Virus record (IMG/VR): IMGVR_UViG_3300032050_000111
Span: 1,627-65,626 of that record
From: a virus
Taxonomy: Duplodnaviria; Caudoviricetes
Strand: one strand, 5' to 3'
DNA length: 64,000 bases
The notes beneath the pieces were generated by a model that ran no database searches, had not been told where the DNA came from, and saw only the letters and a list, made by a program, of their open reading frames with translations. Position numbers and translations under genes: made by a program. Shown here piece after piece: positions 1 to 64,000 of this stretch; the first letter of the stretch is position 1, and every line of letters starts with the position of its first letter.

Positions 1-2
1 TT

Positions 3-1070
3 GCCTTCAGGAGCCATGATCGCCTTGCGCAGGAACGAACCGCGCTTGAGGTTCTGCATGTTGATGGCGCTGCCCTTGGAGGCAGTCCATCGGCCCGTAA
101 TGGCCCCGTAGTACGAGAGCGGCACGGGCAGTCTGCCGCGTTCCGAAATCTCCATGAAGCGCTGGGCGCGCGTCCGCTCGGTGGTGGACTTCACCCGCAG
201 GCGCGTCTCGCAGAGCAGCGCCACGTCGCCGTTGTCGCCATTGAGCAGCGCTTGGAACATCGCGTCGTTCTTGGCGAAGGCGAACGTCTTGCCCGTCGGG
301 TTCGGGTTTGTCGGCGTCGGTCGCTTCTTCTTCATGGGCGGCTCGACGCCCATACGCCGCAGCAACTCCGCGAACTTCGGGTTGCTAGCCAGCGCTTCCT
401 CCGGCACACCCAGCATAGCCAGCAGCGCCTCGCGGCTTTCCTTCTCCTCCATCAACGCGTCACTGAGCATGTCCGGGTCAAGCTCCAGCAACGGGCGTGT
501 GTACATCTTCAACGTGATGTCGATCAGGCGAAGCTCGCTCTTGGGGAAGTTCTCCGCCAGACGCTTGTAGATTTCTTCGCAAAGAAAGACATCGTGCTTG
601 CAGTACTCTGCAAGTTCTTTCTCCTCTTCCAGCATCAGCACGCCCATTTTACCGTCAGTGGTGTGCACTGCTTTGCCCTTAGGGGGCAGTCCGAATTCTT
701 CAGCCAGCTTGGCTAAGCTGTTGCCTACCTCTATTCCTCGAAGCGCCCGGGCCATGGACAGCGTGTCGAGAATGAACGCAGGCTCGTGTCCGTAAACCCA
801 AGTCAGCACAGACACATCGAACTGTGCGTTGTGACAGAGCACGGCAGTCGTGCTCCAATCAATCTCGTCAAACACCCTGCGCAGATGAGTGTAGCCCACC
901 CAGCGCGGGGGCTCATCCGAGCCTAGCCAATGCAGCCCAACGCCCCAAGCGCCGAAGCGTTTATCCCGTATGTACTCCTCCGTGGTCATGCGGCGGATCG
1001 TGTATCCGTTCTTCGAGTCCCACTTGGTCTCAAAGTCGAGTGTCAGAATCTGTTTGAAAGGAGCACCCAT
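3..1070 (-). CDS. polA: DNA polymerase family A (N-terminal part; runs off window edge)
   Basis: Hand translation: MGAPFKQILTLDFETKW (exo I motif D-x-E-T), LCHNAQFD (exo II), YCKHD (exo III), and YYGAITGRWT..INMQNLKRGSFLRKAIMAPEG, typical of phage PolA. SD AAGGTG lies upstream of the ATG at 1070. Confidence 0.92.
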   Translation of the reverse strand, partial: MGAPFKQILTLDFETKWDSKNGYTIRRMTTEEYIRDKRFGAWGVGLHWLGSDEPPRWVGYTHLRRVFDEIDWSTTAVLCHNAQFDVSVLTWVYGHEPAFILDTLSMARALRGIEVGNSLAKLAEEFGLPPKGKAVHTTDGKMGVLMLEEEKELAEYCKHDVFLCEEIYKRLAENFPKSELRLIDITLKMYTRPLLELDPDMLSDALMEEKESREALLAMLGVPEEALASNPKFAELLRRMGVEPPMKKKRPTPTNPNPTGKTFAFAKNDAMFQALLNGDNGDVALLCETRLRVKSTTERTRAQRFMEISERGRLPVPLSYYGAITGRWTASKGSAINMQNLKRGSFLRKAIMAPEG

Positions 1071-1081
1071 GTTGTTCACCT

Positions 1082-1390
1082 TTAATGTGCGGTCATCTTT
1101 TGTTCGTCCATCATCGCCATGCCGTACGCTTGTGTCGCGGCTCGAAGCATCGCCAGCGCCGCCGCCCCGTCCGTGTGGTGGAGTGGTCTGACGTGCAGTT
1201 GCTCCTCCTCGATTTCGTGCAGCATGAACAGCGCTAGCACTTTCGAGTCGTCTGACTGAAGGTAGCAATTCACCAGCTGACGCAGTATCAACTGGAACTC
1301 CTGAAGCGCCTCGGGCTGCATGCGCAGCGTCTGGTGCACCAGCGCCAGCAGGTGCACATCCTCCATTCTCTTTTCTTCTTCGGATTGCAT
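1082..1390 (-). CDS. hypothetical protein nested in an alternate frame between VRR-NUC and PolA
   Basis: ORF track 1082..1426 gives a plausible helical protein; the likely start is an ATG near 1390 or 1366. Confidence 0.55.
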   Translation of the reverse strand: MQSEEEKRMEDVHLLALVHQTLRMQPEALQEFQLILRQLVNCYLQSDDSKVLALFMLHEIEEEQLHVRPLHHTDGAAALAMLRAATQAYGMAMMDEQKMTAH

Positions 1391-1670
1391 CGAGCACCTC
1401 TTCCAATTCGTGGAGATTGTCTTCATTGATTACCAAAGACACGCCGCCTGCAGCAGCGATGTCATCAAGCGCTTTTCTTTGTAGCGCTGTCGTGGTGCCC
1501 TTGCCTGCTTTGGCTTCTACTGCAACGAAGAAGCCGAGATAGCATATCAGAAAATCAGGTGTGCCTGACTTGCCGTACCCTGTACCTATGGGCATGGCGT
1601 AATAGGCTGCGTGCTTTGTCAGCACGTCGCGAATACGCCGCTTTACTTTAGCTTCTGGTGTAGCAGCCAT
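1371..1670 (-). CDS. VRR-NUC / Holliday-junction-resolvase-like PD-(D/E)XK nuclease domain (no stop codon; frame continues into PolA)
   Basis: Hand translation: MAATPEAKVKRRIRDVL..GYGKSGTPDFLICYLGFFVAVEAKAGKGTTTALQ..IAAAGGVSLVINEDNL, with the E..PD..EAK..LQ motifs. It is missing from the ORF track because the frame stays open to the window edge. Confidence 0.88.
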
Positions 1671-1681
1671 GTGTGTAGGTT

Positions 1682-1793
1682 CGGGGGAGATGCAGATTCC
1701 GCGCCCCCGATTCGCGGTTCAGGTGGTAGCTAGCTGCAAAGCGACGTAGGCTAACTAGCTACCGCGACGAGCGTTCAGATCTGCAAGCCCCCG
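1682..1793 (-). ncRNA. candidate structured RNA / cis-regulatory leader
   Basis: Nested inverted repeats: CGGGGG..TGCAGAT/ATCTGCA..CCCCCG, GGTAGCTAG/CTAGCTACC and CCGCG/CGCGG. Confidence 0.5.
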
Positions 1794-1815
1794 CAGCGCC
1801 GCGCTCTCACCATGC

Positions 1816-2055
1816 CTACCGGTGTTCTGGTTGAGTTGATTCGCTGGGCGCTGTCTCCAGTTCAATCAACTTCTCAATGTAGTGTTTGGCTTTTCGGAGA
1901 TCGTCAATACCTCCTTTGTGCTGCCAACGCGAAAGGTACTTGACAGCATTCCCGTCAAAGAACCCTAATCCCCAGTCGTTAATTACGTCCCACGTCTGGT
2001 ACTTGAATTGTTTGTAGTGACCGCCAGCAACCTGTATATCATTCGCGCTCATCAT
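1816..2055 (-). CDS. DUF3310 (SaV-like) protein
   Basis: QVAGGHYK..GFFDGNAVKYLSRWQHKGGIDDLRKAKHYIEKLIE signature. Confidence 0.88.
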   Translation of the reverse strand: MMSANDIQVAGGHYKQFKYQTWDVINDWGLGFFDGNAVKYLSRWQHKGGIDDLRKAKHYIEKLIELETAPSESTQPEHR

Positions 2056-2374
2056 TCTGCTCCTTGCGCATCTCTTGCGCGTAATACCTCAACTCGACTG
2101 TCCGCGCCGCCGCACGCAGGCGGCTGACGCTGGTGGCTTTCATGACCTCGATGGCAATCGCCACGAAGGTCTCGATCTCGGCGCGCTCGTCGTCGCCCCA
2201 GCCGATCAGGCCGGCCACCGCAGCCTGCAGGCGCTCGTCGCGCAACTTGGCGACCCGCTCGACAAGATACTCCAGTTCTTCCCTCGGCACCGCCGCGCGC
2301 TCGCGCAGCAGGGCGTGCATCCTCGCGGCTTGCACGGCCACGAAGTCGGCATCAGGTCTCGCTCGGCGGGTCAT
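2039..2374 (-). CDS. hypothetical protein
   Basis: ORF within a tightly overlapping operon. Confidence 0.65.
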   Translation of the reverse strand: MTRRARPDADFVAVQAARMHALLRERAAVPREELEYLVERVAKLRDERLQAAVAGLIGWGDDERAEIETFVAIAIEVMKATSVSRLRAAARTVELRYYAQEMRKEQNDERE

Positions 2375-2534
2375 TGGTTGCCTGCTGTACATCTTCGGCG
2401 GGCACCTCGTAAGTCACCCAGCGGTGCTTGCACCCGTAGCACTCCCGGCGGCGGACATACCAGCCTGTCTCGTTGCTCTTGCGAGTGTCGAGCACGCGGC
2501 TGTTCCATGTGTTGCAGGATGGGCAGGCGCTCAT
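2352..2534 (-). CDS. NrdR-like zinc-ribbon protein (no ATP cone)
   Basis: CPSC..SRVLDTR...RRRECYGCKHRWVTYE matches the NrdR N-terminal zinc ribbon. Confidence 0.8.
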   Translation of the reverse strand: MSACPSCNTWNSRVLDTRKSNETGWYVRRRECYGCKHRWVTYEVPAEDVQQATNDPPSET

Positions 2535-2725
2535 TCTTCTCTCCTGATCTTCGGCAGCGGTGCCCAGCCCATCCAGAAATTGTCTTTACCGTTCCACTTC
2601 CCGTAGGCCGCGACACCGCCTTGCCCCAGCAATTGCACCTTGCTACCCACCGGGCAGGTGCTCATCGGTCGCCAGTAGTAGTCGGGGTCGACAGCGGCGG
2701 TGCGGGTGCTGTCGGTGCGGGTCAC
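2531..2725 (-). CDS. hypothetical protein (DUF551-like W..WAPLP motif)
   Basis: YYWRPMSTCP..WMGWAPLP; GTG start overlaps the upstream stop. Confidence 0.65.
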   Translation of the reverse strand: MTRTDSTRTAAVDPDYYWRPMSTCPVGSKVQLLGQGGVAAYGKWNGKDNFWMGWAPLPKIRREE

Positions 2726-2976
2726 TTCTTCCCCCTTGCTCGGATGATGTCCTGAAACTCTCCGATCAGATCCCAACGACCTTGGGTGTAGTCTCTGGGG
2801 GCTACGACATTGCGCTTCAGTTTGAGTAACTCTTTTTCAAGTTCTTCGCGCTCAACTGCGACTGCATGAGCAATGGCCTTCTCGGTAGCTTCTACGGCAG
2901 TTTTTAGAGCGTCAGCCACACCTCGGTCATAGCTTTCCGAAATGATCTTCATTAGCTGCTCTCGCATATTGCTCAT
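2722..2976 (-). CDS. hypothetical protein
   Basis: ORF ending IRARGKK, a common phage accessory C-terminus. Confidence 0.65.
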   Translation of the reverse strand: MSNMREQLMKIISESYDRGVADALKTAVEATEKAIAHAVAVEREELEKELLKLKRNVVAPRDYTQGRWDLIGEFQDIIRARGKK

Positions 2977-3003
2977 GTCTTCTTTCCCCTTGCGCGGATT
3001 GCT

Positions 3004-3306
3004 TCAGCGTAATGATCGGGCATCCAACCACTGCAGGAACGCCGACAGTTCAGGATATTTCTTCGTGAACTCCTCGCTGGCTGCTTCGTTTAGCCACTTA
3101 ACACCATGTTCCAGATCGCCTTGAAGGCGCGACGCATACTCGTCGCTGATCGCCTCGCGCTCGGCTGCGACACCGGCCTCGTAGGCCAGCTTGAAGAAGC
3201 GTTCAATAGATTCTTCAGGGGCGGTCAGGTTGCCCCACATCTCGGCAACACCATGATCTTTGAACCCAGCCTCCCGCGCCATGCGGATGATGTCTTCTCT
3301 GTTCAT
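3004..3306 (-). CDS. hypothetical protein (MNREDIIRMAREAG family)
   Basis: ATGA overlap with the upstream stop; familiar phage accessory N-terminus. Confidence 0.7.
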   Translation of the reverse strand: MNREDIIRMAREAGFKDHGVAEMWGNLTAPEESIERFFKLAYEAGVAAEREAISDEYASRLQGDLEHGVKWLNEAASEEFTKKYPELSAFLQWLDARSLR

Positions 3307-3554
3307 ACGAGCGGCCCCATCGCGTCCCACTGCTCCTCGGCCAGCGGTTTGCCATAAGTGATCAGGTGCGGGTTGTCCTTGTGTGCCCATAGCGTGGGCT
3401 TCTGCTTCAGTACCCTGTCGCGCAGTTCGTTGCGCTGCGCAAGGATGCACTCGGGCCTCATGCACCAGTAGTTGCAGGTGTGCAGGTTGCGGTCGTCGTT
3501 GGTCACTTCTTTCATCCTTTCGGCATCAGGCGGGAACCACGGTGTCAGTTTCAT
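3303..3554 (-). CDS. hypothetical chimeric protein
   Basis: MKLTPWFP start fused to a VTNDDR module. Confidence 0.55.
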   Translation of the reverse strand: MKLTPWFPPDAERMKEVTNDDRNLHTCNYWCMRPECILAQRNELRDRVLKQKPTLWAHKDNPHLITYGKPLAEEQWDAMGPLV

Positions 3555-3721
3555 TTCTTTCCCTCCTGATCTTCTGCGTACCGCCGTTTCCAGTTAAGGT
3601 ACTTTGCACGGCACCGTTCGCACTTGTTGAGATCGCACTCCCAAACGAACTCATCAGGGTCCATAACGGCACCCTCTCGCTTTAATGGGGCAAGGCCGAA
3701 GTTGCGGTCGTCGTTGGTCAT
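3551..3721 (-). CDS. small hypothetical protein (56 aa, CxxCxxC)
   Basis: Hand translation MTNDDRNFGLAPLKREG..WECDLNKCERCRAKY; ATGA coupling at both ends. Confidence 0.6.
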   Translation of the reverse strand: MTNDDRNFGLAPLKREGAVMDPDEFVWECDLNKCERCRAKYLNWKRRYAEDQEGKK

Positions 3722-3888
3722 GATTTGTTCCTACCTTGTTCGTACTGCTCGCGCTCGTCCATTGAGTTATGCACCCAGACATCGGGGTACTCATCATCCT
3801 CGGTTGGCTTGCACCAGCAGTCGGGGGATGCCGTGTGCTCACGCAAATCGTTGATCGGCACAACGTGGATGCGGTCGTCGTTGGTCAT
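3718..3888 (-). CDS. small hypothetical protein (56 aa, H/CWC motif)
   Basis: Hand translation MTNDDRIHVVPINDLREH..DCWCKP..VWVHNSMDERE; ATGA coupling. Confidence 0.65.
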   Translation of the reverse strand: MTNDDRIHVVPINDLREHTASPDCWCKPTEDDEYPDVWVHNSMDEREQYEQGRNKS

Positions 3889-4133
3889 TTCTTCCCCCAG
3901 TCACAAGTGATTCCACCCCTGTTGCTGTTACTTGTCAGAACAATGCAGCGGGTGCCGTCGTCCAGCGTTACGGGAACGACATAGGTCCAAGCGTTGCCGG
4001 GGCTTACAATCGATTTCCACCCTGTCGGCACATTATCGAGGCTGTGCTCCCCCGCCTTAGAGCAGGCGGCTACCATTAAGATCGTGATCAGCAAGAACAC
4101 CGCCAGCAGCAGTGAGACGTTTCGCGCAATCAT
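3885..4133 (-). CDS. putative lipoprotein
   Basis: Hydrophobic N-terminus, lipobox VAA-C, C-terminal GGITCDW. Confidence 0.6.
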   Translation of the reverse strand: MIARNVSLLLAVFLLITILMVAACSKAGEHSLDNVPTGWKSIVSPGNAWTYVVPVTLDDGTRCIVLTSNSNRGGITCDWGKK

Positions 4134-4354
4134 GTCTTCCATCCTTTCGGCGGCTCTGCGAGGCCGCGCCACGGGGCATCAGGCGTTCCAAAGAACGGGA
4201 TCGTCTCTACCGCAGCAGACTCCTTTGTTGTGGCTCCAACAAACCAACGGTTGCCATCCCACCGCCGGTACCAATTTATACTGTCGCTTTGTATCTCATA
4301 CACCCCCGGATACACCGGCTTGACATGAGCGGGGAACCACGGTGTGAGTTTCAT
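4130..4354 (-). CDS. hypothetical protein (paralog of 4351..4572)
   Basis: MKLTPWFPAHVKPVYPGVYE..WYRRWDG..WRGLA. Confidence 0.75.
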   Translation of the reverse strand: MKLTPWFPAHVKPVYPGVYEIQSDSINWYRRWDGNRWFVGATTKESAAVETIPFFGTPDAPWRGLAEPPKGWKT

Positions 4355-4572
4355 GCTTTCCCCCATCCTTTCGGCGGCTTTGCGAGGCCGCGCCACGGTA
4401 AAGGGCTGGCGCCTTTTAAGGTTGCGAGTGCTGCTATCTTTTTGTCAGAGTTACCACCATACCAACGCGTGCCATCCCAGCGGCGATACCATGTACCGGG
4501 CGGGAACCGCACCTCATACACCCCCGGATACACCGGCTTGACATGAGCGGGGAACCACGGTGTCAGTTTCAT
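4351..4572 (-). CDS. hypothetical protein (paralog of 4130..4354)
   Basis: Same motifs; tandem duplicate. Confidence 0.75.
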   Translation of the reverse strand: MKLTPWFPAHVKPVYPGVYEVRFPPGTWYRRWDGTRWYGGNSDKKIAALATLKGASPLPWRGLAKPPKGWGKA

Positions 4573-4823
4573 TTCGCTCCCTCCGCTTTCGCGATGGCGG
4601 CGTCCATCATCTCCTGCGCGATTGCGCCGACAAAGACGCCTGTTTCCTTGATGCGCTTCAACGCCGCCAGCAGTTCGTCGCGCTGCTTTTCAACCTCATG
4701 CAGCCGGCGCAGTTCGGCGGCGGCTTGGGACAGCTTCCTTGCCTGTCCATCTGTCAAGATAGAGATACCGGGCCACGGCCATATCGCATCAGCCAACTGC
4801 AAAGCTATTGCTTGTTCAGTCAT
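4569..4823 (-). CDS. hypothetical protein
   Basis: AAAELRRLH..RDELLAAL..AAIAKAEG phage accessory motifs. Confidence 0.7.
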   Translation of the reverse strand: MTEQAIALQLADAIWPWPGISILTDGQARKLSQAAAELRRLHEVEKQRDELLAALKRIKETGVFVGAIAQEMMDAAIAKAEGAK

Positions 4824-5557
4824 GTGTTCTTCCTTCGCAAGGCGTCTTCAAAGGCGCAGATCAGCAAATCTATGCCCACATTGCCGTTCGCCGTAACGTC
4901 AGCCATGATCTGCGACCGCTCTAACAACGTCAGCCCCTGCCACTCGCGGCGGGGTGGGGTGGTGTAGAGGGGTGTCCCCACTGGCAAATCATCCCAACCA
5001 GCCTTCAGCGTAAGACCGTCGTCATCCTTTATTGCCACCGGCTCCTGCTCCTGCTCGCGGCGGGGTGGGTGGGTGTAGAGGGGAATGCGCCCTTGTGACT
5101 CACCCGTGTAGATTTCAGCGTGCCCGTAGTGTCCCAACGTGAGCCCCTGCAAATGGTCAGCATTGACCCACGCCACCGGCTCCTGCTCCAGCATCTCCTT
5201 GGCTTGCTTCACAGCAGGGCAAGTGTCCTCTTCGTGACACGCAACAAGCTGCTGGGTCAGTTCACGCCACTCGCCCAGCTTTGCTTCGGCCGCCTTGGCT
5301 CGCTCGCACCAGTCGTGCGCCTGTTCCTTGATGATTCGGTGCAGCGTGCATTCCTGCGTCATGGTGTCGTTCACCCATCGACAACTACAGGGGCGCCCAT
5401 TCTCCTGCTCCAGCGCGGCGCGGAGGGCTTCATACGCTCTGTGAATTACAGGCTGCGTAGGGCTATTCCTGCCTCTCCTTGCTCGCCAATCACCATCAAT
5501 AAGCGCAAGTGACAACGCCTCCAGCGCCTGCTGCGCGGCTTCGCGTAGATCACTCAT
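4820..5557 (-). CDS. hypothetical protein (QEPVA..LYT.PP.REW mosaic family)
   Basis: ORF track; internally repeated modules. Confidence 0.75.
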   Translation of the reverse strand: MSDLREAAQQALEALSLALIDGDWRARRGRNSPTQPVIHRAYEALRAALEQENGRPCSCRWVNDTMTQECTLHRIIKEQAHDWCERAKAAEAKLGEWRELTQQLVACHEEDTCPAVKQAKEMLEQEPVAWVNADHLQGLTLGHYGHAEIYTGESQGRIPLYTHPPRREQEQEPVAIKDDDGLTLKAGWDDLPVGTPLYTTPPRREWQGLTLLERSQIMADVTANGNVGIDLLICAFEDALRRKNT

Positions 5558-5924
5558 AGTTCTTCCCCTTCAATGCTTGTTCGATAGCGCGGGCCGCGCC
5601 TTGCAACGTCGAGTGGTTGTCGCAAATCAAGTCGAAGTCAGCATCCGTCAGCCCTCGCCACTCGCGGCGGGGTGAGTGGACAAGCATCTTCGTTGCTTCT
5701 GCGAGTCGGCCCGGTCCGTTGTGCAACGACAGATAGTCAAGCGCCGCCGATGCACTGCGCCGCGTTACAAGCTCCTCCTGCTCCTGCACCACCACCGGCT
5801 CCATCAGCGCGGCGCGGAGGGCTTCAATAGCGCCGCGAGCCCTCACAGTCGCGCCAAACTGCGCGTAGTGCTCCAATGCCTCCAGCGCCTGCCGCATCAC
5901 GGCACGATCATTCATTCCGCCCAT
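5550..5924 (-). CDS. hypothetical protein (related to 4820..5557)
   Basis: RQALEAL..EALRAAL..REWRGLT. Confidence 0.7.
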   Translation of the reverse strand: MGGMNDRAVMRQALEALEHYAQFGATVRARGAIEALRAALMEPVVVQEQEELVTRRSASAALDYLSLHNGPGRLAEATKMLVHSPRREWRGLTDADFDLICDNHSTLQGAARAIEQALKGKNYE

Positions 5925-6244
5925 GTCCGACTCCTATAGGTTGCTATCCAGCGCGACTGCTCCAGTCGGCGGGACGTTACGAGCACGCCGTCCTGCACCA
6001 GCTTGTTCATCAGCCGGCCCGCAGTGCTTTTAGGCACGCCTGTGTCCTCGACAACGTCGGCCACGGTGACATCGCACCCAGCCTGCATGACGTACTCACG
6101 GACCACGGCCTCGGCATCGCCGTAAGACCGGTCGACTTTGAGAGCCTGCACTTGCAGCGGGCGGTGCGCCCGGGATGGCAACGATTCTAGCCGACGGTGC
6201 GCCTGCTGGGCCTTCGCCGGGTCAGGGATCAGAGGGTCAGTCAT
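5912..6244 (-). CDS. winged-helix DNA-binding protein
   Basis: TVADVVEDTGVPKSTAGRLMNKLVQDGVL, an IclR/MarR-like HTH. Confidence 0.7.
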   Translation of the reverse strand: MTDPLIPDPAKAQQAHRRLESLPSRAHRPLQVQALKVDRSYGDAEAVVREYVMQAGCDVTVADVVEDTGVPKSTAGRLMNKLVQDGVLVTSRRLEQSRWIATYRSRTWAE

Positions 6245-6443
6245 CGCGACCTTCCTCTTTCGTGCGCACATAGGCGGAGAGCCTCGTGATGGCGGTCTGG
6301 TAGTACTTCACCATCTGCTGGCTGTATTCTGTCTGTGATTGGTACACGAGCAGCTGACGCTGCGCGTCTTCAAGCTGGCGCTGTGCAATGGTCTGCGCCG
6401 TCGGCTTGACGAAGAGTGCTTTGATCTGGTTGGGGATCTGCAT
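6237..6443 (-). CDS. hypothetical protein
   Basis: SD AGGAG; coiled-coil ORF. Confidence 0.7.
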   Translation of the reverse strand: MQIPNQIKALFVKPTAQTIAQRQLEDAQRQLLVYQSQTEYSQQMVKYYQTAITRLSAYVRTKEEGRDD

Positions 6444-6478
6444 GAGAGGCTCCTGTTGTCAAATGGTGAACTGCGGGC

Positions 6479-6504
6479 AAAAAAAGGGGGCCGTAGCCCC
6501 CTTT
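6479..6504 (-). terminator. intrinsic terminator
   Basis: AAAGGGGCTACGGCCCCC followed by a T-run on the minus strand. Confidence 0.75.
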
Positions 6505-6517
6505 CGACTGGCTACGC

Positions 6518-6787
6518 TCAGGCAGTGCGCCAGACGCGATAGCCGATGGCTCCGTCCTTGGACGCAGCAGCGGTACGGTAGCTGCGGTCCTTGTTCTTGC
6601 GCTTGTCGGCCATGCAGCTGGACGACACCCGACGCGCGAGCTTGCGCATCTCATCGTCGCGCTGGGCGGCGGGGATGCCGTCAGCGAGCGGCACGAAGAA
6701 CGACTGCCCCGGCTGGAGGCTGTCGAACGGATAGCGCCCGCTACGGGCACGGGCGGGAACGGGGACATCGGTCTCGATGGCGAACAT
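6518..6787 (-). CDS. hypothetical protein (YPF..L..GQSFFVP family)
   Basis: SD AAGGA; motif shared with 56820..57008. Confidence 0.75.
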   Translation of the reverse strand: MFAIETDVPVPARARSGRYPFDSLQPGQSFFVPLADGIPAAQRDDEMRKLARRVSSSCMADKRKNKDRSYRTAAASKDGAIGYRVWRTA

Positions 6788-6833
6788 GGTGATTCCTTGT
6801 AGTTGATGGGGGCGTTAGCCCCCGGGTTGTATC

Positions 6834-7823
6834 TCAGGCAGGCAGCAGGGCAGTCATGGCGTTGAGCGCGCGGTTCTTGATGTCGGCCCCCTGCCCCCAC
6901 TGCGCAGCGACAAAGCGATTCTCGTCAGTGCGAGCGCGGGTCCAGTGGTCGACGTACTCAGTGACTGCGTTGACGTAACCCCATGCTGTGCCGAAGACGC
7001 CGTCGAGTTTAGCACCCTTGCCGTCGCCGTTGAACAGGTCGATGATTTTGTTGTATCCGGCAGACAGTCGGACCTTGTCATCGCTGGGGCCGTTGCCTAG
7101 CAGGACTGCAGTGGTTACGTCGGCAAGCTCTGCGCTCACGGGGACATTGGCAAGGCGCACGATCTGGTGGCGGAACGCAGCCCATGCTGCCTCGTTGAGG
7201 CCCATGAACTCCTTGACCTGTGAGGGGTCGAAAACGGAACGGTGCGTGACACGCACTGACGGCTTAGCGTCCGCCATGGCCATCGCCAGCGTGTTTTGGC
7301 ACACGGTGCGCACTGATGTGCGACGTACCTCAGTGCCCGATGAACCGTCAGCGCTGGTGGAGACCAGCAGAAAGCCCCCGATGCTGTCCTTGATAGACAG
7401 CGGGCTGGCTTCGCCGATCTTGGCAGTCGCCCAGAAGCGCTTGCCTCCGTAGATCGTGCCAGCAGCGGACAACTCCAGCCCGCCCACCTTGACGATGTCG
7501 CGGAAGAACTCCAGCACTTCAGCAGGCTGGACGACCTTGTAGCGGTCACTGACGATGCCCAGCGCTGCCTTGGTGTCACTGCGGAACAGGACGTGCTGCT
7601 CCGGCAGTTCGAGGAAAGCGGACGCGTCGCCGGTACGGTCGACGGCGTAGCGCACCTTCGAGCGCTTGATGCACCAGTTCATGCCGGCGGCGACACGCCA
7701 CGCGTCGATGTCGGTGCCGTTGTCCACGGGGTTGCCAAGGCCGTGCCAGCCTGCGCCGTCTGCGCGCAGATAGGCGTACTCGATCTGGCCGGTCACGGTG
7801 TTGGTGGTGAGTTCGTGAGACAT
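6834..7823 (-). CDS. DUF932 / TIGR03299-like phage-plasmid protein
   Basis: WHGLG..LGIVSDRYKVVQP..AGTIYGGKRFW..RTVCQNTL..GTAWGYVNAVTEYVDH. Confidence 0.9.
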   Translation of the reverse strand: MSHELTTNTVTGQIEYAYLRADGAGWHGLGNPVDNGTDIDAWRVAAGMNWCIKRSKVRYAVDRTGDASAFLELPEQHVLFRSDTKAALGIVSDRYKVVQPAEVLEFFRDIVKVGGLELSAAGTIYGGKRFWATAKIGEASPLSIKDSIGGFLLVSTSADGSSGTEVRRTSVRTVCQNTLAMAMADAKPSVRVTHRSVFDPSQVKEFMGLNEAAWAAFRHQIVRLANVPVSAELADVTTAVLLGNGPSDDKVRLSAGYNKIIDLFNGDGKGAKLDGVFGTAWGYVNAVTEYVDHWTRARTDENRFVAAQWGQGADIKNRALNAMTALLPA

Positions 7824-7877
7824 GGTGAGACTCCTAGAGTGGTGGTGAAGTGGGGGACGACGCCCCCGGTGAGAGAG

Positions 7878-7906
7878 ACTATGGCAGATAGAGAACTGTG
7901 TGTCAA
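7878..7906 (-). promoter_or_regulatory. sigma70-like promoter for DUF932 gene
   Basis: TTGACA-17 nt-CATAGT. Confidence 0.7.
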
Positions 7907-8194
7907 CTACTGCGGCTTGACACTGGCCGCCCTGTCGAGCATCTCGCGCATGGCCTGCACGGCGCTTACCTTACGGTAGGTTGAGCGCATGTTGGCCGTG
8001 AAGTGCTCTTCAGTCATGCCTGCGGTGACTGCACAGGATGCTGCGATCCGACTGAGCACGGTGAGTACTGCGGCGTACATAGACGCTGAGTCTTCAGGCG
8101 TGTCTTCGGAGAAAGGCGCGGTGATGATGTCGATGGTGCGGATGATGCCTTCATCCATCGCGCGCATCATGTCGGTGACTGCTTTGTCTTTCAT
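7907..8194 (-). CDS. hypothetical protein
   Basis: SD GAGGAG; ORF track. Confidence 0.7.
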   Translation of the reverse strand: MKDKAVTDMMRAMDEGIIRTIDIITAPFSEDTPEDSASMYAAVLTVLSRIAASCAVTAGMTEEHFTANMRSTYRKVSAVQAMREMLDRAASVKPQ

Positions 8195-8205
8195 GGTGTT
8201 GCTCC

Positions 8206-8676
8206 TCAGAACAGGGCGTCTTCAGCGCCGGGGGTGGTGGTGCGGGTGGGTTTGCTGCGGGGTTTCTCGGGGAACGGCCACAGGTTGTCGAGCGCCATGG
8301 GTCGAGGCTTCGGCTTGTCGTACTCCTGCGCGAACGCTTGGTGTTCCCTCTTGATGATGTGCTGCGCAATGGCCAGCAGCGCGTTGTCGAACAGCGCGTC
8401 TTCGGTCAACAGCACCGGGTCAGTGTAGCCGGGATCTTCCTTGTGCGCCGGGATCTGGTCATTGTACTCGGCGATGAACTTCGAGCGCTTGCTGTCCAGC
8501 CTGATGCCGTAGTCGCCCAGCACGAGCAGATCGTTGTGCTCGACGGCATAGGTCAGTTCGATGCTCTCCGGCTCGACCTTGCGGTAGTACGTCATGAAGA
8601 ACGGTGCCGTGCGGTCTAGGAACTCGCAGGCGTAGCTGAGGTGCTCAGGGGTGAACTCGTGGCGGGGCATGGTCAT
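8206..8676 (-). CDS. hypothetical protein
   Basis: SD AGGAG; ATGA overlap with the upstream gene. Confidence 0.7.
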   Translation of the reverse strand: MTMPRHEFTPEHLSYACEFLDRTAPFFMTYYRKVEPESIELTYAVEHNDLLVLGDYGIRLDSKRSKFIAEYNDQIPAHKEDPGYTDPVLLTEDALFDNALLAIAQHIIKREHQAFAQEYDKPKPRPMALDNLWPFPEKPRSKPTRTTTPGAEDALF

Positions 8677-8969
8677 TCTCCTGTGGCTTTGGCGATGGCG
8701 GCTTGGGCTTTGGCCAGCGCCGCTTGATGGTCGAGGTCGAGGTCGTCTTCGATTTGTGCGAGCGCCCACTGCAGGGCTTCGAGCAAGGCGGGCGCACTCG
8801 CGATGAGGCGGGCGTTAGCCGCCTGTCTGGGCGTCATATCTCGGTAGCTGGTGATCATGCACACGGCGGTGTCGTCGTCGCTGTAGATCACGTTGTCCAT
8901 GATGCACCACGGACCGGGAGTGTGCGTTTGTTTGAGGTTCCACGGGCCGGGCGTGTGCTTGGTCTTCAT
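8673..8969 (-). CDS. hypothetical protein (HTPGPW..ANARLIA family)
   Basis: Duplicated HTPGPW motif; ANARLIASAPALLEAL. Confidence 0.75.
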   Translation of the reverse strand: MKTKHTPGPWNLKQTHTPGPWCIMDNVIYSDDDTAVCMITSYRDMTPRQAANARLIASAPALLEALQWALAQIEDDLDLDHQAALAKAQAAIAKATGE

Positions 8970-9238
8970 GGTGTAGCGCCTGTTGCTTTGGTGAGTTTGT
9001 AAAGGTAGCTAGCTGTTTGTAGACAGTAGCCGTTGTTGTAGAAGTGGTCGGAGTCTTGGTGGATGATCTTCACGAGGCCCATCTCAACGAGTTGGTGCAG
9101 CGCCGTGCGTTCGCGACTGCCGAAAGACATCCGACCGCCGAGAGCGCCTCGGCCGCTGCCCGCCTCGACGGCGGCAGCGCCGCCGTGAGACCGCGCCCTG
9201 TCGATCAGCCTCTGCTGGGTTTTGGTGAGCGTGGTCAT
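8966..9238 (-). CDS. hypothetical protein, possible wHTH
   Basis: SD CAGGAG; ALHQLVEMGLVKI. Confidence 0.65.
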   Translation of the reverse strand: MTTLTKTQQRLIDRARSHGGAAAVEAGSGRGALGGRMSFGSRERTALHQLVEMGLVKIIHQDSDHFYNNGYCLQTASYLYKLTKATGATP

Positions 9239-9251
9239 GGTGTAGCTCCTG

Positions 9252-9482
9252 TTACTCGGCTGCAGATTCTGCGGACGAGATGGCGTCTTCGAGGTTGCTG
9301 CACGCGTCTTCGAGGTTGCTGACGGCTTGCTCCGCTGCCTCGCCACGCTCGCTGCCCTGCAGGCTCTCGGGCATGTTGTCGTAGTACTCCTGCTCTTCAT
9401 CGCGAGCGGTTTCGAGAATACTGAGCGCCTCTTGCAGCATGCCGATGGCTTTGTTGATCTCGGTGCGACGGTCTTTGTTCAT
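9252..9482 (-). CDS. hypothetical acidic helical protein
   Basis: SD AGGAG; EEQEYYDNMPESLQGSERGE motif. Confidence 0.8.
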   Translation of the reverse strand: MNKDRRTEINKAIGMLQEALSILETARDEEQEYYDNMPESLQGSERGEAAEQAVSNLEDACSNLEDAISSAESAAE

Positions 9483-9545
9483 GGTGTAGCTCCTAGTGGG
9501 GAAAGGTGCCGCCCCGAAGGGCGGCGGTTGGTCAGGGTGGTGTGG

Positions 9546-10013
9546 TCAGAGGTTGCGCACAATCGAGCGCAGGGCTTCGCGGACCTTCTCCTCGAAGGAG
9601 TCGCCGTCATCGTGCTGGTCGGACTCGTGGCGCTCCATGATGCGCTCGATCCAACTGTCGATGTCGCTCTCGTCGTTGTGCTCGCGCTCGTTGCAGTGCA
9701 TCTCGATGCCGTCCTCGACGGCCTGCTCGGCCACGCTGGCGATGTACGCCTTGAGCGTGTCGATGTCGTTGAGGATCGTCTTCTCGGCGGGCTCAGTGGG
9801 CGCAGCCGGTGCGTCGAACGCAGGCTGGGAGTTGGCCCAGTCCACGGTGCCGGTCAGCGGCGTCGCTACGCACTTCTGCTCCAGCACGGCGAGGCGCTCG
9901 GACAGCCTGATGATGTACTCCTCCTGCGCATTGATCGTGCGCTGCAGGGGCAGCGTGTACTTCTCGATGGCAGCGGTGAGGGCGGTGTTGATGATGGTGT
10001 TGAGGTCGATCAT
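9546..10013 (-). CDS. hypothetical acidic protein
   Basis: SD CAGGAG; ORF track. Confidence 0.75.
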   Translation of the reverse strand: MIDLNTIINTALTAAIEKYTLPLQRTINAQEEYIIRLSERLAVLEQKCVATPLTGTVDWANSQPAFDAPAAPTEPAEKTILNDIDTLKAYIASVAEQAVEDGIEMHCNEREHNDESDIDSWIERIMERHESDQHDDGDSFEEKVREALRSIVRNL

Positions 10014-10076
10014 GGTGAGACTCCTGTGGTGAGAAGAGGGCGCGGTGTGCGCCCGGTGGTTAACTGTGACAACGTG

Positions 10077-10472
10077 TCACAGTCTGAAGTCGCCGTCGAG
10101 GATGGTGTCCATCCTGCCTGCTTGTACGAAGAACGCTGCCATGTCTGCACGTTCATACGTAGTGTAGCCTAGCAGTGTGAGTGCTGCAAGCATGCCTTGC
10201 AAGTAGGCTTCGCCCTGTGCTGTGTAGGCTTTGCTTGTGGGCTTGAGCTTGAACTCGCGGGCGCGCATCTTCCATACCTCGGCGAGTTTGCGTTCAAGGT
10301 CTGGCAGTCGCTGCACTGCGGCAAGCTGGGTGAGTATCGCTTCGTACTGCTGCGCGTGCTCGTTGGGCGCCGTGGCTTTAAGCTGCCGCTTCACAAGCTC
10401 TTGCAGCGTGCTGATGGTCTGCTCGTCAAGCAGGCGCATGTACAGGGTGGTGTTGTCGGTCGTCATGGTCAA
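10077..10472 (-). CDS. hypothetical protein
   Basis: ORF track; stop codon lies inside a palindrome. Confidence 0.7.
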   Translation of the reverse strand: MTMTTDNTTLYMRLLDEQTISTLQELVKRQLKATAPNEHAQQYEAILTQLAAVQRLPDLERKLAEVWKMRAREFKLKPTSKAYTAQGEAYLQGMLAALTLLGYTTYERADMAAFFVQAGRMDTILDGDFRL

Positions 10473-10765
10473 GCTCCCTTCTTGGTTGCATTACGGTCAA
10501 GGAAAATCAGCCAATCTTTTTCGCTCAGGCGACGCACAAAGAGCCTGCGCCCTTTGACAACGCGTGCGTGTGCGTTGATCGCCTTGATCACAGGCGACTC
10601 CACAGCGCCGTTGCTGTTCACCCGATCTTGGGACGGGTCTACGCGTACAATAACGAACGCCTGCGCTTCGAGCAGCGCGAACATCGCGTCGTTGTCGACT
10701 ACTTGCTTCGTCGGAGGGTCGATGGGCGTCAACGTGTACGCCCACTCCGGTATGTTGTGCTTCAT
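10469..10765 (-). CDS. hypothetical protein
   Basis: SD CAGGAG. Confidence 0.7.
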   Translation of the reverse strand: MKHNIPEWAYTLTPIDPPTKQVVDNDAMFALLEAQAFVIVRVDPSQDRVNSNGAVESPVIKAINAHARVVKGRRLFVRRLSEKDWLIFLDRNATKKGA

Positions 10766-10815
10766 GGTGATAGCTCCTGTGGTGAGAGAGTGCCGCCCCG
10801 GAGGGCGGCGGTTGG

Positions 10816-11154
10816 TTAGCTGGCAAAGAGTGCGTCTGGTACTTCGACCTCGTCGCCCAGCTTGCTAGCGACGTAGCACCGCATGGCTGCGATCAGGGGG
10901 GTGTGGCCTTCGTATGCGGGGCCATCTTTGTGCGCCATCCAGCAGTCACGTTCGGGACTTTGCTGGATCGTGATCCCCTCCCGCTCGATGAGCGGCCCGC
11001 CACGAGGCCAGTCATCCGAGTAGCGCGGACTGGACAAGACACCCCTGTTCAGAAAGTCCTGATACCAACTCTTGTGCCCGGCTACAGATGCTTCGCATTG
11101 GTCTACCGCCCAGTCGAGCGTGGGGCCAATGAGGTCGGTCGTCTTGATCTTCAT
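10816..11154 (-). CDS. DUF2591 / NinX-like protein
   Basis: LDWAV..YSDDW..GGPLIERE.I..G.TPLIAAMRCYVASKLGDEVEVP. Confidence 0.85.
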   Translation of the reverse strand: MKIKTTDLIGPTLDWAVDQCEASVAGHKSWYQDFLNRGVLSSPRYSDDWPRGGPLIEREGITIQQSPERDCWMAHKDGPAYEGHTPLIAAMRCYVASKLGDEVEVPDALFAS

Positions 11155-11204
11155 GATGTAACTCCTGTGGTGAGAGAGTGCCGCCCGTGTGGGCGGCGGG
11201 GTGG

Positions 11205-11471
11205 TTAACGGGTAGCGAGCTTCGCACGAATGCGAGAGACGATCTCGGGGAGTTGGCATTCGTAGGCTTGGAAGACGATGCCTCCGCCGAATTGTTTGTT
11301 GTGATATCTGCGGCCGCCGAGCGCGTTGGCGGCTTTCACAACGCGTGCGTACCTATCGCTGAGCGTTAGCGTGTAGTCTGGCGCGGGCTCAAGGTCGAGG
11401 AAATGGCACACGTAACGGGGGTTGCCGTTCACGTCACTGTTGATGCGGGTCCAGTCAATATTCGTGGTCAT
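11205..11471 (-). CDS. hypothetical protein
   Basis: SD CAGGAG; DVNGNPRYV..GGRRYHNKQFGGGIVFQ. Confidence 0.75.
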   Translation of the reverse strand: MTTNIDWTRINSDVNGNPRYVCHFLDLEPAPDYTLTLSDRYARVVKAANALGGRRYHNKQFGGGIVFQAYECQLPEIVSRIRAKLATR

Positions 11472-11540
11472 GCTGTAACTCCTGTGGTGGAAAGCGGGAC
11501 AACTTGTTACCGGGACAAGATGTCCCGGTAATCCCGGCAT

Positions 11541-12296
11541 TCAGTTGGCTGCGATGTTGATGACCCGGCGCTTGTGGCCCGGGGCGTGGTCGAGGATGAC
11601 GATGCTGCGCGCCGTGGGGTGAGCCCCCGAGCAAAGCCGGCAGTCAGCACACTGCGTGCGCTTGCCCGCCTCGGCAGAGGCAGGACAGCTGATCTCGATT
11701 GGTGAGCGCGTGGGCTCGGTGGCTACGCGAAACGTACGCCACCCGCGTGCGTGGGCAAGCCGCTGCTCCTCGGGACTGTCGACACTGGCCATGAACAGCT
11801 TGCGCGCGCGGGGCGATGCGTCGAGCCACTGATGCGTGTAGCCCGTGTGCCCACGAGCGTAGGTGATCAGCGCCCGCCAGATGTGCAGGGGCGCAGCCAG
11901 CGGGTCACCGTATGTGCCGAACCGTACCATCCGAGCAATGATGAGCAGCGCGACTTCGAGCGCCGACGCACGAACGTAGGACCCGCGCAAGTATGCGCGA
12001 AACACGGCTGCGACTGAGCGCCCCGTGTCGACATAGCAGGGCGGCTCACCTGTGAGCTTGGCTAGGATGGGCCTGTGCATGCACTGCCCGCAGATGCTGG
12101 CGTCGGCCCCTGTGCGTACTGCCTCGACCGGATGCATGTCGGTGCGGATGATGAATGTCTGCACCATAGCGCCGGTCTTGGCGTTGGATGATTTGCTGTG
12201 TACGCCGGTCACGATCACTGCTATGGGCGCCCCGTCAATCTCTGACGGGCCTTCGTAGATGATGTAGCCGGCGGGCTTGCGTGCTTTGTTTGCCAT
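11541..12296 (-). CDS. Cys-rich metal-binding protein (gp88-like)
   Basis: SNAKTG..CGQC..CYV..RFGTYGDP..TGYTHQW..CPAS..CADCRLC. Confidence 0.7.
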   Translation of the reverse strand: MANKARKPAGYIIYEGPSEIDGAPIAVIVTGVHSKSSNAKTGAMVQTFIIRTDMHPVEAVRTGADASICGQCMHRPILAKLTGEPPCYVDTGRSVAAVFRAYLRGSYVRASALEVALLIIARMVRFGTYGDPLAAPLHIWRALITYARGHTGYTHQWLDASPRARKLFMASVDSPEEQRLAHARGWRTFRVATEPTRSPIEISCPASAEAGKRTQCADCRLCSGAHPTARSIVILDHAPGHKRRVINIAAN

Positions 12297-12347
12297 GATG
12301 AAAGCTCCTAGTGGGAGTGGTAACTGTGACACCGTGTCACAGATAGG

Positions 12348-13061
12348 TTAGCGCCGGGTCGGTTGGCGCGGGGGCTCCTTCGCCCGGTCCAGAAGCAGCG
12401 GCGGGCGTCGGGGAAAGAAGGCGTAGAGAGAGTGGGCGGTGTAGATGCCCCTCAGGCTTGCGAGATCGCGCTCCAAGGCGTCCGTGAGGGTGGCCCGCCA
12501 CCCTCCTACCTTGGCAGGCAGTCCGGGCGTCAGGCGGGCTCTGAGCAGGGCCGCATCGCGGATGCGCCGCAACAGGACGAGGTAGGCATCGAGCCAATCG
12601 ATCAGCGCCGGGGGTACCCCCGGACGGCCGCGCGCCGCGTCGTGCCGGAACTTGGAGCGCCTCGATGACATGATCCGATCCTCGGCACGGAGGATGGCGA
12701 GTTCGTCTTTCCACGCGTCGATGCGTTGCTGCACCCGTGCTTGGCTGAGAAGCGCTCGGGTGAGATTGTGCTTGCGTGTGAGATCGTGCTCGATGAGGTG
12801 TGCGCGTCGGATGCCAGTGCGGTGAGCGCTCTCTATCAAGGGTCGGGGTTGCTGGGTCGGGCGGTACGAACCGCGTGGATGACATGCGCGGCATATCTCC
12901 TCGTAGATGTAGACAGCTTGTCGGCCTGCTGCGCGCAGCTGATCGAGCGTGTCCTGATTAAGGCGTCGCGCTAGCTCGTCTCCCCATAGCTTGCGACGAA
13001 AAGCTATGCGGTTCTTTGCCTTGAGACAAAGGGGGCAGATGCGTGTTGGATCTGTGGTCAA
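12348..13061 (-). CDS. hypothetical basic protein with two CxxC motifs
   Basis: TTG start with GGAG SD; CPLC and CRAC. Confidence 0.6.
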   Translation of the reverse strand: MTTDPTRICPLCLKAKNRIAFRRKLWGDELARRLNQDTLDQLRAAGRQAVYIYEEICRACHPRGSYRPTQQPRPLIESAHRTGIRRAHLIEHDLTRKHNLTRALLSQARVQQRIDAWKDELAILRAEDRIMSSRRSKFRHDAARGRPGVPPALIDWLDAYLVLLRRIRDAALLRARLTPGLPAKVGGWRATLTDALERDLASLRGIYTAHSLYAFFPRRPPLLLDRAKEPPRQPTRR

Positions 13062-13555
13062 AATGTGATCTCCGATTACTGTTTAACGTGAGACACGAGG
13101 TCCAAGCCATCGAAAAAGCGCAGAGGAATCAAAGCCTTAGGCTGAATTCGGGCGAGATGCTGAAAAGGTCGGACGACAAAATGTCAGGGATGAAGCCATC
13201 GAAAGAGCCCAATAAAATCAACGACTTGAGGGTCGATTGGCAGGAATCCACATGCGGCGGGGGTACACACCCCTATGGCGCCGCCGAACGACCAACTTTT
13301 CAGGGCCATTGTCAAAAAGTTTACAAGACTTTGGGAGGACGGCGGCGCCATCCTTTCTATACTACTCTAAATAGATAGGATAGAGTAGTAGTAGTGGGCA
13401 GGCAGGTTATTGAAATGCAAGCGCTTTTTCGAGGGGTTGGGGGAGGGGGCGCATGTTGTGAAAGGGGAGCAGGGATGTAAAGCCGTTTAAGACTTTACAA
13501 ACTCTTTACAAACGTTGGACAAGCCCGCACGAGGCGGGCTTGACATTTGACAAAG
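13062..13555. other. non-coding region, candidate replication origin
   Basis: AT-rich inverted repeat at 13360-13390; clustered TTTACAA/TTGACA/TTGGACAA; hairpin at 13520-13542. Confidence 0.4.
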
Positions 13556-14014
13556 TCAGTCGCAGACGATCCGCTTGACTTCGCGCTTGACAACTTCCTC
13601 CGTTGTCTCAACTACCTCAATGCGACAGTTTTTGCTGTCGCTCTTGACATAGGCGCAGACCATCATGGTGATCGCGAGCCCATCGCATTCTTTGCGGAAT
13701 GAAAAGTCGCGATTGGGCCTATCGAAGGTGTAGTCGCTGGTGTGCGTGCACGCGAAGCCTTCATCTTCGAGTGCTGCAAGAAGACGCACGAGTTTGGCGG
13801 ACTTGAACCCCGAAAGGTTGTGCATGTACACCGTCACATGCACTGACTGGGAGTGCGGACTGACGCTGACGTACGGCTGTACTTTGCGGGGCAGCACCTT
13901 GTGCAGCACCGTGCGCAGCGCCATGCTGTCCATGGACTTGGTCCACTTGAGCGCGGCTTCGACATCGTTGCGGGCGCTGGTCAGAGCACGGGTGATTTCG
14001 TCACGAAGGGACAT
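13556..14014 (-). CDS. hypothetical protein
   Basis: SD CAGGAG. Confidence 0.75.
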   Translation of the reverse strand: MSLRDEITRALTSARNDVEAALKWTKSMDSMALRTVLHKVLPRKVQPYVSVSPHSQSVHVTVYMHNLSGFKSAKLVRLLAALEDEGFACTHTSDYTFDRPNRDFSFRKECDGLAITMMVCAYVKSDSKNCRIEVVETTEEVVKREVKRIVCD

Positions 14015-14109
14015 GAGAGACTCCTGAAAGGTTGCCGGGACAAAGTGTCCCGGCAAGGTGCAGTGTCGCACCGCACAGCCCACGCAGTGCATAGGCTGTA
14101 CGTTGGACG

Positions 14110-14220
14110 CTAGAACAAAGCCATGCCCATCCAGAGCGTGGCGAACATGAGGATGAAGACCGCGAGGGCCTCCGCGTAGAGCAGTGCCGTCTTGATGCGA
14201 CGGCGGGTCTTGAAGGACAT
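14110..14220 (-). CDS. small membrane peptide (36 aa)
   Basis: SD GAGGAG; basic N-terminus plus one TM helix. Confidence 0.6.
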   Translation of the reverse strand: MSFKTRRRIKTALLYAEALAVFILMFATLWMGMALF

Positions 14221-14234
14221 CACGTGAAAGCTCC

Positions 14235-14582
14235 TCAGTAGTTGTACCAGATGCTGGTACGGATCAAGACCTTGCGCCCCTTGCGGCGCAAGACGCGGGC
14301 GCTGTGGGTAGCGCACCCGCAGCCGTCGTACTCGTGTTGACAGCGCGACCCTGACAATGTCGCGACTAGCGCACGTGTCGCTTCGTCTCGCTCTTTGCGG
14401 GACAGCCTCGGGCCGAGCGTGGCCCACATCAGGGACACGTCGCCTGTATCGTAGTCGATGCGCTCTTCGACCACACGCGCAGGCGTGAGGCGCACGTTGA
14501 AGTCGCGCCCCCATGTGTCGAGGTGTCCCCACCCTGCGCGGTAGCGGTGGGTCAGACGGGCAGCGACAGTGGTTTGGATCAT
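14235..14582 (-). CDS. hypothetical protein
   Basis: SD CAGGAG; CQHEYDGCGC motif. Confidence 0.75.
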   Translation of the reverse strand: MIQTTVAARLTHRYRAGWGHLDTWGRDFNVRLTPARVVEERIDYDTGDVSLMWATLGPRLSRKERDEATRALVATLSGSRCQHEYDGCGCATHSARVLRRKGRKVLIRTSIWYNY

Positions 14583-14622
14583 GTGAAAGCTCCTGAAAGA
14601 TTGCCGGGACATTCTGTCCCGG

Positions 14623-15135
14623 TTAGGCGAACTCGCGGGCAATGATCACCCGCGCTTGACGGATGCGCTCCGCCGTGTACTGCGCGTTTGCACGCGCCTC
14701 GGAGAGGCGCAGCGTAGCCACGACGGTTGTCAAATGGGGGAACATCACCTCCCATTTACCTTTCCCGCTCTGCCAGTACGACCAGCGCTCCTCGAACGAT
14801 GCGCGGCTATGCATGTATGAGTCCAGCGTCTCGTACCAGCGCAAGCGCTGGTCGGACGTTTCGTACCTCAGCATTTCGTGCGGCCCGCCGGCCAGCACTT
14901 TCATCGCGGCGTGGATGCCGCGATCATAGAGGAGGGCGCAGCGCTGCCCCTCTACTTCGAGGTGGCCGTCGGGTGTGAGCCCGACCCACTGGTCTGGATT
15001 GGTGGACGCGTGCTCGTCCACCCAATACACCCCGCAATCGAGGAAGTACTCCACATCGGAGTACTTCGCGACCTCGGCCTGCATGGCCGACGCCTTGGCG
15101 CGCTGCGCCGGGGTGAGTTTGAAGCGTACGTACAT
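14623..15135 (-). CDS. hypothetical protein
   Basis: SD AGGAG. Confidence 0.75.
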   Translation of the reverse strand: MYVRFKLTPAQRAKASAMQAEVAKYSDVEYFLDCGVYWVDEHASTNPDQWVGLTPDGHLEVEGQRCALLYDRGIHAAMKVLAGGPHEMLRYETSDQRLRWYETLDSYMHSRASFEERWSYWQSGKGKWEVMFPHLTTVVATLRLSEARANAQYTAERIRQARVIIAREFA

Positions 15136-15172
15136 TGTGAAAGCTCCTAGTGGTGGTAACTGTGACAGAGTG

Positions 15173-15250
15173 TCACAGCAGCAGCATGGCAGCGGACGCG
15201 AGCCCGCTGATGATGAGCGCCGCGATGGCGGCGAAGTCGTCTTGGTTCAT
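15173..15250 (-). CDS. possible small membrane peptide (25 aa)
   Basis: MNQDDFAAIAALIISGLASAAMLLL; stop lies inside a palindrome; weak SD. Confidence 0.4.
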   Translation of the reverse strand: MNQDDFAAIAALIISGLASAAMLLL

Positions 15251-15365
15251 GGGGGTTTTGAAGCCTTGAAGTGTGGCGGAACAGGGCGACCCCACAGCGT
15301 AGAGTCACGCTGCCCTCGGAAGAAATTGCCGGGACACGATGTCCCGGCAACCGCTGTGTCCAATA

Positions 15366-15839
15366 TCAAGCCGCACGCGCCTCGGCGATAGCCGTGGCGA
15401 GAAGCCGCGAGGCTTCTTCGTACTCACCACAAGCCTTGACCAGCTTAGCGGCAATCTTCGCGATGTGATCGGGCACCTCGATGGGTTCCTTTTCTTCCTT
15501 TTTCTTCTGAGACTGCCCGATCAGGGCTTTGATCCAGCGCTCGTGGGCCTTTTTAGCGGCCGCGCCGGCCTTGTCTTCCGGCCAGCAGAGCGCGCCGGCC
15601 GTCGCGCCACGGGTGCCGACCGTGAGGACCACGCCTTTGGCGGCGGCAAAGCCTCTCAGCGTCTTTGCCTTGACATCGGCAAAGGCGGCACCGCGCAACT
15701 CGCGGCGAGCCGCGAGCAGGCGCATGGCCTGCTCGGAACCATCGTTCACCATCACGGTGAACGACACGGCATCGTCCCATTTCATGGTCGCGACGGCCGC
15801 GACGGAAGCGTGGGCGAGAGTGGTAGTGAATTGCGTCAT
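15366..15839 (-). CDS. hypothetical protein, first gene of leftward early arm
   Basis: SD AGGTG; Ala/Lys-rich. Confidence 0.7.
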   Translation of the reverse strand: MTQFTTTLAHASVAAVATMKWDDAVSFTVMVNDGSEQAMRLLAARRELRGAAFADVKAKTLRGFAAAKGVVLTVGTRGATAGALCWPEDKAGAAAKKAHERWIKALIGQSQKKKEEKEPIEVPDHIAKIAAKLVKACGEYEEASRLLATAIAEARAA

Positions 15840-15916
15840 GAGAGCACCTATGCAAGGTTGTCGGGACATGTTGTCCCGGTTAGTGGGCATCGACAGCCCC
15901 TGCTGCCGACATCTAA

Positions 15917-15925
15917 AGCTTAGCA
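15917..15925 (-). promoter_or_regulatory. possible extended -10 early promoter
   Basis: TGcTAAGCT upstream of the first early gene. Confidence 0.35.
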
Positions 15926-16048
15926 TGACCTCGTTTTGCCCCTAGATTCGCCCCCAAAACCCAGCCCTGCCAACCCCACCCACCGGGGAGGCCCCGTGTG
16001 CAGCGATGACGTGGCGGCGTGGCGCAGACAGTGTTTCACAACCACGCT

Positions 16049-16174
16049 CCCCTATTTTGTAAAATTTGCCCTGTTGTTTTGTCCAAAGTCAAGCCGCAGC
16101 CACACGCAGCCGCACGTGCACACACCCCACCCCCTATTTTGTAAAATTTGCCCTGTTGTTTTGTCCAATGTCAA
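16049..16174 (+). repeat. 38-bp perfect direct repeat (44 bp with one mismatch)
   Basis: CCCCTATTTTGTAAAATTTGCCCTGTTGTTTTGTCCAA at 16049-16086 and 16131-16168. Confidence 0.95.
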
Positions 16175-16192
16175 ATTCTCACACGCAAGCAT

Positions 16193-16219
16193 AAAAAAAG
16201 CCCCCGGCGTGCGGGGGCT
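16193..16219 (-). terminator. intrinsic terminator
   Basis: AGCCCCCG-CACGC-CGGGGGC followed by T7. Confidence 0.85.
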
Positions 16220-16268
16220 AAGCTTCAGGAGAGAGGAGACAGGCCATGCGCATTGCGCAGCGGCCCAG
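16193..16268 (-). ncRNA. candidate antisense small RNA (~75 nt)
   Basis: Bounded by a promoter (16273-16301) and a terminator; no ORF; contains CUCCUCUCUCCU. Confidence 0.5.
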
Positions 16269-17004
16269 TCCGAGTGTACATTACCGTGCAACAGCAAGCA
16301 AACGCCTTTGGCGCACACCTATGTTTGAAGAACTCATGCGGTTTGAGCCGGAGCCGGCGCATATCCACGACGCTCTGCCGGTAACCGACGCGTCCGCGAA
16401 AGACCTTCTGGGCGCTCAAATCACGACTGCGCAGTGGTTAGACGAGTTAGGAGTGCCGTCCGACGTAGAAATAGACATCAAACGGCAAACCAAGGCAGCA
16501 TGCGAAGCGTTTGCGGTACTCACAGGGCTCGATGCAGTACCGGAGCCCACAAAAAAGCAAAAAGAAGCGAAAGAAGAGAAGAAAAAGGAAGCGCTATTAG
16601 CCGTTCGTACGCCTATGGCGGTGCAGCAGCTTACGGCAATGCTTGGAGACTACGAATGGGAGTTCGTAAATCAAGCTAAAGAGCTAAGAAGCTACACTGT
16701 TGCCAAGATTCTTGAGGAAACAACACACCCTGACGCCAGAATTCGACTGCGCGCCCTGCAAATGCTCGGAAATGTGACCGAAGTTGGGCTGTTCACAGAG
16801 CGAATTGAGGTAACTAAGAAGGACGCCACTGAAGCTGAAATTGAAGCACGCCTGCGCGAGCGTCTTAGCAGGTACGCAATCGACATCACACCCACCACGG
16901 CGCCAACAAAAGAGGCTGTACTCGCGTATACGCCTGCTCAAGCCGAAGAAACTGTCGATATTGACGCAGAAATAGGCACAGTTGCGGAGCGTAAAGTTGA
17001 TTGA
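16246..17004 (+). CDS. terS: putative terminase small subunit (alternative start 16321)
   Basis: Directly upstream of terL; ARIRLRALQMLG..VGLFTERIEV motif; strong AGGAG before 16246. Confidence 0.7.
   Translation: MRIAQRPSPSVHYRATASKRLWRTPMFEELMRFEPEPAHIHDALPVTDASAKDLLGAQITTAQWLDELGVPSDVEIDIKRQTKAACEAFAVLTGLDAVPEPTKKQKEAKEEKKKEALLAVRTPMAVQQLTAMLGDYEWEFVNQAKELRSYTVAKILEETTHPDARIRLRALQMLGNVTEVGLFTERIEVTKKDATEAEIEARLRERLSRYAIDITPTTAPTKEAVLAYTPAQAEETVDIDAEIGTVAERKVD
16273..16301 (-). promoter_or_regulatory. sigma70-like promoter
   Basis: TTGCTT-17 nt-TACACT. Confidence 0.55.
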
Positions 17005-18529
17005 AGCGCTTTCTCAGGAAGAAATCAGCAAACTGCTGGCCAATTTGGACAAAATGTCCTTAGCGGAAAAGCAGGAAGTGCTGGATTCGCTGGACGCGCT
17101 AGAACACAAGCGCAAAATACGCGAATGCCGTGAAGATTTCTTGACTTTTTGCCGTTACGTCTACACAGACTGGAAGGAAGGACCGCATCACCGCTTCCTG
17201 AAGCCCATACTGCACGAGGTCAAAGACGGCACAGAGCACCGTTTGACGGTGTCAATGCCACCGCGCTTTGGCAAGTCAGAAACAATTGCCTATCTGTTCG
17301 TGGCTTGGTACTTAGGGCACTTCCCCCAGCATCACATCATGATGGTGACGCACACGGCTGCGCTTTCTGCAGACTTTGGACGTAAAGTCCGCAACTTGAT
17401 CGGAAAGCCAGAGTACAAGGAGATATTCCCAGACACTGTCGTGTCTGCGGACAAGTCAGCATCAGATAACTGGACAACAAGCAAAGAAGGTAAGTATCTC
17501 GGGCTGGGTATTGGCGGCAATGTGGCGGGCCACGGCGCCCACCTTCTGATCGCAGACGACTTGGTGTCAGAGCAAGCTGTTCTGGCAAACCCCGACCATG
17601 CGTTCGAGGTGGCGTGGAACTACATGCAGGTGGGCCCGCTGCAGCGACTGATGCCCGGGGGCCGCATCATCATGATCGGCACGCGCTGGGGCAAACGCGA
17701 CCCCATCGGGCGGGCGCTCAGATGGGCTGAGGACAACCCCGAAGCCGATCCATGGCACGAGGTGCGCTTCCCGGCGATCCTTCCCTCAGGGCGCTCGCTG
17801 TGGCCTGAGCAGTGGCCTGTGGAGCAGCTGCTGGCAAAGAAGGCGGGCATGCAGCCGCACTACTGGGCGGCGCAGTTCATGCAGGAGCCCACGTCCGAAG
17901 AAGCGGCGCTGCTCAAACGCGAGCACTGGCGCATCTGGCCCAAGGACGACCCCCCGCCCGTAGAATGGGTACTGCAGACGTGGGACACCGCGCACGACAC
18001 CAAGTCCATGAACGACTACAGCGCCTGCACCACATGGGGCGTGTGGTTCAATGACGAGACAGGCCGGCAGGAACTCATCCTGCTTGACGCCGTCCGGGGC
18101 CGATGGGAGTTTCCGCAACTCAAGGCCAAAGCGATGGAACTGTACAAGGACTGGTCGCCAGAGTGCGTGCTCATCGAGAAGAAAGCCGCCGGGGCACCAC
18201 TGATCCAAGAACTGCGGCAGATGGACATCGCCATTGAGGAGTACAGCCCCTCCCGAGGCACGCGCCTTGTCTCCAACGACAAACGCGCGCGTACCCACGC
18301 TGTTGCGCCGATACTACAGGATGGCGTCGTTTGGGCCCCAGATCGCCTATGGGCGCACGAAGTGATCAACGAATGTGCCGAGTTTCCTAACGGAGAGCAC
18401 GACGACCGTGTAGACTGCGTCGTGATGGCACTCAACCGTTACCGGCTTGGCGGCTTTATCACGCTCAGCGATGACGCCAAGGACGAACCACACTGGGCGC
18501 GTCGTTCGCGTCGAGCCGCTTACTACTGA
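16997..18529 (+). CDS. terL: terminase large subunit
   Basis: MPPRFGKS Walker A, LLIADD Walker B, GTRW, QTWDTA, IEKKAAG, FPNGEHDDRVD. Confidence 0.97.
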   Translation: MIEALSQEEISKLLANLDKMSLAEKQEVLDSLDALEHKRKIRECREDFLTFCRYVYTDWKEGPHHRFLKPILHEVKDGTEHRLTVSMPPRFGKSETIAYLFVAWYLGHFPQHHIMMVTHTAALSADFGRKVRNLIGKPEYKEIFPDTVVSADKSASDNWTTSKEGKYLGLGIGGNVAGHGAHLLIADDLVSEQAVLANPDHAFEVAWNYMQVGPLQRLMPGGRIIMIGTRWGKRDPIGRALRWAEDNPEADPWHEVRFPAILPSGRSLWPEQWPVEQLLAKKAGMQPHYWAAQFMQEPTSEEAALLKREHWRIWPKDDPPPVEWVLQTWDTAHDTKSMNDYSACTTWGVWFNDETGRQELILLDAVRGRWEFPQLKAKAMELYKDWSPECVLIEKKAAGAPLIQELRQMDIAIEEYSPSRGTRLVSNDKRARTHAVAPILQDGVVWAPDRLWAHEVINECAEFPNGEHDDRVDCVVMALNRYRLGGFITLSDDAKDEPHWARRSRRAAYY

Positions 18530-18543
18530 GGACATCACACGCT

Positions 18544-20994
18544 ATGGAAAAGAGCATCTACGCTGCGCCGGTCGGACTCGACGCCCTTGCTGCCGAAGAC
18601 ATGGACGCGCCGCTGGAGATCGAGATCGTTGACCCCGAAGAGGTCACTATCCGCGCTGACGGCATGGAGATCGTGATTGGTGCGGACGACGCGGAGAACA
18701 TCCCGTTTGACGCTAACCTCGTGGACTACCTAGACCCGGGGTATATCCAGACGATGGTCAGCGAACTGTCCGCGGATATCGACAACGACAAACATTCGCG
18801 TAAAGACTGGGAGCAGACGTATATCGACGGCATCAAGCTGCTGGGGCTCAAGTACGAAGAACGTACCGAGCCTTGGACAGGCGCCTGCGGTATCACGCAC
18901 CCGGTGATAACAGAAGCCGTTGTGCGCTTCCAGTCTGAGACCATCACGGAGACTTTTCCGGCGTCGGGCCCTGTCAAGGCCAAGATCATCGGCAAAGAGA
19001 CGCCTGAGAAGAAAGACGCGTCTGTGCGTGTTGTCTCTGAGATGAACTACCAGCTGACCGAGAAGATGCCGGAGTTCCGCCCAGAGCACGAACGGCTGCT
19101 GTGGAACTTGCCGGGTACGGGCTGCGGCTTCAAGAAAGTCTACTACGACCCGTCGCTTAAACGGCAAACCTCTGTCTTTGTGCCGGCAGAAGACATCATT
19201 CTGCCCTACGGTGTAGCCGACGCGCGTACTTCGCATCGCGTTACGCACCAGATGCCGAAGACCAAGAACGACATCGTCAAGCTGCAGTACAGCGGCTTTT
19301 ACGCAGAGTGCGATCTGGGCGACCCGGACAAAGAGTACAGCGACATTCAGAAAGCCAAAGACGAAGAAACAGGCTTTCACGATTTGAACGACGACAGGTT
19401 CATGCTGTATGAAGCCTGCGTTGAACTGGATCTGCCGGGGTTTGAAGACAAAGACAAGGACGGTAACCCTACGGGCATCATGCTCCCGTATGTGGTGACG
19501 ATTGTGCGAGGCTCGCACATCTGCCTGTCGATTCGCCGTAACTGGCGCGAAGACGACGAGCTTAAGCTACGCCGTCAGCATTTCGTGCAGTACAACTACA
19601 TCCCCGGCTACGGCCCGTATGGCTTCGGGCTGTTCCACCTGATTGGCAATTTCGCCCGGGGGTCCACCTCTATCCTGCGCCAGCTGGTGGATGCCGGCAC
19701 GCTGTCCAACCTGCCCGGGGGTATCAAGAGCCGAGGGCTGCGCATCAAGGGCGACGACTCCCCGATTGCCCCGGGCGAATGGCGCGACGCCGACGTAGGC
19801 TCGGGCCCCCTGCGCGACAGCATCCTGCCGCTGCCGTACAAAGAGCCCAGCGCCACGCTGTTCAACCTGCTCAACGGCATCGTGGAGGAGGCACGACGCT
19901 TCGCCTCGACCGCCGACATGAAAGTGTCGGACATGTCCGCGCAGGCGCCTGTGGGCACCATGCTGGCCCTGCTGGAGCGCCAGCTGAAGGTCATGACCGC
20001 CGTGCAGGCGCGTGTGCACGACTCGCTCAAACAGGAACTGAGCCTGATTCGCGACATCATCCGCGACGACGCGAGCGAGGAGTACGACTACGAGACTGAC
20101 CCCACCGACGACCGCCCCCGCGCTCGCAAGCGGGACTTCAGCATGGTGGAGGTCATCCCGGTCAGCGACCCCAACGCGGCCACGCTGGCTCAGCGGGTCG
20201 TGCAGTACCAGTCGGCCATCCAGCTTGCGCAGATGGCTCCGCAGATCTACGACCTTCCGCAGCTGCACCGGGGCATGCTGGAGGTGCTGGGGATCAAGAA
20301 CGCCGAGAAGCTCGTGCCGTTGCCCGACGACATGAAGCCGACCGACCCGGTCACCGAGAACATGAACGTGCTCAAGGGCAAGCCCACGAAGGCTTTCCTG
20401 CAACAGGACCACGAAGCGCACCTCTCGGTGCACCTGTCAATGCTCAACGACCCCTTGCTGGCACAGACGCTCGGGCAGAACCCGCAGGCGCAGATCATCT
20501 CCGGCGCACTGCACGCCCACATCGCCGAGCACCTTGGGTACGCTTACCGCGTCAAAGTCGAGGAGCGTCTTGGGTACACGCTGCCAGACCCCGAGGAGAA
20601 CTTCTCGCCCGAAGCGGAGAAAGCGCTGGCACCCATGCTCGCGCAGGCGGCACAACAGGTGCTGGCGAACAGTCAGTCCATCGCGGCGCAGCAACAAGCA
20701 CAGCAGCAAGCCCAAGACCCGCTTATCCAGATCCAGATGCAAGAACTGCAGCTTAAGATGCAGGAGCTTCAGCTTAAAGCACAGAAGCTTGCTGCTGATG
20801 CTGCGGCCAAAGCAGACGAAATCGATCTTAAGCGTGAAGAGGTCTCCGGCCGACTGCAGCTTGAAGCTACCAAGCTGGGTGCCGACATTCGTGCCAAGCA
20901 AACGAAGTTGGCAGCAGATCAAGAGCGCGAAGGTGTCAGGATGGGTATTGACATTGCCAAGTCAAAGCAGCAAACGCGAAAGGATAGGACGTGA
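18544..20994 (+). CDS. portal protein (P22-like, Q-rich C-terminal barrel)
   Basis: Position after terL; 816 aa; FKKVYYD, YGFGL; coiled-coil tail. Confidence 0.9.
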   Translation: MEKSIYAAPVGLDALAAEDMDAPLEIEIVDPEEVTIRADGMEIVIGADDAENIPFDANLVDYLDPGYIQTMVSELSADIDNDKHSRKDWEQTYIDGIKLLGLKYEERTEPWTGACGITHPVITEAVVRFQSETITETFPASGPVKAKIIGKETPEKKDASVRVVSEMNYQLTEKMPEFRPEHERLLWNLPGTGCGFKKVYYDPSLKRQTSVFVPAEDIILPYGVADARTSHRVTHQMPKTKNDIVKLQYSGFYAECDLGDPDKEYSDIQKAKDEETGFHDLNDDRFMLYEACVELDLPGFEDKDKDGNPTGIMLPYVVTIVRGSHICLSIRRNWREDDELKLRRQHFVQYNYIPGYGPYGFGLFHLIGNFARGSTSILRQLVDAGTLSNLPGGIKSRGLRIKGDDSPIAPGEWRDADVGSGPLRDSILPLPYKEPSATLFNLLNGIVEEARRFASTADMKVSDMSAQAPVGTMLALLERQLKVMTAVQARVHDSLKQELSLIRDIIRDDASEEYDYETDPTDDRPRARKRDFSMVEVIPVSDPNAATLAQRVVQYQSAIQLAQMAPQIYDLPQLHRGMLEVLGIKNAEKLVPLPDDMKPTDPVTENMNVLKGKPTKAFLQQDHEAHLSVHLSMLNDPLLAQTLGQNPQAQIISGALHAHIAEHLGYAYRVKVEERLGYTLPDPEENFSPEAEKALAPMLAQAAQQVLANSQSIAAQQQAQQQAQDPLIQIQMQELQLKMQELQLKAQKLAADAAAKADEIDLKREEVSGRLQLEATKLGADIRAKQTKLAADQEREGVRMGIDIAKSKQQTRKDRT

Positions 20995-21188
20995 TACAGT
21001 CCTTTGCAGAAGCTCTGCGCGCTCAGCTGCGCAAGGACATGAATAACTACGCGGACGACATGGCCAACGGGGCCTGTCGTTCATACGAAGACTACAAACA
21101 CCTTTGCGGCGTTATTCAGGGACTGGCGTACGCAGAGGCTCACCTACTGTCCCTGCTAGAAAAGGTTCAACGCTCCGATGATGACTGA
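20991..21188 (+). CDS. small hypothetical head-module protein
   Basis: YEDYKHLCGVIQGL motif; overlaps the portal stop. Confidence 0.8.
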   Translation: MIQSFAEALRAQLRKDMNNYADDMANGACRSYEDYKHLCGVIQGLAYAEAHLLSLLEKVQRSDDD

Positions 21189-21612
21189 ACAACTCACCCT
21201 GCCCGGCATGGAGATGCCGGAGCCTATCCAGCCGTTCGACGCCCCGCCTGAAGGCGCATCTGACGAGGCTAAAGGCAAGCAGCTGCCCAAGCCAACTGGC
21301 TGGAAAATCTTGTGCATGGTCCCTGACGTAGCAGATACGTTCGAGAACTCGCGCATCGTCAAGGCCGACAGCTTCATGAAGATGGAAGAGCACGCCACTA
21401 CCGTGCTGTTCGTCGTTGAAGTCGGGCCTGAGGCGTACAAGGACACCACCAAGTTTCCGTCAGGTCCGTGGTGCAAAAAGGGTGATTTCATACTGGTCCG
21501 TACCTACTCAGGTACGCGTTTCAAGATCTACGGCAAAGAGTTCAGACTCTTGAACGACGACCAGATCGACGCAGTTGTTGAAGATCCGCGTGGCATCACA
21601 CGCGCTGCTTGA
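21178..21612 (+). CDS. GroES/Cpn10-like co-chaperonin
   Basis: PKPTGWKIL..VVEVGPEAY..WCKKGDFIL..YSGTR..EFRLLNDDQIDAVV. Confidence 0.85.
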   Translation: MMTEQLTLPGMEMPEPIQPFDAPPEGASDEAKGKQLPKPTGWKILCMVPDVADTFENSRIVKADSFMKMEEHATTVLFVVEVGPEAYKDTTKFPSGPWCKKGDFILVRTYSGTRFKIYGKEFRLLNDDQIDAVVEDPRGITRAA

Positions 21613-21622
21613 GGAGCTAACG

Positions 21623-22552
21623 GTGAGTACCGAGAACCAGAACGAAGTGGAAGTAACTTCGGCCAACGACGAGATCGAAATCGAGGTGGTGGATGACACC
21701 CCTGAGGCAGATCGAGGCCGCAAGCCGCTCGATAAGCCCGTAGAAGAGCCTACGGACGACGAGCTATCAAGCTACTCGGAAGGCGTGCAGAAGCGCATCA
21801 AAGAGCTTACACACGCCCGCCACGACGAGCGTCGTGCCAAGGAAGCGCTCGCACGAGAGAAGCAGGAGCTTGAGCGCATCGCCGCCGCGATGGTGGAGGA
21901 GAACAAGCGACTGCGTCTGCAGAACACGCTTGGCGCCAGCAAGCTCGCGACGACAGCAGTCAATGCCGCTGACGCCGACGTGGAAAAAGCCAAGCAGCGT
22001 CTCAAAGCCGCCCACGACGCGTTCGACACGGACGCCATTGTGGCAGCGCAGGAGGCGCTGGCCGACGCCAAACTGCGGCAGCAGCAGGCGCGGATACTCC
22101 AAAAGCGCCAGCCCGCTTTACAGCGCGAACAGCCTGTGGTACAACAGCAACAACCTGCTGAACCCAAGCCCCAGCTCGATGAGCGGACCTTGCGCTGGCA
22201 AGCACAGAACCAGTGGTTTGGTGACGCAGAACACGAGGACATGACTCTCTACGCACTCGGGCTGCACAAGCGGCTGGTGCGGGAAGGGCTCGACCCTCGC
22301 ACTGAGCAGTACTTCGAGCAAGTTGATGCTCGCCTTCGTGAGACCTTCCCGAAATTCTTCGGCAAGTCTCGCAACAACGCCGCTGACAAACCGGACAGTA
22401 GGCCGGCAAGCGTGGTCGCCCCCAGTGCCCGGAGTACGGGCAGCAAGAGAATTCAGTTGACGCCGACGCAGCTTGCGCTGGCAAGGAAGTACAACCTGAC
22501 TCCGCAGCAATACGCAGCGGAAGTTCTCAAACTGGAGCGAGCCAATGGCTGA
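21623..22552 (+). CDS. putative capsid scaffolding protein
   Basis: Acidic N-terminus, long coiled coil, NQWFG; GTG start with GAGGAG. Confidence 0.7.
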   Translation: MSTENQNEVEVTSANDEIEIEVVDDTPEADRGRKPLDKPVEEPTDDELSSYSEGVQKRIKELTHARHDERRAKEALAREKQELERIAAAMVEENKRLRLQNTLGASKLATTAVNAADADVEKAKQRLKAAHDAFDTDAIVAAQEALADAKLRQQQARILQKRQPALQREQPVVQQQQPAEPKPQLDERTLRWQAQNQWFGDAEHEDMTLYALGLHKRLVREGLDPRTEQYFEQVDARLRETFPKFFGKSRNNAADKPDSRPASVVAPSARSTGSKRIQLTPTQLALARKYNLTPQQYAAEVLKLERANG

Positions 22553-22985
22553 TCAGCGCACCCCCCGGGATCTGGTGTCCCGCGAAAAGACCCAACGATT
22601 CGAGTACAAGCCCCCGTCGACGCTGCCTGATCCTGCCCCGCAGGCCGGCTGGGCGTTTCGGTGGGTAGCAACCCACGTTCTTGGCACGGCGGACCCCCGC
22701 AACACTTCGCAGAAGTTCCGTGAAGGCTGGGTTCCGGTCAAAGCCGAGGATCATCCCGAGATTGCGGTCCCCGGTGCGGTCAACGCGAGCGGGAACATCG
22801 AAATCGGGGGACTGGTGTTGTGCAAGATTTCTGCCGAAATCGCCCGGGCCCGAGACGAGTACTATGCTCGTCAGACGGCAGACCAGACGGAGTCGGTGGA
22901 CCGAAACTTCATGCGCGAGAATGATGCACGGATGCCGCTGTTTGCGCAGCGTAAGACGGAAGTGTCGTTCGGACGCGGTTCTTAA
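22545..22985 (+). CDS. hypothetical head-module protein
   Basis: FRWV..REGWVPV..GGLVLCK. Confidence 0.8.
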   Translation: MADQRTPRDLVSREKTQRFEYKPPSTLPDPAPQAGWAFRWVATHVLGTADPRNTSQKFREGWVPVKAEDHPEIAVPGAVNASGNIEIGGLVLCKISAEIARARDEYYARQTADQTESVDRNFMRENDARMPLFAQRKTEVSFGRGS

Positions 22986-23000
22986 ACACAGGAGTCAAAC

Positions 23001-23861
23001 ATGGCATATCCCCTTGTTGACGCTCCGTACGGTTTCAACCCCGTCAATCAGCTTTCGGGGTACCCGTACGCTGGCGCAATCCGCCAAGTGCCGATTGGCT
23101 ACGGCTACGCTGCCAACATCTTCAACGGCGATCTCGTTGAACTTGCGGCTGGCGTTGTCACTGTCACCGGCATGACCACCTCGACCACCACCACGGCGCG
23201 CGCCGGTCAGGTCGGTGTGTTCGTGGGCTGTTCCTACACCAACCCCTCGACGGGTCAGAAGCTCTTCGCGCAGTACTGGCCTTCTGGCACGCTCGCGAAT
23301 GATGCGATGGCCTTCGTGGTGGACGACCCGTACGCCGTCTTCAAGTCGGTTGCGATTGGTCAGCCTTCGGCTGGTCTGTCCAACACGGCGACGACGGTCG
23401 GCTACGTCAACCAGAACTTCGTCGGCACCAACGTCTACTGCGTCACGGGCGGCACGGGCAACACGCTCACCGGCAACTCGGTGATGGGCGTCTCGGGCGA
23501 TCAGCCGACCAATGGCACGGGTAACGTGCGTCAAGCGGCGGCGCGTCCGTTCCGTATCGTCGGTGTGGTGCCTGAGACGGCGGTAACCCTCGTCGGTTCC
23601 GGTACGTCCTCGACCACCACGGTCACTCTGTCTTCGGCCATCGCCGGCCTGCAGGCGGGTATGCAGCTGATCGTTCCCAACGTGACCAATGCGCGTCCGG
23701 GCGACTACTGCACCGTGACCAACGTGAACGGCACGACGGTGACGATCTCCAAGTCGGTGACCATCGCTACCGCGACCACGCTGACTTTCGTCGGCTACCC
23801 CGAAGTCCTCGTGAAGTGGAACTCCGGTTACCACTCCTACGAGTTCGCAACCGGCATCTGA
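23001..23861 (+). CDS. putative capsid decoration/minor head protein
   Basis: DAPYGF.P..IFNGDLV..GVFVGCSYT..VVDDP; directly before the major capsid gene. Confidence 0.7.
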   Translation: MAYPLVDAPYGFNPVNQLSGYPYAGAIRQVPIGYGYAANIFNGDLVELAAGVVTVTGMTTSTTTTARAGQVGVFVGCSYTNPSTGQKLFAQYWPSGTLANDAMAFVVDDPYAVFKSVAIGQPSAGLSNTATTVGYVNQNFVGTNVYCVTGGTGNTLTGNSVMGVSGDQPTNGTGNVRQAAARPFRIVGVVPETAVTLVGSGTSSTTTVTLSSAIAGLQAGMQLIVPNVTNARPGDYCTVTNVNGTTVTISKSVTIATATTLTFVGYPEVLVKWNSGYHSYEFATGI

Positions 23862-23873
23862 GGAGAATTCATC

Positions 23874-24785
23874 ATGGCAATTACCCGTGCCCAACTGCTG
23901 AAGGAACTCCTGCCGGGGCTTAACGCGCTGTTCGGTCTGGAGTACGCTCGCTACGGCGAGGAGCACAAGGAGATCTACGAAACCGAGTCTTCGGAACGTA
24001 GCTTCGAGGAAGAGACCAAGCTGGCCGGTTTCGGTGCAGCGCCGGTCAAGGCCGAAGGCTCCGCGATCCAGTACGACAACGCGCAGGAAGCGTGGACTGC
24101 TCGCTACAACCACGAGACCATCGCGCTCGGTTTCTCGATCACCGAGGAAGCTGTGGAGGACAACCTCTACGACAGCCTCAGTGCCCGGTACACCAAGGCG
24201 CTGGCCCGTGGTATGGCCTACACCAAGCAGGTCAAAGCGGCCAATCTGCTGAACCAAGGCTTCTCGTCTACCGTGGTCTACGGCGATGGTGTCAGCCTGT
24301 TCAGCACGGCCCACCCGCTCGTGTCCGGTGGCGTCAACAGCAATCGTCCTGCTACGGCGGCGGACCTGAACGAGACTTCGCTCGAAGCGGCAGTCATTCA
24401 GATCGCGGCGTGGACGGACGAGAAGGGTCTGCTGATCGCTGCCAAGCCGAAGAAGCTGATCATCCCGCCGGCCCTGATGTTCGTCGCCACCCGACTGCTG
24501 GAAACCAACCTGCGCGTCGGCACCACGGACAACGACATCAACGCGCTGAAGAACAACGGGTCGATCCCCGGCGGCTACACGGTCAACCACTTCCTGACCG
24601 ACAGCAATGCGTGGTTCCTCACCACGGACGTGCCTAACGGTATGAAGCACTTCGTCCGCACCAAGCTGTCTACCAGCATGGACGGCGATTTCGATACCGG
24701 CAATGTTCGCTACAAGGCCCGTGAGCGTTACAGCTTCGGCGTCAGCGATCCGCTGGGCATCTACGGCTCGCCCGGTTCGAGCTAA
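23874..24785 (+). CDS. major capsid protein (Mu gpT-like HK97 fold)
   Basis: MAITRAQLLKELLPGLNALFG..DGVSLFSTAHP..KLIIPP..AWFL..RERYSFG; strong codon bias; followed by a terminator. Confidence 0.92.
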   Translation: MAITRAQLLKELLPGLNALFGLEYARYGEEHKEIYETESSERSFEEETKLAGFGAAPVKAEGSAIQYDNAQEAWTARYNHETIALGFSITEEAVEDNLYDSLSARYTKALARGMAYTKQVKAANLLNQGFSSTVVYGDGVSLFSTAHPLVSGGVNSNRPATAADLNETSLEAAVIQIAAWTDEKGLLIAAKPKKLIIPPALMFVATRLLETNLRVGTTDNDINALKNNGSIPGGYTVNHFLTDSNAWFLTTDVPNGMKHFVRTKLSTSMDGDFDTGNVRYKARERYSFGVSDPLGIYGSPGSS

Positions 24786-24805
24786 GCAACACGAAGTAGC
24801 AGCAC

Positions 24806-24835
24806 AAACGGCCCCCTTGTGGGGCCGTTTCTTTT
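24806..24835 (+). terminator. intrinsic terminator after capsid gene
   Basis: AAACGGCCCC-CTTGT-GGGGCCGTTT followed by CTTTT. Confidence 0.85.
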
Positions 24836-24928
24836 ATGCTAGCCTTGGTTTAACCGAGACCTATCACAGCCCGTCGACTGACTCGGCAGATTTTCCTCAA
24901 GACGGCGGGCGCAGACTGAGGACAAGCC

Positions 24929-25435
24929 ATGGGCTTCGCCACCATTTCCGGGCCGGTTCGTGCCGGCACCGTCCGCTACGCACCCGGTGAGAACACCGGC
25001 CTCGTCACCCTGTCGCGCACGGCGTACGTCAACGTCTCTGGTGTTGCGCTGACCGCCGCCCCGGTCGCACAGACGCTTTTCACCCTCCCGGCCGGTTCCA
25101 AGATCCTGAACTTCATCCCTGAAGTGCTGACCACCATTTCGGGCGGTGGTGTGACGCAGGTCGGCGTGCAGATCGGCAAGTCGGGGTCTGCTGCTGAATT
25201 CGCGGCGTCGTTCAACACCGGCACTGCGGTGGCGCGTGTGACGCAGGCCACAGTCGACACGGCCATCTCGGGCAAAGTCGCGGCGCTCGACAACATCGGA
25301 ACGGTCGATGTTCCGGTGCAGGCCACCTTCACTGCCACCACGGGTAACCCGACGGCAGGCCAGATCGCGATCACGGTGGTCTATCAGCAGCGTCTTGACA
25401 ACGGCGCACAAGTCCCCGCCCCGAGCAGCTACTGA
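24929..25435 (+). CDS. putative virion structural protein
   Basis: MGFATISGPVRAG start; beta-rich. Confidence 0.75.
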   Translation: MGFATISGPVRAGTVRYAPGENTGLVTLSRTAYVNVSGVALTAAPVAQTLFTLPAGSKILNFIPEVLTTISGGGVTQVGVQIGKSGSAAEFAASFNTGTAVARVTQATVDTAISGKVAALDNIGTVDVPVQATFTATTGNPTAGQIAITVVYQQRLDNGAQVPAPSSY

Positions 25436-25464
25436 TCGTGCTTAGGCACGATTGAGGAGGCACA

Positions 25465-25794
25465 ATGCGTCCAGTAGTTTTCACGCTCAGCGGTGCAGCT
25501 AGTACGTCCAGCGTGTGTCCGCTGGACCACTACATGTCGCCGTTCAACATCGCGCTGGGTGTCACGGTCACGGGCACGGTGAACTACACCGTGCAGTACA
25601 CCTTTGACGATGTGTTCGCTCCCGGCTACGATCCCGCAAGCGGTAACTGGGTTAATCACCCTAGCCTTACCTCGCAAGCTGGTAGTCTGGATTCCAACAT
25701 CGCGTACCCTGTTCGAGGGGTGCGTTTGGTGATGAACTCTGGTACCGGCACAACGCGGCTGACCATCATTCAGGCCGGAGGTCCGGGGGTATGA
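25465..25794 (+). CDS. putative virion structural protein
   Basis: SD GAGGAGG; beta-rich. Confidence 0.75.
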   Translation: MRPVVFTLSGAASTSSVCPLDHYMSPFNIALGVTVTGTVNYTVQYTFDDVFAPGYDPASGNWVNHPSLTSQAGSLDSNIAYPVRGVRLVMNSGTGTTRLTIIQAGGPGV

Positions 25795-26357
25795 TCGCCA
25801 CGGGAATTAGCGGAGCAGCGCCCGACAACGACGTTGCCAAGACCTTCAAGATGTTGTCTTTGTTGGCGGACCCGACGGCCTACGCTGACAAGATGGCTGC
25901 GCTGCAGCAGGCAACTGACGAGTACAACAAGGTCTTGGCACTCGTAGGGCCGGCAACTGAGATCCTTACCCTGCGCGAGCAGGTTGACGCGGATCGCGCC
26001 GCCGCTGCCAAGGAGTTGGCGGAAGCCAAGCAAGACGCTGCGAAGACCAAGCAAGAAGCTAAGGCCGCTGCCAAAGATGTCGTGGACACTGCAAAAGTGA
26101 AAGCTGCGCAGATGACCACCGCTGCGCAGAAGCTGGAAGCGGACGCAGCAGAGCAGGTCGCGGCAGTTGCCAAACGAGAGCAGGCGCTCAATCAAGCGGC
26201 AGATGAGTTGGCCGCGCGGGTAGCGGCGTTTGATGTTCGTGCGGCTGAACTGGATCGCGCAGCGGCCACGCTGGCGGAGCAGAAGAAAGCTCTGGCGGCA
26301 GAACGTGATCGTCTTATTGCGCTGCACAAGCAGCACATTGCTGAGCTATCGCAATGA
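25791..26357 (+). CDS. coiled-coil protein
   Basis: Ala/Lys/Glu heptad pattern; ATGA coupling. Confidence 0.75.
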   Translation: MIATGISGAAPDNDVAKTFKMLSLLADPTAYADKMAALQQATDEYNKVLALVGPATEILTLREQVDADRAAAAKELAEAKQDAAKTKQEAKAAAKDVVDTAKVKAAQMTTAAQKLEADAAEQVAAVAKREQALNQAADELAARVAAFDVRAAELDRAAATLAEQKKALAAERDRLIALHKQHIAELSQ

Positions 26358-26908
26358 CGGGCATCGTAGACTTCCGCACAGCCCTCCTCGATGAGGACGG
26401 TAACCCGATCAATTCGGGTAATCCGTTGCCTACTACGGGGGGTGGGGGTGGTGGAGGTGGCGGGTCACTGTCAGATACTGTCTTCGTCGACAGCACCGGG
26501 CAACTGTTCGTCTACCGTGATACGGGGTCGGGCACTCCCGGTGCTTTTGCTATCCCTGCGTGGACTTCTTACACGCCCACGGGTGATGTAACGGTATCCC
26601 CTGTAAAGATCTCGGGGACTTCCACAGATGTTGTTGTGCCGGTGCATGACGAAGATGCGCACCTTCAGCTTTCCCGCATCATCAACGCGCTTTCTGCCCC
26701 GCAAGGGTACGACCGTGCATCGCAACGTCAGCGCGTAACAGCGGCTATTGAATCTGGCACTGTGACGACCGTAACAACGGTGACGACGGTGACGACGGTG
26801 ACGACGGTGACGGGCTTGACCAATATCGATGGACGTAACGGGGCCATGCTAATCAACCAGACAAATCTGGATGCGTGGGCTAACTGCGTAAGGGCGCGAA
26901 TTTCTTAG
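26354..26908 (+). CDS. hypothetical structural protein with poly-Gly and (VTT)n repeats
   Basis: ORF track; 9-bp repeat at 26762-26812. Confidence 0.75.
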   Translation: MTGIVDFRTALLDEDGNPINSGNPLPTTGGGGGGGGGSLSDTVFVDSTGQLFVYRDTGSGTPGAFAIPAWTSYTPTGDVTVSPVKISGTSTDVVVPVHDEDAHLQLSRIINALSAPQGYDRASQRQRVTAAIESGTVTTVTTVTTVTTVTTVTGLTNIDGRNGAMLINQTNLDAWANCVRARIS

Positions 26909-26917
26909 GCGTACGCG

Positions 26918-28525
26918 ATGGCTAACAATTTCAAAAAAGTCATCGATAGGCTTATTTGGGCGCAGGTCGCACCTTCGCCTAATGCGCATGCGGCGGCAAC
27001 GAGCATGTGCGCAGACATGCGCAGCGACTTGAGCCGCAACCCGTTTGCCTACAACCTGATCAGCGCGGCGATTCTCAATCGCTACAACATCATCACCAAA
27101 GCGTGGACGCTAGCGGTTAACCCCGGTCTCGGCGGCACCTTTGGTGCGGGCGCAGCGTCTGTGTTCGTGCCGTCTTTTGCAGCGGTTGGCACGATTGCTG
27201 CCGGCGCTACAACGACTTCGGTGCCGCTGACCACTGCACTCCCGACGGCGGTGGGCCTCAACATGCTGGCTAATCGGGGCGGCAGCGGCGACTACGGCTT
27301 CAAGCTCCGCGTCATTGATACGAGCGTTGGCAAAACGGAAGAGCGGTTTATTGTCGGCAATACCGCATCGTCAACACCCACCCTCACGCTGGACAACCCG
27401 CTGACGTTCACCCCAGCAATTGGTTCACGCTACGAACTGTTGTCTGGACGTGTGATGATGCTGTCGGCGGGTGCGCTGGCGGCTACGATTTTCCGCTCTT
27501 TCGAAGTAGCGACGAACACCCTTACGTCGCTTACTAACACGAACCTTCCTGCCACGATCAGCACTGATTCCAACATGTTGGCGTTGGATGAGCAGTACAC
27601 GCCATATGACATGAACCCCGGCGAAGGTATGGTGTTGGGTGGGTTTACGTACGACACCAACATCACCACACGTAAAGCCCTGACGGCCACCGCCTCCGGT
27701 GCTTCTACGCTGACGGGCCAAGCTTCTCTTGGCGACGCGGTTGTGTTGGCAAACGAATATCGGAACTTTCAGATCCGTATCGTTCAGGACACGGTGACGC
27801 CTGCAGCGGTTGGGCAGCGGCGCATTATCGCAAGCCACACGGCGGGCCCAAGCCCTGTGTACACCCTTGGCACTGCGTGGACTTTTCAGCCAAGCAGCAG
27901 CGCCAAGTACGTCATCGAGCTACCAAACCTGCTGCTGTTGCGGTCGTCTGCGACGACAACCGTCTACACCTACAACTACACCGACGCAACAATCAACAAC
28001 GGCACAAACAACATCGCAGCCAATGCGTGGTCCACGACGTACTTTGGGGTTGGCCCCGGCGCTAACGCAGCGGGGTGTTTGTGGACGCCTAGCTTCGGTA
28101 TCCAGCCTGATCCCGCGCGAAATGCGCGGCACAGCTTCTGCTACTTCTTCCGTGGCGGATCTGCGCTGGATGTGCTCGACATTGCCGGTGGCACTACCGG
28201 GGCTTGGAGCGGTGCGATTGTTTACGACGGCGCATTGACCACAGGCGCGGGCACAACCGGTGCGTATGCGCCTTACGGCGGCGAGGGGCGGTTCTGCTAC
28301 ATGAACGTCTATGTGGCATCGGCGGTTAATCAGTTGTATCGCTTCGATGTGAAGAACCGCGTGCTTAGTCCGCACACACCAACAGATTTTCTGCAATCAG
28401 GCACAGCGACACTTGGGTCTCGTATGGCCGCATACGCCGCCATCGACGGTACTGACAAGTACGATGTGATCTTGCTGCAAGCGCATCTGTCCACTATCTC
28501 GCAAGAACTTATCGCGCTGGTGTAG
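26918..28525 (+). CDS. large beta-rich protein, possible propeller/receptor-binding appendage
   Basis: Thr/Ala/Gly-rich; YFFRGG..LDVLDIA..W repeats. Confidence 0.7.
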   Translation: MANNFKKVIDRLIWAQVAPSPNAHAAATSMCADMRSDLSRNPFAYNLISAAILNRYNIITKAWTLAVNPGLGGTFGAGAASVFVPSFAAVGTIAAGATTTSVPLTTALPTAVGLNMLANRGGSGDYGFKLRVIDTSVGKTEERFIVGNTASSTPTLTLDNPLTFTPAIGSRYELLSGRVMMLSAGALAATIFRSFEVATNTLTSLTNTNLPATISTDSNMLALDEQYTPYDMNPGEGMVLGGFTYDTNITTRKALTATASGASTLTGQASLGDAVVLANEYRNFQIRIVQDTVTPAAVGQRRIIASHTAGPSPVYTLGTAWTFQPSSSAKYVIELPNLLLLRSSATTTVYTYNYTDATINNGTNNIAANAWSTTYFGVGPGANAAGCLWTPSFGIQPDPARNARHSFCYFFRGGSALDVLDIAGGTTGAWSGAIVYDGALTTGAGTTGAYAPYGGEGRFCYMNVYVASAVNQLYRFDVKNRVLSPHTPTDFLQSGTATLGSRMAAYAAIDGTDKYDVILLQAHLSTISQELIALV

Positions 28526-28527
28526 TG

Positions 28528-28695
28528 ATGACACTCAGTGATCTACTCAAGCTGGCGCAGTCTAGGCTTGCTTACCTAAATGGGCAGCGGGCGGATGCGG
28601 TGGCTATCGGCGATGCTGATGCTATTGCCCGACTTGATGTAGAGATCGGCGACACGCAGACCACGATTGCCCAACTTCAAGGCATGGGAGCCTGA
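28528..28695 (+). CDS. small helical-hairpin protein (55 aa)
   Basis: Hand translation MTLSDLLKLAQSRLAYLNGQR..TQTTIAQLQGMGA. Confidence 0.65.
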   Translation: MTLSDLLKLAQSRLAYLNGQRADAVAIGDADAIARLDVEIGDTQTTIAQLQGMGA

Positions 28696-28696
28696 T

Positions 28697-28942
28697 GTGG
28701 CAAAGACGCCAGCATGGCAGCGCAAGGAAGGCCAGAACCCTAAAGGCGGGCTGAACGCCAAAGGGCGTGCTTCTGCGAAAGCGCAGGGCATGAACTTGAA
28801 GCCCCCTCAGCCTGAAGGGGGCTCACGCCGCGACTCGTTCTGTGCCAGAATGAAAGGTATGAAACGAAAGTTGACTTCTGCTAAGACGGCAAGTGACCCC
28901 AATAGCAGGATCAACAAATCGTTGCGGGCGTGGAACTGCTGA
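28697..28942 (+). CDS. small basic protein (DUF6321-like)
   Basis: AWQRKEGQNPKGGLNAKGRAS..SFCARM..SLRAWNC. Confidence 0.8.
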   Translation: MAKTPAWQRKEGQNPKGGLNAKGRASAKAQGMNLKPPQPEGGSRRDSFCARMKGMKRKLTSAKTASDPNSRINKSLRAWNC

Positions 28943-28943
28943 C

Positions 28944-29123
28944 ATGAACACGGCGAGCGATCACGAAGTAGGGAAGCAGATTCTCGATGTGCTGTCAGTC
29001 GCAACAGTGATTGGAGCACTTGTGGACATTCTGCCTTCCGTTGCAGCGCTTTTCACAATCGTCTGGACCGGACTGCGCATCTGGGAGACGGACACTGTGC
29101 GCAAACTTACGGGGCGTGAGTGA
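28944..29123 (+). CDS. small membrane protein, holin-like
   Basis: Hydrophobic LPSVAALFTIVWTGLRIWE. Confidence 0.6.
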   Translation: MNTASDHEVGKQILDVLSVATVIGALVDILPSVAALFTIVWTGLRIWETDTVRKLTGRE

Positions 29124-29479
29124 TGCCGTACGCAAGCGAGAAGCAGAAGCGACTGATGCAAGGCGTGGCGCACAACCCCGCGTTCGCCAAGAAAGTGGGT
29201 ATCCCCCAGTCGGTGGGTAGGAAGTTTGCTGAACACAAAGCTGGCGGCGGTGCCGCTAAGGAGTCTGAGATGAAAGAATCTCCCGCGATGATGAAGAAGG
29301 AAGTGGCCTTCATGAAGAAGAAGGGCGCTCCGAAATCGATGATCAGGCACGAGATGGCGGAGGCCAAGGGTAAGCCTTTTGCCAATGGCGGCTACGTTCG
29401 TGCTGCTGACGGTGTTGCTCAGAAGGGCAAGACCAAGGCCAAACAAGTCAAGATGGCTGGCGGCGGCAAAACCTGCTGA
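29123..29479 (+). CDS. small basic virion-associated protein
   Basis: Lys/Met-rich; xxGG motifs. Confidence 0.75.
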   Translation: MPYASEKQKRLMQGVAHNPAFAKKVGIPQSVGRKFAEHKAGGGAAKESEMKESPAMMKKEVAFMKKKGAPKSMIRHEMAEAKGKPFANGGYVRAADGVAQKGKTKAKQVKMAGGGKTC

Positions 29480-29487
29480 GGTGAACC

Positions 29488-30255
29488 ATGAAAGCGAAGC
29501 GGTACCAAGAAGGCGGGGATGTACCTGAAGGGGGTCGCTTCGCTCAGAGCGACCCGGACATCTACCGACGGGCGCGCGATGCGGTTATGCGAGCGCAGAT
29601 CGATGAGCAGTTTGGCGAAAAACAGGCTCGTCCTGCCAGCCGTCCTGCCGGTCGTCGTGCCGCTGCGCCTACTGATACGGGCGATGAGACTGCACGGCTG
29701 AGCCGGCGTAGCACGCCTGAGACTCCCGCCGCATCGGGCAAAGACCTTGAACGTATGCAACGCATGGAGCGTGCGCAGGCGCTGGAGCGCGTGGAGCCTG
29801 AGGCGATGATGCCGCCCCTCCGCGCACTGCGTGGAGCGGCTGCAGGGGCTTCTACGGGGCGTGCGCTGGCAAACACGGCCCCGGTAGCGCGGTTCCTTGG
29901 GCGCGGCGAGCCTACGCGTATGGCGCCTGAGCTTGCAGGGCCTGCAGGGCGGCGTTTGCCGCCTCCTGCGGAACCCGCGCCTTCGCGGCTGCTGCCGTCT
30001 CCGACCCCACGCCCGGGGTCTGGTGGCGCCGCTGCGCAGCTTGAAGGGCCGCGTGCGTCGATGCGCGCTACGCCTTCTCGTGGACCCGGTGGCAAGGGTG
30101 GCAAACTTCGCGCGGAGCCGCCTAAGCGTAAGCCCCCGCGCGATGACGACGAGATGCGGATGTCCGACGATGGGGGTGCGTTCAAGAAGGGCGGCTATGT
30201 CCGCTCGGCGGATGGGATTGCTTCGCGGGGCAAGACGAAAGGCAGGTACATCTGA
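29488..30255 (+). CDS. low-complexity basic protein
   Basis: YQEGG; FKKGG..ADGIASRGKTKG. Confidence 0.7.
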   Translation: MKAKRYQEGGDVPEGGRFAQSDPDIYRRARDAVMRAQIDEQFGEKQARPASRPAGRRAAAPTDTGDETARLSRRSTPETPAASGKDLERMQRMERAQALERVEPEAMMPPLRALRGAAAGASTGRALANTAPVARFLGRGEPTRMAPELAGPAGRRLPPPAEPAPSRLLPSPTPRPGSGGAAAQLEGPRASMRATPSRGPGGKGGKLRAEPPKRKPPRDDDEMRMSDDGGAFKKGGYVRSADGIASRGKTKGRYI

Positions 30256-30491
30256 TGCGGCCGAGCCGTGGCATGGGCGCGATTGCCCCGGCTAAGCGCC
30301 CGCGTACAGTGGTCAAGCGTGACGGCACTGAGCCTGTCAAGATGTTGGCCAAAGGCGGCTTGTACGAGAACATTCACGCCAAGCGTAAGCGTATCGCTGC
30401 CGGTAGCGGCGAAAAGATGCGCAAGCCCGGCGCCCCCGGTGCGCCGACGGCACAAGCGTTCGTGCAGTCGGCAAAGACTGCGAAGAGATAG
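30255..30491 (+). CDS. small basic protein
   Basis: RGMGAI..LAKGGLYENIHAKRKRI. Confidence 0.75.
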   Translation: MRPSRGMGAIAPAKRPRTVVKRDGTEPVKMLAKGGLYENIHAKRKRIAAGSGEKMRKPGAPGAPTAQAFVQSAKTAKR

Positions 30492-30492
30492 C

Positions 30493-31188
30493 ATGACTAC
30501 ATCCGGCACCACCCTATTTGACTTAGACCTTGTTGAGCTAGTCGAAGAGGCAGGGGAGCGTGCTGGCTTCGAGATTCGCACGGGCTATGACATGCGCTCC
30601 GCCCGTCGAAGTCTCAACCTTTTGTTTGCAGATTGGGCCAATCGCGGGCTCAACATGTTCACGTTTGAGCAACTGTCACAAGTGCTCACGCCCGGAACGG
30701 CAGCATACCCGCTGCCGGCGGATACCGTGGACATCATGGAGGCGGTGATTCGTACCAACGCAGGTTCCGTCTCCAACCAGACAGATATCGCCATCTCTCG
30801 CATCAGCGTTTCGACCTACTCGACGCTGCCAAACAAGCTGCAGCAAGCGCGCCCTCTTCAGTATTTCGTCAAGCGGGGTGTGGATGTCCCCACGGTCACT
30901 TTGTGGCCGGTGCCAGACACGTCACAGACTTACACGCTGGTCTACTGGCGGCTTCGCCGCATTCAAGACGCAGGCAACGGCACCAACACGATGGACGTGC
31001 CTTTCCGCTTCATTCCCTGCATGGTGGCGGGGCTGGCGTACTACCTTGCAATCAAGCGGCCCGAGAGCATGGATCGCGTCCAGATGCTTAAGGCGCAGTA
31101 CGACGAAGCGTGGCAGCTTGCGTCTGACGAGGACCGGGAGAAGGCGTCGGTGCGATTTATCCCGCGCTTTTCGCCGTTGGGGAGATGA
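30493..31188 (+). CDS. putative head-tail connector / tail tubular A-like protein
   Basis: ARRSLNLLFADWANRGLN..LWPVPD..PFRFIPCMVAGLAYYLA. Confidence 0.7.
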   Translation: MTTSGTTLFDLDLVELVEEAGERAGFEIRTGYDMRSARRSLNLLFADWANRGLNMFTFEQLSQVLTPGTAAYPLPADTVDIMEAVIRTNAGSVSNQTDIAISRISVSTYSTLPNKLQQARPLQYFVKRGVDVPTVTLWPVPDTSQTYTLVYWRLRRIQDAGNGTNTMDVPFRFIPCMVAGLAYYLAIKRPESMDRVQMLKAQYDEAWQLASDEDREKASVRFIPRFSPLGR

Positions 31189-31191
31189 TGT

Positions 31192-31575
31192 ATGCCCCAG
31201 CCGTTCGCATCAGCCAGACACTCTATTGCGGAGTGTGACAGGTGTGGGTTTCGCTTTAAGCTGCGCCAACTTAAGCAACTGACAATCAAGTTCACGCAAG
31301 TGAACATCATGGTGTGTCGGGAGTGCTGGGAGGCCAGTCACCCTCAGCTGCTTCTGGGCACCTTCCCGATTGAAGACCCTCAAGCCGTGCGCAACCCCCG
31401 CCCGGATCGAAGCTACGTCTCTTCGGGGCTCAACGTGCTCGGCAACCCCGGCGACGGGAGCCGCATCACGCAGTGGGGATGGGCGCCGGTAGGGGGCCCT
31501 AGAGCCAACGATGACGGGCTGACGCCAAACTACTTGGTGAGCCGCGCAGAACTCGGTACAGTAACGATATCGTAG
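31192..31575 (+). CDS. zinc-binding hypothetical protein
   Basis: CDRCG..VCRECW..HPQL..DPQAVRNPRPD. Confidence 0.8.
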   Translation: MPQPFASARHSIAECDRCGFRFKLRQLKQLTIKFTQVNIMVCRECWEASHPQLLLGTFPIEDPQAVRNPRPDRSYVSSGLNVLGNPGDGSRITQWGWAPVGGPRANDDGLTPNYLVSRAELGTVTIS

Positions 31576-31589
31576 TCACGGAGGTCCAC

Positions 31590-31742
31590 ATGGATAAGAT
31601 GAAAAAGGTCGCATCGGCCGAAGTCAAGAAGCACGAGCAGCGGATGCACAAGATGGCAAAGGGCGGTGTCACGTCCGCGATGGCACAGCAAATGGGCCGT
31701 AACATGGCTCGTGTCAAGAACCAAGGCAAGGTGGGAAAATAA
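31590..31742 (+). CDS. small basic protein (50 aa)
   Basis: SD GGAGG; HEQRMHKMAKGG..MGRNMAR. Confidence 0.7.
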   Translation: MDKMKKVASAEVKKHEQRMHKMAKGGVTSAMAQQMGRNMARVKNQGKVGK

Positions 31743-31906
31743 TGGCCAAGACCAAACAGCCGGCAGAACCCACGCTGCAGAACATGCGCGTTAGCGTTGG
31801 CGCGTACTCCAACAAACCGTGTCCTGAGATCAAGACATCGGGCATCAAGATTCGCGGTACCGGGGCCGCTACCAAGGGCACCATGGCGCGTGGGCCGATG
31901 GCGTAA
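31742..31906 (+). CDS. small basic protein (54 aa)
   Basis: KTSGIKIRGTGAATKGTMARGPMA. Confidence 0.75.
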   Translation: MAKTKQPAEPTLQNMRVSVGAYSNKPCPEIKTSGIKIRGTGAATKGTMARGPMA

Positions 31907-31909
31907 GAT

Positions 31910-32566
31910 ATGACCTATACCGAGCTTGTCGCAGCGATTCAGGGGTTCCTAGAGAACACCTTCGATACGGTTGATGTGAACACCTGCATCAAGCAGGCGG
32001 AGCAGCGCATCTACCAGACGGTCAATTTTGCGGCATCTCGGAAAGCCACGACGCTTACGGCGGTCATCGGGTCGCCGTACATCACCTGCCCTTCGGACTT
32101 CCTTTCAGCGCACTCGTTGGCAGTCGTTCCTGCTTCGGGCGTGTACACCTACCTGCTGAACAAAGACCCCAGCTTCATCCGAGAGACGTATCCGACGGTC
32201 GCGGCTACGGGGTTGCCTAAGGTGTACGGCATCTACGGCGTAGATCAGTCTGACGCCAAGGAGCTTCGGTTCATTCTGGGACCGACGCCAGATCTCGCCT
32301 ACAGTCTCCCGCTTGAGTACTACCACTACCCCGAGTCGATCACGACGGCGGTAAGTGGGCGCACATGGCTCGGGGACAACATGGACACCGTGCTGCTCTA
32401 CGGCGCGCTTGTCGAATGTTACGTTTTCCTCAAGGGCGAGGCAGATCTGATCAAGCTGTACGACGACAAGTACAAGGAAGCGCTGTTGCTTGCCAAGAGG
32501 CTGGGCGATGGGGCAGAAAAGCAAGACCAGTACCGGTCAGGCTTCCAAAAAACCCCGGTGAGGTGA
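31910..32566 (+). CDS. putative head-tail adaptor
   Basis: MTYTEL..IKQAEQRI..LGPTPD..TWLGDN..LLYGAL. Confidence 0.7.
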   Translation: MTYTELVAAIQGFLENTFDTVDVNTCIKQAEQRIYQTVNFAASRKATTLTAVIGSPYITCPSDFLSAHSLAVVPASGVYTYLLNKDPSFIRETYPTVAATGLPKVYGIYGVDQSDAKELRFILGPTPDLAYSLPLEYYHYPESITTAVSGRTWLGDNMDTVLLYGALVECYVFLKGEADLIKLYDDKYKEALLLAKRLGDGAEKQDQYRSGFQKTPVR

Positions 32567-32567
32567 T

Positions 32568-32996
32568 ATGCCCATCGCACAAACCCTCACAACGTCGTTC
32601 AAGGTTGGACTGCTTACAGCATCGTTCAACTTCAACGCCGGCACTTACCGGATGGCTTTGTACACGGCCACAGCGAATATCGGCGCAAGCACCACAGGGT
32701 ACACCGCTTCTGGCGAGATTACGGGTACCGGCTATACAGCAGGTGGAACGATCATCACGGTCACCACTGCGCCAACCTCAACGGGCACGACCGCGTTCTT
32801 CGGGTTCAGCGATGCAACTTGGACAGGTGCGTCGTTTGTCGCGCGAGGGGCGTTGATCTATCTGGACAACGGAACAACCAATCCAAGCATCGCGGTGCTG
32901 GATTTCGGCGCTGACAAGGTAGCGACCCCCAGCGTACCTTTTGTTGTCGCAATGCCTGCCCCCACAGCAACTTCTGCGCTTATTCGACTGCCATGA
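32568..32996 (+). CDS. putative tail protein
   Basis: ALYT..GTGYTAGG..ARGALIY..AVLDFGADK. Confidence 0.75.
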   Translation: MPIAQTLTTSFKVGLLTASFNFNAGTYRMALYTATANIGASTTGYTASGEITGTGYTAGGTIITVTTAPTSTGTTAFFGFSDATWTGASFVARGALIYLDNGTTNPSIAVLDFGADKVATPSVPFVVAMPAPTATSALIRLP

Positions 32997-35398
32997 CGAC
33001 ATACACTGCAAATCTTGGACTCGCGCTGCCGGTCACGGGCGATCTTACCGGCACATGGGGGCAGACGGTAAATGACGCTATCACGACGCTGCTGGATTCC
33101 GCTGTAGCCGGAACGACTACGCTCAGCACGGATGCTGACGTAACACTTACTGACACAACAGGTGCGACCAATCAAGCACGCCAAGCGGTCATTTTGTGGA
33201 CGGCTACGGGTACGCTGACGCGAAATATCACTGCGCCGGCAAGAACCAAAGTCTATGTGGTTATCAACTCCACGGGCGGGACACAGTCGATTGTTCTGCG
33301 AGGTGCGGGGCCGACCACGGGTGTAACGGTTGTTGCTGGCGAGCGCTGTGTTGTTGCGTGGAACGGTTCCGACTTTGCAAAGGTGGCGTCTACGCTTCCT
33401 TTGAGCACGATTACGGTGGCGCAGGGAGGCACTGGCGCAACCACGCTGACCGCCAACAACGTGATCCTCGGCAATGGCGCCTCGCCTGTGCAATTTGTGG
33501 CTCCCGGCACAAACGGAAACATTCTGACCAGCAACGGCACGACTTGGACTTCGGCCACGCCTTCGGCAACGGGCGTCACGACGATCACGTTCGGCACCAC
33601 GGGCCTGACTCCAGCTACGGCGACCTCCGGGGCGGTCTCAGTCGCAGGCACGCTGGTGGCCGCTAACGGCGGAACCGGGCAGTCTTCTTATGCCGTCGGT
33701 GACCTCCTGTTCGCCTCGACCACCACTGCACTGTCCAAGCTGGCCGATGTCGCAACGGGCAACGCGCTTATTTCGGGCGGTGTAGGGGTAGCACCTTCCT
33801 ACGGCAAGATCGGCCTTACCACGCATGTCTCTGGCACGCTACCCGTTTCCAACGGCGGCACGGGTGCAACCACGCTGACGGCCAACAACGTCATCCTCGG
33901 CAATGGCACTTCCGCTCCGCTCTTCGTAGCCCCCGGCGCGTCGGGCAACGTGCTCACGAGCAACGGCACGACTTGGACTTCTGCGGCTGCTGGCGCTTCG
34001 CTGCTGGGCGACACCGACTCGGCCACGCCGTTTGAGACCTCGCTGGGCTTTGAGGCGGGGAACTCGACTACCGGGGTGAATAACACGTTCATCGGGTATC
34101 AGGCGGGCAAGGCGAATACGTCAGGCCAAGATAACGCAGCGCTTGGGTACCAAGCGCTGGATGCCAATACAACCGGCGTGTACAACACCGCGCTGGGCAG
34201 CGAAGCTCTTGGTGCAAATACCACCGGAAGTAGAAACACGGCTGTAGGGCGCGCCGCACTTACATCTTCTACTGGCGACTACAACACGGCGACCGGCAAT
34301 GAAGCGCTGTTCTCAAACACTACAGGCAATTATAATACTGCCGTAGGCAACGAGGCACTGCGAACGAACACTTTTGGCAGCAATAACGCTGCCGTAGGGC
34401 ATCAGGCGCTTTACGCCAACACGACCGGATCGCAAAATGTAGCTTTTGGCTATCAAGCATTGGATTCCAATACTACCGGCAATGATAATACTGCTTTTGG
34501 CGCAGGCTCGCTTGCCGCTAACACAATAGGCACTAATAACGTCGCAGTTGGGCGCCGTGCACTTGAAGCAAACACCACCGGCGTTGATAACGTAGCTGTG
34601 GGAGCGACGGCCCTTGACGCCAATACTACCGGATACTCAAACACAGCCGTCGGCTTTACCGCTCTAGGGGCCAATACGACTGGGTACGAAAACACCGCGT
34701 TGGGTCGCGCGTTAGCAGCTAACACCACGGGCTACTCAAACACGGCTGTAGGCTATTTGGCGCTTAGCGTCAACTCAACCGGAATTGAGAATGTTGCCGT
34801 TGGACGCTCGGCTTTGTCGCAAGCTACTACTGGTAATAATAACGCTGCAGTTGGATGTTTCGCCGGCTCTGCGATTACTACTGGTACGCAAAACACCCTT
34901 CTTGGCGCTAACGCCGGCAATTCTGGCACCAACAACCTGACCACCGGCTCCAACAACACCATCATCGGCTACAACGCTGCATCGTCCAGCGCCACGGTCT
35001 CCAACGAGATCACGCTCGGCAACAGCAGTATCGCGACCATCCGCGCGCAGGTCACCACGATCACCGCGCTCTCGGATGCACGGGACAAGCGCAATGTGCG
35101 CCCCCTGCCGGCGGGGTTGGATTTCGTCAACGCACTGCGTCCTGTGGCTTTTGAATGGGCCATGCGCGACGGCGGCAAGGTCGGCGTGCCCGATACCGGA
35201 TTCATCGCGCAGGATCTGCAGGAGGTGCAGGAAGCCACCGAGACCGAGATCCCCGGTCTTGTGTACGCAAGCAACCCCGACAAGCTGGAAGCCGGCTATG
35301 GCAAACTGCTGCCCGTGCTGGTGAAAGCGATTCAAGATCTCTCGGCACAAGTTCAATCTCTCCAAGCGCAAGTCGCGCAACTTCAAGGAGCAAAGTGA
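32993..35398 (+). CDS. tail fibre with repeat shaft and peptidase S74 intramolecular chaperone
   Basis: GGTG repeats; many ~16-aa NTTG.NTA.G..AL repeats; SDARDK cleavage site; GFIAQD; LVKAIQDL. Confidence 0.9.
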   Translation: MTTYTANLGLALPVTGDLTGTWGQTVNDAITTLLDSAVAGTTTLSTDADVTLTDTTGATNQARQAVILWTATGTLTRNITAPARTKVYVVINSTGGTQSIVLRGAGPTTGVTVVAGERCVVAWNGSDFAKVASTLPLSTITVAQGGTGATTLTANNVILGNGASPVQFVAPGTNGNILTSNGTTWTSATPSATGVTTITFGTTGLTPATATSGAVSVAGTLVAANGGTGQSSYAVGDLLFASTTTALSKLADVATGNALISGGVGVAPSYGKIGLTTHVSGTLPVSNGGTGATTLTANNVILGNGTSAPLFVAPGASGNVLTSNGTTWTSAAAGASLLGDTDSATPFETSLGFEAGNSTTGVNNTFIGYQAGKANTSGQDNAALGYQALDANTTGVYNTALGSEALGANTTGSRNTAVGRAALTSSTGDYNTATGNEALFSNTTGNYNTAVGNEALRTNTFGSNNAAVGHQALYANTTGSQNVAFGYQALDSNTTGNDNTAFGAGSLAANTIGTNNVAVGRRALEANTTGVDNVAVGATALDANTTGYSNTAVGFTALGANTTGYENTALGRALAANTTGYSNTAVGYLALSVNSTGIENVAVGRSALSQATTGNNNAAVGCFAGSAITTGTQNTLLGANAGNSGTNNLTTGSNNTIIGYNAASSSATVSNEITLGNSSIATIRAQVTTITALSDARDKRNVRPLPAGLDFVNALRPVAFEWAMRDGGKVGVPDTGFIAQDLQEVQEATETEIPGLVYASNPDKLEAGYGKLLPVLVKAIQDLSAQVQSLQAQVAQLQGAK

Positions 35399-35637
35399 TG
35401 GATACCCCTACCCCCGAAGAAATCGCTCAGCAGTACAGCGCGCTGGGCGACAGCGTCTGGCTCATCAACGCGATCATCGCGGGCCAGCAGATGAAGGGGG
35501 CAAGCGAGCAGGAAAAGAAGGATGCAGTCGGTCGCAACGTCGCGCACCTCGAACTGATGCGTGTCAAGGAATACTGGACCGATGAAGACATGACTGCCGT
35601 GGACGCCGCGATTGCCGCAGGCAAGGCGTATGTCTGA
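35398..35637 (+). CDS. putative tail-fibre accessory protein
   Basis: Follows the tail fibre; RNVAHLELM..WTDEDMT. Confidence 0.7.
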   Translation: MDTPTPEEIAQQYSALGDSVWLINAIIAGQQMKGASEQEKKDAVGRNVAHLELMRVKEYWTDEDMTAVDAAIAAGKAYV

Positions 35638-36301
35638 GGAACTCCCCCAGCGCAACGTCCTGATCGCCACGCCGGCCTACGATGGTCGGCTGGATGTCTG
35701 GTACACGAACTCGCTCATCAACACCGTGCGCATCGCGCAGGCAAGCAACATCTTCGTGCATCCGGTGTTCATGTCTTACGACGCGCTGATCCAGCGGGCG
35801 CGCAACGACCTCTTCGGTATTGCCGTCGAGGGCGAGTACGACGACATGATCTTCATCGACTCCGACATGGAGTGGAACCCGCACTGGGTCATGGAACTGC
35901 TCGCCCGCCCAGAGGATGTCGTGGGTGGCACAGCGCGCAAGAAGACCGACGATGCCGAGATCTATGTCACCAAGACCCGCGACCTGACGGTGCACGAGAA
36001 CGGCCTGATCAAGGTCGACGCGCTGGGCACCGGGTTCGTACGCCTTAGCCGCAAGGCATTTACTGCGCTTTGGGAGGCAAGCCCGGAATACGCCAACGAA
36101 GGGCGCGTGCGGCGCATGGTGTGTGATGTCCAGATCGTGGACGGCGTGCTGTATTCTGAGGACACCGTGCTCTTCAAGAAGCTCGCGGAGCTTGGGTTCG
36201 ACTGCTGGCTCGACCCGCGTATGACCTGCGCGCACATCGGCACCAAGAAGTTCTACGGTGACATCCAAGCGTTCATCAAGCGCCTAGCCCCTGTGGAGTA
36301 A
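35630..36301 (+). CDS. glycosyltransferase, GT-A fold
   Basis: VLIATPAY..RARN..FIDSD (DxD)..GTGF..SED..F..DP..HIG. Confidence 0.85.
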   Translation: MSEELPQRNVLIATPAYDGRLDVWYTNSLINTVRIAQASNIFVHPVFMSYDALIQRARNDLFGIAVEGEYDDMIFIDSDMEWNPHWVMELLARPEDVVGGTARKKTDDAEIYVTKTRDLTVHENGLIKVDALGTGFVRLSRKAFTALWEASPEYANEGRVRRMVCDVQIVDGVLYSEDTVLFKKLAELGFDCWLDPRMTCAHIGTKKFYGDIQAFIKRLAPVE

Positions 36302-36304
36302 TCC

Positions 36305-36862
36305 ATGCTTGAGATCCTCTCCTTCATCACGGGCTTCCTCGGGCCGCTCGTTCCGCAAGTGTTCAAGTGGTTCGAGCGCAAGCAGGAGTACGCGCACGAG
36401 CTTGCCCTGATGAAGTTGCGGCTTGAGCAGGGTGCGCAGGAGCACCTGTGGCGCATGGAGCAGATCAGCGCGACAGCAGACATTGCCGAGATGAAGACGC
36501 TGCGCACGCCGCAGCAATCGTTCGGGGTGCAACTGCTGGACGCGGCGAAGGAATGGGTGACGGACACTCGCTGGGGCGCGGTGGTGATCGTGCCGGTGTT
36601 TTATCTGTTCGCGCTGTTGGACTTCATCCTCGGCATGGTGCGGCCCGTCATCACCTATGCCGCGTTCGGGTTCTACATGGTCTACAAGTGGACTTTGTTT
36701 GAGTCGCTCGCCGCCAACACCACCAAGGAAGCCGCGATTCTCGCCACATGGTCCGATCAGGACTGGGCAGTGCTCCTGCTGGTGTTGGGCTACTACTTCG
36801 GCCAGCGCACGATGCGGGCGGCGTTCGGCGGCAGCACCCAGAATGACAAGCGTGCGGGGTGA
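36305..36862 (+). CDS. membrane protein, putative holin
   Basis: Several TM segments; VRPVITY and YYFGQR; precedes the lysozyme. Confidence 0.6.
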   Translation: MLEILSFITGFLGPLVPQVFKWFERKQEYAHELALMKLRLEQGAQEHLWRMEQISATADIAEMKTLRTPQQSFGVQLLDAAKEWVTDTRWGAVVIVPVFYLFALLDFILGMVRPVITYAAFGFYMVYKWTLFESLAANTTKEAAILATWSDQDWAVLLLVLGYYFGQRTMRAAFGGSTQNDKRAG

Positions 36863-36865
36863 TCC

Positions 36866-37336
36866 TTGGGCCGCTGGTTGCATCTTGCCCGCGACCTCGC
36901 GCATGAGTTCGAGGGGCTGCACCGGGTGGGTCAGGATGGCCTGATCTACCCGTACCACGACCCTGTAGGTTTTCCGACACAGGGCTGGGGCAGGCTGCTG
37001 AGTCGCAACAAGTGGGAGTCCCTGAGCCGCTATCACCCCATCACGCGGGCCGAGGCGGACGAATGGTGCAACGAGGATCTCGCCAAGCACGCGCGAGCGG
37101 TGTGGTCCCTGTGCCCGGTGGAGATGACGCCGGGGATGTTCGCCGCGCTGGTGGACTTCAGTTTCAACGCCGGGCCGGGAAACCTTGAGATCAGCACACT
37201 GCGCCGCCGCCTGCTGGCTGGCGACTACGAAGGCGCAGCCGATCAATTCCCACGCTGGGTCTATGCACAAGGGGTAAAATTGCCGGGACTTGTGCGCCGC
37301 CGCGCTGCTGAGCGTGCGCTCTTCCTGAAGGAGTAG
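36866..37336 (+). CDS. endolysin, GH24 lysozyme
   Basis: FEG..PYHDPVGFPTQGWG..ALVDFSFNAG..RWVYA.G..LPGLVRRRAAE. Confidence 0.93.
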   Translation: MGRWLHLARDLAHEFEGLHRVGQDGLIYPYHDPVGFPTQGWGRLLSRNKWESLSRYHPITRAEADEWCNEDLAKHARAVWSLCPVEMTPGMFAALVDFSFNAGPGNLEISTLRRRLLAGDYEGAADQFPRWVYAQGVKLPGLVRRRAAERALFLKE

Positions 37337-37338
37337 CC

Positions 37339-39462
37339 GTGTCCTTGTTCAAAGCCGTTTTCAAAGCCGGCGTCAATCGCGAAAACACGCGGTATACCAC
37401 TGAAGGCGGCTGGTACGACTGCGACAAAATCCGTTTTCGGCAAGGCACGCCAGAGCAAATTGGCGGGTGGGTGCGCATTTCAGCAAACACGTTCATAGGT
37501 ATCTGTCGCTCCCTCTGGAACTGGATTACGCTGTCAGCACAGAACCTTATGGGTGTAGGCACAAACCGCAAGTTCTACATCGAGCTTGGCGGAGCGTACA
37601 ACGACGTTACGCCGATTCGTAGCACGGTTACGCTGACAAACCCTTTCACTGCTACGAACGGCTCTGCTGTAATCAACGTCACGCACACGGACCATGGCGC
37701 ACTGACTGGCGACTATGTGACGTACATGGGGGCGGGTATTACAGGGCTTGGCGGCAATATAACTGCCAGCGTACTGACCGGCGAATTCGTCATCACCGTC
37801 ATTAACACCAACTCCTACTCCATCACCGTAGGAGCGACGGCGAATGCAACAGACGCTGCAGGTTCTCCCGGGGGCGGTTCCGTCATTACGCAGTACCAAG
37901 TCAACTCAGGTGAAACTGCCGCCAATCCTCTGCTTGGCTGGGGTTCAGGAGGGTGGGGCGCAGCGCCTTGGGGCGGTAGCCCGCCGCTACCCATCAATCC
38001 CACTGTTCCGCTATTGCGCATATGGAATCAGCAGAACTTCGGGGAAGACCTGATATACGGTCCTAACGGGGGCGCGTTATACTATTGGGACGCTTCCAAG
38101 GGGGTTACCTCTTCTACGATCTTCGTAACTATTGCTTCTCCGGCAGTGGTTACTTTCACGTTTGCGCCTGTCGAAGGCATGGTGGTGTCTTTCACGACTA
38201 CCGGCGCGCTGCCTACAGGGCTGGCAGTGGGGGCGTACTACTATGTCGTCAACGTATTTGCTTTTACAGCGCAGCTGTCGCTAACGTATAACGGGCCGGC
38301 CATCAATACCTCAGGAACGCAGTCTGGCACGCACTCGTTGTCGGCACGAGGCGTTCCTTTGTCGACTATGCCCGGCGCTTCAGACACTCCGCTGTACGCC
38401 AACTACGCGCTTGTTTCCGACACAAGCCGTTTTGTGTTTGCGTTCGGCACGAACGAAATCGGTTCCACCGCTATTGACCCGATGCTGGTGCGGTGGTCTG
38501 ACCAAGAAGACGCCGCTAACTGGACCCCTTCTGCGGTCACACAGGCGGGCTTTACGCGGCTATCAAGCGGCTCGACGTTTGTAGCTGCTGTGCAAACTCG
38601 CCAAGAGATCGTCGTCTTTACTGACTCTGCGCTGTACTCGTTTCAGTATGTCGGCCCTCCGTACGTTTGGACAAGCCAGCCGCTGTCGGCCAACATCTCC
38701 ATCATCAGCACACGCGCGGCGTCGCTAGCCTCCGGCGTAGTCTACTGGATGGGTGTTGACAAGTTCTACATGTACGATGGCCGCGTGCAAACGCTACGCT
38801 GCGACCTTCGGCAGTTCATCTACAATGATATCAACTTGGGACAAGCTTCCCAAGTTTTTTCCAGCACAAACGAAGGCTTTAACGAGGTGTGGTGGTTCTA
38901 CTGCACAGCCAACAGCACAACGGTAGATCGCTACGTCGTTTATAACTACGGCGAAGACGTGTGGTACTACGGCTCGATGGCACGCACGGCGTGGATCGAT
39001 TCCGCGCTGCGCAATAACCCGCAAGCCGCGACGTATCTGAACAACCTTGTGGCGCATGAATCGGGCACGGACGATAACGCCACCGGGACGCCAGCAGCAA
39101 TCGAATCCTACATCCAGTCCTCTGAGTTCGACATCGGCGACGGACACAATTTCGGCTACATCTGGCGGGTGCTGCCTGATATAACTTTTAGGGGCTCTTC
39201 GTCGGCTGCGCCGACTGCTAACTTCACGCTGTTGACGTTGAAAAACGCAGGCTCTGGCTACACAACGCCGGCTTCGCAGGGTGGGACAAACAGCGCGAAC
39301 GTGGTGCGTACGGCAACCGTACCGGTAGAGGCGTTTACAGGCCAAGTGTACACGCGCGTGCGTGGCAGGCAGATAGCACTTAAAGTATCTAGCGCACAAG
39401 TGGGCACAACTTGGCAGTTAGGCGCGCCGCGTCTCGACATTAGACCGGATGGGAGAAAGTAA
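37339..39462 (+). CDS. putative tail nozzle / P22 gp10-like DNA stabilisation protein
   Basis: 707 aa, beta-rich; VRWSDQE, YWMG, FNEVWWFY; ends PDGRK. Confidence 0.7.
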   Translation: MSLFKAVFKAGVNRENTRYTTEGGWYDCDKIRFRQGTPEQIGGWVRISANTFIGICRSLWNWITLSAQNLMGVGTNRKFYIELGGAYNDVTPIRSTVTLTNPFTATNGSAVINVTHTDHGALTGDYVTYMGAGITGLGGNITASVLTGEFVITVINTNSYSITVGATANATDAAGSPGGGSVITQYQVNSGETAANPLLGWGSGGWGAAPWGGSPPLPINPTVPLLRIWNQQNFGEDLIYGPNGGALYYWDASKGVTSSTIFVTIASPAVVTFTFAPVEGMVVSFTTTGALPTGLAVGAYYYVVNVFAFTAQLSLTYNGPAINTSGTQSGTHSLSARGVPLSTMPGASDTPLYANYALVSDTSRFVFAFGTNEIGSTAIDPMLVRWSDQEDAANWTPSAVTQAGFTRLSSGSTFVAAVQTRQEIVVFTDSALYSFQYVGPPYVWTSQPLSANISIISTRAASLASGVVYWMGVDKFYMYDGRVQTLRCDLRQFIYNDINLGQASQVFSSTNEGFNEVWWFYCTANSTTVDRYVVYNYGEDVWYYGSMARTAWIDSALRNNPQAATYLNNLVAHESGTDDNATGTPAAIESYIQSSEFDIGDGHNFGYIWRVLPDITFRGSSSAAPTANFTLLTLKNAGSGYTTPASQGGTNSANVVRTATVPVEAFTGQVYTRVRGRQIALKVSSAQVGTTWQLGAPRLDIRPDGRK

Positions 39463-40070
39463 TGGCGCAGCTGATCCCGCCCCGCGCCCCTAACCTACCA
39501 CTAGCGCCAAAAGAATACGACTCGGGGCACCAAGAAAAGCTCACAAATGCGCTGCGACTGTACTTCCGGCAGCTTGACAGCGCGCTTACGCAGCTGCTCA
39601 GGGGTTTTAACAACTACGGTACTTTCTACAGCACCACCACGCAGACGAACCCGGTAACGTCCGCAGTAAACCTTGTGACGTATGACACTACTGCAGAGGC
39701 ATTCGGGGTAAGTGTAGACGCAATCAACCCGTCGAGGCTTGAGGTAACGATGGCCGGCGTTTACAACTTTCAGTTCTCTGCGCAGCTAGACCACACAGGC
39801 GGCGGTAAAGCGGCGTTCTACTTCTGGTTTAGGATAAACGGCACTGACGTGCCCGACAGCGCTACCAAGATGGTCTTGGCCGGAGCAACTGATGAAGTGG
39901 TAGCGGCATGGAACTACCTCGTGTCTTTGAGCGCGGGTGACTACTTTGAACTTGTGTGGAGTTCTCCCGATTCCGGCGCTAGAATACTCGCAGAGCCTGC
40001 GGCAGCGCCCATCCCCGCCATTCCGTCCGTCATCATGACGGCTACCTACGCCTATCCGGCGGACAATTGA
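39462..40070 (+). CDS. putative tail needle/accessory protein with C1q-like beta domain
   Basis: LRLYF; GVYNFQFSAQL; AGDYFELVW. Confidence 0.65.
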   Translation: MAQLIPPRAPNLPLAPKEYDSGHQEKLTNALRLYFRQLDSALTQLLRGFNNYGTFYSTTTQTNPVTSAVNLVTYDTTAEAFGVSVDAINPSRLEVTMAGVYNFQFSAQLDHTGGGKAAFYFWFRINGTDVPDSATKMVLAGATDEVVAAWNYLVSLSAGDYFELVWSSPDSGARILAEPAAAPIPAIPSVIMTATYAYPADN

Positions 40071-40077
40071 GGTACGC

Positions 40078-43000
40078 ATGAGCCTTGCGAATCTTGCTCA
40101 GGAAATCGCCCATAAAGGCCGTCACGGGGACTCCACCCTTGTGCATATGACTCCCGGCGAAGTAGCCGGTCTTGCCGCTATTGCTCGTGCGCATGGAGGG
40201 GAGCTTACGGTCAACCCCGAGACAGGTCTGCCTGAGGCAAATTTCCTCAAGAAGATCCTGCCGGCACTTGCCGGTGCAGCGGTAAGCAGCGTCACGGGAT
40301 GGAACCCTTTTGCGTCCAGTCTGCTGATCGGCAGCGCCACGGGGCTGGCCTCTGGCAGTCTCAGCAAGGGCCTCGCGGCGGGACTCGGGGCCTACAGCGG
40401 TGCCAGTCTGGCGGGTGGGCTGACAGACCTTGGCGCGCAGGCATTGGCTAATCAGGCGGCATCGGTGCCCTACGCGGCCAATCTGCCGCCCGGAGAAGTG
40501 TTCAGCGCAAGTGCTGCGCCGTCTGCATTTGACAAGATTGGGGCTGGGTTTGGTCGACTGACCGAGAAGGGCGGACCGCAGGCGTTTGTCGACGCCATGG
40601 GGGGCAGCAAGGGGCTGATGCAGGCAGGGCTGGCGGGGTTGGCTGGCGCGTCTATGATGGAGCCGCAAAAGACGGTACCGACGGTCACTAAGCAGCCGTC
40701 GTTGATTCGCCCAATGGTCATGCAGCGGCAGCAGCGGCCTTGGCAAGAAGCGCAGCAGATGGGCGGACAGTACTTCGATGACCGCCTTACGCCGTTGACG
40801 CCGTATGAGGCGGCGGGCGGTGGTGTTGTGCCGCCCCCGTCAGGAGAAGCTGTTCACTTGTACGCGGACGGCGGGTCGGTGGCAGGGAGTGCCACGCCTG
40901 CTGCAGCGCCTTTCTCGTCTCAGCAGATCGCAGACTACTACAAGCAGTTTGTTACGCAAGGCGGGATGTCAGAAGCTGACTTTGTCAGCGGGGCGCGCAA
41001 CTTTGGCGTCACTGATGCGCAGCTTATGAGCGCGCGCAATTTGCTCCTTGGGGTGCCTGAGAACACTTCGTGGGCTGCTGCTAACCAGATGGTTGCCCCG
41101 CCTCCGCAACAGCCGATGGGCGGGTATGGCGCTGACGCAGGCGCGATCAATCTTGCTGGTATGCCCGGTGCTAACGCTGGGCCTCCGGCTGCGGGTGTTG
41201 GCTCGATCAATCTTGCGGGTATGCCCGGTGCTGACGCTGGGCCTCCGGCTTCGTTTGCACCGGCTGCGGCGCAGCAGCCGCTTGGGGGCCCGCCGTCGCC
41301 GGCTGGAGGCACTGCGCCCAACAGCATCAGCACCCCGCCGCCTCCGCAGCAGCCGCTTGGGGGCCCGCCGTCGCCGGCTGGAGGCACTGCGCCCAACATC
41401 ATCAGCACTCCGCCGCCTCCGCAGCAACCTACGCGTTCGCGCCCGACTACAACGCGTCTGCCCGGTCTTGGCCTGACGCCGGAACAACTGGCGACTCAAT
41501 ACCAGATGTACGTCGCTTCTGGACGAAAAACAGAAGACGAGTTCATGTCCAACTTCAACATCGATCCGATGGCGTTGGCAGATCTCAAGCAGACTATGGT
41601 TAACCAGTCGCCGGCACAAGCGATAGCTGCGGCGCAGCCAACCGTCAATGAGGCGGTCGCTCCTGTTTCTGTTGCAGCGGCTCCAGCACAGCGTACGTTT
41701 ACTCCCCAAGAAATCGCTGGGTACTACGAAGATTTTGTTGTCAAACAGGGGATGTCCGACGCAGACTTTATCAAGTCTGCTCGCGACTTCGGCGTCACTG
41801 ACGATCAACTTCTTCAAGCGCGTGATGTCTTTTTGGCGTCCAAGCAGCCCCCTGCGCAGCCTGCGGCAAGCGTGGCCGCGCCTGCTAGTAGGGCAGGAGA
41901 GGCGCTTAATATGCGCAACCTGTCTGCCATGCAGCCGGATGACGCACTTGGCTACTTGCGGCAAATTACGCCGCAGCAGCTGCAGATTGAACAATCTGCG
42001 CCCGTGTACGAATCCGAGTACGGAGGGCGTACTTTCTACTCTGCGCCGGGAGGTGTGCCTTCAATCGGCAATCAGCTTACGCCTATTTACTCAGGTGGAG
42101 CAGGCGAGGGGGAATCGCCGACACTTACGGGGTTTGAACGGCAGATCACGCCCACTTTCGATCCAAGCTACGAAGGGGGTAGATACGGCGGCTACCACGC
42201 GGTATACGATACTTCCGGCAAACTGAAAGATGTTGTGTTTCGCCCAGAAGAACGTAGCGGCGGTTGGCTCGCAGAGAACATTGAGACTATCGCGCCTGCA
42301 GTAATAGGTGCGCTGGCGGGCCCAGGAGCCGCTGCCTTGCTTGGCGGGGGGACGGCTACAGCAGGTTCTAGTGCGCTTGCGGGCGCGCTTATGGGCGGAA
42401 CCTACGGCGCAGGTAGTGCCGCAGTCAATGACCAGAACGTACTTAAAGGGGCCGTTACCGGGGCGCTTACCGGGGCCGCATCTGGCGCGCTGCCGTATCT
42501 GTTTGATGGGGCGACTGCGGCGCCTATCGACGCCGAGCTTGGGTTCTCTAACTACAACGGCACAGGTGCTATCGGGTCTACGGGCATTGTCAGCGATCTT
42601 GACGAACTTGCGCAGATCCTGCCGGAAGGCGGAGTAAGCGCGGGCACCACGCCCTCTTTCACCACTGATCAGATTGTCGACGCTTACGAAGAGTTTGTTG
42701 GTCGGGGAGGAATGTCAGAAGCTGATTTTATTCAAGAAGCGTATAAGTACGGCGTAACCGATGAGCAGCTTCTGAATGCCCGACAGCAGCTGCTGCAAGA
42801 CATGGGGCTCGATACGACGAGTACGGCAGCAACGGGGCAAGGCGCTGTGAGCGCCGGAGATATTTCCGACGACATTCTTAGCTCAGCAATTGACCAACTT
42901 GAAGGCGGTATGTCGTATGACGACTATGTCAGGCTTGTGGACGAAATCACAGGTACTGGCACGGGCACGGGGGGCGTAGACCTGTCCGAAGCCGACATCA

Positions 43001-44916
43001 CCGACGCAGAGGTTGCTCAGACCGGCGGTAGGGGCGATGTCCTCGATGACCTGTCCGAAGCCGACATCACCGACGCAGAGGTTGCTCAGACCGGCGGTAG
43101 GGGCGATGTCCTCGATGACCTGTCCGAAGCTGACATCACCGACGCAGAGGTTGCGAATACGCTAGGTAGAGACATTGCCGATGATTTGTCCGATGACGCT
43201 GTTAAAGCCGCCATTGATCAAATGGAAGGCGGTATGTCATATGACGACTATGTCCGGCTTGTTGACGAGATCACAGGTACCGGCGCAGGCACGGGGGGCG
43301 TAGACCTGTCCGAAGCTGACATCACCGACGCAGAGCTTACGGACACGCTCGGTAAAGACGTTGTCGATGATCTGTCCGAAGCTGACATCACCGACGCAGA
43401 GCTTACGGACACGCTAGGTAAAGATGTTGTCGATGACCTGTCCGAAGCGGACATTACCGACGCAGAGCTTACGGACACGCTAGGTAAAGATGTTGTCGAT
43501 GACCTGTCCGAAGCGGACATTACCGACGCAGAGGTTGCTCAGACCGGCGCTGAAAGCGATTTGGGCGATACCCGTGATGACATTGCCGACAGCGGCGGCA
43601 CCAGCGGTGATGTACTTGACCGCGATTTGGGCGATGCTTTTGATAAAGACGTTGAAGATGTATCCGATGACGCTGTTAAAGCCGCCATTGATCAAATGGA
43701 AGGCGGTACGTCGTATGACGACTATGTGCGGCTTGTGGACGAAATCACAGGCACTGGCGCAAGCACAGGCGCGAGCACAGGTACCAGCACTGGTACTGGC
43801 GGCGGCTTAGGCGCTTTGGCCGACACGGTCAAAAACATCGTAACGAACAACCCGACAGCCACCGCGCTAGGCATTGCAGCGCTTACAGGCGCGGTCAGCG
43901 GCGGCACGCAGCAAACGACCGGGACTAGCGGAGGCACTACGCAAAACATCCCGCGTTACACTTCTCCGCGCGTGTTCGGCAATGTTCAAGGGGGTGCGGG
44001 CCAAGGCAGTGTAAGTGGTGGCGTCGGGGGTGGCGGAGGTGGCGGCTACGCGGACGACAGCGGCAAAACGCAGTCGCAAATTGCGTACGAATACCTAATG
44101 GGTATGCGTCCGTCTTCTCGCGCGTACCGTGGCGCGCCTGTTCAGCAAGCCCCTGCTAGACCGGCGGCTGTTCAGCAAGCTCCTGCGCAACAAGTTTCTG
44201 CGCAGCAAGCTTCTGCGCAGCAAGCTCCTGCGCGCTCGTATAGTACGCAGGAGATCATGAACGCCTACAAGGACTTTGTAGGCAATCAGGGCATGACCGA
44301 AGAAACCTTCGTATCTGAAGCGCGTCGTTTGGGCATCACCGATGAAGAGCTTATGGCTGCGCGTGGGCAGCTACTGCAAGAAATGCAAGCTCCTGCGCAG
44401 CAAACCCCAGCGCGCTCGTATAGCACGCAAGAGATCATGAACGCCTACAAGGACTTTGTAGGCAATCAGGGCATGACCGAAGAAACCTTCGTGTCTGAAG
44501 CGCGTCGTTTGGGCATCACCGATGAAGAGCTTATGGCTGCGCGAGAACAACTGCTCCGCGAAATGCAGGCGGCGCCCATGGCGGCAGGAGGCATTGCAGC
44601 ACTTGCTGCCGGCGGACGTATGGCTGAGGGGCATCTAGGGAGCTACTCCGACGGAGGGCGTCTGCTGCGTGGGCCCGGGGACGGCGTTTCCGACTCCATT
44701 CCTGCTAGCATCGGCGGTAAGCACCCGGCGCGTCTGGCTGACGGTGAGTTTGTCATCCCCGCGCGTATCGTTTCGGAGCTTGGTAACGGGTCCACAGAAG
44801 CAGGCGCCCGCCAGCTTTACGCAATGATGGATCGTATTCAGAAGCGTCGAGGCAAGACTGTAGGCAAAAATGCCGTAGCAGTTGACTCCAAGGCACGTAA
44901 GTTCCTCCCCGCTTGA
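40078..44916 (+). CDS. giant internal virion/ejection protein with internal repeats
   Basis: GRHGDSTLVHM..NPETGLPEA N-terminus; GPGDGVSDSIPA..LADGEFV C-terminus. Confidence 0.8.
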   Translation: MSLANLAQEIAHKGRHGDSTLVHMTPGEVAGLAAIARAHGGELTVNPETGLPEANFLKKILPALAGAAVSSVTGWNPFASSLLIGSATGLASGSLSKGLAAGLGAYSGASLAGGLTDLGAQALANQAASVPYAANLPPGEVFSASAAPSAFDKIGAGFGRLTEKGGPQAFVDAMGGSKGLMQAGLAGLAGASMMEPQKTVPTVTKQPSLIRPMVMQRQQRPWQEAQQMGGQYFDDRLTPLTPYEAAGGGVVPPPSGEAVHLYADGGSVAGSATPAAAPFSSQQIADYYKQFVTQGGMSEADFVSGARNFGVTDAQLMSARNLLLGVPENTSWAAANQMVAPPPQQPMGGYGADAGAINLAGMPGANAGPPAAGVGSINLAGMPGADAGPPASFAPAAAQQPLGGPPSPAGGTAPNSISTPPPPQQPLGGPPSPAGGTAPNIISTPPPPQQPTRSRPTTTRLPGLGLTPEQLATQYQMYVASGRKTEDEFMSNFNIDPMALADLKQTMVNQSPAQAIAAAQPTVNEAVAPVSVAAAPAQRTFTPQEIAGYYEDFVVKQGMSDADFIKSARDFGVTDDQLLQARDVFLASKQPPAQPAASVAAPASRAGEALNMRNLSAMQPDDALGYLRQITPQQLQIEQSAPVYESEYGGRTFYSAPGGVPSIGNQLTPIYSGGAGEGESPTLTGFERQITPTFDPSYEGGRYGGYHAVYDTSGKLKDVVFRPEERSGGWLAENIETIAPAVIGALAGPGAAALLGGGTATAGSSALAGALMGGTYGAGSAAVNDQNVLKGAVTGALTGAASGALPYLFDGATAAPIDAELGFSNYNGTGAIGSTGIVSDLDELAQILPEGGVSAGTTPSFTTDQIVDAYEEFVGRGGMSEADFIQEAYKYGVTDEQLLNARQQLLQDMGLDTTSTAATGQGAVSAGDISDDILSSAIDQLEGGMSYDDYVRLVDEITGTGTGTGGVDLSEADITDAEVAQTGGRGDVLDDLSEADITDAEVAQTGGRGDVLDDLSEADITDAEVANTLGRDIADDLSDDAVKAAIDQMEGGMSYDDYVRLVDEITGTGAGTGGVDLSEADITDAELTDTLGKDVVDDLSEADITDAELTDTLGKDVVDDLSEADITDAELTDTLGKDVVDDLSEADITDAEVAQTGAESDLGDTRDDIADSGGTSGDVLDRDLGDAFDKDVEDVSDDAVKAAIDQMEGGTSYDDYVRLVDEITGTGASTGASTGTSTGTGGGLGALADTVKNIVTNNPTATALGIAALTGAVSGGTQQTTGTSGGTTQNIPRYTSPRVFGNVQGGAGQGSVSGGVGGGGGGGYADDSGKTQSQIAYEYLMGMRPSSRAYRGAPVQQAPARPAAVQQAPAQQVSAQQASAQQAPARSYSTQEIMNAYKDFVGNQGMTEETFVSEARRLGITDEELMAARGQLLQEMQAPAQQTPARSYSTQEIMNAYKDFVGNQGMTEETFVSEARRLGITDEELMAAREQLLREMQAAPMAAGGIAALAAGGRMAEGHLGSYSDGGRLLRGPGDGVSDSIPASIGGKHPARLADGEFVIPARIVSELGNGSTEAGARQLYAMMDRIQKRRGKTVGKNAVAVDSKARKFLPA
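42862..43760 (+). repeat. coding tandem repeats (60-bp DLSEADITDAE units; 3x IDQ.EGG.SYDDYVRLVDEITGTG)
   Basis: Directly visible near-identical repeats. Confidence 0.92.
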
Positions 44917-44924
44917 GGTGAAAA

Positions 44925-46067
44925 ATGGCTGACGCAACTTCTTCTGTTGTTGAACAAACTAACATCCCCTCGTACGCGAGGCCGTATGTGGAAGAAATGC
45001 TCGGCGCAGCTGCTGGGCAGGTCTTTCAATACGCTACGGATGCGCAAGGTAATGTGCAAACAGACGCTGAAGGGCGTCCTGTCATTACCGGTTTCCAACC
45101 GCAGCAGTCTTACGGCGGGGAACGGTTTGCGCAATTTACGCCACTGCAGCTGCAGGCGTTTCAGGCGGCGCAGGGGCTCGGTCCTTCGGCAAACCTGCAA
45201 GATGCGACTAGCATGGCTAAGCAAGCCGGTCTCGGCGCGCTAGGCCACAGCTATACGCCTTTTTCTTTCACAGCGGACAATGTTGCGTCTGACGCGTTCA
45301 ATGCTGAACGTGCTCAACAATACATGAGTCCGTACATGCAAGGCGTTGTAGACGTACAGCAACGCGAGGCGCAGCGCCAAGCAGACATCGCGCGCAATCA
45401 ACTCAAGGCGCAGGCTACCCGTGCGGGCGCTTTTGGCGGTGCGCGGCAAGGCGTGATGGAGGCGGAAGCCAATCGCAATCTCGCGCTGCAGCTTGGCGAT
45501 ATTCAAGCTACGGGGCTGCAAGCCGCGTATCAGCAGGCACAGGCGCAGTTTAATGCCGACCAGCAACGTCGCATGCAGGCTGCTACGTCTAACCAGATGG
45601 CCGGTCTGCAGGCGCAGCAGCTTGGAGAGCAGTCTCGCCAGTTTGGTACAGGCCTTGGCATGCAAGCGCGGGGTCTTGGTTTGCAGGCGGCAGGCACGCT
45701 CGCTAATCTAGGCCAGACGGAGTTCGGACAGCAGACTGGCGCAATCGGGCTACAAAACCAGCTAGGCGGTCAACAACAGCAGCAAGTGCAAAATATTCTT
45801 GGCCAACAATACCAAGAGTTCGTTGAGCAAAAAGAAAACCCGTACACGCGCTTGGGCTTTATGTCTAACATGCTGCGCGGACTCCCCCTAGCGCAGACTA
45901 CGCAACAAGCAACGCCTGCTCAGCCCAGTGCGCTTAACCAGATCATCGGCTTGGGTACTGCTGCCGCAGGCATCGGCAAGCTGTTTGCGCAGGGGGGTGC
46001 GGTCAACGATAAAGGCAACTCGGGTCTGTACGAGCTTATGTTGTCGCAAGTGCAAGGAGTTCGGTGA
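44925..46067 (+). CDS. Q/G-rich DNA ejection (pilot-like) protein
   Basis: YMSPYMQ.V, AGAFGGARQGV; Q-rich. Confidence 0.75.
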   Translation: MADATSSVVEQTNIPSYARPYVEEMLGAAAGQVFQYATDAQGNVQTDAEGRPVITGFQPQQSYGGERFAQFTPLQLQAFQAAQGLGPSANLQDATSMAKQAGLGALGHSYTPFSFTADNVASDAFNAERAQQYMSPYMQGVVDVQQREAQRQADIARNQLKAQATRAGAFGGARQGVMEAEANRNLALQLGDIQATGLQAAYQQAQAQFNADQQRRMQAATSNQMAGLQAQQLGEQSRQFGTGLGMQARGLGLQAAGTLANLGQTEFGQQTGAIGLQNQLGGQQQQQVQNILGQQYQEFVEQKENPYTRLGFMSNMLRGLPLAQTTQQATPAQPSALNQIIGLGTAAAGIGKLFAQGGAVNDKGNSGLYELMLSQVQGVR

Positions 46068-47611
46068 TGAGTATTGCACAGTTTGAGAAACGACTTGAAG
46101 GCATGCCTACGCCGTACCTGATGCAGTACGCGCAGCAGGACCAAGGACCGGAAGGCGCTATTGCGCTGATGTTGCTTAAAGAGCGCAAAAGGCTACAACT
46201 TGCGAATGCGCCAAAAGCTGCACCTGATGCGCCGACTGTGCGCGAGCGAGAGCTTGCGCAGCTGGCAGGGGCCGGCATTGCACAAGCAGCGCCAAGCAAC
46301 GTAGCCGCTATGGCTGGCGGAGGGCTTGCATCGCTTGTGCAGGACGATGTGCCGCGATACAACGGATCGGAAGAGCAGCTGGTGCGCGAATGGCAGACTT
46401 TGCCGTCCGAGCGTGGCGGTGCCGCCAGCAGTATGGGCGAGTTTCTTACCGGCATGTTCTCGCGCAATGACCGAAAAATCGACCCTGATACAGGACAACC
46501 GATCAGTTTTGCGGAGTTCCGCCGCAAGCGCGAACAAGTAGGCGCCGCGCCAGACGCTTATGGTCCGACATCTGGATGGGCCAGAGACCGGCTACAGACA
46601 CCAGCTGCGGGGGCTGGCGCAAGGAAGGGTCAAGCGAAGCCTACCGGACCTCGCGCTACCCCCGCTGCACCGCCTGTCGCACCGCCTGTCGCACCGCCCG
46701 CTGCACAAGCGCCTGACTATACCGCGCAGTTTCGTGGGATTCTGGGCAAGATGGAAGACCCGCTTGCTGCAGAACGCAACGAGCAGTTTGGGCTTGAGGC
46801 AGCTGCGGCGGAAAGCGCGCGTAGGGCGCGAGAGTCAGCGGCTGAGCAAGGGAGCGCGCTATTGAAGAGTCGAGGCGCGCGCCTTGATCGGCAGGAGCAA
46901 GATCTTGCCAAAGAGCGTAACAGCAACATCGCTTTCTCGCTGATCGAGGCCGGCGCTACCATTGCCGCCACGCCCGGGCCCATGATGGCAGCTATTGCCA
47001 GCGGCCTTCGTGTGGGCGGTAGACAGTACCAAGCTGGACTTATCGAACTGCGTAAGTCTCAGCAGCTTATCAGTGCGGCACGCGAACGTTTGGAAGATGC
47101 TCAACTTGGCAATGATCGTGAAAAAGCGATGGCTGGTGTAGATGCGCAGCGCATGGTTGCTGAGGCAAATGCGCGCAGGCTGGCCGGTATTCAGCGCGTG
47201 TACGACGTAAACGCGCAGACCGCCAAAGCCATTCTTGAGCAACAAGCGCTGGATGCGCGACAGACCACGAAGCTGTCTGCGGAAGAAAGGATGCAGGCGA
47301 CAAATCTTGCCGCGCAGGAAAGAATGTCGACAAAGAGCGACGCTGCGAGAATTCAAGCAGCACAGATTGCGGCAGAAGCTGGCGCCGAAGGTCGAGCGTT
47401 GCGTGATAGACTTGCCGAGTCAGGGCAAGTAGCCAGAATGCGAGAAAAGCTTCTGGAAGAGTGGAACAAGAGTGCGGAGATTATTCGTCGGCGGTACCCC
47501 AACGTGAAGTCGTTTGAGGACTTCTTGATGCTTAACGGCGTCCCCTCGCTTGGTGCAGCGGCGGGCACTCCGGGGTTAAACTTCGAGGGCGCTTACAAAC
47601 CGCCCAAGTAA
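46064..47611 (+). CDS. putative internal virion protein
   Basis: Helical, Ala-rich; lies between the ejection proteins. Confidence 0.7.
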   Translation: MMSIAQFEKRLEGMPTPYLMQYAQQDQGPEGAIALMLLKERKRLQLANAPKAAPDAPTVRERELAQLAGAGIAQAAPSNVAAMAGGGLASLVQDDVPRYNGSEEQLVREWQTLPSERGGAASSMGEFLTGMFSRNDRKIDPDTGQPISFAEFRRKREQVGAAPDAYGPTSGWARDRLQTPAAGAGARKGQAKPTGPRATPAAPPVAPPVAPPAAQAPDYTAQFRGILGKMEDPLAAERNEQFGLEAAAAESARRARESAAEQGSALLKSRGARLDRQEQDLAKERNSNIAFSLIEAGATIAATPGPMMAAIASGLRVGGRQYQAGLIELRKSQQLISAARERLEDAQLGNDREKAMAGVDAQRMVAEANARRLAGIQRVYDVNAQTAKAILEQQALDARQTTKLSAEERMQATNLAAQERMSTKSDAARIQAAQIAAEAGAEGRALRDRLAESGQVARMREKLLEEWNKSAEIIRRRYPNVKSFEDFLMLNGVPSLGAAAGTPGLNFEGAYKPPK

Positions 47612-47623
47612 GGACACATCTCC

Positions 47624-50600
47624 ATGCAGACCTACGAAGTCAAAGGCCCGGACGGACGCATCTATCGCTTCTCTGGGCCGGAAGGCGTTCCGCAGGCGGA
47701 GCTTGAGGCGGCAGCACGCAGGGAGTATCTGCGGCAACCCGCGCCTGACAAGTCGAAAGAGGGCTTTGCTGCTGCCGCCAAAGCGGGCACGCAGCGGCTG
47801 CTTGGGGAAGCGGCGCTCACCGCCGGCAAAGCGGGGTTCATCGAGCCTGAGCGCGCTGAGCAGATCTACGCGGCGCAGCAGCAACGTGCGGGAGAGATGT
47901 TTCAGCCCACTGAGGCATCGTGGTTTGAGTCCCCGCTGTTGAAGCTTCGCGAGCTTGCCGGGGGGTCTGTGCCCTACATGCTTGCACCGCTGGCGGTGGG
48001 TGGTGCGGGGGCGTTGGCTGCAACAGGCGTGGGTGCGCCTGCAGCGGCGGGGCTTGCTGCGCTTGGTGGTGCAGGACTCACGTCCCTTACACAGTTCACC
48101 GGCAGCAACCTCGCGCGCAACGTCGAGGAAGGCAAGCGTCTGGCGGAGACCAGCGGCACCGCCGCTGTTGCCGCTGCTATACCGCAAGCGGCGCTCGATA
48201 TCGTGTCCATGCGCATGATCCCGGGGATTGGGCGCATCTTTGGGCGCGCAGGGGTCGACATCAGCGAAGAGACTGCGCAGCGTATTGCACAGCAAACGCT
48301 GCGTCAACGCGCTACAGACTACGCTAAGGCCACCGGCAAGACTATGGGGGTCGAGGGTGCCACAGAGTCTGGACAGCAGCTGCTGGAACGTTTGCAGGCT
48401 GGTCTAAGTATTACTGATGAAGACGCGCGCAAAGAGTACTTTGAGAGCTTCGTTGGCGGTGCAGTGCTGGGTGGTGCTATTGCGCCGTTTGGTACAGCGT
48501 TGGAGCGTGGCCGTGCGGTGCGTGAAGGCACGCGCATGGGTGAGGAGCGGCTGAAGACTGGGCTGGAGATGGGCCCGCCGGAGCCGGCCACGCCGCAGTG
48601 GACGATGCCTGCGGAGGAAGGCCCGCCCGAGTACGTCTCGGGTATGCAGGGCCCCCCGACTTGGGTCAAAGGGCTGGAGCCTTCGGAGCCGCTGCCGCCG
48701 AAGCTGGGGTACACGGAGAGCCCTGAGCAACGTCGTTCGCGCGTTGAGCAGGGGATTGCGGACATCGAGGCAGAACTCCAAGCGCGTGCGCAGGGTACGG
48801 AGCCCCTGACGCCGGAGCAGATCATCGCGCTCGATGCTCAGATGGAGCCCAAACGGCAGCAGCTGGAAGCGCTCAAGCAAGAGCTTGCCGACATTGGTCC
48901 GCCCCCGCCGGCTCCGCCGTCCGTGTCTTCGCTGCAACAGCAGGAAAAGAAGCTGCTCAAGGAGATGGAGGCCGCACGCGGGCGCGGTGACCTGTCGCTG
49001 CAGGCAAGGCTTGCGCGCAGGCTTGTCGAGGTGCGCCGGCTGATGGGGCAGGCCCCGACTGAAGAGGCGATGCCGCAGGCCACGGCAGAGATCCCGACGC
49101 CCGAGGTGCCGGCAGCTGAAGCACCCCAAGCGGCCCCTGACCTCTACTCGCAGGCGGTCGAGGCGGTGCAGGCAGCGGGCAAGCCCACGGTCAGCACCAT
49201 CCAGCAAGCGCTGGGAATCGGCTACAAGCCCGCCGCCAAGCTGCTCAAGCAGATGGAGGAAGAAGGCGTTGTCACGCCCCCACAGGCCAACGGTCGGCGC
49301 GCGCTTGTTGCGCAGCCGCAGGCTGAGACGCCTGCGCAGCCGCAGACTGAGCCGCCTGCCGCACCTGAAGCCACTGAGGCCCTTCCTGAGCCCACCAAAG
49401 GCGCGGTGAAGCCCACCGAGTTGACTGAAGAGGCCGTTGCGCCGACCAAGCCCGCTGAGGCTGCAGCGCCTGCACCCGCGCCTGCACTGACCGTGGAGCC
49501 GGTTGTCGAGCCGGTTGCCGAGGAAGAAGAGGCACCGCTGCCTGAGTTCAAGCAGTGGCCTCCGAGACAAGAGCAGCCGGCAGAAGGCGCCGCTCCTGCT
49601 GCGCCCGAGTACTGGGGTCCGCCGAAGCTCACACCGGCTCGCGCAAAACGAACCGATGAGTACGAGCGCAACCTTATGGGTGCGCTGCGCCGGCTGGTCG
49701 GCTACTTCGAGCCCAAGAAGGTCGTCAATCCGGAGACACAGGAGATCGAGCTATCGCGCCCGGAGCCTACCGAGACGCAAGTCGAAGCAATCGCGGAACT
49801 GCTTACCAGAGGCTTGGAGCGCGGTGGTCTGCGGGCCGAGGCCGAGCGCGAAACGCGGGCCAAAGGCATGGCGGGGCCACCCCCGCGCATGCGCGGCGTC
49901 AACATCGACGAGGTACGGGATCTCGTCAACGACATCGCCAAGAGCCCCGAGCAACGCCAAGCGGTGCGGGAGGCACTGCGCGACCCGGCAGGGTCCGATT
50001 TCTTCGACATGCTCAGCAAACGGCTGCTGACGCGCCAGCGGCGCGAGTTCCCCGTGCGCAAGCCCACGCCGGCCAAGCCGGCGGTTGAGGCACCTGTACA
50101 GCAGCTGTCGAAGCTGTATCAGCAGGCTGCGCAGCGCAAGCTGGACAAAGAAGATCAGGAGCGCTTGCAGAAGCTGCGTCCGCTGATGCCGCGTATTGCG
50201 CAGCGCGGTGCCGAGGTCAAGACCCGTCAGCCGGTCGTTGACTGGTTGGAAGCGGTGAGCGCAGGCAAGGCCACGCCGGAACAGCGTGAGGCGCTAGATA
50301 CGTTCATCCGCGACTTCGATGAGCTTGAGCGGCGTACAGCTTTGGAAAAGGCGCAGCGTGCGCAGCGGCAAGCCGAGCTTGACGCCAAACTGAAAGCCAT
50401 CGAAGTCGAGGTGGAGAAAGCGGTAGCGCCGGCCAAAGCCCGCGTCGACGCCATTCGTGAAGCCATCAGCAAGCTGGAGCAAGCCACTGCGCTGGAAGCA
50501 GGTGCAAGCAACCGCAAGCGTAATGAGGCGCTAACGGGCCTCACCAAAGCAGAGAAAGAGCTTGAAACGCTGCGCAACGAACTCAGCGCGAAGTTCAGCA

Positions 50601-53386
50601 AGGAGTTTGGCGACGTTGTCGAGAAGGCCAACAGGCCCATCCTGAGTGGTGCCCGGGCGCAGTTCACGGCGGATTACTCCGCAGCGCAGCGACTCATCCT
50701 GATGTTCGAGCGCGGTGTGGAAAAGGCGGAGAAGCTCAGCATCGAAGGTGGCAATGCGCTGCAAGCTGAAGCCATTCGTCGGCTTCGAGACACCCTGTCG
50801 GAGTTTCGACAGGCGTACGAAAGTGACGACACTTCGTCGGAGAAGCGCGAAGAAGCGGCGCAATCGCTGGAGAACTCGTTCGCTGCCGTCAAGCAACTTA
50901 GCCTGCCGGCGCAGCGGTTCAAGCTGACGCAGCGCTTCAACGAGATGATGGAGTTCACCAAAGGGGCCATCGACCGCTACGCCGAGCGCATGGAGCGTGT
51001 TGCGTCTGTACAACAGACGCTGCGAGACATCAACGCCGCGCGACTCATGGCGCTGTCCACCAAGCACGCCGTCACCAAAGCGGACGGGGACGTGGATCGG
51101 CTGCTGGCGCTCGAAGCCGACATCAACCGTGACACGCAAGCCGCTGCACTGGCGGAGCAAGAGCTTGCCGCGATTGCTGTGCAGTTCAAAGAGAAGAAGT
51201 CCGAGCTTCGGCAGGCACTCGGCGAGCTTCGCGCGCAGAAAGAGAAAGCTGTCGAGAAGCTGACGGGCAAGCGCCCGGGCGCGCCCGCACTTGTCTCCAA
51301 CCAAGTAGGCAAGGCGCTCATTCAGCTGGACGAGGATTTGCTGCTGGCTATCGACCCTGTGCGCAGTTTCAAGCGCATGAAGCGCGGTGAAGCTCTCAAG
51401 CAGGAAGAAGCTCAGGCGCGTGTCGCACTTGCTTCGCCGGGTCTTGCTTCGGAGGACCGCAAGAACCTCGAAAAAGAGCTTGCATGGGTGCAGAAGGCGC
51501 TTGCGGAAGACATGGCCCAAGCCGACGACGAAGTGTTCGTCACTGAGCGCGGTGTTGTACGGCTCTTGATGGGTGTCGGATCTCCGCAAGCCATTGCGCG
51601 TCTTGAGCAGCGCTACGGCAAGGAAGCGCGTGAAGCAGAACAGCGCGCGCTCAGGGCCGTGTACGGCGACATGTACGGTTCCGACAACAGGCTTGTTCAA
51701 CGGCGAATCATTGAGTTTGAGCGGGGGCTTACCAAGAAGCAACAAGAGTACGTTGCGGCGCTAGAAGAGCGGTATGCGCATTTGATGGCGCAGAAGCTGG
51801 AAAAGGGCGCAGTGTCGGTGGAAGAACTTGAGCAGTTGCGCGCAAAGGCCAAAGAAAGGCTGAAAGCCTACGAAGAAAAAGCGAAGACGCGTGCCGAAGA
51901 AGTCGCCAACGCCTACGCCAAGATGGTCGAAGATCGAGGCAAAGTCGAAGACGCGTTGACGGCACTTACCGACAAACTGAACGCCAAGCGCGATCCTCTC
52001 ATCGCTGCCAAAGATGCGCTAATCAAAGAGAAAGCGCGTGTGCAGCTGCTTACCGGCGCTGAACTGGCTCCGCTTGTTCGCAAGAACACCAATCCTGATA
52101 CGCCGCGTGAGCAGCTGTTGGCGCAAGTCAACGCCAAGCTCGACAAACAGATTGCGGATAAAGAAGCCGCGATTGTCGCTGCAGAGCAAAAATTTGCCAC
52201 TAAGCACGATGCGCTTGTTAAAAAGCTAGCCAATATCAACAGCAACTTCGAGCAAGAGCGTGGCGTCCGCACGACTTTCATCAACGAAGACACTCGCACA
52301 AAAAGAGAGCAGTCGCTGCTCAGTCGTGAAGCGCAGATGCGCAAAGACCACGAACAGGTCATGCGCGGCCAGACTGAACTGGCTATGCTTATCACGCACA
52401 AAACGGTCGACCGTATTGCGGCAAGGCAACGCAAGCGGCGTGTGACTACGCCGCTCATGCGCAACCTGTCTATGCTGGCTCAGTACTACGGGCGCAGCGC
52501 CAGTGGTGCAAATCGCTACTACCGCAAGCACTTCATCGAAGGCACACGTCCTGTCGAGCGTGATCGCCCGCTCAGCGCGTTTGAAATCGGTGAAGTCAAT
52601 AAGCTGGCCGACGAGATCACAGGCAAACCCGCTGCAGTGCGTGAGGCAGAGCGGCCTACTCAGCAAAGCGCCGGTCGCGGACCCTTTACCCCTATCAACG
52701 CTACATCCCCAAAAGGGCTTGAGCAGCAGCTTACAGAGGAAGAAGCCGCTGTCTTGGCGCGTACGGCAATTAACTTTTCTGAAATCAGCGAAGCGGTTGA
52801 GGCAGGTATTGCGACATCAGCAGTAGCCAATCCGGCAAAAGGTCGCGTAGAGTTCAGAAAGCGTATCGGTACGCTGTTGCTAGCCGAGAAACTTAAAGGT
52901 GAGTCGCCATCAAGGGTCACCGACGTACTTAACAGACTGTACGCTGTCAGTACAGGCGAGGCTGAAGGTTTACGGCGTCCGTTGACTGAAGCAGAACGTG
53001 TTGAAAACGTTCGAGGTCTCGGCGAGGTTATGCTCACTGAAGGCGAGTTTACTACCGCCGTAGCGCGTGCTAGAGAGACAGGTGCTCGCCAGCTTGACGA
53101 ACAGCGTGAACCCGAGGTCGGTGACGAAGAAGCCAGCGCACTGCGCAACGACAACAGCTTCTACGAGGCGCGGGGCACCGTCACGCCGCTTGACGCCGAT
53201 GTAGCGAAAGCGCTTAGCGAGAACAACCTCAAGGAAGCGCTTCGTCTGCTCAGCGAGAACGCCAAGTCGCCGGAGCACCGTGAGACGGCCAAGCGTTTGG
53301 CCGACATGCTCGACAAGGTCAAGGTCGAACTCGCCGATGACGTGCGGCTCGACGGCACCCGGGTGGAAGGCAAGTACGACCCCTAG
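47624..53386 (+). CDS. large polyvalent virion protein, N-terminal part (contains FtsK-gamma-like domain); ends at in-frame TAG
   Basis: 1920-aa ORF; the frame continues past the TAG into an HExxH motif. Confidence 0.85.
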   Translation: MQTYEVKGPDGRIYRFSGPEGVPQAELEAAARREYLRQPAPDKSKEGFAAAAKAGTQRLLGEAALTAGKAGFIEPERAEQIYAAQQQRAGEMFQPTEASWFESPLLKLRELAGGSVPYMLAPLAVGGAGALAATGVGAPAAAGLAALGGAGLTSLTQFTGSNLARNVEEGKRLAETSGTAAVAAAIPQAALDIVSMRMIPGIGRIFGRAGVDISEETAQRIAQQTLRQRATDYAKATGKTMGVEGATESGQQLLERLQAGLSITDEDARKEYFESFVGGAVLGGAIAPFGTALERGRAVREGTRMGEERLKTGLEMGPPEPATPQWTMPAEEGPPEYVSGMQGPPTWVKGLEPSEPLPPKLGYTESPEQRRSRVEQGIADIEAELQARAQGTEPLTPEQIIALDAQMEPKRQQLEALKQELADIGPPPPAPPSVSSLQQQEKKLLKEMEAARGRGDLSLQARLARRLVEVRRLMGQAPTEEAMPQATAEIPTPEVPAAEAPQAAPDLYSQAVEAVQAAGKPTVSTIQQALGIGYKPAAKLLKQMEEEGVVTPPQANGRRALVAQPQAETPAQPQTEPPAAPEATEALPEPTKGAVKPTELTEEAVAPTKPAEAAAPAPAPALTVEPVVEPVAEEEEAPLPEFKQWPPRQEQPAEGAAPAAPEYWGPPKLTPARAKRTDEYERNLMGALRRLVGYFEPKKVVNPETQEIELSRPEPTETQVEAIAELLTRGLERGGLRAEAERETRAKGMAGPPPRMRGVNIDEVRDLVNDIAKSPEQRQAVREALRDPAGSDFFDMLSKRLLTRQRREFPVRKPTPAKPAVEAPVQQLSKLYQQAAQRKLDKEDQERLQKLRPLMPRIAQRGAEVKTRQPVVDWLEAVSAGKATPEQREALDTFIRDFDELERRTALEKAQRAQRQAELDAKLKAIEVEVEKAVAPAKARVDAIREAISKLEQATALEAGASNRKRNEALTGLTKAEKELETLRNELSAKFSKEFGDVVEKANRPILSGARAQFTADYSAAQRLILMFERGVEKAEKLSIEGGNALQAEAIRRLRDTLSEFRQAYESDDTSSEKREEAAQSLENSFAAVKQLSLPAQRFKLTQRFNEMMEFTKGAIDRYAERMERVASVQQTLRDINAARLMALSTKHAVTKADGDVDRLLALEADINRDTQAAALAEQELAAIAVQFKEKKSELRQALGELRAQKEKAVEKLTGKRPGAPALVSNQVGKALIQLDEDLLLAIDPVRSFKRMKRGEALKQEEAQARVALASPGLASEDRKNLEKELAWVQKALAEDMAQADDEVFVTERGVVRLLMGVGSPQAIARLEQRYGKEAREAEQRALRAVYGDMYGSDNRLVQRRIIEFERGLTKKQQEYVAALEERYAHLMAQKLEKGAVSVEELEQLRAKAKERLKAYEEKAKTRAEEVANAYAKMVEDRGKVEDALTALTDKLNAKRDPLIAAKDALIKEKARVQLLTGAELAPLVRKNTNPDTPREQLLAQVNAKLDKQIADKEAAIVAAEQKFATKHDALVKKLANINSNFEQERGVRTTFINEDTRTKREQSLLSREAQMRKDHEQVMRGQTELAMLITHKTVDRIAARQRKRRVTTPLMRNLSMLAQYYGRSASGANRYYRKHFIEGTRPVERDRPLSAFEIGEVNKLADEITGKPAAVREAERPTQQSAGRGPFTPINATSPKGLEQQLTEEEAAVLARTAINFSEISEAVEAGIATSAVANPAKGRVEFRKRIGTLLLAEKLKGESPSRVTDVLNRLYAVSTGEAEGLRRPLTEAERVENVRGLGEVMLTEGEFTTAVARARETGARQLDEQREPEVGDEEASALRNDNSFYEARGTVTPLDADVAKALSENNLKEALRLLSENAKSPEHRETAKRLADMLDKVKVELADDVRLDGTRVEGKYDP

Positions 53387-56300
53387 ACGGCAACGATCAC
53401 GCTCGACCGTGCGTTCCTCTCTGAAGAGACGCTTCTGCACGAGGCGGTGCACCCGGCCACGCTGAGCGTGCTGTCCGAAGCGGGTGCGCCTAAGATGTCT
53501 AGGCGCGCTTTTCTGCAGACCACGGCAGCTGTTGCCGGTGCTACTAAGCTAGGCAAAGTGCCCACTAGCGCAAGCGAAGCGGTTGCTGAAATAAAACGGC
53601 TGCTTAGTGGGGCGGATGATCGACAGGATGTGGCGTTTTCTATGCTAGATCGTAACGCAGAAGATGCGCTACGAGAAGCCGCTGATGTTGCTGCCCAACC
53701 TGCTGTTAAAGATTTTCCATGGATGGAGTCCGAATTTCGTGACGATTTTGACTGGGACTACGCAATCAACGACTATGTTGAGAGCAAAGGTATAGATACG
53801 GCCGTCAAAGAGTTCAGGCAGTACGCTGATACGATCAACCGGTTTGTTGAAGAAGCGGTTTCTCGGTATGCGCCTAAAGATAAACAAGGCGAGCCTGCTA
53901 AGACCGGCATAACCGCCGAGCAGCGTGCGGCGCGTCGCGAGCTTGAGAAGCTCTACAACGAGGTCAAGGCCGATCCGAAGTTCGCCAAGGAGTACGCCTC
54001 GACAGACCTCAAGGAGTTCGTCTCCGAGCTTCTGTCCAACGCTGATCTGCGCAACAAGCTCGACGCCCGCGAGGGACTGCTGAAACGCATCTACAACGCG
54101 CTCCTGCGGCTGCTGGGCTTCGATGTACCCAGCACTTCTCAGAAGGCCACCTCAGCGGCCTACAGGCTCTTCCAGCCGGCAGCGCCTACGTCCACCACGA
54201 GCAAAGCCATCGCGTCCGTGCTGCGCGGCGTCTTCCCCGCCACCAAGCCTGTTGCTGCGGCCAGTGTCAATGCCAAAGCAGCAGAAGCCATCTCGCGGGT
54301 TGTGGGGCGCAACGCTTCGCTAGGTGACAAGATCACGGCCTTCGTGGGCGGGCTGTCGCTTAGGCAGGCGGTGCTGGACCGCTGGGCTTCGGTCGAGCAC
54401 ATCATCAAACAGGGTATCGCCAAAGGCAAGATCGATGAGGCGCGGGCCATGCAGCTTCGCGTGAACATGCGACTGCATGACCAGACGAACCAGCTGTTCA
54501 GCGCAGCCATGACGCGTGGCGGCATCAAGCTCAACAAAGAGGAAGACACGCGCTACGTCGAAGCGCAGGGTGGGGCCAACGCCATCCAGCTTGCGCAGGC
54601 GCTGCGCAAGGCCAAGCTGGGTAACGAGCAGTTCACTGAGCAAGCCTTCACCACATGGATGGCAGCGCTGCGCGCGGACAGCATGCCCGACGGCTACAGC
54701 AAGCTGAACTTTGGTACGGACAAAGAAGGCAAGCGACTGTTCGACAAGAGCGACGGGGACGCCGTCAAAGCGATGGTGGCCTCAGATCCCGACACTGCAG
54801 CCGCTTTTGAAGAAGCGCGGAATATCTATCGGCAGTACAACAACGATCTCGTTGATCTGCTGGCAGATTCTGGCGTCATTGACGGCGCAAAGGCAAAGGA
54901 ACTCAAGAAAGGCGACTTCGTTCCGTTCTATCGCATCTCCGGCGATGTGCTGGAACTCGATATCGGCGCATCGCGCCCTGTCACCATCGGCAACGTCATC
55001 GATCAGCCCTACCTGCGCGAACTTGTAGGCGGTGCTGACAAGATCATGCCTGTCTTCTCCAGCATGGCGCGCAATACGTCACTGCTCATGCAGCTGTCTT
55101 TGCGCAATCTGCAGGCCAAAGACGTAGCCAACATGCTGAAAGAAGTCGGACTTGCGCAGATTGTACCCAAGGCGCTCAACCAGAACGGACGCGTCATTCG
55201 CTTCAAGGCCGACGGCAAAGAACTGTCTGCCGTGCTTGACCCCGGCGCTTTCCAAGAGCAGGGTCTGACGCCCGAAATGGTCGTGCAAGGGCTGCAGGGC
55301 GTGAAGACTGCTATTCCCGCTGTAGTCAAGGCGATGTCTTACCCGGCCTCGTTGCTGCGTAAGACCATCACACGGACGCCTGTCTACGTTGTACGGCAGA
55401 TGATCCGCGACCCGCTCAACGCGTGGATGACGACGGGCGGCGACCTGAAGCCGCTCAAAGTGGCGGCGAACGGTATTCGCAACATGTTCTCGACTAAGCT
55501 CAACAAAACGGAAGAAGCGTTGAGCAAGGCCGGCGTGGTCAGCAGCCATGTGTTCAGCAATGACCCAGAAGACATTGCGCGCATCCTTCAGCAAGTAACG
55601 GCGGGCGGTACTAATTGGAACACCGCCATGGCGAAGCTCGACGGCATGGCGATGAAGGCCGATGCACAGACGCGGGCGGCGGTATACGACAGCTTCCGCA
55701 ACAAAGGCATGACGCACGTCGAGGCGCTGCTGAGCACGCTGGAGTCAATGAACTTCACGCGGCGAGGAACCTCCGCGTCGATGCTGTGGCTCTCGACCAT
55801 CATCCCCTTCTTCAACGCGCAGGTGCAGGGTCTGGACATCTTCTATCGGTCGCTCGTCGGGGACGTGCCCTATGAGCAGAAGATGAACGCCCGGGCTAAG
55901 CTGCTGGAGCGCGGCGCGCTGATGGCCGGCCTGACGATGGCCTACGCTCTGCTGATGCAGGACGATGAGTCCTACAAGAACGCCACGCCGGAAGAGCGGG
56001 CCATGAACTGGTTCTTGCCGCTGCCCGGCGGCGAGTCGATCCGTGTGCCCATCCCGTTCGAGTTCGGCCTGCTCTTCAAGTCGCTGCCTGAGGCGCTCAT
56101 CAACACAGCCTTCGGCGATACGCGGGTGTCGGAGGCAGTACGAGCGCTCGGTAAGCAGCTGACGATGTCCAGCCCGCTGGCGCTGCCAACGGCGATCAAT
56201 CCGGTGGTCGAGCTTGCGGCCAACTACAGCTTCTTCACCGACCAGCCGATCCAGTCTGCGCGGGAGATGGGCCTTGAGCCCGGGGAGCGCTTCCGGCAGA

Positions 56301-56836
56301 ACACGTCCGAGCTTGCCAAGCTCATCGGCGGAACGGCCAACGTCTCGCCCATCGCCATCGAGCATCTTGTGCGGGGCTACACCGGTTCGACGGGCATCCT
56401 CGCCATGTCGCTGCTCAACCCGCTGCTGCGGCCTTTCTCAGCCCAGCAGATGGGCGAGCGGCCCGAGCGCCTGCTCAGCGAAGTGCCGATGCTGGGCACG
56501 CTCATCCAGCCCGCGTCCGGGCGCGGGCTGCTCAACGCGGCTTTTGATGACATCAACCGCATCCAGCGCGCTGCGCAGACGTACAACGAGATGATGCAAG
56601 CAGGGCGGGTAGAGGACGCCGCCGCGTTCGCCAATCGCTTCTCGCGAGAACTGGCGCTCACTTCCACGGGCGGTGCCTTCCGGCAGCAGATGGGCGAGCT
56701 TGCCGATCAGAAGCGGCAGATCGCCGCCAGCCCTGATCTCAGCGGCGCGCAGAAGCGAGCGCAGATCGATGACATTCGGCAGATAGAGATCATGCTTTCC
56801 CGCCAGATACGCGACTTGGTCAACGCGTCCGAGTGA
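53387..56836 (+). CDS. large polyvalent protein, C-terminal part (HExxH metallopeptidase, LPD38-like C-terminus)
   Basis: ETLLHEAVH..EFVSELLSN; NFTRRG..IPFFNAQVQGL..RVPIPFEFG..SPIAIEHLVRGYTG. Confidence 0.85.
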   Translation, partial: TATITLDRAFLSEETLLHEAVHPATLSVLSEAGAPKMSRRAFLQTTAAVAGATKLGKVPTSASEAVAEIKRLLSGADDRQDVAFSMLDRNAEDALREAADVAAQPAVKDFPWMESEFRDDFDWDYAINDYVESKGIDTAVKEFRQYADTINRFVEEAVSRYAPKDKQGEPAKTGITAEQRAARRELEKLYNEVKADPKFAKEYASTDLKEFVSELLSNADLRNKLDAREGLLKRIYNALLRLLGFDVPSTSQKATSAAYRLFQPAAPTSTTSKAIASVLRGVFPATKPVAAASVNAKAAEAISRVVGRNASLGDKITAFVGGLSLRQAVLDRWASVEHIIKQGIAKGKIDEARAMQLRVNMRLHDQTNQLFSAAMTRGGIKLNKEEDTRYVEAQGGANAIQLAQALRKAKLGNEQFTEQAFTTWMAALRADSMPDGYSKLNFGTDKEGKRLFDKSDGDAVKAMVASDPDTAAAFEEARNIYRQYNNDLVDLLADSGVIDGAKAKELKKGDFVPFYRISGDVLELDIGASRPVTIGNVIDQPYLRELVGGADKIMPVFSSMARNTSLLMQLSLRNLQAKDVANMLKEVGLAQIVPKALNQNGRVIRFKADGKELSAVLDPGAFQEQGLTPEMVVQGLQGVKTAIPAVVKAMSYPASLLRKTITRTPVYVVRQMIRDPLNAWMTTGGDLKPLKVAANGIRNMFSTKLNKTEEALSKAGVVSSHVFSNDPEDIARILQQVTAGGTNWNTAMAKLDGMAMKADAQTRAAVYDSFRNKGMTHVEALLSTLESMNFTRRGTSASMLWLSTIIPFFNAQVQGLDIFYRSLVGDVPYEQKMNARAKLLERGALMAGLTMAYALLMQDDESYKNATPEERAMNWFLPLPGGESIRVPIPFEFGLLFKSLPEALINTAFGDTRVSEAVRALGKQLTMSSPLALPTAINPVVELAANYSFFTDQPIQSAREMGLEPGERFRQNTSELAKLIGGTANVSPIAIEHLVRGYTGSTGILAMSLLNPLLRPFSAQQMGERPERLLSEVPMLGTLIQPASGRGLLNAAFDDINRIQRAAQTYNEMMQAGRVEDAAAFANRFSRELALTSTGGAFRQQMGELADQKRQIAASPDLSGAQKRAQIDDIRQIEIMLSRQIRDLVNASE

Positions 56837-57008
56837 ACAGCACGCCTAGCTTGCCGTCTTTGATGGCATACACTGTCGTGATGCGGTAGCGAAAGGGGAG
56901 CGCGGACAACAACCCGCGCTCCCTCACCCCTTTGAGGTCCAGACAGGGAACGAAAAGCGACTGCCCGACCTCAACGCGGTCCCACGGAAAGCGTACTTGA
57001 TGCTTCAT
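56820..57008 (-). CDS. small hypothetical protein
   Basis: FPWDRVEVGQSLFVPC..GVLFTR; related to 6518..6787. Confidence 0.7.
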   Translation of the reverse strand: MKHQVRFPWDRVEVGQSLFVPCLDLKGVRERGLLSALPFRYRITTVYAIKDGKLGVLFTRTR

Positions 57009-59988
57009 CGAGTTTGTCTTTCGGCACCGTCAAGTGCATCACTGACACGCGCATAGCCGGCCCATCGACTCGGGACAGCAAGTCTTTGCGTACACCGAAA
57101 CGCACATGAAAGCCATCGTGATGCATGGCTTTGAGCCCTCTTTTCAAATCGGCAAAGCCGAAGCTCATCGCGGCGCAGTGCTGACGCAGTAGCTGCTCTT
57201 CAACAAAAAAGTCAACGAGGTGTTCATGCACCATGCCGTGTTCTACGCGGCCCATGATGTTGTTCCTCGTAGAAGTCTTCCCTGTTATATCCGCGCCGAG
57301 ATCCGTCAACACACCGTCGCTGGTCCTGCGCACCACGACAAAGCGTCCGTGATGCTCGCGAATGAACGCGTTGAGCACGTCTTCCGCAGATCGTATTGCG
57401 CCCTTATACACGGCACGCGCGTTGTTCACCAACTCTTTGAGCGCCCCCAGCAAAGGCTTGAGCGGTACATCAAGCAGCTGCGCGAAGCGAGAGCCCAGAA
57501 GAACCGTGGCGGTAATGACGTTAGTGCACGCCGCGTGCCAGATCCGCTCTTCGTCCGTAAACTCGAAGTCGCGCCTAATGCGCACATGCACTTGACTCCA
57601 AAGCTCAGCGACCGTCTTGTAGTTCTGGACGCAGTAGCGAACCCACGCTTCGCCGGCCACGCCGTAGTTATTGCGCAGGTTCAGGAGGGTGCTGCGCTCC
57701 GCATCATCAAACTGAAGTTCTTTAACGGGCGTCCACTCAAGCATGCGCATAAGCTCGCCCTGCGATGAGTGCTTGCGACTGCCTGTGAGCAGGTCAGTCA
57801 TGTGGACATTCGATGTCAGCGTGCAAGTAGAAGACCATGTACTGTTGTTCAGACGCTCCTTGTTGGCGCTTGACTCCATGCGCTCCTTGCCCTGTCCCTC
57901 CGCGAAGTCAAAGATGAAAGCCGGCGCCCACTCCGCGTCGTTGCGGGCCTTGGAGGTGATTTCGTCGCTGAGCAGCGGCAGGCTGTTCAGCAGGCCCGCG
58001 CGCTGCTGCATGGCCACGGGGCTCGTACCTTTGCTTGTGCGATAACGGATCGGATGCCCCCACACGCCTGCTTTAAGCGACAGCGTCAGCGACTTGCCTG
58101 TGCCCGAAGCGGTCGATCCGATATGCCAGACAAAGCCCTCATGGTTTGAGAAGTGCATCAGCGTGGAGCCGAAGCTGTCTATGCACAGCGCCAGCATGGT
58201 CCACATCTCGCGATCTATCAGCAGATTCCAAGGCCGACGCCAGTCCTCCACCGTGCCCCGGCTCTGCGTGATGCGGTTCAAGTTCTCCAATCCTGGCATT
58301 GGCACGATGGTCTCTGTGCCATCTGCGCGGAACACGCGGTTGTTGTACACGAAGCTGCGGTCACGTTGCCACCCAAACTGCACCGGCACGTCGAGCGGCT
58401 TGCGCATAGCGGACGCTTCATTGACGCAAGCGCGAACATAACTGAAGAGATGCACGTCCATCGCAGCGCCTCTTGACGCATAGATGTTGTGCGCGGCTAG
58501 GCACTTTAACAGATCGTCTCTGGCTACAACGGCCTTAGTCGGCATGATGATGGAGATGTGCTCTTTGCTCTTGCCATCAACCGTAGGCTTTATCGCCATC
58601 AAGTGCACGCGGTGTTCGCCGTCTTCCATTTTGAGAAGGTCTACAACAAACAAGTCGTGCGACAACACCTCTACTTTGGTTTTGATCGTTACGCCTGTCG
58701 AATCCGTTTCCTTGAGTTCGACGTACACACCCCCGCGCTCTCCGTACAGATAGCCGCGAGGGGGCGCCGGGATTTCCACTTTGCGCGTTTGCAACAGGCC
58801 CGGGCCGTCGTCCTCCTCATCATCGATGGGGTCAAGCGGGGTATCTTCCCTCAGCGTGTTGGTCGGGATAACGACCTGTCGCGCCTCGACGTGCGTCTGC
58901 ACGTCACGGCCCAGCGCGAGCGCGTTGGTGATCGAGCCCCAGTGCGGGCACCCCGGGCACACGCCCGGGTTCTCGGAGTCCATCTTGGCGCACGGATAGG
59001 GGCCTTTGATCTCAGCCAGCTTGGCGTGCATCCGCTGCTCAGGGTACGGGTGCAGCGCTGTCAGCTTGCGCGTTGCTTCATCCGCGTCGGTGCACACCTT
59101 GGCCCATGACAGGAGCCCGCGCCAGAGCGGTTCCATGCCGTCTTCCTGCGCGTGTTCTTGGTAGTAGGCCAGCTGCCGGCATCCCTGCCCGCGCTCGCTC
59201 TTGAGCCAGATCGTTTCAAATGTCGAGGTGATGTTCCCCAGCAGCGCTTCCGCTGCTGCGCTACGCCGATGGGCCGCGCGCGTTGGCGCGGACCCCGCAA
59301 GCACCGCCACTTCGCTTGCAACGAAGTCGTTGCTCACGGGCGCGTAAGCCGCGCTGAGCTTGCTGCGCACGATGGCGCTGAAGCGCTTGAGGTCGACAGG
59401 CCCTGTGCCCTCGCGCAGCACCTTGACGGGGCGCGGTGTTTCGTACACGGCCTTGTAGTTGAAGGTGCCCGGTACGCGCAGGATGCGCGCAGCGTCAGCG
59501 GTGACCGTCATGTCGATCACAAACTTCTCTTGCAGGCACAGGCGCTTGAAGTTCTCCGCTACAGGCTTCCACGTCACGATGTCCGTGTCGTCTGCCAGCG
59601 GCCAATAGCAATGTAGCCCTCCACCGGAGGACACGATGTGGGGAAAGCCGAGTTCGTCCAGCCCTGTGTTCTCAAGAAACGCGTAAAGCGCCTCTCCCGC
59701 AGCGGCTTTTGTTTTGTACCCGTCAATGTCGATGAACAGCGCCTTGATTGCCTGCGCGTTCTTGACGGTGCGCCTTTCGCGTGAAAGCGTGGCTACGCTT
59801 GGGTCAAACGTAGAGAGTCCGAAGTAGATGTCGAACCGTTCTTGGTGCCAGCGCTTGATGTGCGGTACAAGTTCCTCAAGTGTAGGCTGAAACACATGCA
59901 GCTTTTTCGTGCCCTTTATCCCAACTGCGCAATACAGCCCGTTCCCGGGCGACGGCAGTACGTCGGCCATTAGCTCCAGAGCGCGCAT
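56971..59988 (-). CDS. primase-helicase (AEP/RepB-type primase, Cys cluster, DUF927 P-loop)
   Basis: FIDID, SSGGGLHCYW, RILRVPGT, PYPC..CPGCPH, GTGKS, LSDE. Confidence 0.9.
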   Translation of the reverse strand: MRALELMADVLPSPGNGLYCAVGIKGTKKLHVFQPTLEELVPHIKRWHQERFDIYFGLSTFDPSVATLSRERRTVKNAQAIKALFIDIDGYKTKAAAGEALYAFLENTGLDELGFPHIVSSGGGLHCYWPLADDTDIVTWKPVAENFKRLCLQEKFVIDMTVTADAARILRVPGTFNYKAVYETPRPVKVLREGTGPVDLKRFSAIVRSKLSAAYAPVSNDFVASEVAVLAGSAPTRAAHRRSAAAEALLGNITSTFETIWLKSERGQGCRQLAYYQEHAQEDGMEPLWRGLLSWAKVCTDADEATRKLTALHPYPEQRMHAKLAEIKGPYPCAKMDSENPGVCPGCPHWGSITNALALGRDVQTHVEARQVVIPTNTLREDTPLDPIDDEEDDGPGLLQTRKVEIPAPPRGYLYGERGGVYVELKETDSTGVTIKTKVEVLSHDLFVVDLLKMEDGEHRVHLMAIKPTVDGKSKEHISIIMPTKAVVARDDLLKCLAAHNIYASRGAAMDVHLFSYVRACVNEASAMRKPLDVPVQFGWQRDRSFVYNNRVFRADGTETIVPMPGLENLNRITQSRGTVEDWRRPWNLLIDREMWTMLALCIDSFGSTLMHFSNHEGFVWHIGSTASGTGKSLTLSLKAGVWGHPIRYRTSKGTSPVAMQQRAGLLNSLPLLSDEITSKARNDAEWAPAFIFDFAEGQGKERMESSANKERLNNSTWSSTCTLTSNVHMTDLLTGSRKHSSQGELMRMLEWTPVKELQFDDAERSTLLNLRNNYGVAGEAWVRYCVQNYKTVAELWSQVHVRIRRDFEFTDEERIWHAACTNVITATVLLGSRFAQLLDVPLKPLLGALKELVNNARAVYKGAIRSAEDVLNAFIREHHGRFVVVRRTSDGVLTDLGADITGKTSTRNNIMGRVEHGMVHEHLVDFFVEEQLLRQHCAAMSFGFADLKRGLKAMHHDGFHVRFGVRKDLLSRVDGPAMRVSVMHLTVPKDKLDEASSTLSVGPR

Positions 59989-60031
59989 TGTGTTTACCGT
60001 TCAGCATAGACCGTCACCTCACCCCGCCTGT

Positions 60032-60322
60032 TCAGCCTTTTTGCTGAAACTCTCGCAGACTGAATTCTGTGCATATTGCTCTCCAAGCGTCCTGTTGCGT
60101 TTTAGCAGCCTGCATGCAGCGCACGAGCCGCTCCACGGCTGCTTTGTTTCGGGGGGTTACGTCGTTGCCGTTCATCCAGTTGTACACCGTCTGACGCGTA
60201 GCGTGCGTGGCTTCGCAGAGCAGCGTGACCGGGATGTCGTGGTAGATGGCCCAGCGCCCGAGACGCACGCCCAAGCTCAAAGGCAGCGACTGTACCTTGT
60301 CGATGAAGTTCTGTCTGTACAT
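60032..60322 (-). CDS. Cro/XRE-like HTH protein
   Basis: VTLLCEATHATRQTVYNWMNG. Confidence 0.75.
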   Translation of the reverse strand: MYRQNFIDKVQSLPLSLGVRLGRWAIYHDIPVTLLCEATHATRQTVYNWMNGNDVTPRNKAAVERLVRCMQAAKTQQDAWRAICTEFSLREFQQKG

Positions 60323-60363
60323 GGGGTGTCGGGGCCCCGCGCACGGCGCGGCCCCTGCTCCTG

Positions 60364-61404
60364 TTACTCGTCGTCCCAGTCGGACAGAGCCTGCGCCAGT
60401 TCCGCTTTGGCGGGCGCAGCCGGCTTCGCTGCAGGCTTGCGCACCTCAGGCTCATCGGCATCGTCGTCTGCGGGCGCTGCAGCGGCCTTCTTCGCCTTGG
60501 GCGGGGGCGGCGGCGCATCCTCATCGTCTTCTACTGCGGGCGCGGGGGCCGGCGCCGCAGCGGCCTTCTTCGCCTTGGGCGGGGGCGGAGGCACGTCGTC
60601 TTCCACCTCAGGCTGCGGGGCCGGCGCAGGCGCCTTCTTGGCCTTGGGCGGGGCACCCTCCAGCTGCGCCGGCTGCGCCGGTTCCACGTTGTCGCGCTTG
60701 GCGACCGTCATGGTGACCGCCTTGGTCGCTTCCTCCGAGCCGGCCTGCGTCTCGATGGTGGCGTACTCATCGTCGGACAGCCAGCGCATCGCCTTGAAGA
60801 CTAGCTTGGGGTTGTCCGCCTCAAGGTCGAACTTCATCCGGGTGACGACCGTCTCCGGGTTGATGCGCTGCGCGGCCAGCCAGCGGGCGTACTCTTGCAG
60901 CGGGCGCTTGTCGCCCTTGGCTTCGCCAAAGAGGCTGGTGGCGGGCAGCGCAAGCTGCATCACCGCGCCTTCCATGTCGTTGGCGAGCACCACTGCGATC
61001 CGCTGCTGGTAACGGCAGGCGCGGCTGTTGCCCTGCCCAGAGCCCGCGACGTTCTTCGGGCACGCCGCACAGGTAGCCGCCTGCGGGTGTTCCGCTTCAG
61101 GGCTCGGCGTGTTGCCGTCCGCCGACCAGCAATCGGGCGCAGCAGCGGCATCGGAATCGTAGTTCTTGGCGTACCAGACGCGACCGACCTTGGGCGCCGC
61201 CTTGATGATCACCACGTCGAGGTAGCGCTCCTCGATGTTGGCGATCTCTTTGCCATTGTCCAGCAGACGGAACACACCGTTGGCGATGGAGATGCGCTTG
61301 CCGCCTGCACCACCACCCGCGAGCGCTTTGGCGGTCTCAGAGAGTTCGGCTTTGCGGGCGAAAGCGGGCACCTGCGAGGGGTTGAATTGAACGACTGCGT
61401 TCAT
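60364..61404 (-). CDS. putative ssDNA-binding/annealing protein
   Basis: PDCWS.DG..CAACPKN..SRAC core; PAK-rich linker; acidic-aromatic tail DWDDE. Confidence 0.7.
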   Translation of the reverse strand: MNAVVQFNPSQVPAFARKAELSETAKALAGGGAGGKRISIANGVFRLLDNGKEIANIEERYLDVVIIKAAPKVGRVWYAKNYDSDAAAAPDCWSADGNTPSPEAEHPQAATCAACPKNVAGSGQGNSRACRYQQRIAVVLANDMEGAVMQLALPATSLFGEAKGDKRPLQEYARWLAAQRINPETVVTRMKFDLEADNPKLVFKAMRWLSDDEYATIETQAGSEEATKAVTMTVAKRDNVEPAQPAQLEGAPPKAKKAPAPAPQPEVEDDVPPPPPKAKKAAAAPAPAPAVEDDEDAPPPPPKAKKAAAAPADDDADEPEVRKPAAKPAAPAKAELAQALSDWDDE

Positions 61405-61411
61405 GCTTGTC

Positions 61412-61828
61412 TCACTTGGAAGGTTTACGGACAGAGATAACGTACTCCGAGTTGCTGTTCAACCCGGGCGGTACGAGGGTGGGGTTCGCTTCAAGGAATT
61501 GGGCCATGTTCTTCTGGCTGATACGTTTCTCCACTAGGTCGAGTGCGTCGTGCTGCAACATGAACTGCTTGAACGCGTCCCAGTCCTGCGCATGGAAACG
61601 CGTCTGGGTGCCGAGAATGACAGTGCCGTGCGCCGTGTTGGCGCTCTTGACGCCCATGGCCAGCAACCTGTCCTTGAGTTCGTTACGCACAGCATCGCGC
61701 TGCGCGGTCAGCTGCGCGACCTCTTTGTCGTATTCAGCCGTCAGTTCTTGGATGCGCCCCTGTATCTTGCGATACACACGGGCGAGCTTGTCCAGCGGCA
61801 CTTCGTCCGCTTGCACTGCATCGGTCAT
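61412..61828 (-). CDS. conserved hypothetical replication-module protein
   Basis: SD CAGGAG; coiled coil followed by T.HGT..DWDAF..LVEKRI..PPGL. Confidence 0.8.
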   Translation of the reverse strand: MTDAVQADEVPLDKLARVYRKIQGRIQELTAEYDKEVAQLTAQRDAVRNELKDRLLAMGVKSANTAHGTVILGTQTRFHAQDWDAFKQFMLQHDALDLVEKRISQKNMAQFLEANPTLVPPGLNSNSEYVISVRKPSK

Positions 61829-61868
61829 TCTTCTCTCCTGAAGGGTCGGTAACGCCGACCGTTTTACA

Positions 61869-61896
61869 AGTCTAGTGTTTGTAAAGCGTTTGTCAA
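61869..61896 (-). promoter_or_regulatory. sigma70-like promoter with overlapping TTTACAA-N9-TTGTAAA palindrome
   Basis: TTGACA-16 nt-TAGACT. Confidence 0.6.
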
Positions 61897-63476
61897 GCGG
61901 CGGTCTGTTGCTTTTTCGCCCTAGCCTCTTCCTCGAACATAGCGACCAGCAGTGAGTGGTCACTCACTTTGCCAGCGAGCGCTTTGAACAGTCGCTCCTC
62001 GACGGGGCTGCTCTGGATGTGGATCACGCGCACCTTCTCGGCGTCTTGCCCCTTGCGGTCCGCCCGGGCGATGCACTGCAGATACTGCTCGACGCTCAGC
62101 AGCGGCCCGTAGAACACCACCGTGTCGGCAGCGGTCAGGGTGATGCCGTGCGCCGTGGCCTGCGGCTGCATGACGAGCACGCGCGTGTCAGGATTGCGCT
62201 GGAAGTCGTCAATGATCTGCCCGCGCTTGGCCGCGTTCACGCCGCCGTGAATCTGCGCGTGCTTGACGTTGCACTTCTCCAGATGCCGCGATATCGTGTC
62301 AATGCTGGACAGATACAGCGCGAAGATGATGACCTTGCGGTCGGTCTCTTCGATGACCTCTTGCAGCACACTCAGGCGTGGCGAAGAGTCGAACTCGATG
62401 ACTTCGCTGTTCTCGGAGTAGGCCGCACCGCAGCTGATCTGAAGGAGCTTGTTCAGCACAACGCCTGCGTTGGCGGCAGTGATGACTTCGCCCGCCGCCA
62501 TGACCAGCATCTGCTCTTTGAGGATCTTGTAGTACTTGGCCTGCTGCACTGACATTGGCACGTTGCGTGTCTCTGTCATGACAGGGGGCAGATCGAGGCA
62601 CTCCTTCTTCGTAAAGCGAATAGCCGGCTGGAGTACTTCATGCACCATGTCGCGAGCGTTGGGCTTAGGCACCCACTTGTACGTCGAGACCTTGTTCATG
62701 ACCTTGTCGCGCCACCCGGTGAGCAGCGTTGGCACGCCGCGCGGGTTGACCAGCTTAGCCATGCCGAAGGCGTCTACAGGTGACTGTGACGCGGGCGTGC
62801 CCGTCATCATCCACAAGTACGTCTCAGGCCGCAGAACAGATGCCAGCGCTTTCCAACGGTCCGTGTATGGGTTTTTGTAAGCGTTGGCTTCGTCAACGAT
62901 GACTAGGTCAAACCGTCCGTCATTGACTACTTCCTTGTTGATGATCTCCAGTCCGTCGTAGTTTGTGATGACTATCTCGTAGTCACTCTGGATCATCTCT
63001 ACGCGGCGCGCGGCCTTGCGATGGTGGGCCACGATGGCGCTGCGGTGAATGACGCTGTTGCTGATGTCGGCCAGCCACGCGCTGTGCATGATCGACACGG
63101 GGCAGAGCACGAGCACCCTGCGCACATCGCCGCGCAGCATCAAGTAATCCGCCGCCCACAGAGCGCTGAGCGTCTTGCCCGTCCCCGGCTCGTTGAAGCA
63201 GAAGCCCCTGCGGTGCAGCGTCAGGAAGCTCGCCGTCTCCCGCTGGTGCGCCATGGGGGTGTAGCGCCCGGGCCAGTTGTAGGAGCGCATGATGGGGCTG
63301 GGCGCAGCCTTCACGCCGAGATTGCGCAGCACGCGCATCTCATCCAGACCCCACGCCACAGCCACCGTGTAGCCACCGTTGGGCAGGCGCTCAACTACCT
63401 TGGAGCGCGGGATGACGGTGTACTTCTCCGGCGTGCGCGTGCGGATCAGCACGGCACGGTTGTCAACGATCTCCAT
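61893..63476 (-). CDS. SNF2-family (SF2) helicase
   Basis: PGTGKT, VIVDEA, MTGTP, HGITLT, QCIARADRKGQ. Confidence 0.93.
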   Translation of the reverse strand: MEIVDNRAVLIRTRTPEKYTVIPRSKVVERLPNGGYTVAVAWGLDEMRVLRNLGVKAAPSPIMRSYNWPGRYTPMAHQRETASFLTLHRRGFCFNEPGTGKTLSALWAADYLMLRGDVRRVLVLCPVSIMHSAWLADISNSVIHRSAIVAHHRKAARRVEMIQSDYEIVITNYDGLEIINKEVVNDGRFDLVIVDEANAYKNPYTDRWKALASVLRPETYLWMMTGTPASQSPVDAFGMAKLVNPRGVPTLLTGWRDKVMNKVSTYKWVPKPNARDMVHEVLQPAIRFTKKECLDLPPVMTETRNVPMSVQQAKYYKILKEQMLVMAAGEVITAANAGVVLNKLLQISCGAAYSENSEVIEFDSSPRLSVLQEVIEETDRKVIIFALYLSSIDTISRHLEKCNVKHAQIHGGVNAAKRGQIIDDFQRNPDTRVLVMQPQATAHGITLTAADTVVFYGPLLSVEQYLQCIARADRKGQDAEKVRVIHIQSSPVEERLFKALAGKVSDHSLLVAMFEEEARAKKQQTAA

Positions 63477-63477
63477 C

Positions 63478-63708
63478 TCAGCGCCCGTTGTCGGCGCGGT
63501 TGGCCTTACGGGCGCGTAGCCGCGTGTTGGCCATCGTGCTCTTGCCGCCGGCACGCAGCGGCTTTACGTGGTCGATGTCTTTGCCCGAGCGGTCGATGCC
63601 GGCCTTGTCGTACGCCCGTCGAGCGCGTTGGCGCTCGATCTGGTCTTCAGTCTCGCCGCTGGCCTTCTGCAGCGCGTACTTGTGTTTCCAATCACGCTTC
63701 TCAGGCAT
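63478..63708 (-). CDS. small HNH endonuclease-like protein
   Basis: GKDIDHVKPLRAGG..N.R..NRADN. Confidence 0.8.
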   Translation of the reverse strand: MPEKRDWKHKYALQKASGETEDQIERQRARRAYDKAGIDRSGKDIDHVKPLRAGGKSTMANTRLRARKANRADNGR

Positions 63709-64000
63709 TACCTACTCCTGTGATGTTGAGGGTGATGTTCGCATGAATCGACGGGGCACCAGCCGCACAGCGGCGACTGCCGTGGGTTCCATACGTTGCT
63801 GCTCTCGCACGCTAGGATACACGCGGTTCGTTCACGGTACAGCTGCCAATGCTTGTCCGCTTCTTCGCGGTGCATCTTCATCTTCACTAGGTCTTTCTTG
63901 AGCGTGAAGATAAGCGCCGACATGACTTTGCGGATGTGGGGGAAATGGGCGAACACGAGCAGCGACATCAACACAAGCTGGTCCCTGTCGGGGTACTTGT
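63708..64000 (-). CDS. PD-(D/E)XK (Cas4/RecB-like) exonuclease, C-terminal part (enters from window edge)
   Basis: KYPDRDQLVLMSL..WNP..SPLCGWCPVDSC. Confidence 0.8.
   Translation of the reverse strand, partial: KYPDRDQLVLMSLLVFAHFPHIRKVMSALIFTLKKDLVKMKMHREEADKHWQLYRERTACILACESSNVWNPRQSPLCGWCPVDSCEHHPQHHRSR

Follow-up and report, generated by a model that had tools for sequence, protein, structure and literature searches.

Eight palindromes of the form GACA-N3-TGTC lie among the first early genes of a phage represented by a 65,626-bp record, most of which was analysed here as a single 64-kb stretch (the window), and the question that they raise is what a repeated element of this kind does in such a place. 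The earlier note on this DNA left three options: sites for a dimeric protein, hairpin signals with a 3-nt loop comparable to the N4 promoters, or recombination sites at cassette boundaries. The reading that we favour, with a probability of about 0.5, is that the palindromes are intercistronic modules of the early mRNA, combining a hairpin with a ribosome-binding site, that would double as recombination joints. This module status rests on four observations: the palindromes lie at gene junctions, their arms are complementary, relatives retain such modules, and homology breakpoints occur at them.

The pattern GACANNNTGTC has 13 matches in the window, where 0.95 would be expected, and none of 100 shuffles reaches that number. 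Eight of these matches have extended arms (+ strand starts at 10068, 11514, 12328, 14039, 14608, 15164, 15333, and 15865), and five are bare (757, 12912, 13175, 17048, and 50789). The extended copies fall into subfamily A, with five members of the type (TTG)CCGGGACA-N3-TGTCCCGG(CAA), and subfamily B, with three of the type CTGTGACA-N3-TGTCACAG. Their perfect stems measure 7-11 bp, a terminal T.G mismatch is present in the subfamily A copy at 15865, and all eight 3-nt spacers differ (ACG, AGA, CCG, AAG, TTC, GAG, CGA, and TGT on the + strand), so that the counts, stem lengths, spacers, and single mismatch given in the earlier note are all reproduced. In the whole record, GGGACA-N3-TGTCCC occurs exactly five times and TGTGACA-N3-TGTCACA exactly three times, with no matches for the reversed-pattern controls; these eight are the only extended GACA-N3-TGTC palindromes in the 65.6 kb. 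A scan of the record found all of them in the early operon, in the leader or at junctions near terS, rather than spread evenly. The confinement to the 6 kb next to the early/late divergence that had been noticed is correct for the extended GACA palindromes, but not for junction hairpins generally, since a second hairpin family reaches 9508.

The genes of this region are encoded on the minus strand, in an operon that runs leftward and adjoins terS. Its transcription probably relies on the host polymerase and starts in the divergent region beside that gene. The elements of the operon are the following, roughly in the order of transcription:

16131-16174 and 16049-16092, minus strand: two 44-nt direct repeats, 98% identical, in the divergent region upstream of H1; probably tandem early promoters.
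15862..15878, minus strand: H1, subfamily A hairpin CGGGACA-N3-TGTCCCG, 7 bp, located some 20 nt ahead of the first early gene start (ATG 15839), within the leader; found by pattern search and formed in the minimum-energy fold.
15326..15350, minus strand: H2, subfamily A hairpin TTGCCGGGACA-N3-TGTCCCGGCAA, 11 bp, 15 nt past the E1 stop; fold z-score -3.36.
15160..15178, minus strand: H3, subfamily B hairpin CTGTGACA-N3-TGTCACAG, 8 bp, followed by TTACCACCACT-AGGAG-CTTTCAC-ATG of gene E3; it contains the TGA of a 25-codon ORF or sits in the 3' end of a 53-codon ORF, the gene call being uncertain.
14604..14622, minus strand: H4, subfamily A hairpin, 8 bp, adjoining the E3 TAA and followed by CAATCTTTC-AGGAG-CTTTCAC-ATG of E4.
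14032..14056, minus strand: H5, subfamily A hairpin, 11 bp, ahead of E6; fold z-score -4.10.
13520..13542, minus strand: G+C hairpin after E6, closing the first run of junction modules, with a non-coding gap of 494 nt beyond it.
12324..12342, minus strand: H6, subfamily B hairpin, 8 bp, 5 nt past the E7 TAA and ahead of E8.
11507..11531, minus strand: H7, subfamily A variant TTACCGGGACA-N3-TGTCCCGGTAA, 11 bp, in which one G-C pair is replaced by A-T, both arms having changed, and which has partial extra arm copies on its flanks.
11180..11197, minus strand: second-family junction hairpin GCCGCCC-N4-GGGCGGC, with the spacer ACTCTCTCACCAC-AGGAG.
10792-10809 and 9508-9525: further copies of GCCGCCC-N4-GGGCGGC.
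10063..10083, minus strand: H8, subfamily B hairpin ACTGTGACA-N3-TGTCACAGT, 9 bp, with the E12 TGA within its 5' arm, followed by a second G+C hairpin and the Shine-Dalgarno sequence of E13.

Apart from the leader copy, all the palindromes (seven of eight) have a stop codon ahead of them and a Shine-Dalgarno sequence behind. In two cases the stop codon is contained in the 5' arm and in a third it directly adjoins that arm, as the earlier note had remarked of ribosome-binding sites and stops. Between 15366 and 7823, every one of the ten operon gaps of 40-95 nt holds a hairpin, compared with none of the four gaps of 14 nt or less. Five of those ten carry an A or B copy, one a B copy together with a G+C hairpin, three the GCCGCCC-N4-GGGCGGC element, which occupies equivalent junction gaps at 11180, 10792, and 9508, and one a weak G5/C5 stem alone. 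The hairpin is included in the minimum-energy RNA fold of all eight junction windows. A junction module would thus comprise a stem of 7-11 bp with a 3-nt loop, the following 6-25 nt, and a Shine-Dalgarno sequence, placed between cistrons. Transcripts of the phage are represented in one RNA run, by three contigs of 151-154 nt, all inside one gene, in which no transcript ends are visible.

GACA-type palindromes are not unique to this phage. Relatives were gathered by their TerL, independently of the motif, and among the 60 loci that reach 1.8 kb or more upstream, 31 have two or more hairpins with a GAC apex and 48 have some repeated hairpin family. Over 89 sources, 283 repeated hairpins lie upstream of terL (0.79 per kb) and 44 downstream (0.073 per kb), making them about 11 times denser in the early arm. 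A GAC or GACA apex is found in 131 of the 283, from 32 loci, and is the most conserved part, the lower stems being lineage-specific. In these 32 loci, 63 of 121 unique GAC-apex copies have a Shine-Dalgarno sequence and start within 45 nt on the early strand (3 in the mirrored control), and 75 of 121 begin no more than 30 nt past the stop codon of an ORF that has 50 codons or more, versus 33 on the other strand. The cultured cyanophage Pag-Yong1 carries 11 copies of GGTTCA-N3-TGAACC, of which 10 fall in the leader or at junctions between annotated early genes. Relatives thus retain the same kind of module while the intervening genes are replaced.

A host origin for the repeat is not supported; the exact A-type palindrome was never multi-copy in any of the bacterial loci returned by the search. 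This also separates it from REP elements with their RAYT transposases and from TIR-type mobile palindromes, which are likewise short and extragenic, lie between co-directional genes, and form families evolving in concert; the phage has no transposase, and its stems carry no basal tag of the GTAG type.

The complementarity of the arms was examined in 82 distinct rows from 83 aligned N3 copies, in which pairs 7-10 from the loop lay outside the selection requirement. These pairs form in 73/82, 61/81, 60/82, and 47/82 rows, respectively, against 28-41% of cells when the partner column is slid. Moreover, 8 of 54 copies extend at least three pairs past their locus consensus, where about 1.1 would be expected. 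These observations bear on the possibility that the palindromes are double-stranded operators of a dimeric phage regulator, which would switch off or roadblock transcription of the early genes at each junction in the manner of the stoperators of Cluster A mycobacteriophages, although the sites here are symmetric. An 8+3+8 layout would place half-site centres about 11 bp apart, lineage-specific sequences would fit a co-evolving protein, which could also be the source of much of the cross-genome covariation, and candidates exist in the HTH proteins encoded at 5912-6271 (a winged-helix, IclR/MarR-like protein, E 5e-7) and 60032-60322. A protein, however, would have no need of the 3-5 complementary but unrelated bases by which some arms are extended, nor would it readily accept that the GAC and GTC arms are separated by N4 or N5 depending on the relative, with both spacings in one of them (L153). 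In addition, no site combines an A half with a B half (0 of 8; by rough arithmetic, a chance of about 0.006 if halves were independent), and the unrelated G+C hairpin holds the same place at other junctions. Because stems exceed the consensus and the loop is 3-5 nt long and free in sequence across the group, a folded hairpin is favoured and operators are quite unlikely; of the three options left by the earlier note, the hairpin signal fits best.

The mismatches bear on whether the hairpin acts as RNA or as DNA. Internal non-Watson-Crick pairs, read in the mRNA sense, comprise 3 G.U, 5 A.C, and 5 others, and pairs 7-9 contain 14 G.U versus 22 A.C, so G.U is not favoured over A.C and these pairs give no RNA-specific signature, as an operator would also predict. 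The loop composition is strand-symmetric, with an A.T closing pair, and hence the elements behave as true DNA palindromes, for which a DNA-level role is possible. Compensated changes within a genome are few, at seven cells, six of them from subfamily B of the window, against 22 one-sided deviations.

DNA hairpins of this size invite the comparison with N4, whose promoter stems are 5-7 bp long. Template-strand hairpins read by a virion-carried polymerase would give one start per early gene, and the short stem with its 3-nt loop, the very large proteins (1612, 1920, and 1129 aa) encoded beside an ejection-protein homologue, and the slight excess of wobble-compatible pairs on the template strand (5 vs 3) are compatible with this idea. 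The large proteins, however, showed no RNA polymerase motif or match, and the copies stand at nearly every junction, often over stop codons, instead of heading a few transcription units. According to Lenneman and Rothman-Denes 2015 (PMC4496689), N4 has three such promoters, in a podophage early region; their hairpins have their centre at -11, are read on the template strand, and need a G:C closing pair and recognised bases at -11 (purine), -10 (G), -8, and +1. The abstracts of other papers give its polymerase a length of about 3,500 aa. None of these features was found here, where the closing pair is A.T and the loop free. N4-type promoters are therefore not supported, and we consider them highly improbable.

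The constancy of the apex raises another possibility, namely that a sequence-specific factor recognises the apex GAC(A)/(U)GUC once the strand has folded, either as a phage or host endoribonuclease cutting the early transcript into single-gene mRNAs, by the logic of Cas6 and CRISPR repeats or of the T7 RNase III sites, or as an RNA-binding regulator of early translation. In T7, RNase III sites R0.3 to R1.3 are hairpins that occupy the leader and the early-gene junctions of an operon transcribed by the host, from tandem promoters at its start to a terminator at its end, and the layout here is alike, with a leader copy, copies at most junctions, and a terminator-like G+C hairpin last. The T7 sites are irregular, of about 20 bp or more, with an internal loop, whereas the present stems are perfect and end in a triloop, and their 7-11 bp are probably too short for classical RNase III. 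A concerted change in two relatives (L195 and L197), in which four orthologous hairpins with flanks 83-93% identical all show G to A, C to T, and the loss of one loop base, would be expected if the copies shared one reader, as it would with a co-evolving dimer; but loops are identical within L195 and within L197, which copying or gene conversion explains equally well. Searched against Pfam and PHROGs, the early genes matched neither a nuclease nor an RNA-binding family. Since GGGACA and GTGACA apices are interleaved in one operon and an unrelated G+C hairpin fills equivalent gaps, structure appears to matter more than sequence, and a dedicated reader seems unlikely, if less so than the operators. 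A purely structural role does not explain the recurrence of the GAC(A) apex all over the TerL tree, where, in a quick tree, such loci are scattered; its conservation may be due to a factor that recognises it, or simply to shared ancestry together with homogenisation.

The hairpins might also be weak terminators or pause sites, producing a falling expression gradient along the operon or requiring a phage antiterminator for read-through. In many bacteria, this stem combined with A/T tracts serves as an ordinary intrinsic terminator, and H2 is followed by TTTCTTCC. Subfamily B copies, on the other hand, are followed by TTACCACC, T accounts for only 22-39 of the 121 GAC-apex copies at each of the first eight downstream positions, with no regular U-tract, and the terminator scan listed none of the eight palindromes, which makes this reading very unlikely.

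The role as recombination joints is suggested by two pairs of relatives in which homology breaks at hairpin modules, in support of the cassette-boundary option. L010 and L012 share 1006 of 1010 positions as far as the end of the 5' arm; from the loop on, 39 of 62 positions match, and the next 300 nt show 160 matches (about 53%), which we read as no real similarity. L012 has a chimeric hairpin, with the crossover within the 7 nt of shared core at the apex. In L220 and L223, both flanking modules are retained but enclose different ORFs, and the breakpoints fall at the stop codon preceding one hairpin and at the ATG that follows the other. A dedicated, hairpin-specific system that captures early-gene cassettes, like integron attC sites, would account for such a crossover and for the swapping of whole ORFs between conserved modules. 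Nevertheless, the scanned proteins include no integrase or HUH enzyme, 9 of 13 independent homology boundaries lie away from hairpins (4 lie within 70 nt, with a chance rate of about 11% by our rough estimate), and ordinary recombination or template switching at short repeats accounts for both clear cases, so this system is scarcely probable.

The best reading of the modules is by analogy with two known systems. The promoter-early stem-loops (PeSLs) of the T4-type phages RB49 and phi1 (Arbiol et al. 2010, PMC2839356) are likewise short regulatory cassettes with a stem-loop, repeated between small early genes that are not essential, in which recombination among copies replaces, inserts, or deletes genes, as in L010/L012 and L220/L223. 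Contrary to PeSLs, which join a strong sigma-70-like promoter to a stem-loop that is an effective terminator (a point in favour of the terminator reading), the eight copies have no promoter-like site in a promoter scan and no U-tract, their cassette being hairpin, spacer, and Shine-Dalgarno sequence; the phage group differs too, the present phage being a podophage-like relative of Pag-Yong1 and the HTVC023P type. The ESAS/SAS of Cluster K mycobacteriophages (Pope et al. 2011, PMC3203893; the Yasnaya_Polyana paper of 2025, PMC12699233) also place an inverted repeat immediately ahead of a conserved start-associated sequence containing the ribosome-binding site, in the non-structural arm only, in one orientation, and with a consensus varying by sublineage; their function is still unverified. 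They belong to a different host and a different type of phage, their ESAS arms are imperfect (17 bp, spacer 4-13 bp) instead of perfect with a 3-nt spacer, and SAS is a fixed 13-mer whose nearest counterpart here is AGGAGCTTTCA(C/T) at four genes. The element is therefore of a kind already known, but within the literature searched the junction hairpins are undescribed for this phage group, and it is to this extent that the earlier note's undescribed system holds.

Under the favoured reading of hairpin and ribosome-binding-site modules, the hairpin would form in the polycistronic early mRNA as structural punctuation, where it may act as a barrier protecting the upstream cistron from 3' exonucleases or mark a processing point, and may prevent long-range pairing from covering the ribosome-binding site that follows. 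In the DNA itself, the repeated cores would serve as crossover points through which whole ORFs are exchanged between phages, and the same crossovers would homogenise the copies inside one genome.

The eight GACA-N3-TGTC hairpins (H1-H8) of the minus-strand early operon beside terS are a real feature of this phage, and the observation is general. GACANNNTGTC occurs 13 times in the window against 0.95 expected, with none of 100 shuffles reaching 13, and the arms are extended in eight of these matches. As the earlier note had described, the hairpins fall into two subfamilies and all spacers differ, with stems of 7-11 bp and eight distinct loops:

Subfamily A, five copies: (TTG)CCGGGACA-N3-TGTCCCGG(CAA)
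Subfamily B, three copies: CTGTGACA-N3-TGTCACAG

Read on the minus strand, H1 sits some 20 nt ahead of the first early gene, within its leader, and the other seven (H2-H8) each have a stop codon before them and a Shine-Dalgarno (SD) sequence after them. H3 and H8 include a TGA in their 5' arm, and a TAA abuts H4. Subfamily A is followed by the spacer CAAyCTTTC-AGGAG and subfamily B by TTACCAC...CACT-AGGAG. Since each subfamily has its own downstream spacer, the repeated unit is the hairpin plus the spacer plus the SD, that is, a junction module of about 45 nt. From 15366 to 7823, a hairpin is present in all 10 operon gaps of 40-95 nt and in none of those of 14 nt or less. The whole record holds no further extended A or B copies (reversed-pattern controls gave 0), so the proposed confinement to the first early genes holds for the GACA type, but not for junction hairpins generally, because a second family with the conserved spacer ACTCTCTCACCAC-AGGAG fills later gaps:

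11180-11197: GCCGCCC-N4-GGGCGGC
10792-10809: GCCGCCC-N4-GGGCGGC
9508-9525: GCCGCCC-N4-GGGCGGC

The hairpin belongs to the minimum-energy RNA fold in 8/8 junction windows (68-88 nt), with z-scores between -0.58 and -4.10. H7 (11495-11545, minus strand) is flanked by partial additional copies of the arms, CCGGGAT upstream and TTGTCCCG downstream, which suggests a scar left by a nested or duplicated hairpin. Nothing in the window scored high enough to pass the gathering threshold of an Rfam family, and allowing E values up to 1 returned three weak matches, none of them on a hairpin. For the region 9900-16400, one metatranscriptome run, in which 5% of the sampled words were present, yielded three contigs 151-154 nt long, all inside the early gene E8 and none at a hairpin, a result uninformative on transcript ends; three further RNA runs yielded nothing.

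The virus record, of which the window represents bases 1627-65626 out of 65,626 bp, is rated complete, and its genes are arranged as follows:

About 15926 down to 1, minus strand: minus-strand genes
16246, plus strand: terS
16982, plus strand: terL
18544, plus strand: portal
After the portal and up to 56836, plus strand: head, tail and ejection-protein genes
Starting at 56971, minus strand: primase-helicase and SNF2 helicase genes

A DNA search, both near and distant, gave no relative at the nucleotide level in a set of 50,697 deposited phages, and at the protein level TerL is at most 44% identical to those of HTVC023P-type pelagiphages, phage DSL-LC04, and the cyanophages Pag-Yong1, MinM2 and Pra-JY27. 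The largest ORFs encode 1920, 1612, 1129 and 1005 aa. The 1920-aa protein, encoded in the ejection-protein block (47624-53386, plus strand), has an FtsK-gamma winged-helix domain at residues 506-561 (Pfam E 2e-13; PDB FtsK gamma E 1.5e-7). Within the 1612-aa ORF, an 8-bp hairpin, GCCTACAA-N5-TTGTAGGC, is found in two identical copies spaced 180 nt (44263-44283 and 44443-44463), a duplication that points to an internal repeat of the gene.

Relatives were chosen by TerL searches blind to the motif, comprising 14 and then 80 IMG/VR loci, the second of these searches confirming at least 594 relatives in IMG/VR from 599 candidate stretches. The closest among the matches listed (L010-L012, TerL 84%) share the layout of the window, with CGGGAC-N4-GTCCCG at the leader and the junctions. 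The multi-copy contigs detected by a pattern scan (L039, L056, L064 and L075) are TerL relatives as well, at about 50% identity, and bear AAGCGGGACA-N3-TGTCCCGCTT along the arm that diverges from terS. Across 89 sources, terL is preceded by 283 repeated hairpin families, a density of 0.79 per kb, and followed by 44, or 0.073 per kb. In the 60 loci where the upstream DNA reaches 1.8 kb or more, two or more GAC-apex hairpins occur in 31 and some repeated family in 48, some counts being inflated by near-duplicate loci (L010/011/012, L222/226, L205/212/214/217, and L056/075). The lower stems are lineage-specific (TGCAGACA, TGTTGACA, TTTGCGACA, TTTGGGACA, CAGGGACA, AAAGAGGACA, TCCCGACA and AAAGTGTGAC), other lineages having GGTTAGA, GGTGGAG or TGTGTCA instead, and the GAC type is scattered over a quick TerL tree, which needs 18 changes where shuffling gives a mean of 19.6.

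After de-duplication by context, 121 GAC-apex copies from 32 loci were available, with loops of 3 nt (n=83), 4 nt (n=21) or 5 nt (n=17). An SD and a start follow within 45 nt on the early strand in 63 of these copies, against 3 in the mirrored control. In 75 of them an ORF 50 codons or longer ends within the preceding 30 nt, compared with 33 when the other strand is read. Pag-Yong1, a cultured cyanophage (TerL 39%), has the same architecture, with 11 (C)GGTTCA-N3-TGAACC(G) copies, 10 of which are located at annotated early-gene junctions or the leader; the cyanophage records MinM2 and Pra-JY27 are nearly identical to it. HTVC023P, whose genes are arranged differently upstream of terL, was left out. 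Few of the early proteins are common to the relatives: tblastn of 25 early-arm proteins against them gave few matches, and no shared early gene next to B-type hairpins.

We favour the reading of these elements as intercistronic hairpins of the early mRNA that also act as recombination joints. The earlier note had compared them with the hairpin promoters of phage N4, a likeness that we reject. N4 carries in its virion a single-subunit RNA polymerase, put at about 3,500 aa in literature excerpts. Here, a sequence-level search of the phage proteins returned no PHROGs or Pfam family and no catalytic motif of an RNA polymerase, the large proteins had no PDB sequence match except FtsK-gamma, and the Atlas gave none. 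According to the excerpted text of PMC4496689, N4 promoters require that a G:C pair closes the loop and that certain loop bases are fixed (a purine at -11 and G at -10), whereas here the closing pair is A.T in 8/8 window copies and in 82/82 aligned rows (selected as GACA type), and the loop is free in sequence and strand-symmetric. Moreover, N4 promoters are few and each heads an early transcription unit, whereas here eight copies occur in 6 kb, at nearly every junction, three of them holding or abutting a stop codon.

Other identities were also discarded or judged unlikely. A consensus scan of 6000-17000, covering promoters of the sigma-70 type, gave one promoter-like site (7906-7878) and none at a hairpin. 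The stretch TTGCCG...AAyCTT of the A-type modules was rejected by eye as a sigma-70 promoter, because the start would land in the Shine-Dalgarno. Classical terminators seem unlikely as well, with T in only 22-39 of the 121 copies at each of the first eight downstream positions and 0/8 hairpins flagged by a terminator scan. Host REP-like repeats are present as many copies of one palindrome per bacterial genome; a search with the exact A-type palindrome returned single matches, at least 120 of them (one genome per species), and 0/80 bacterial loci examined (L233-L312) had a second copy within 1.5 kb. In those 80 loci, GCCGGGACA-N3-TGTCCCGGC corresponds in high-G+C bacteria to the codons of a GRD(I/M/T)LSR motif (GRDxLSR) in ABC-transporter permeases, and the remaining matches are ordinary terminator stems with A/T tracts. 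Finally, the GCGGGACA words were considered as primase-helicase iterons and dropped for want of homology support, the primase-helicase having only eight distant matches in 'phages' and none in the coliphage group.

Whether the palindromes are folded or read as an operator was approached through their pairing, in 82 distinct rows out of 83 aligned N3 copies. The pairs 7th to 10th from the loop, which the selection does not force, are formed in 73/82, 61/81, 60/82 and 47/82 rows, with several pair types, against 28-41% of the cells when the partner column is slid as a control. Such covariation across genomes could also derive from a co-evolving dimer, and pairing was therefore examined within genomes. 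In the operator of a dimeric repressor, half-sites are read independently at a fixed spacing, and complementarity is not needed beyond the contacts. Contrary to this, 8/54 copies extend at least three Watson-Crick pairs, of unrelated sequence, past the consensus stem of their locus (about 1.1 expected), the GAC-to-GTC distance is 4 or 5 depending on the relative, with both in the locus L153, and hybrid sites made of an A half and a B half are absent from the window. Compensated changes within genomes are few, amounting to 7 cells, 6 of them being subfamily B, against 22 one-sided deviations.

What does agree with a dimer is that the elements are strand-symmetric and do not prefer G.U. In the mRNA sense, G.U and A.C number 3 and 5 at internal pairs, and 14 and 22 at pairs 7-9. 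The loop is equally balanced between strands (L1=A 26 and L3=T 28; L1=C 27 and L3=G 24; L2 C 37 and G 28), and in the locus L167 one and the same stem bears AAA or TTT loops. With a strand-symmetric loop and G.U not above A.C, the elements thus behave as true DNA palindromes. One orthologous pair shows a G.U intermediate in the mRNA sense (GGGG/CCCT in L223, AGAG/CTCT in L220). That the hairpins act as RNA is a reading based on parsimony, since they sit inside the operon and would fold when transcribed, and not on an RNA-specific signature.

Recombination at cassette boundaries, another proposal of the earlier note, is supported by module breakpoints in two pairs of relatives. The loci L010 and L012 are identical at 1006/1010 positions through the 5' arm of the third hairpin, match at 39/62 from the loop to the next ATG, have 15 nt in common at the ORF start, and are unrelated beyond. 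The hairpin of L012 is chimeric: its 5' arm is of the AGTC type, and its loop and 3' arm are those of an AGCC-type copy located 300 nt downstream. In L220 and L223, both flanking modules are kept and the ORFs between them are different; one breakpoint coincides with the stop codon that precedes a hairpin, the other with the ATG that follows the second hairpin. Considering all pairs, a family hairpin is found no more than 70 nt away from 4/13 independent high-identity boundaries, where chance would give about 11% by a rough estimate, a possible enrichment that is suggestive only.

The hairpins also change in concert. The loci L195 and L197 are collinear, with near-identical TerL and flanks 83-93% identical, and four orthologous hairpins differ between them in the same manner, with a change from GGGACA-GCG-TGTCCC to GGAACA-CG-TGTTCC:

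L195: positions 2106, 2894, 3564 and 4009
L197: positions 6212, 7003, 7786 and 8252

Within each locus one loop is common to all copies, and a fifth copy, inside a 99.3%-identical block, is unchanged. This concerted change requires gene conversion among the copies or a reader with altered specificity. That GAC(A)-apex hairpins are read by a clade-conserved factor recognising the folded apex, either an endoribonuclease of the early transcript or a hairpin-specific recombinase, seems to us unlikely. Were it an endoribonuclease, it would cut at every junction, with the logic of CRISPR repeats and Cas6 applied to phage genes; were it a recombinase, the early arm would be an integron-like cassette array. 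In either case, the concerted L195/L197 change and the L012 crossover inside the apex core would be its marks.

Among known systems, T7-type RNase III sites are irregular hairpins of about two helical turns that are cut by RNase III; the hairpins studied here differ in having 7-11 (maximum 13) consecutive pairs in folds of the 68-88-nt junction windows. The operon layout is reminiscent of T7, whose early region has RNase III sites. The PeSLs of T4-type phages are described, in the excerpted text of PMC2839356, as repeated cassettes located between small early genes, where they mediate modular shuffling. Our elements likewise lie among small early genes and have breakpoints at the modules (L010/L012, L220/L223). 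However, they have no sigma-70-like promoter at any hairpin by consensus scan, and usually appear to lack a U-tract or terminator tract. The ESAS/SAS elements of Cluster K mycobacteriophages, as portrayed in excerpts of PMC3203893 and PMC12699233, consist of an inverted repeat directly upstream of a start-associated sequence, restricted to the non-structural arm, with a consensus that varies by sublineage and a function unverified as of 2025. Placement just upstream of the SD is shared, whereas the imperfect 17-bp arms and 4-13 bp spacer of ESAS differ from the perfect 7-11 bp arms and 3-nt spacer found here. The 13-bp SAS GGGATAGGAGCCC at translation starts is absent, its counterparts being AGGAGCTTTCA(C/T) before four genes and CACCACAGGAG before others.

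The early arm contains further features next to the hairpins:

15366-15839, minus strand: first early gene, E1 (157 aa)
16049-16092 and 16131-16174, divergent region: 44-nt direct repeats, 98% identical, 82 nt apart
13062-13555: non-coding gap of 494 nt, after the G+C hairpin 13520-13542, with TTTGTAAAG repeats and a TACTACTAC/TATCTA tract
16199-16219, minus strand: intrinsic terminator, with an 8-bp G+C stem and a T7 tract, just past the complement of the terS RBS and start

E1 is conserved in position and weakly in sequence (36% identity in L010, 24% in L225), with only five homologues in a collection of 5.8 billion proteins and a helical, poor AlphaFold model (pLDDT 65.2). The 44-nt direct repeats are probably tandem early promoters, and are followed by a G-rich leader that can also be recognised in L010 and L225. 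The 494-nt gap, with similar tracts at the equivalent place in both loci, may serve as an origin within the early arm or as a second promoter region; the next gene after it, E7 (12348-13061), encodes a Zn-ribbon protein with two CxxC pairs and shows weak conservation in L010. The terminator and a CU-rich stretch (16192-16241, minus strand) match weakly the Betaproteobacteria toxic sRNA family RF02278 (31.3 bits, where the gathering score is 50; E 0.0024), and may represent a cis-antisense RNA over the terS start, a layout also seen by eye in L010 and L225.

No published account of such elements in this phage group was found in literature searches, nor any publication naming Pag-Yong1, and the text of the HTVC023P-type genomics paper PMC9599517 contains none of the terms promoter, hairpin, palindrom, early genes and RNA polymerase. 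The elements are thus a known kind, that of PeSLs and ESAS/SAS, in a new form with a conserved apex. Beyond one metagenomic phage, the hairpins are a mark of the early arm in a phage group that is large, with no fewer than 594 relatives by TerL in IMG/VR, and for the most part uncultivated. They reach as far as a cultured cyanophage, Pag-Yong1, where the element has another sequence. They provide a simple rule for locating early operons and gene boundaries in such genomes, where accessory early genes are exchanged as whole ORFs and the linkers stay fixed. This sharpens an old question common to PeSLs and ESAS/SAS, namely the role of intercistronic hairpins before phage early genes, for which Pag-Yong1, with its 10 junction copies, and the natural 'mutants' L195/L197 and L220/L223 represent good testing material.
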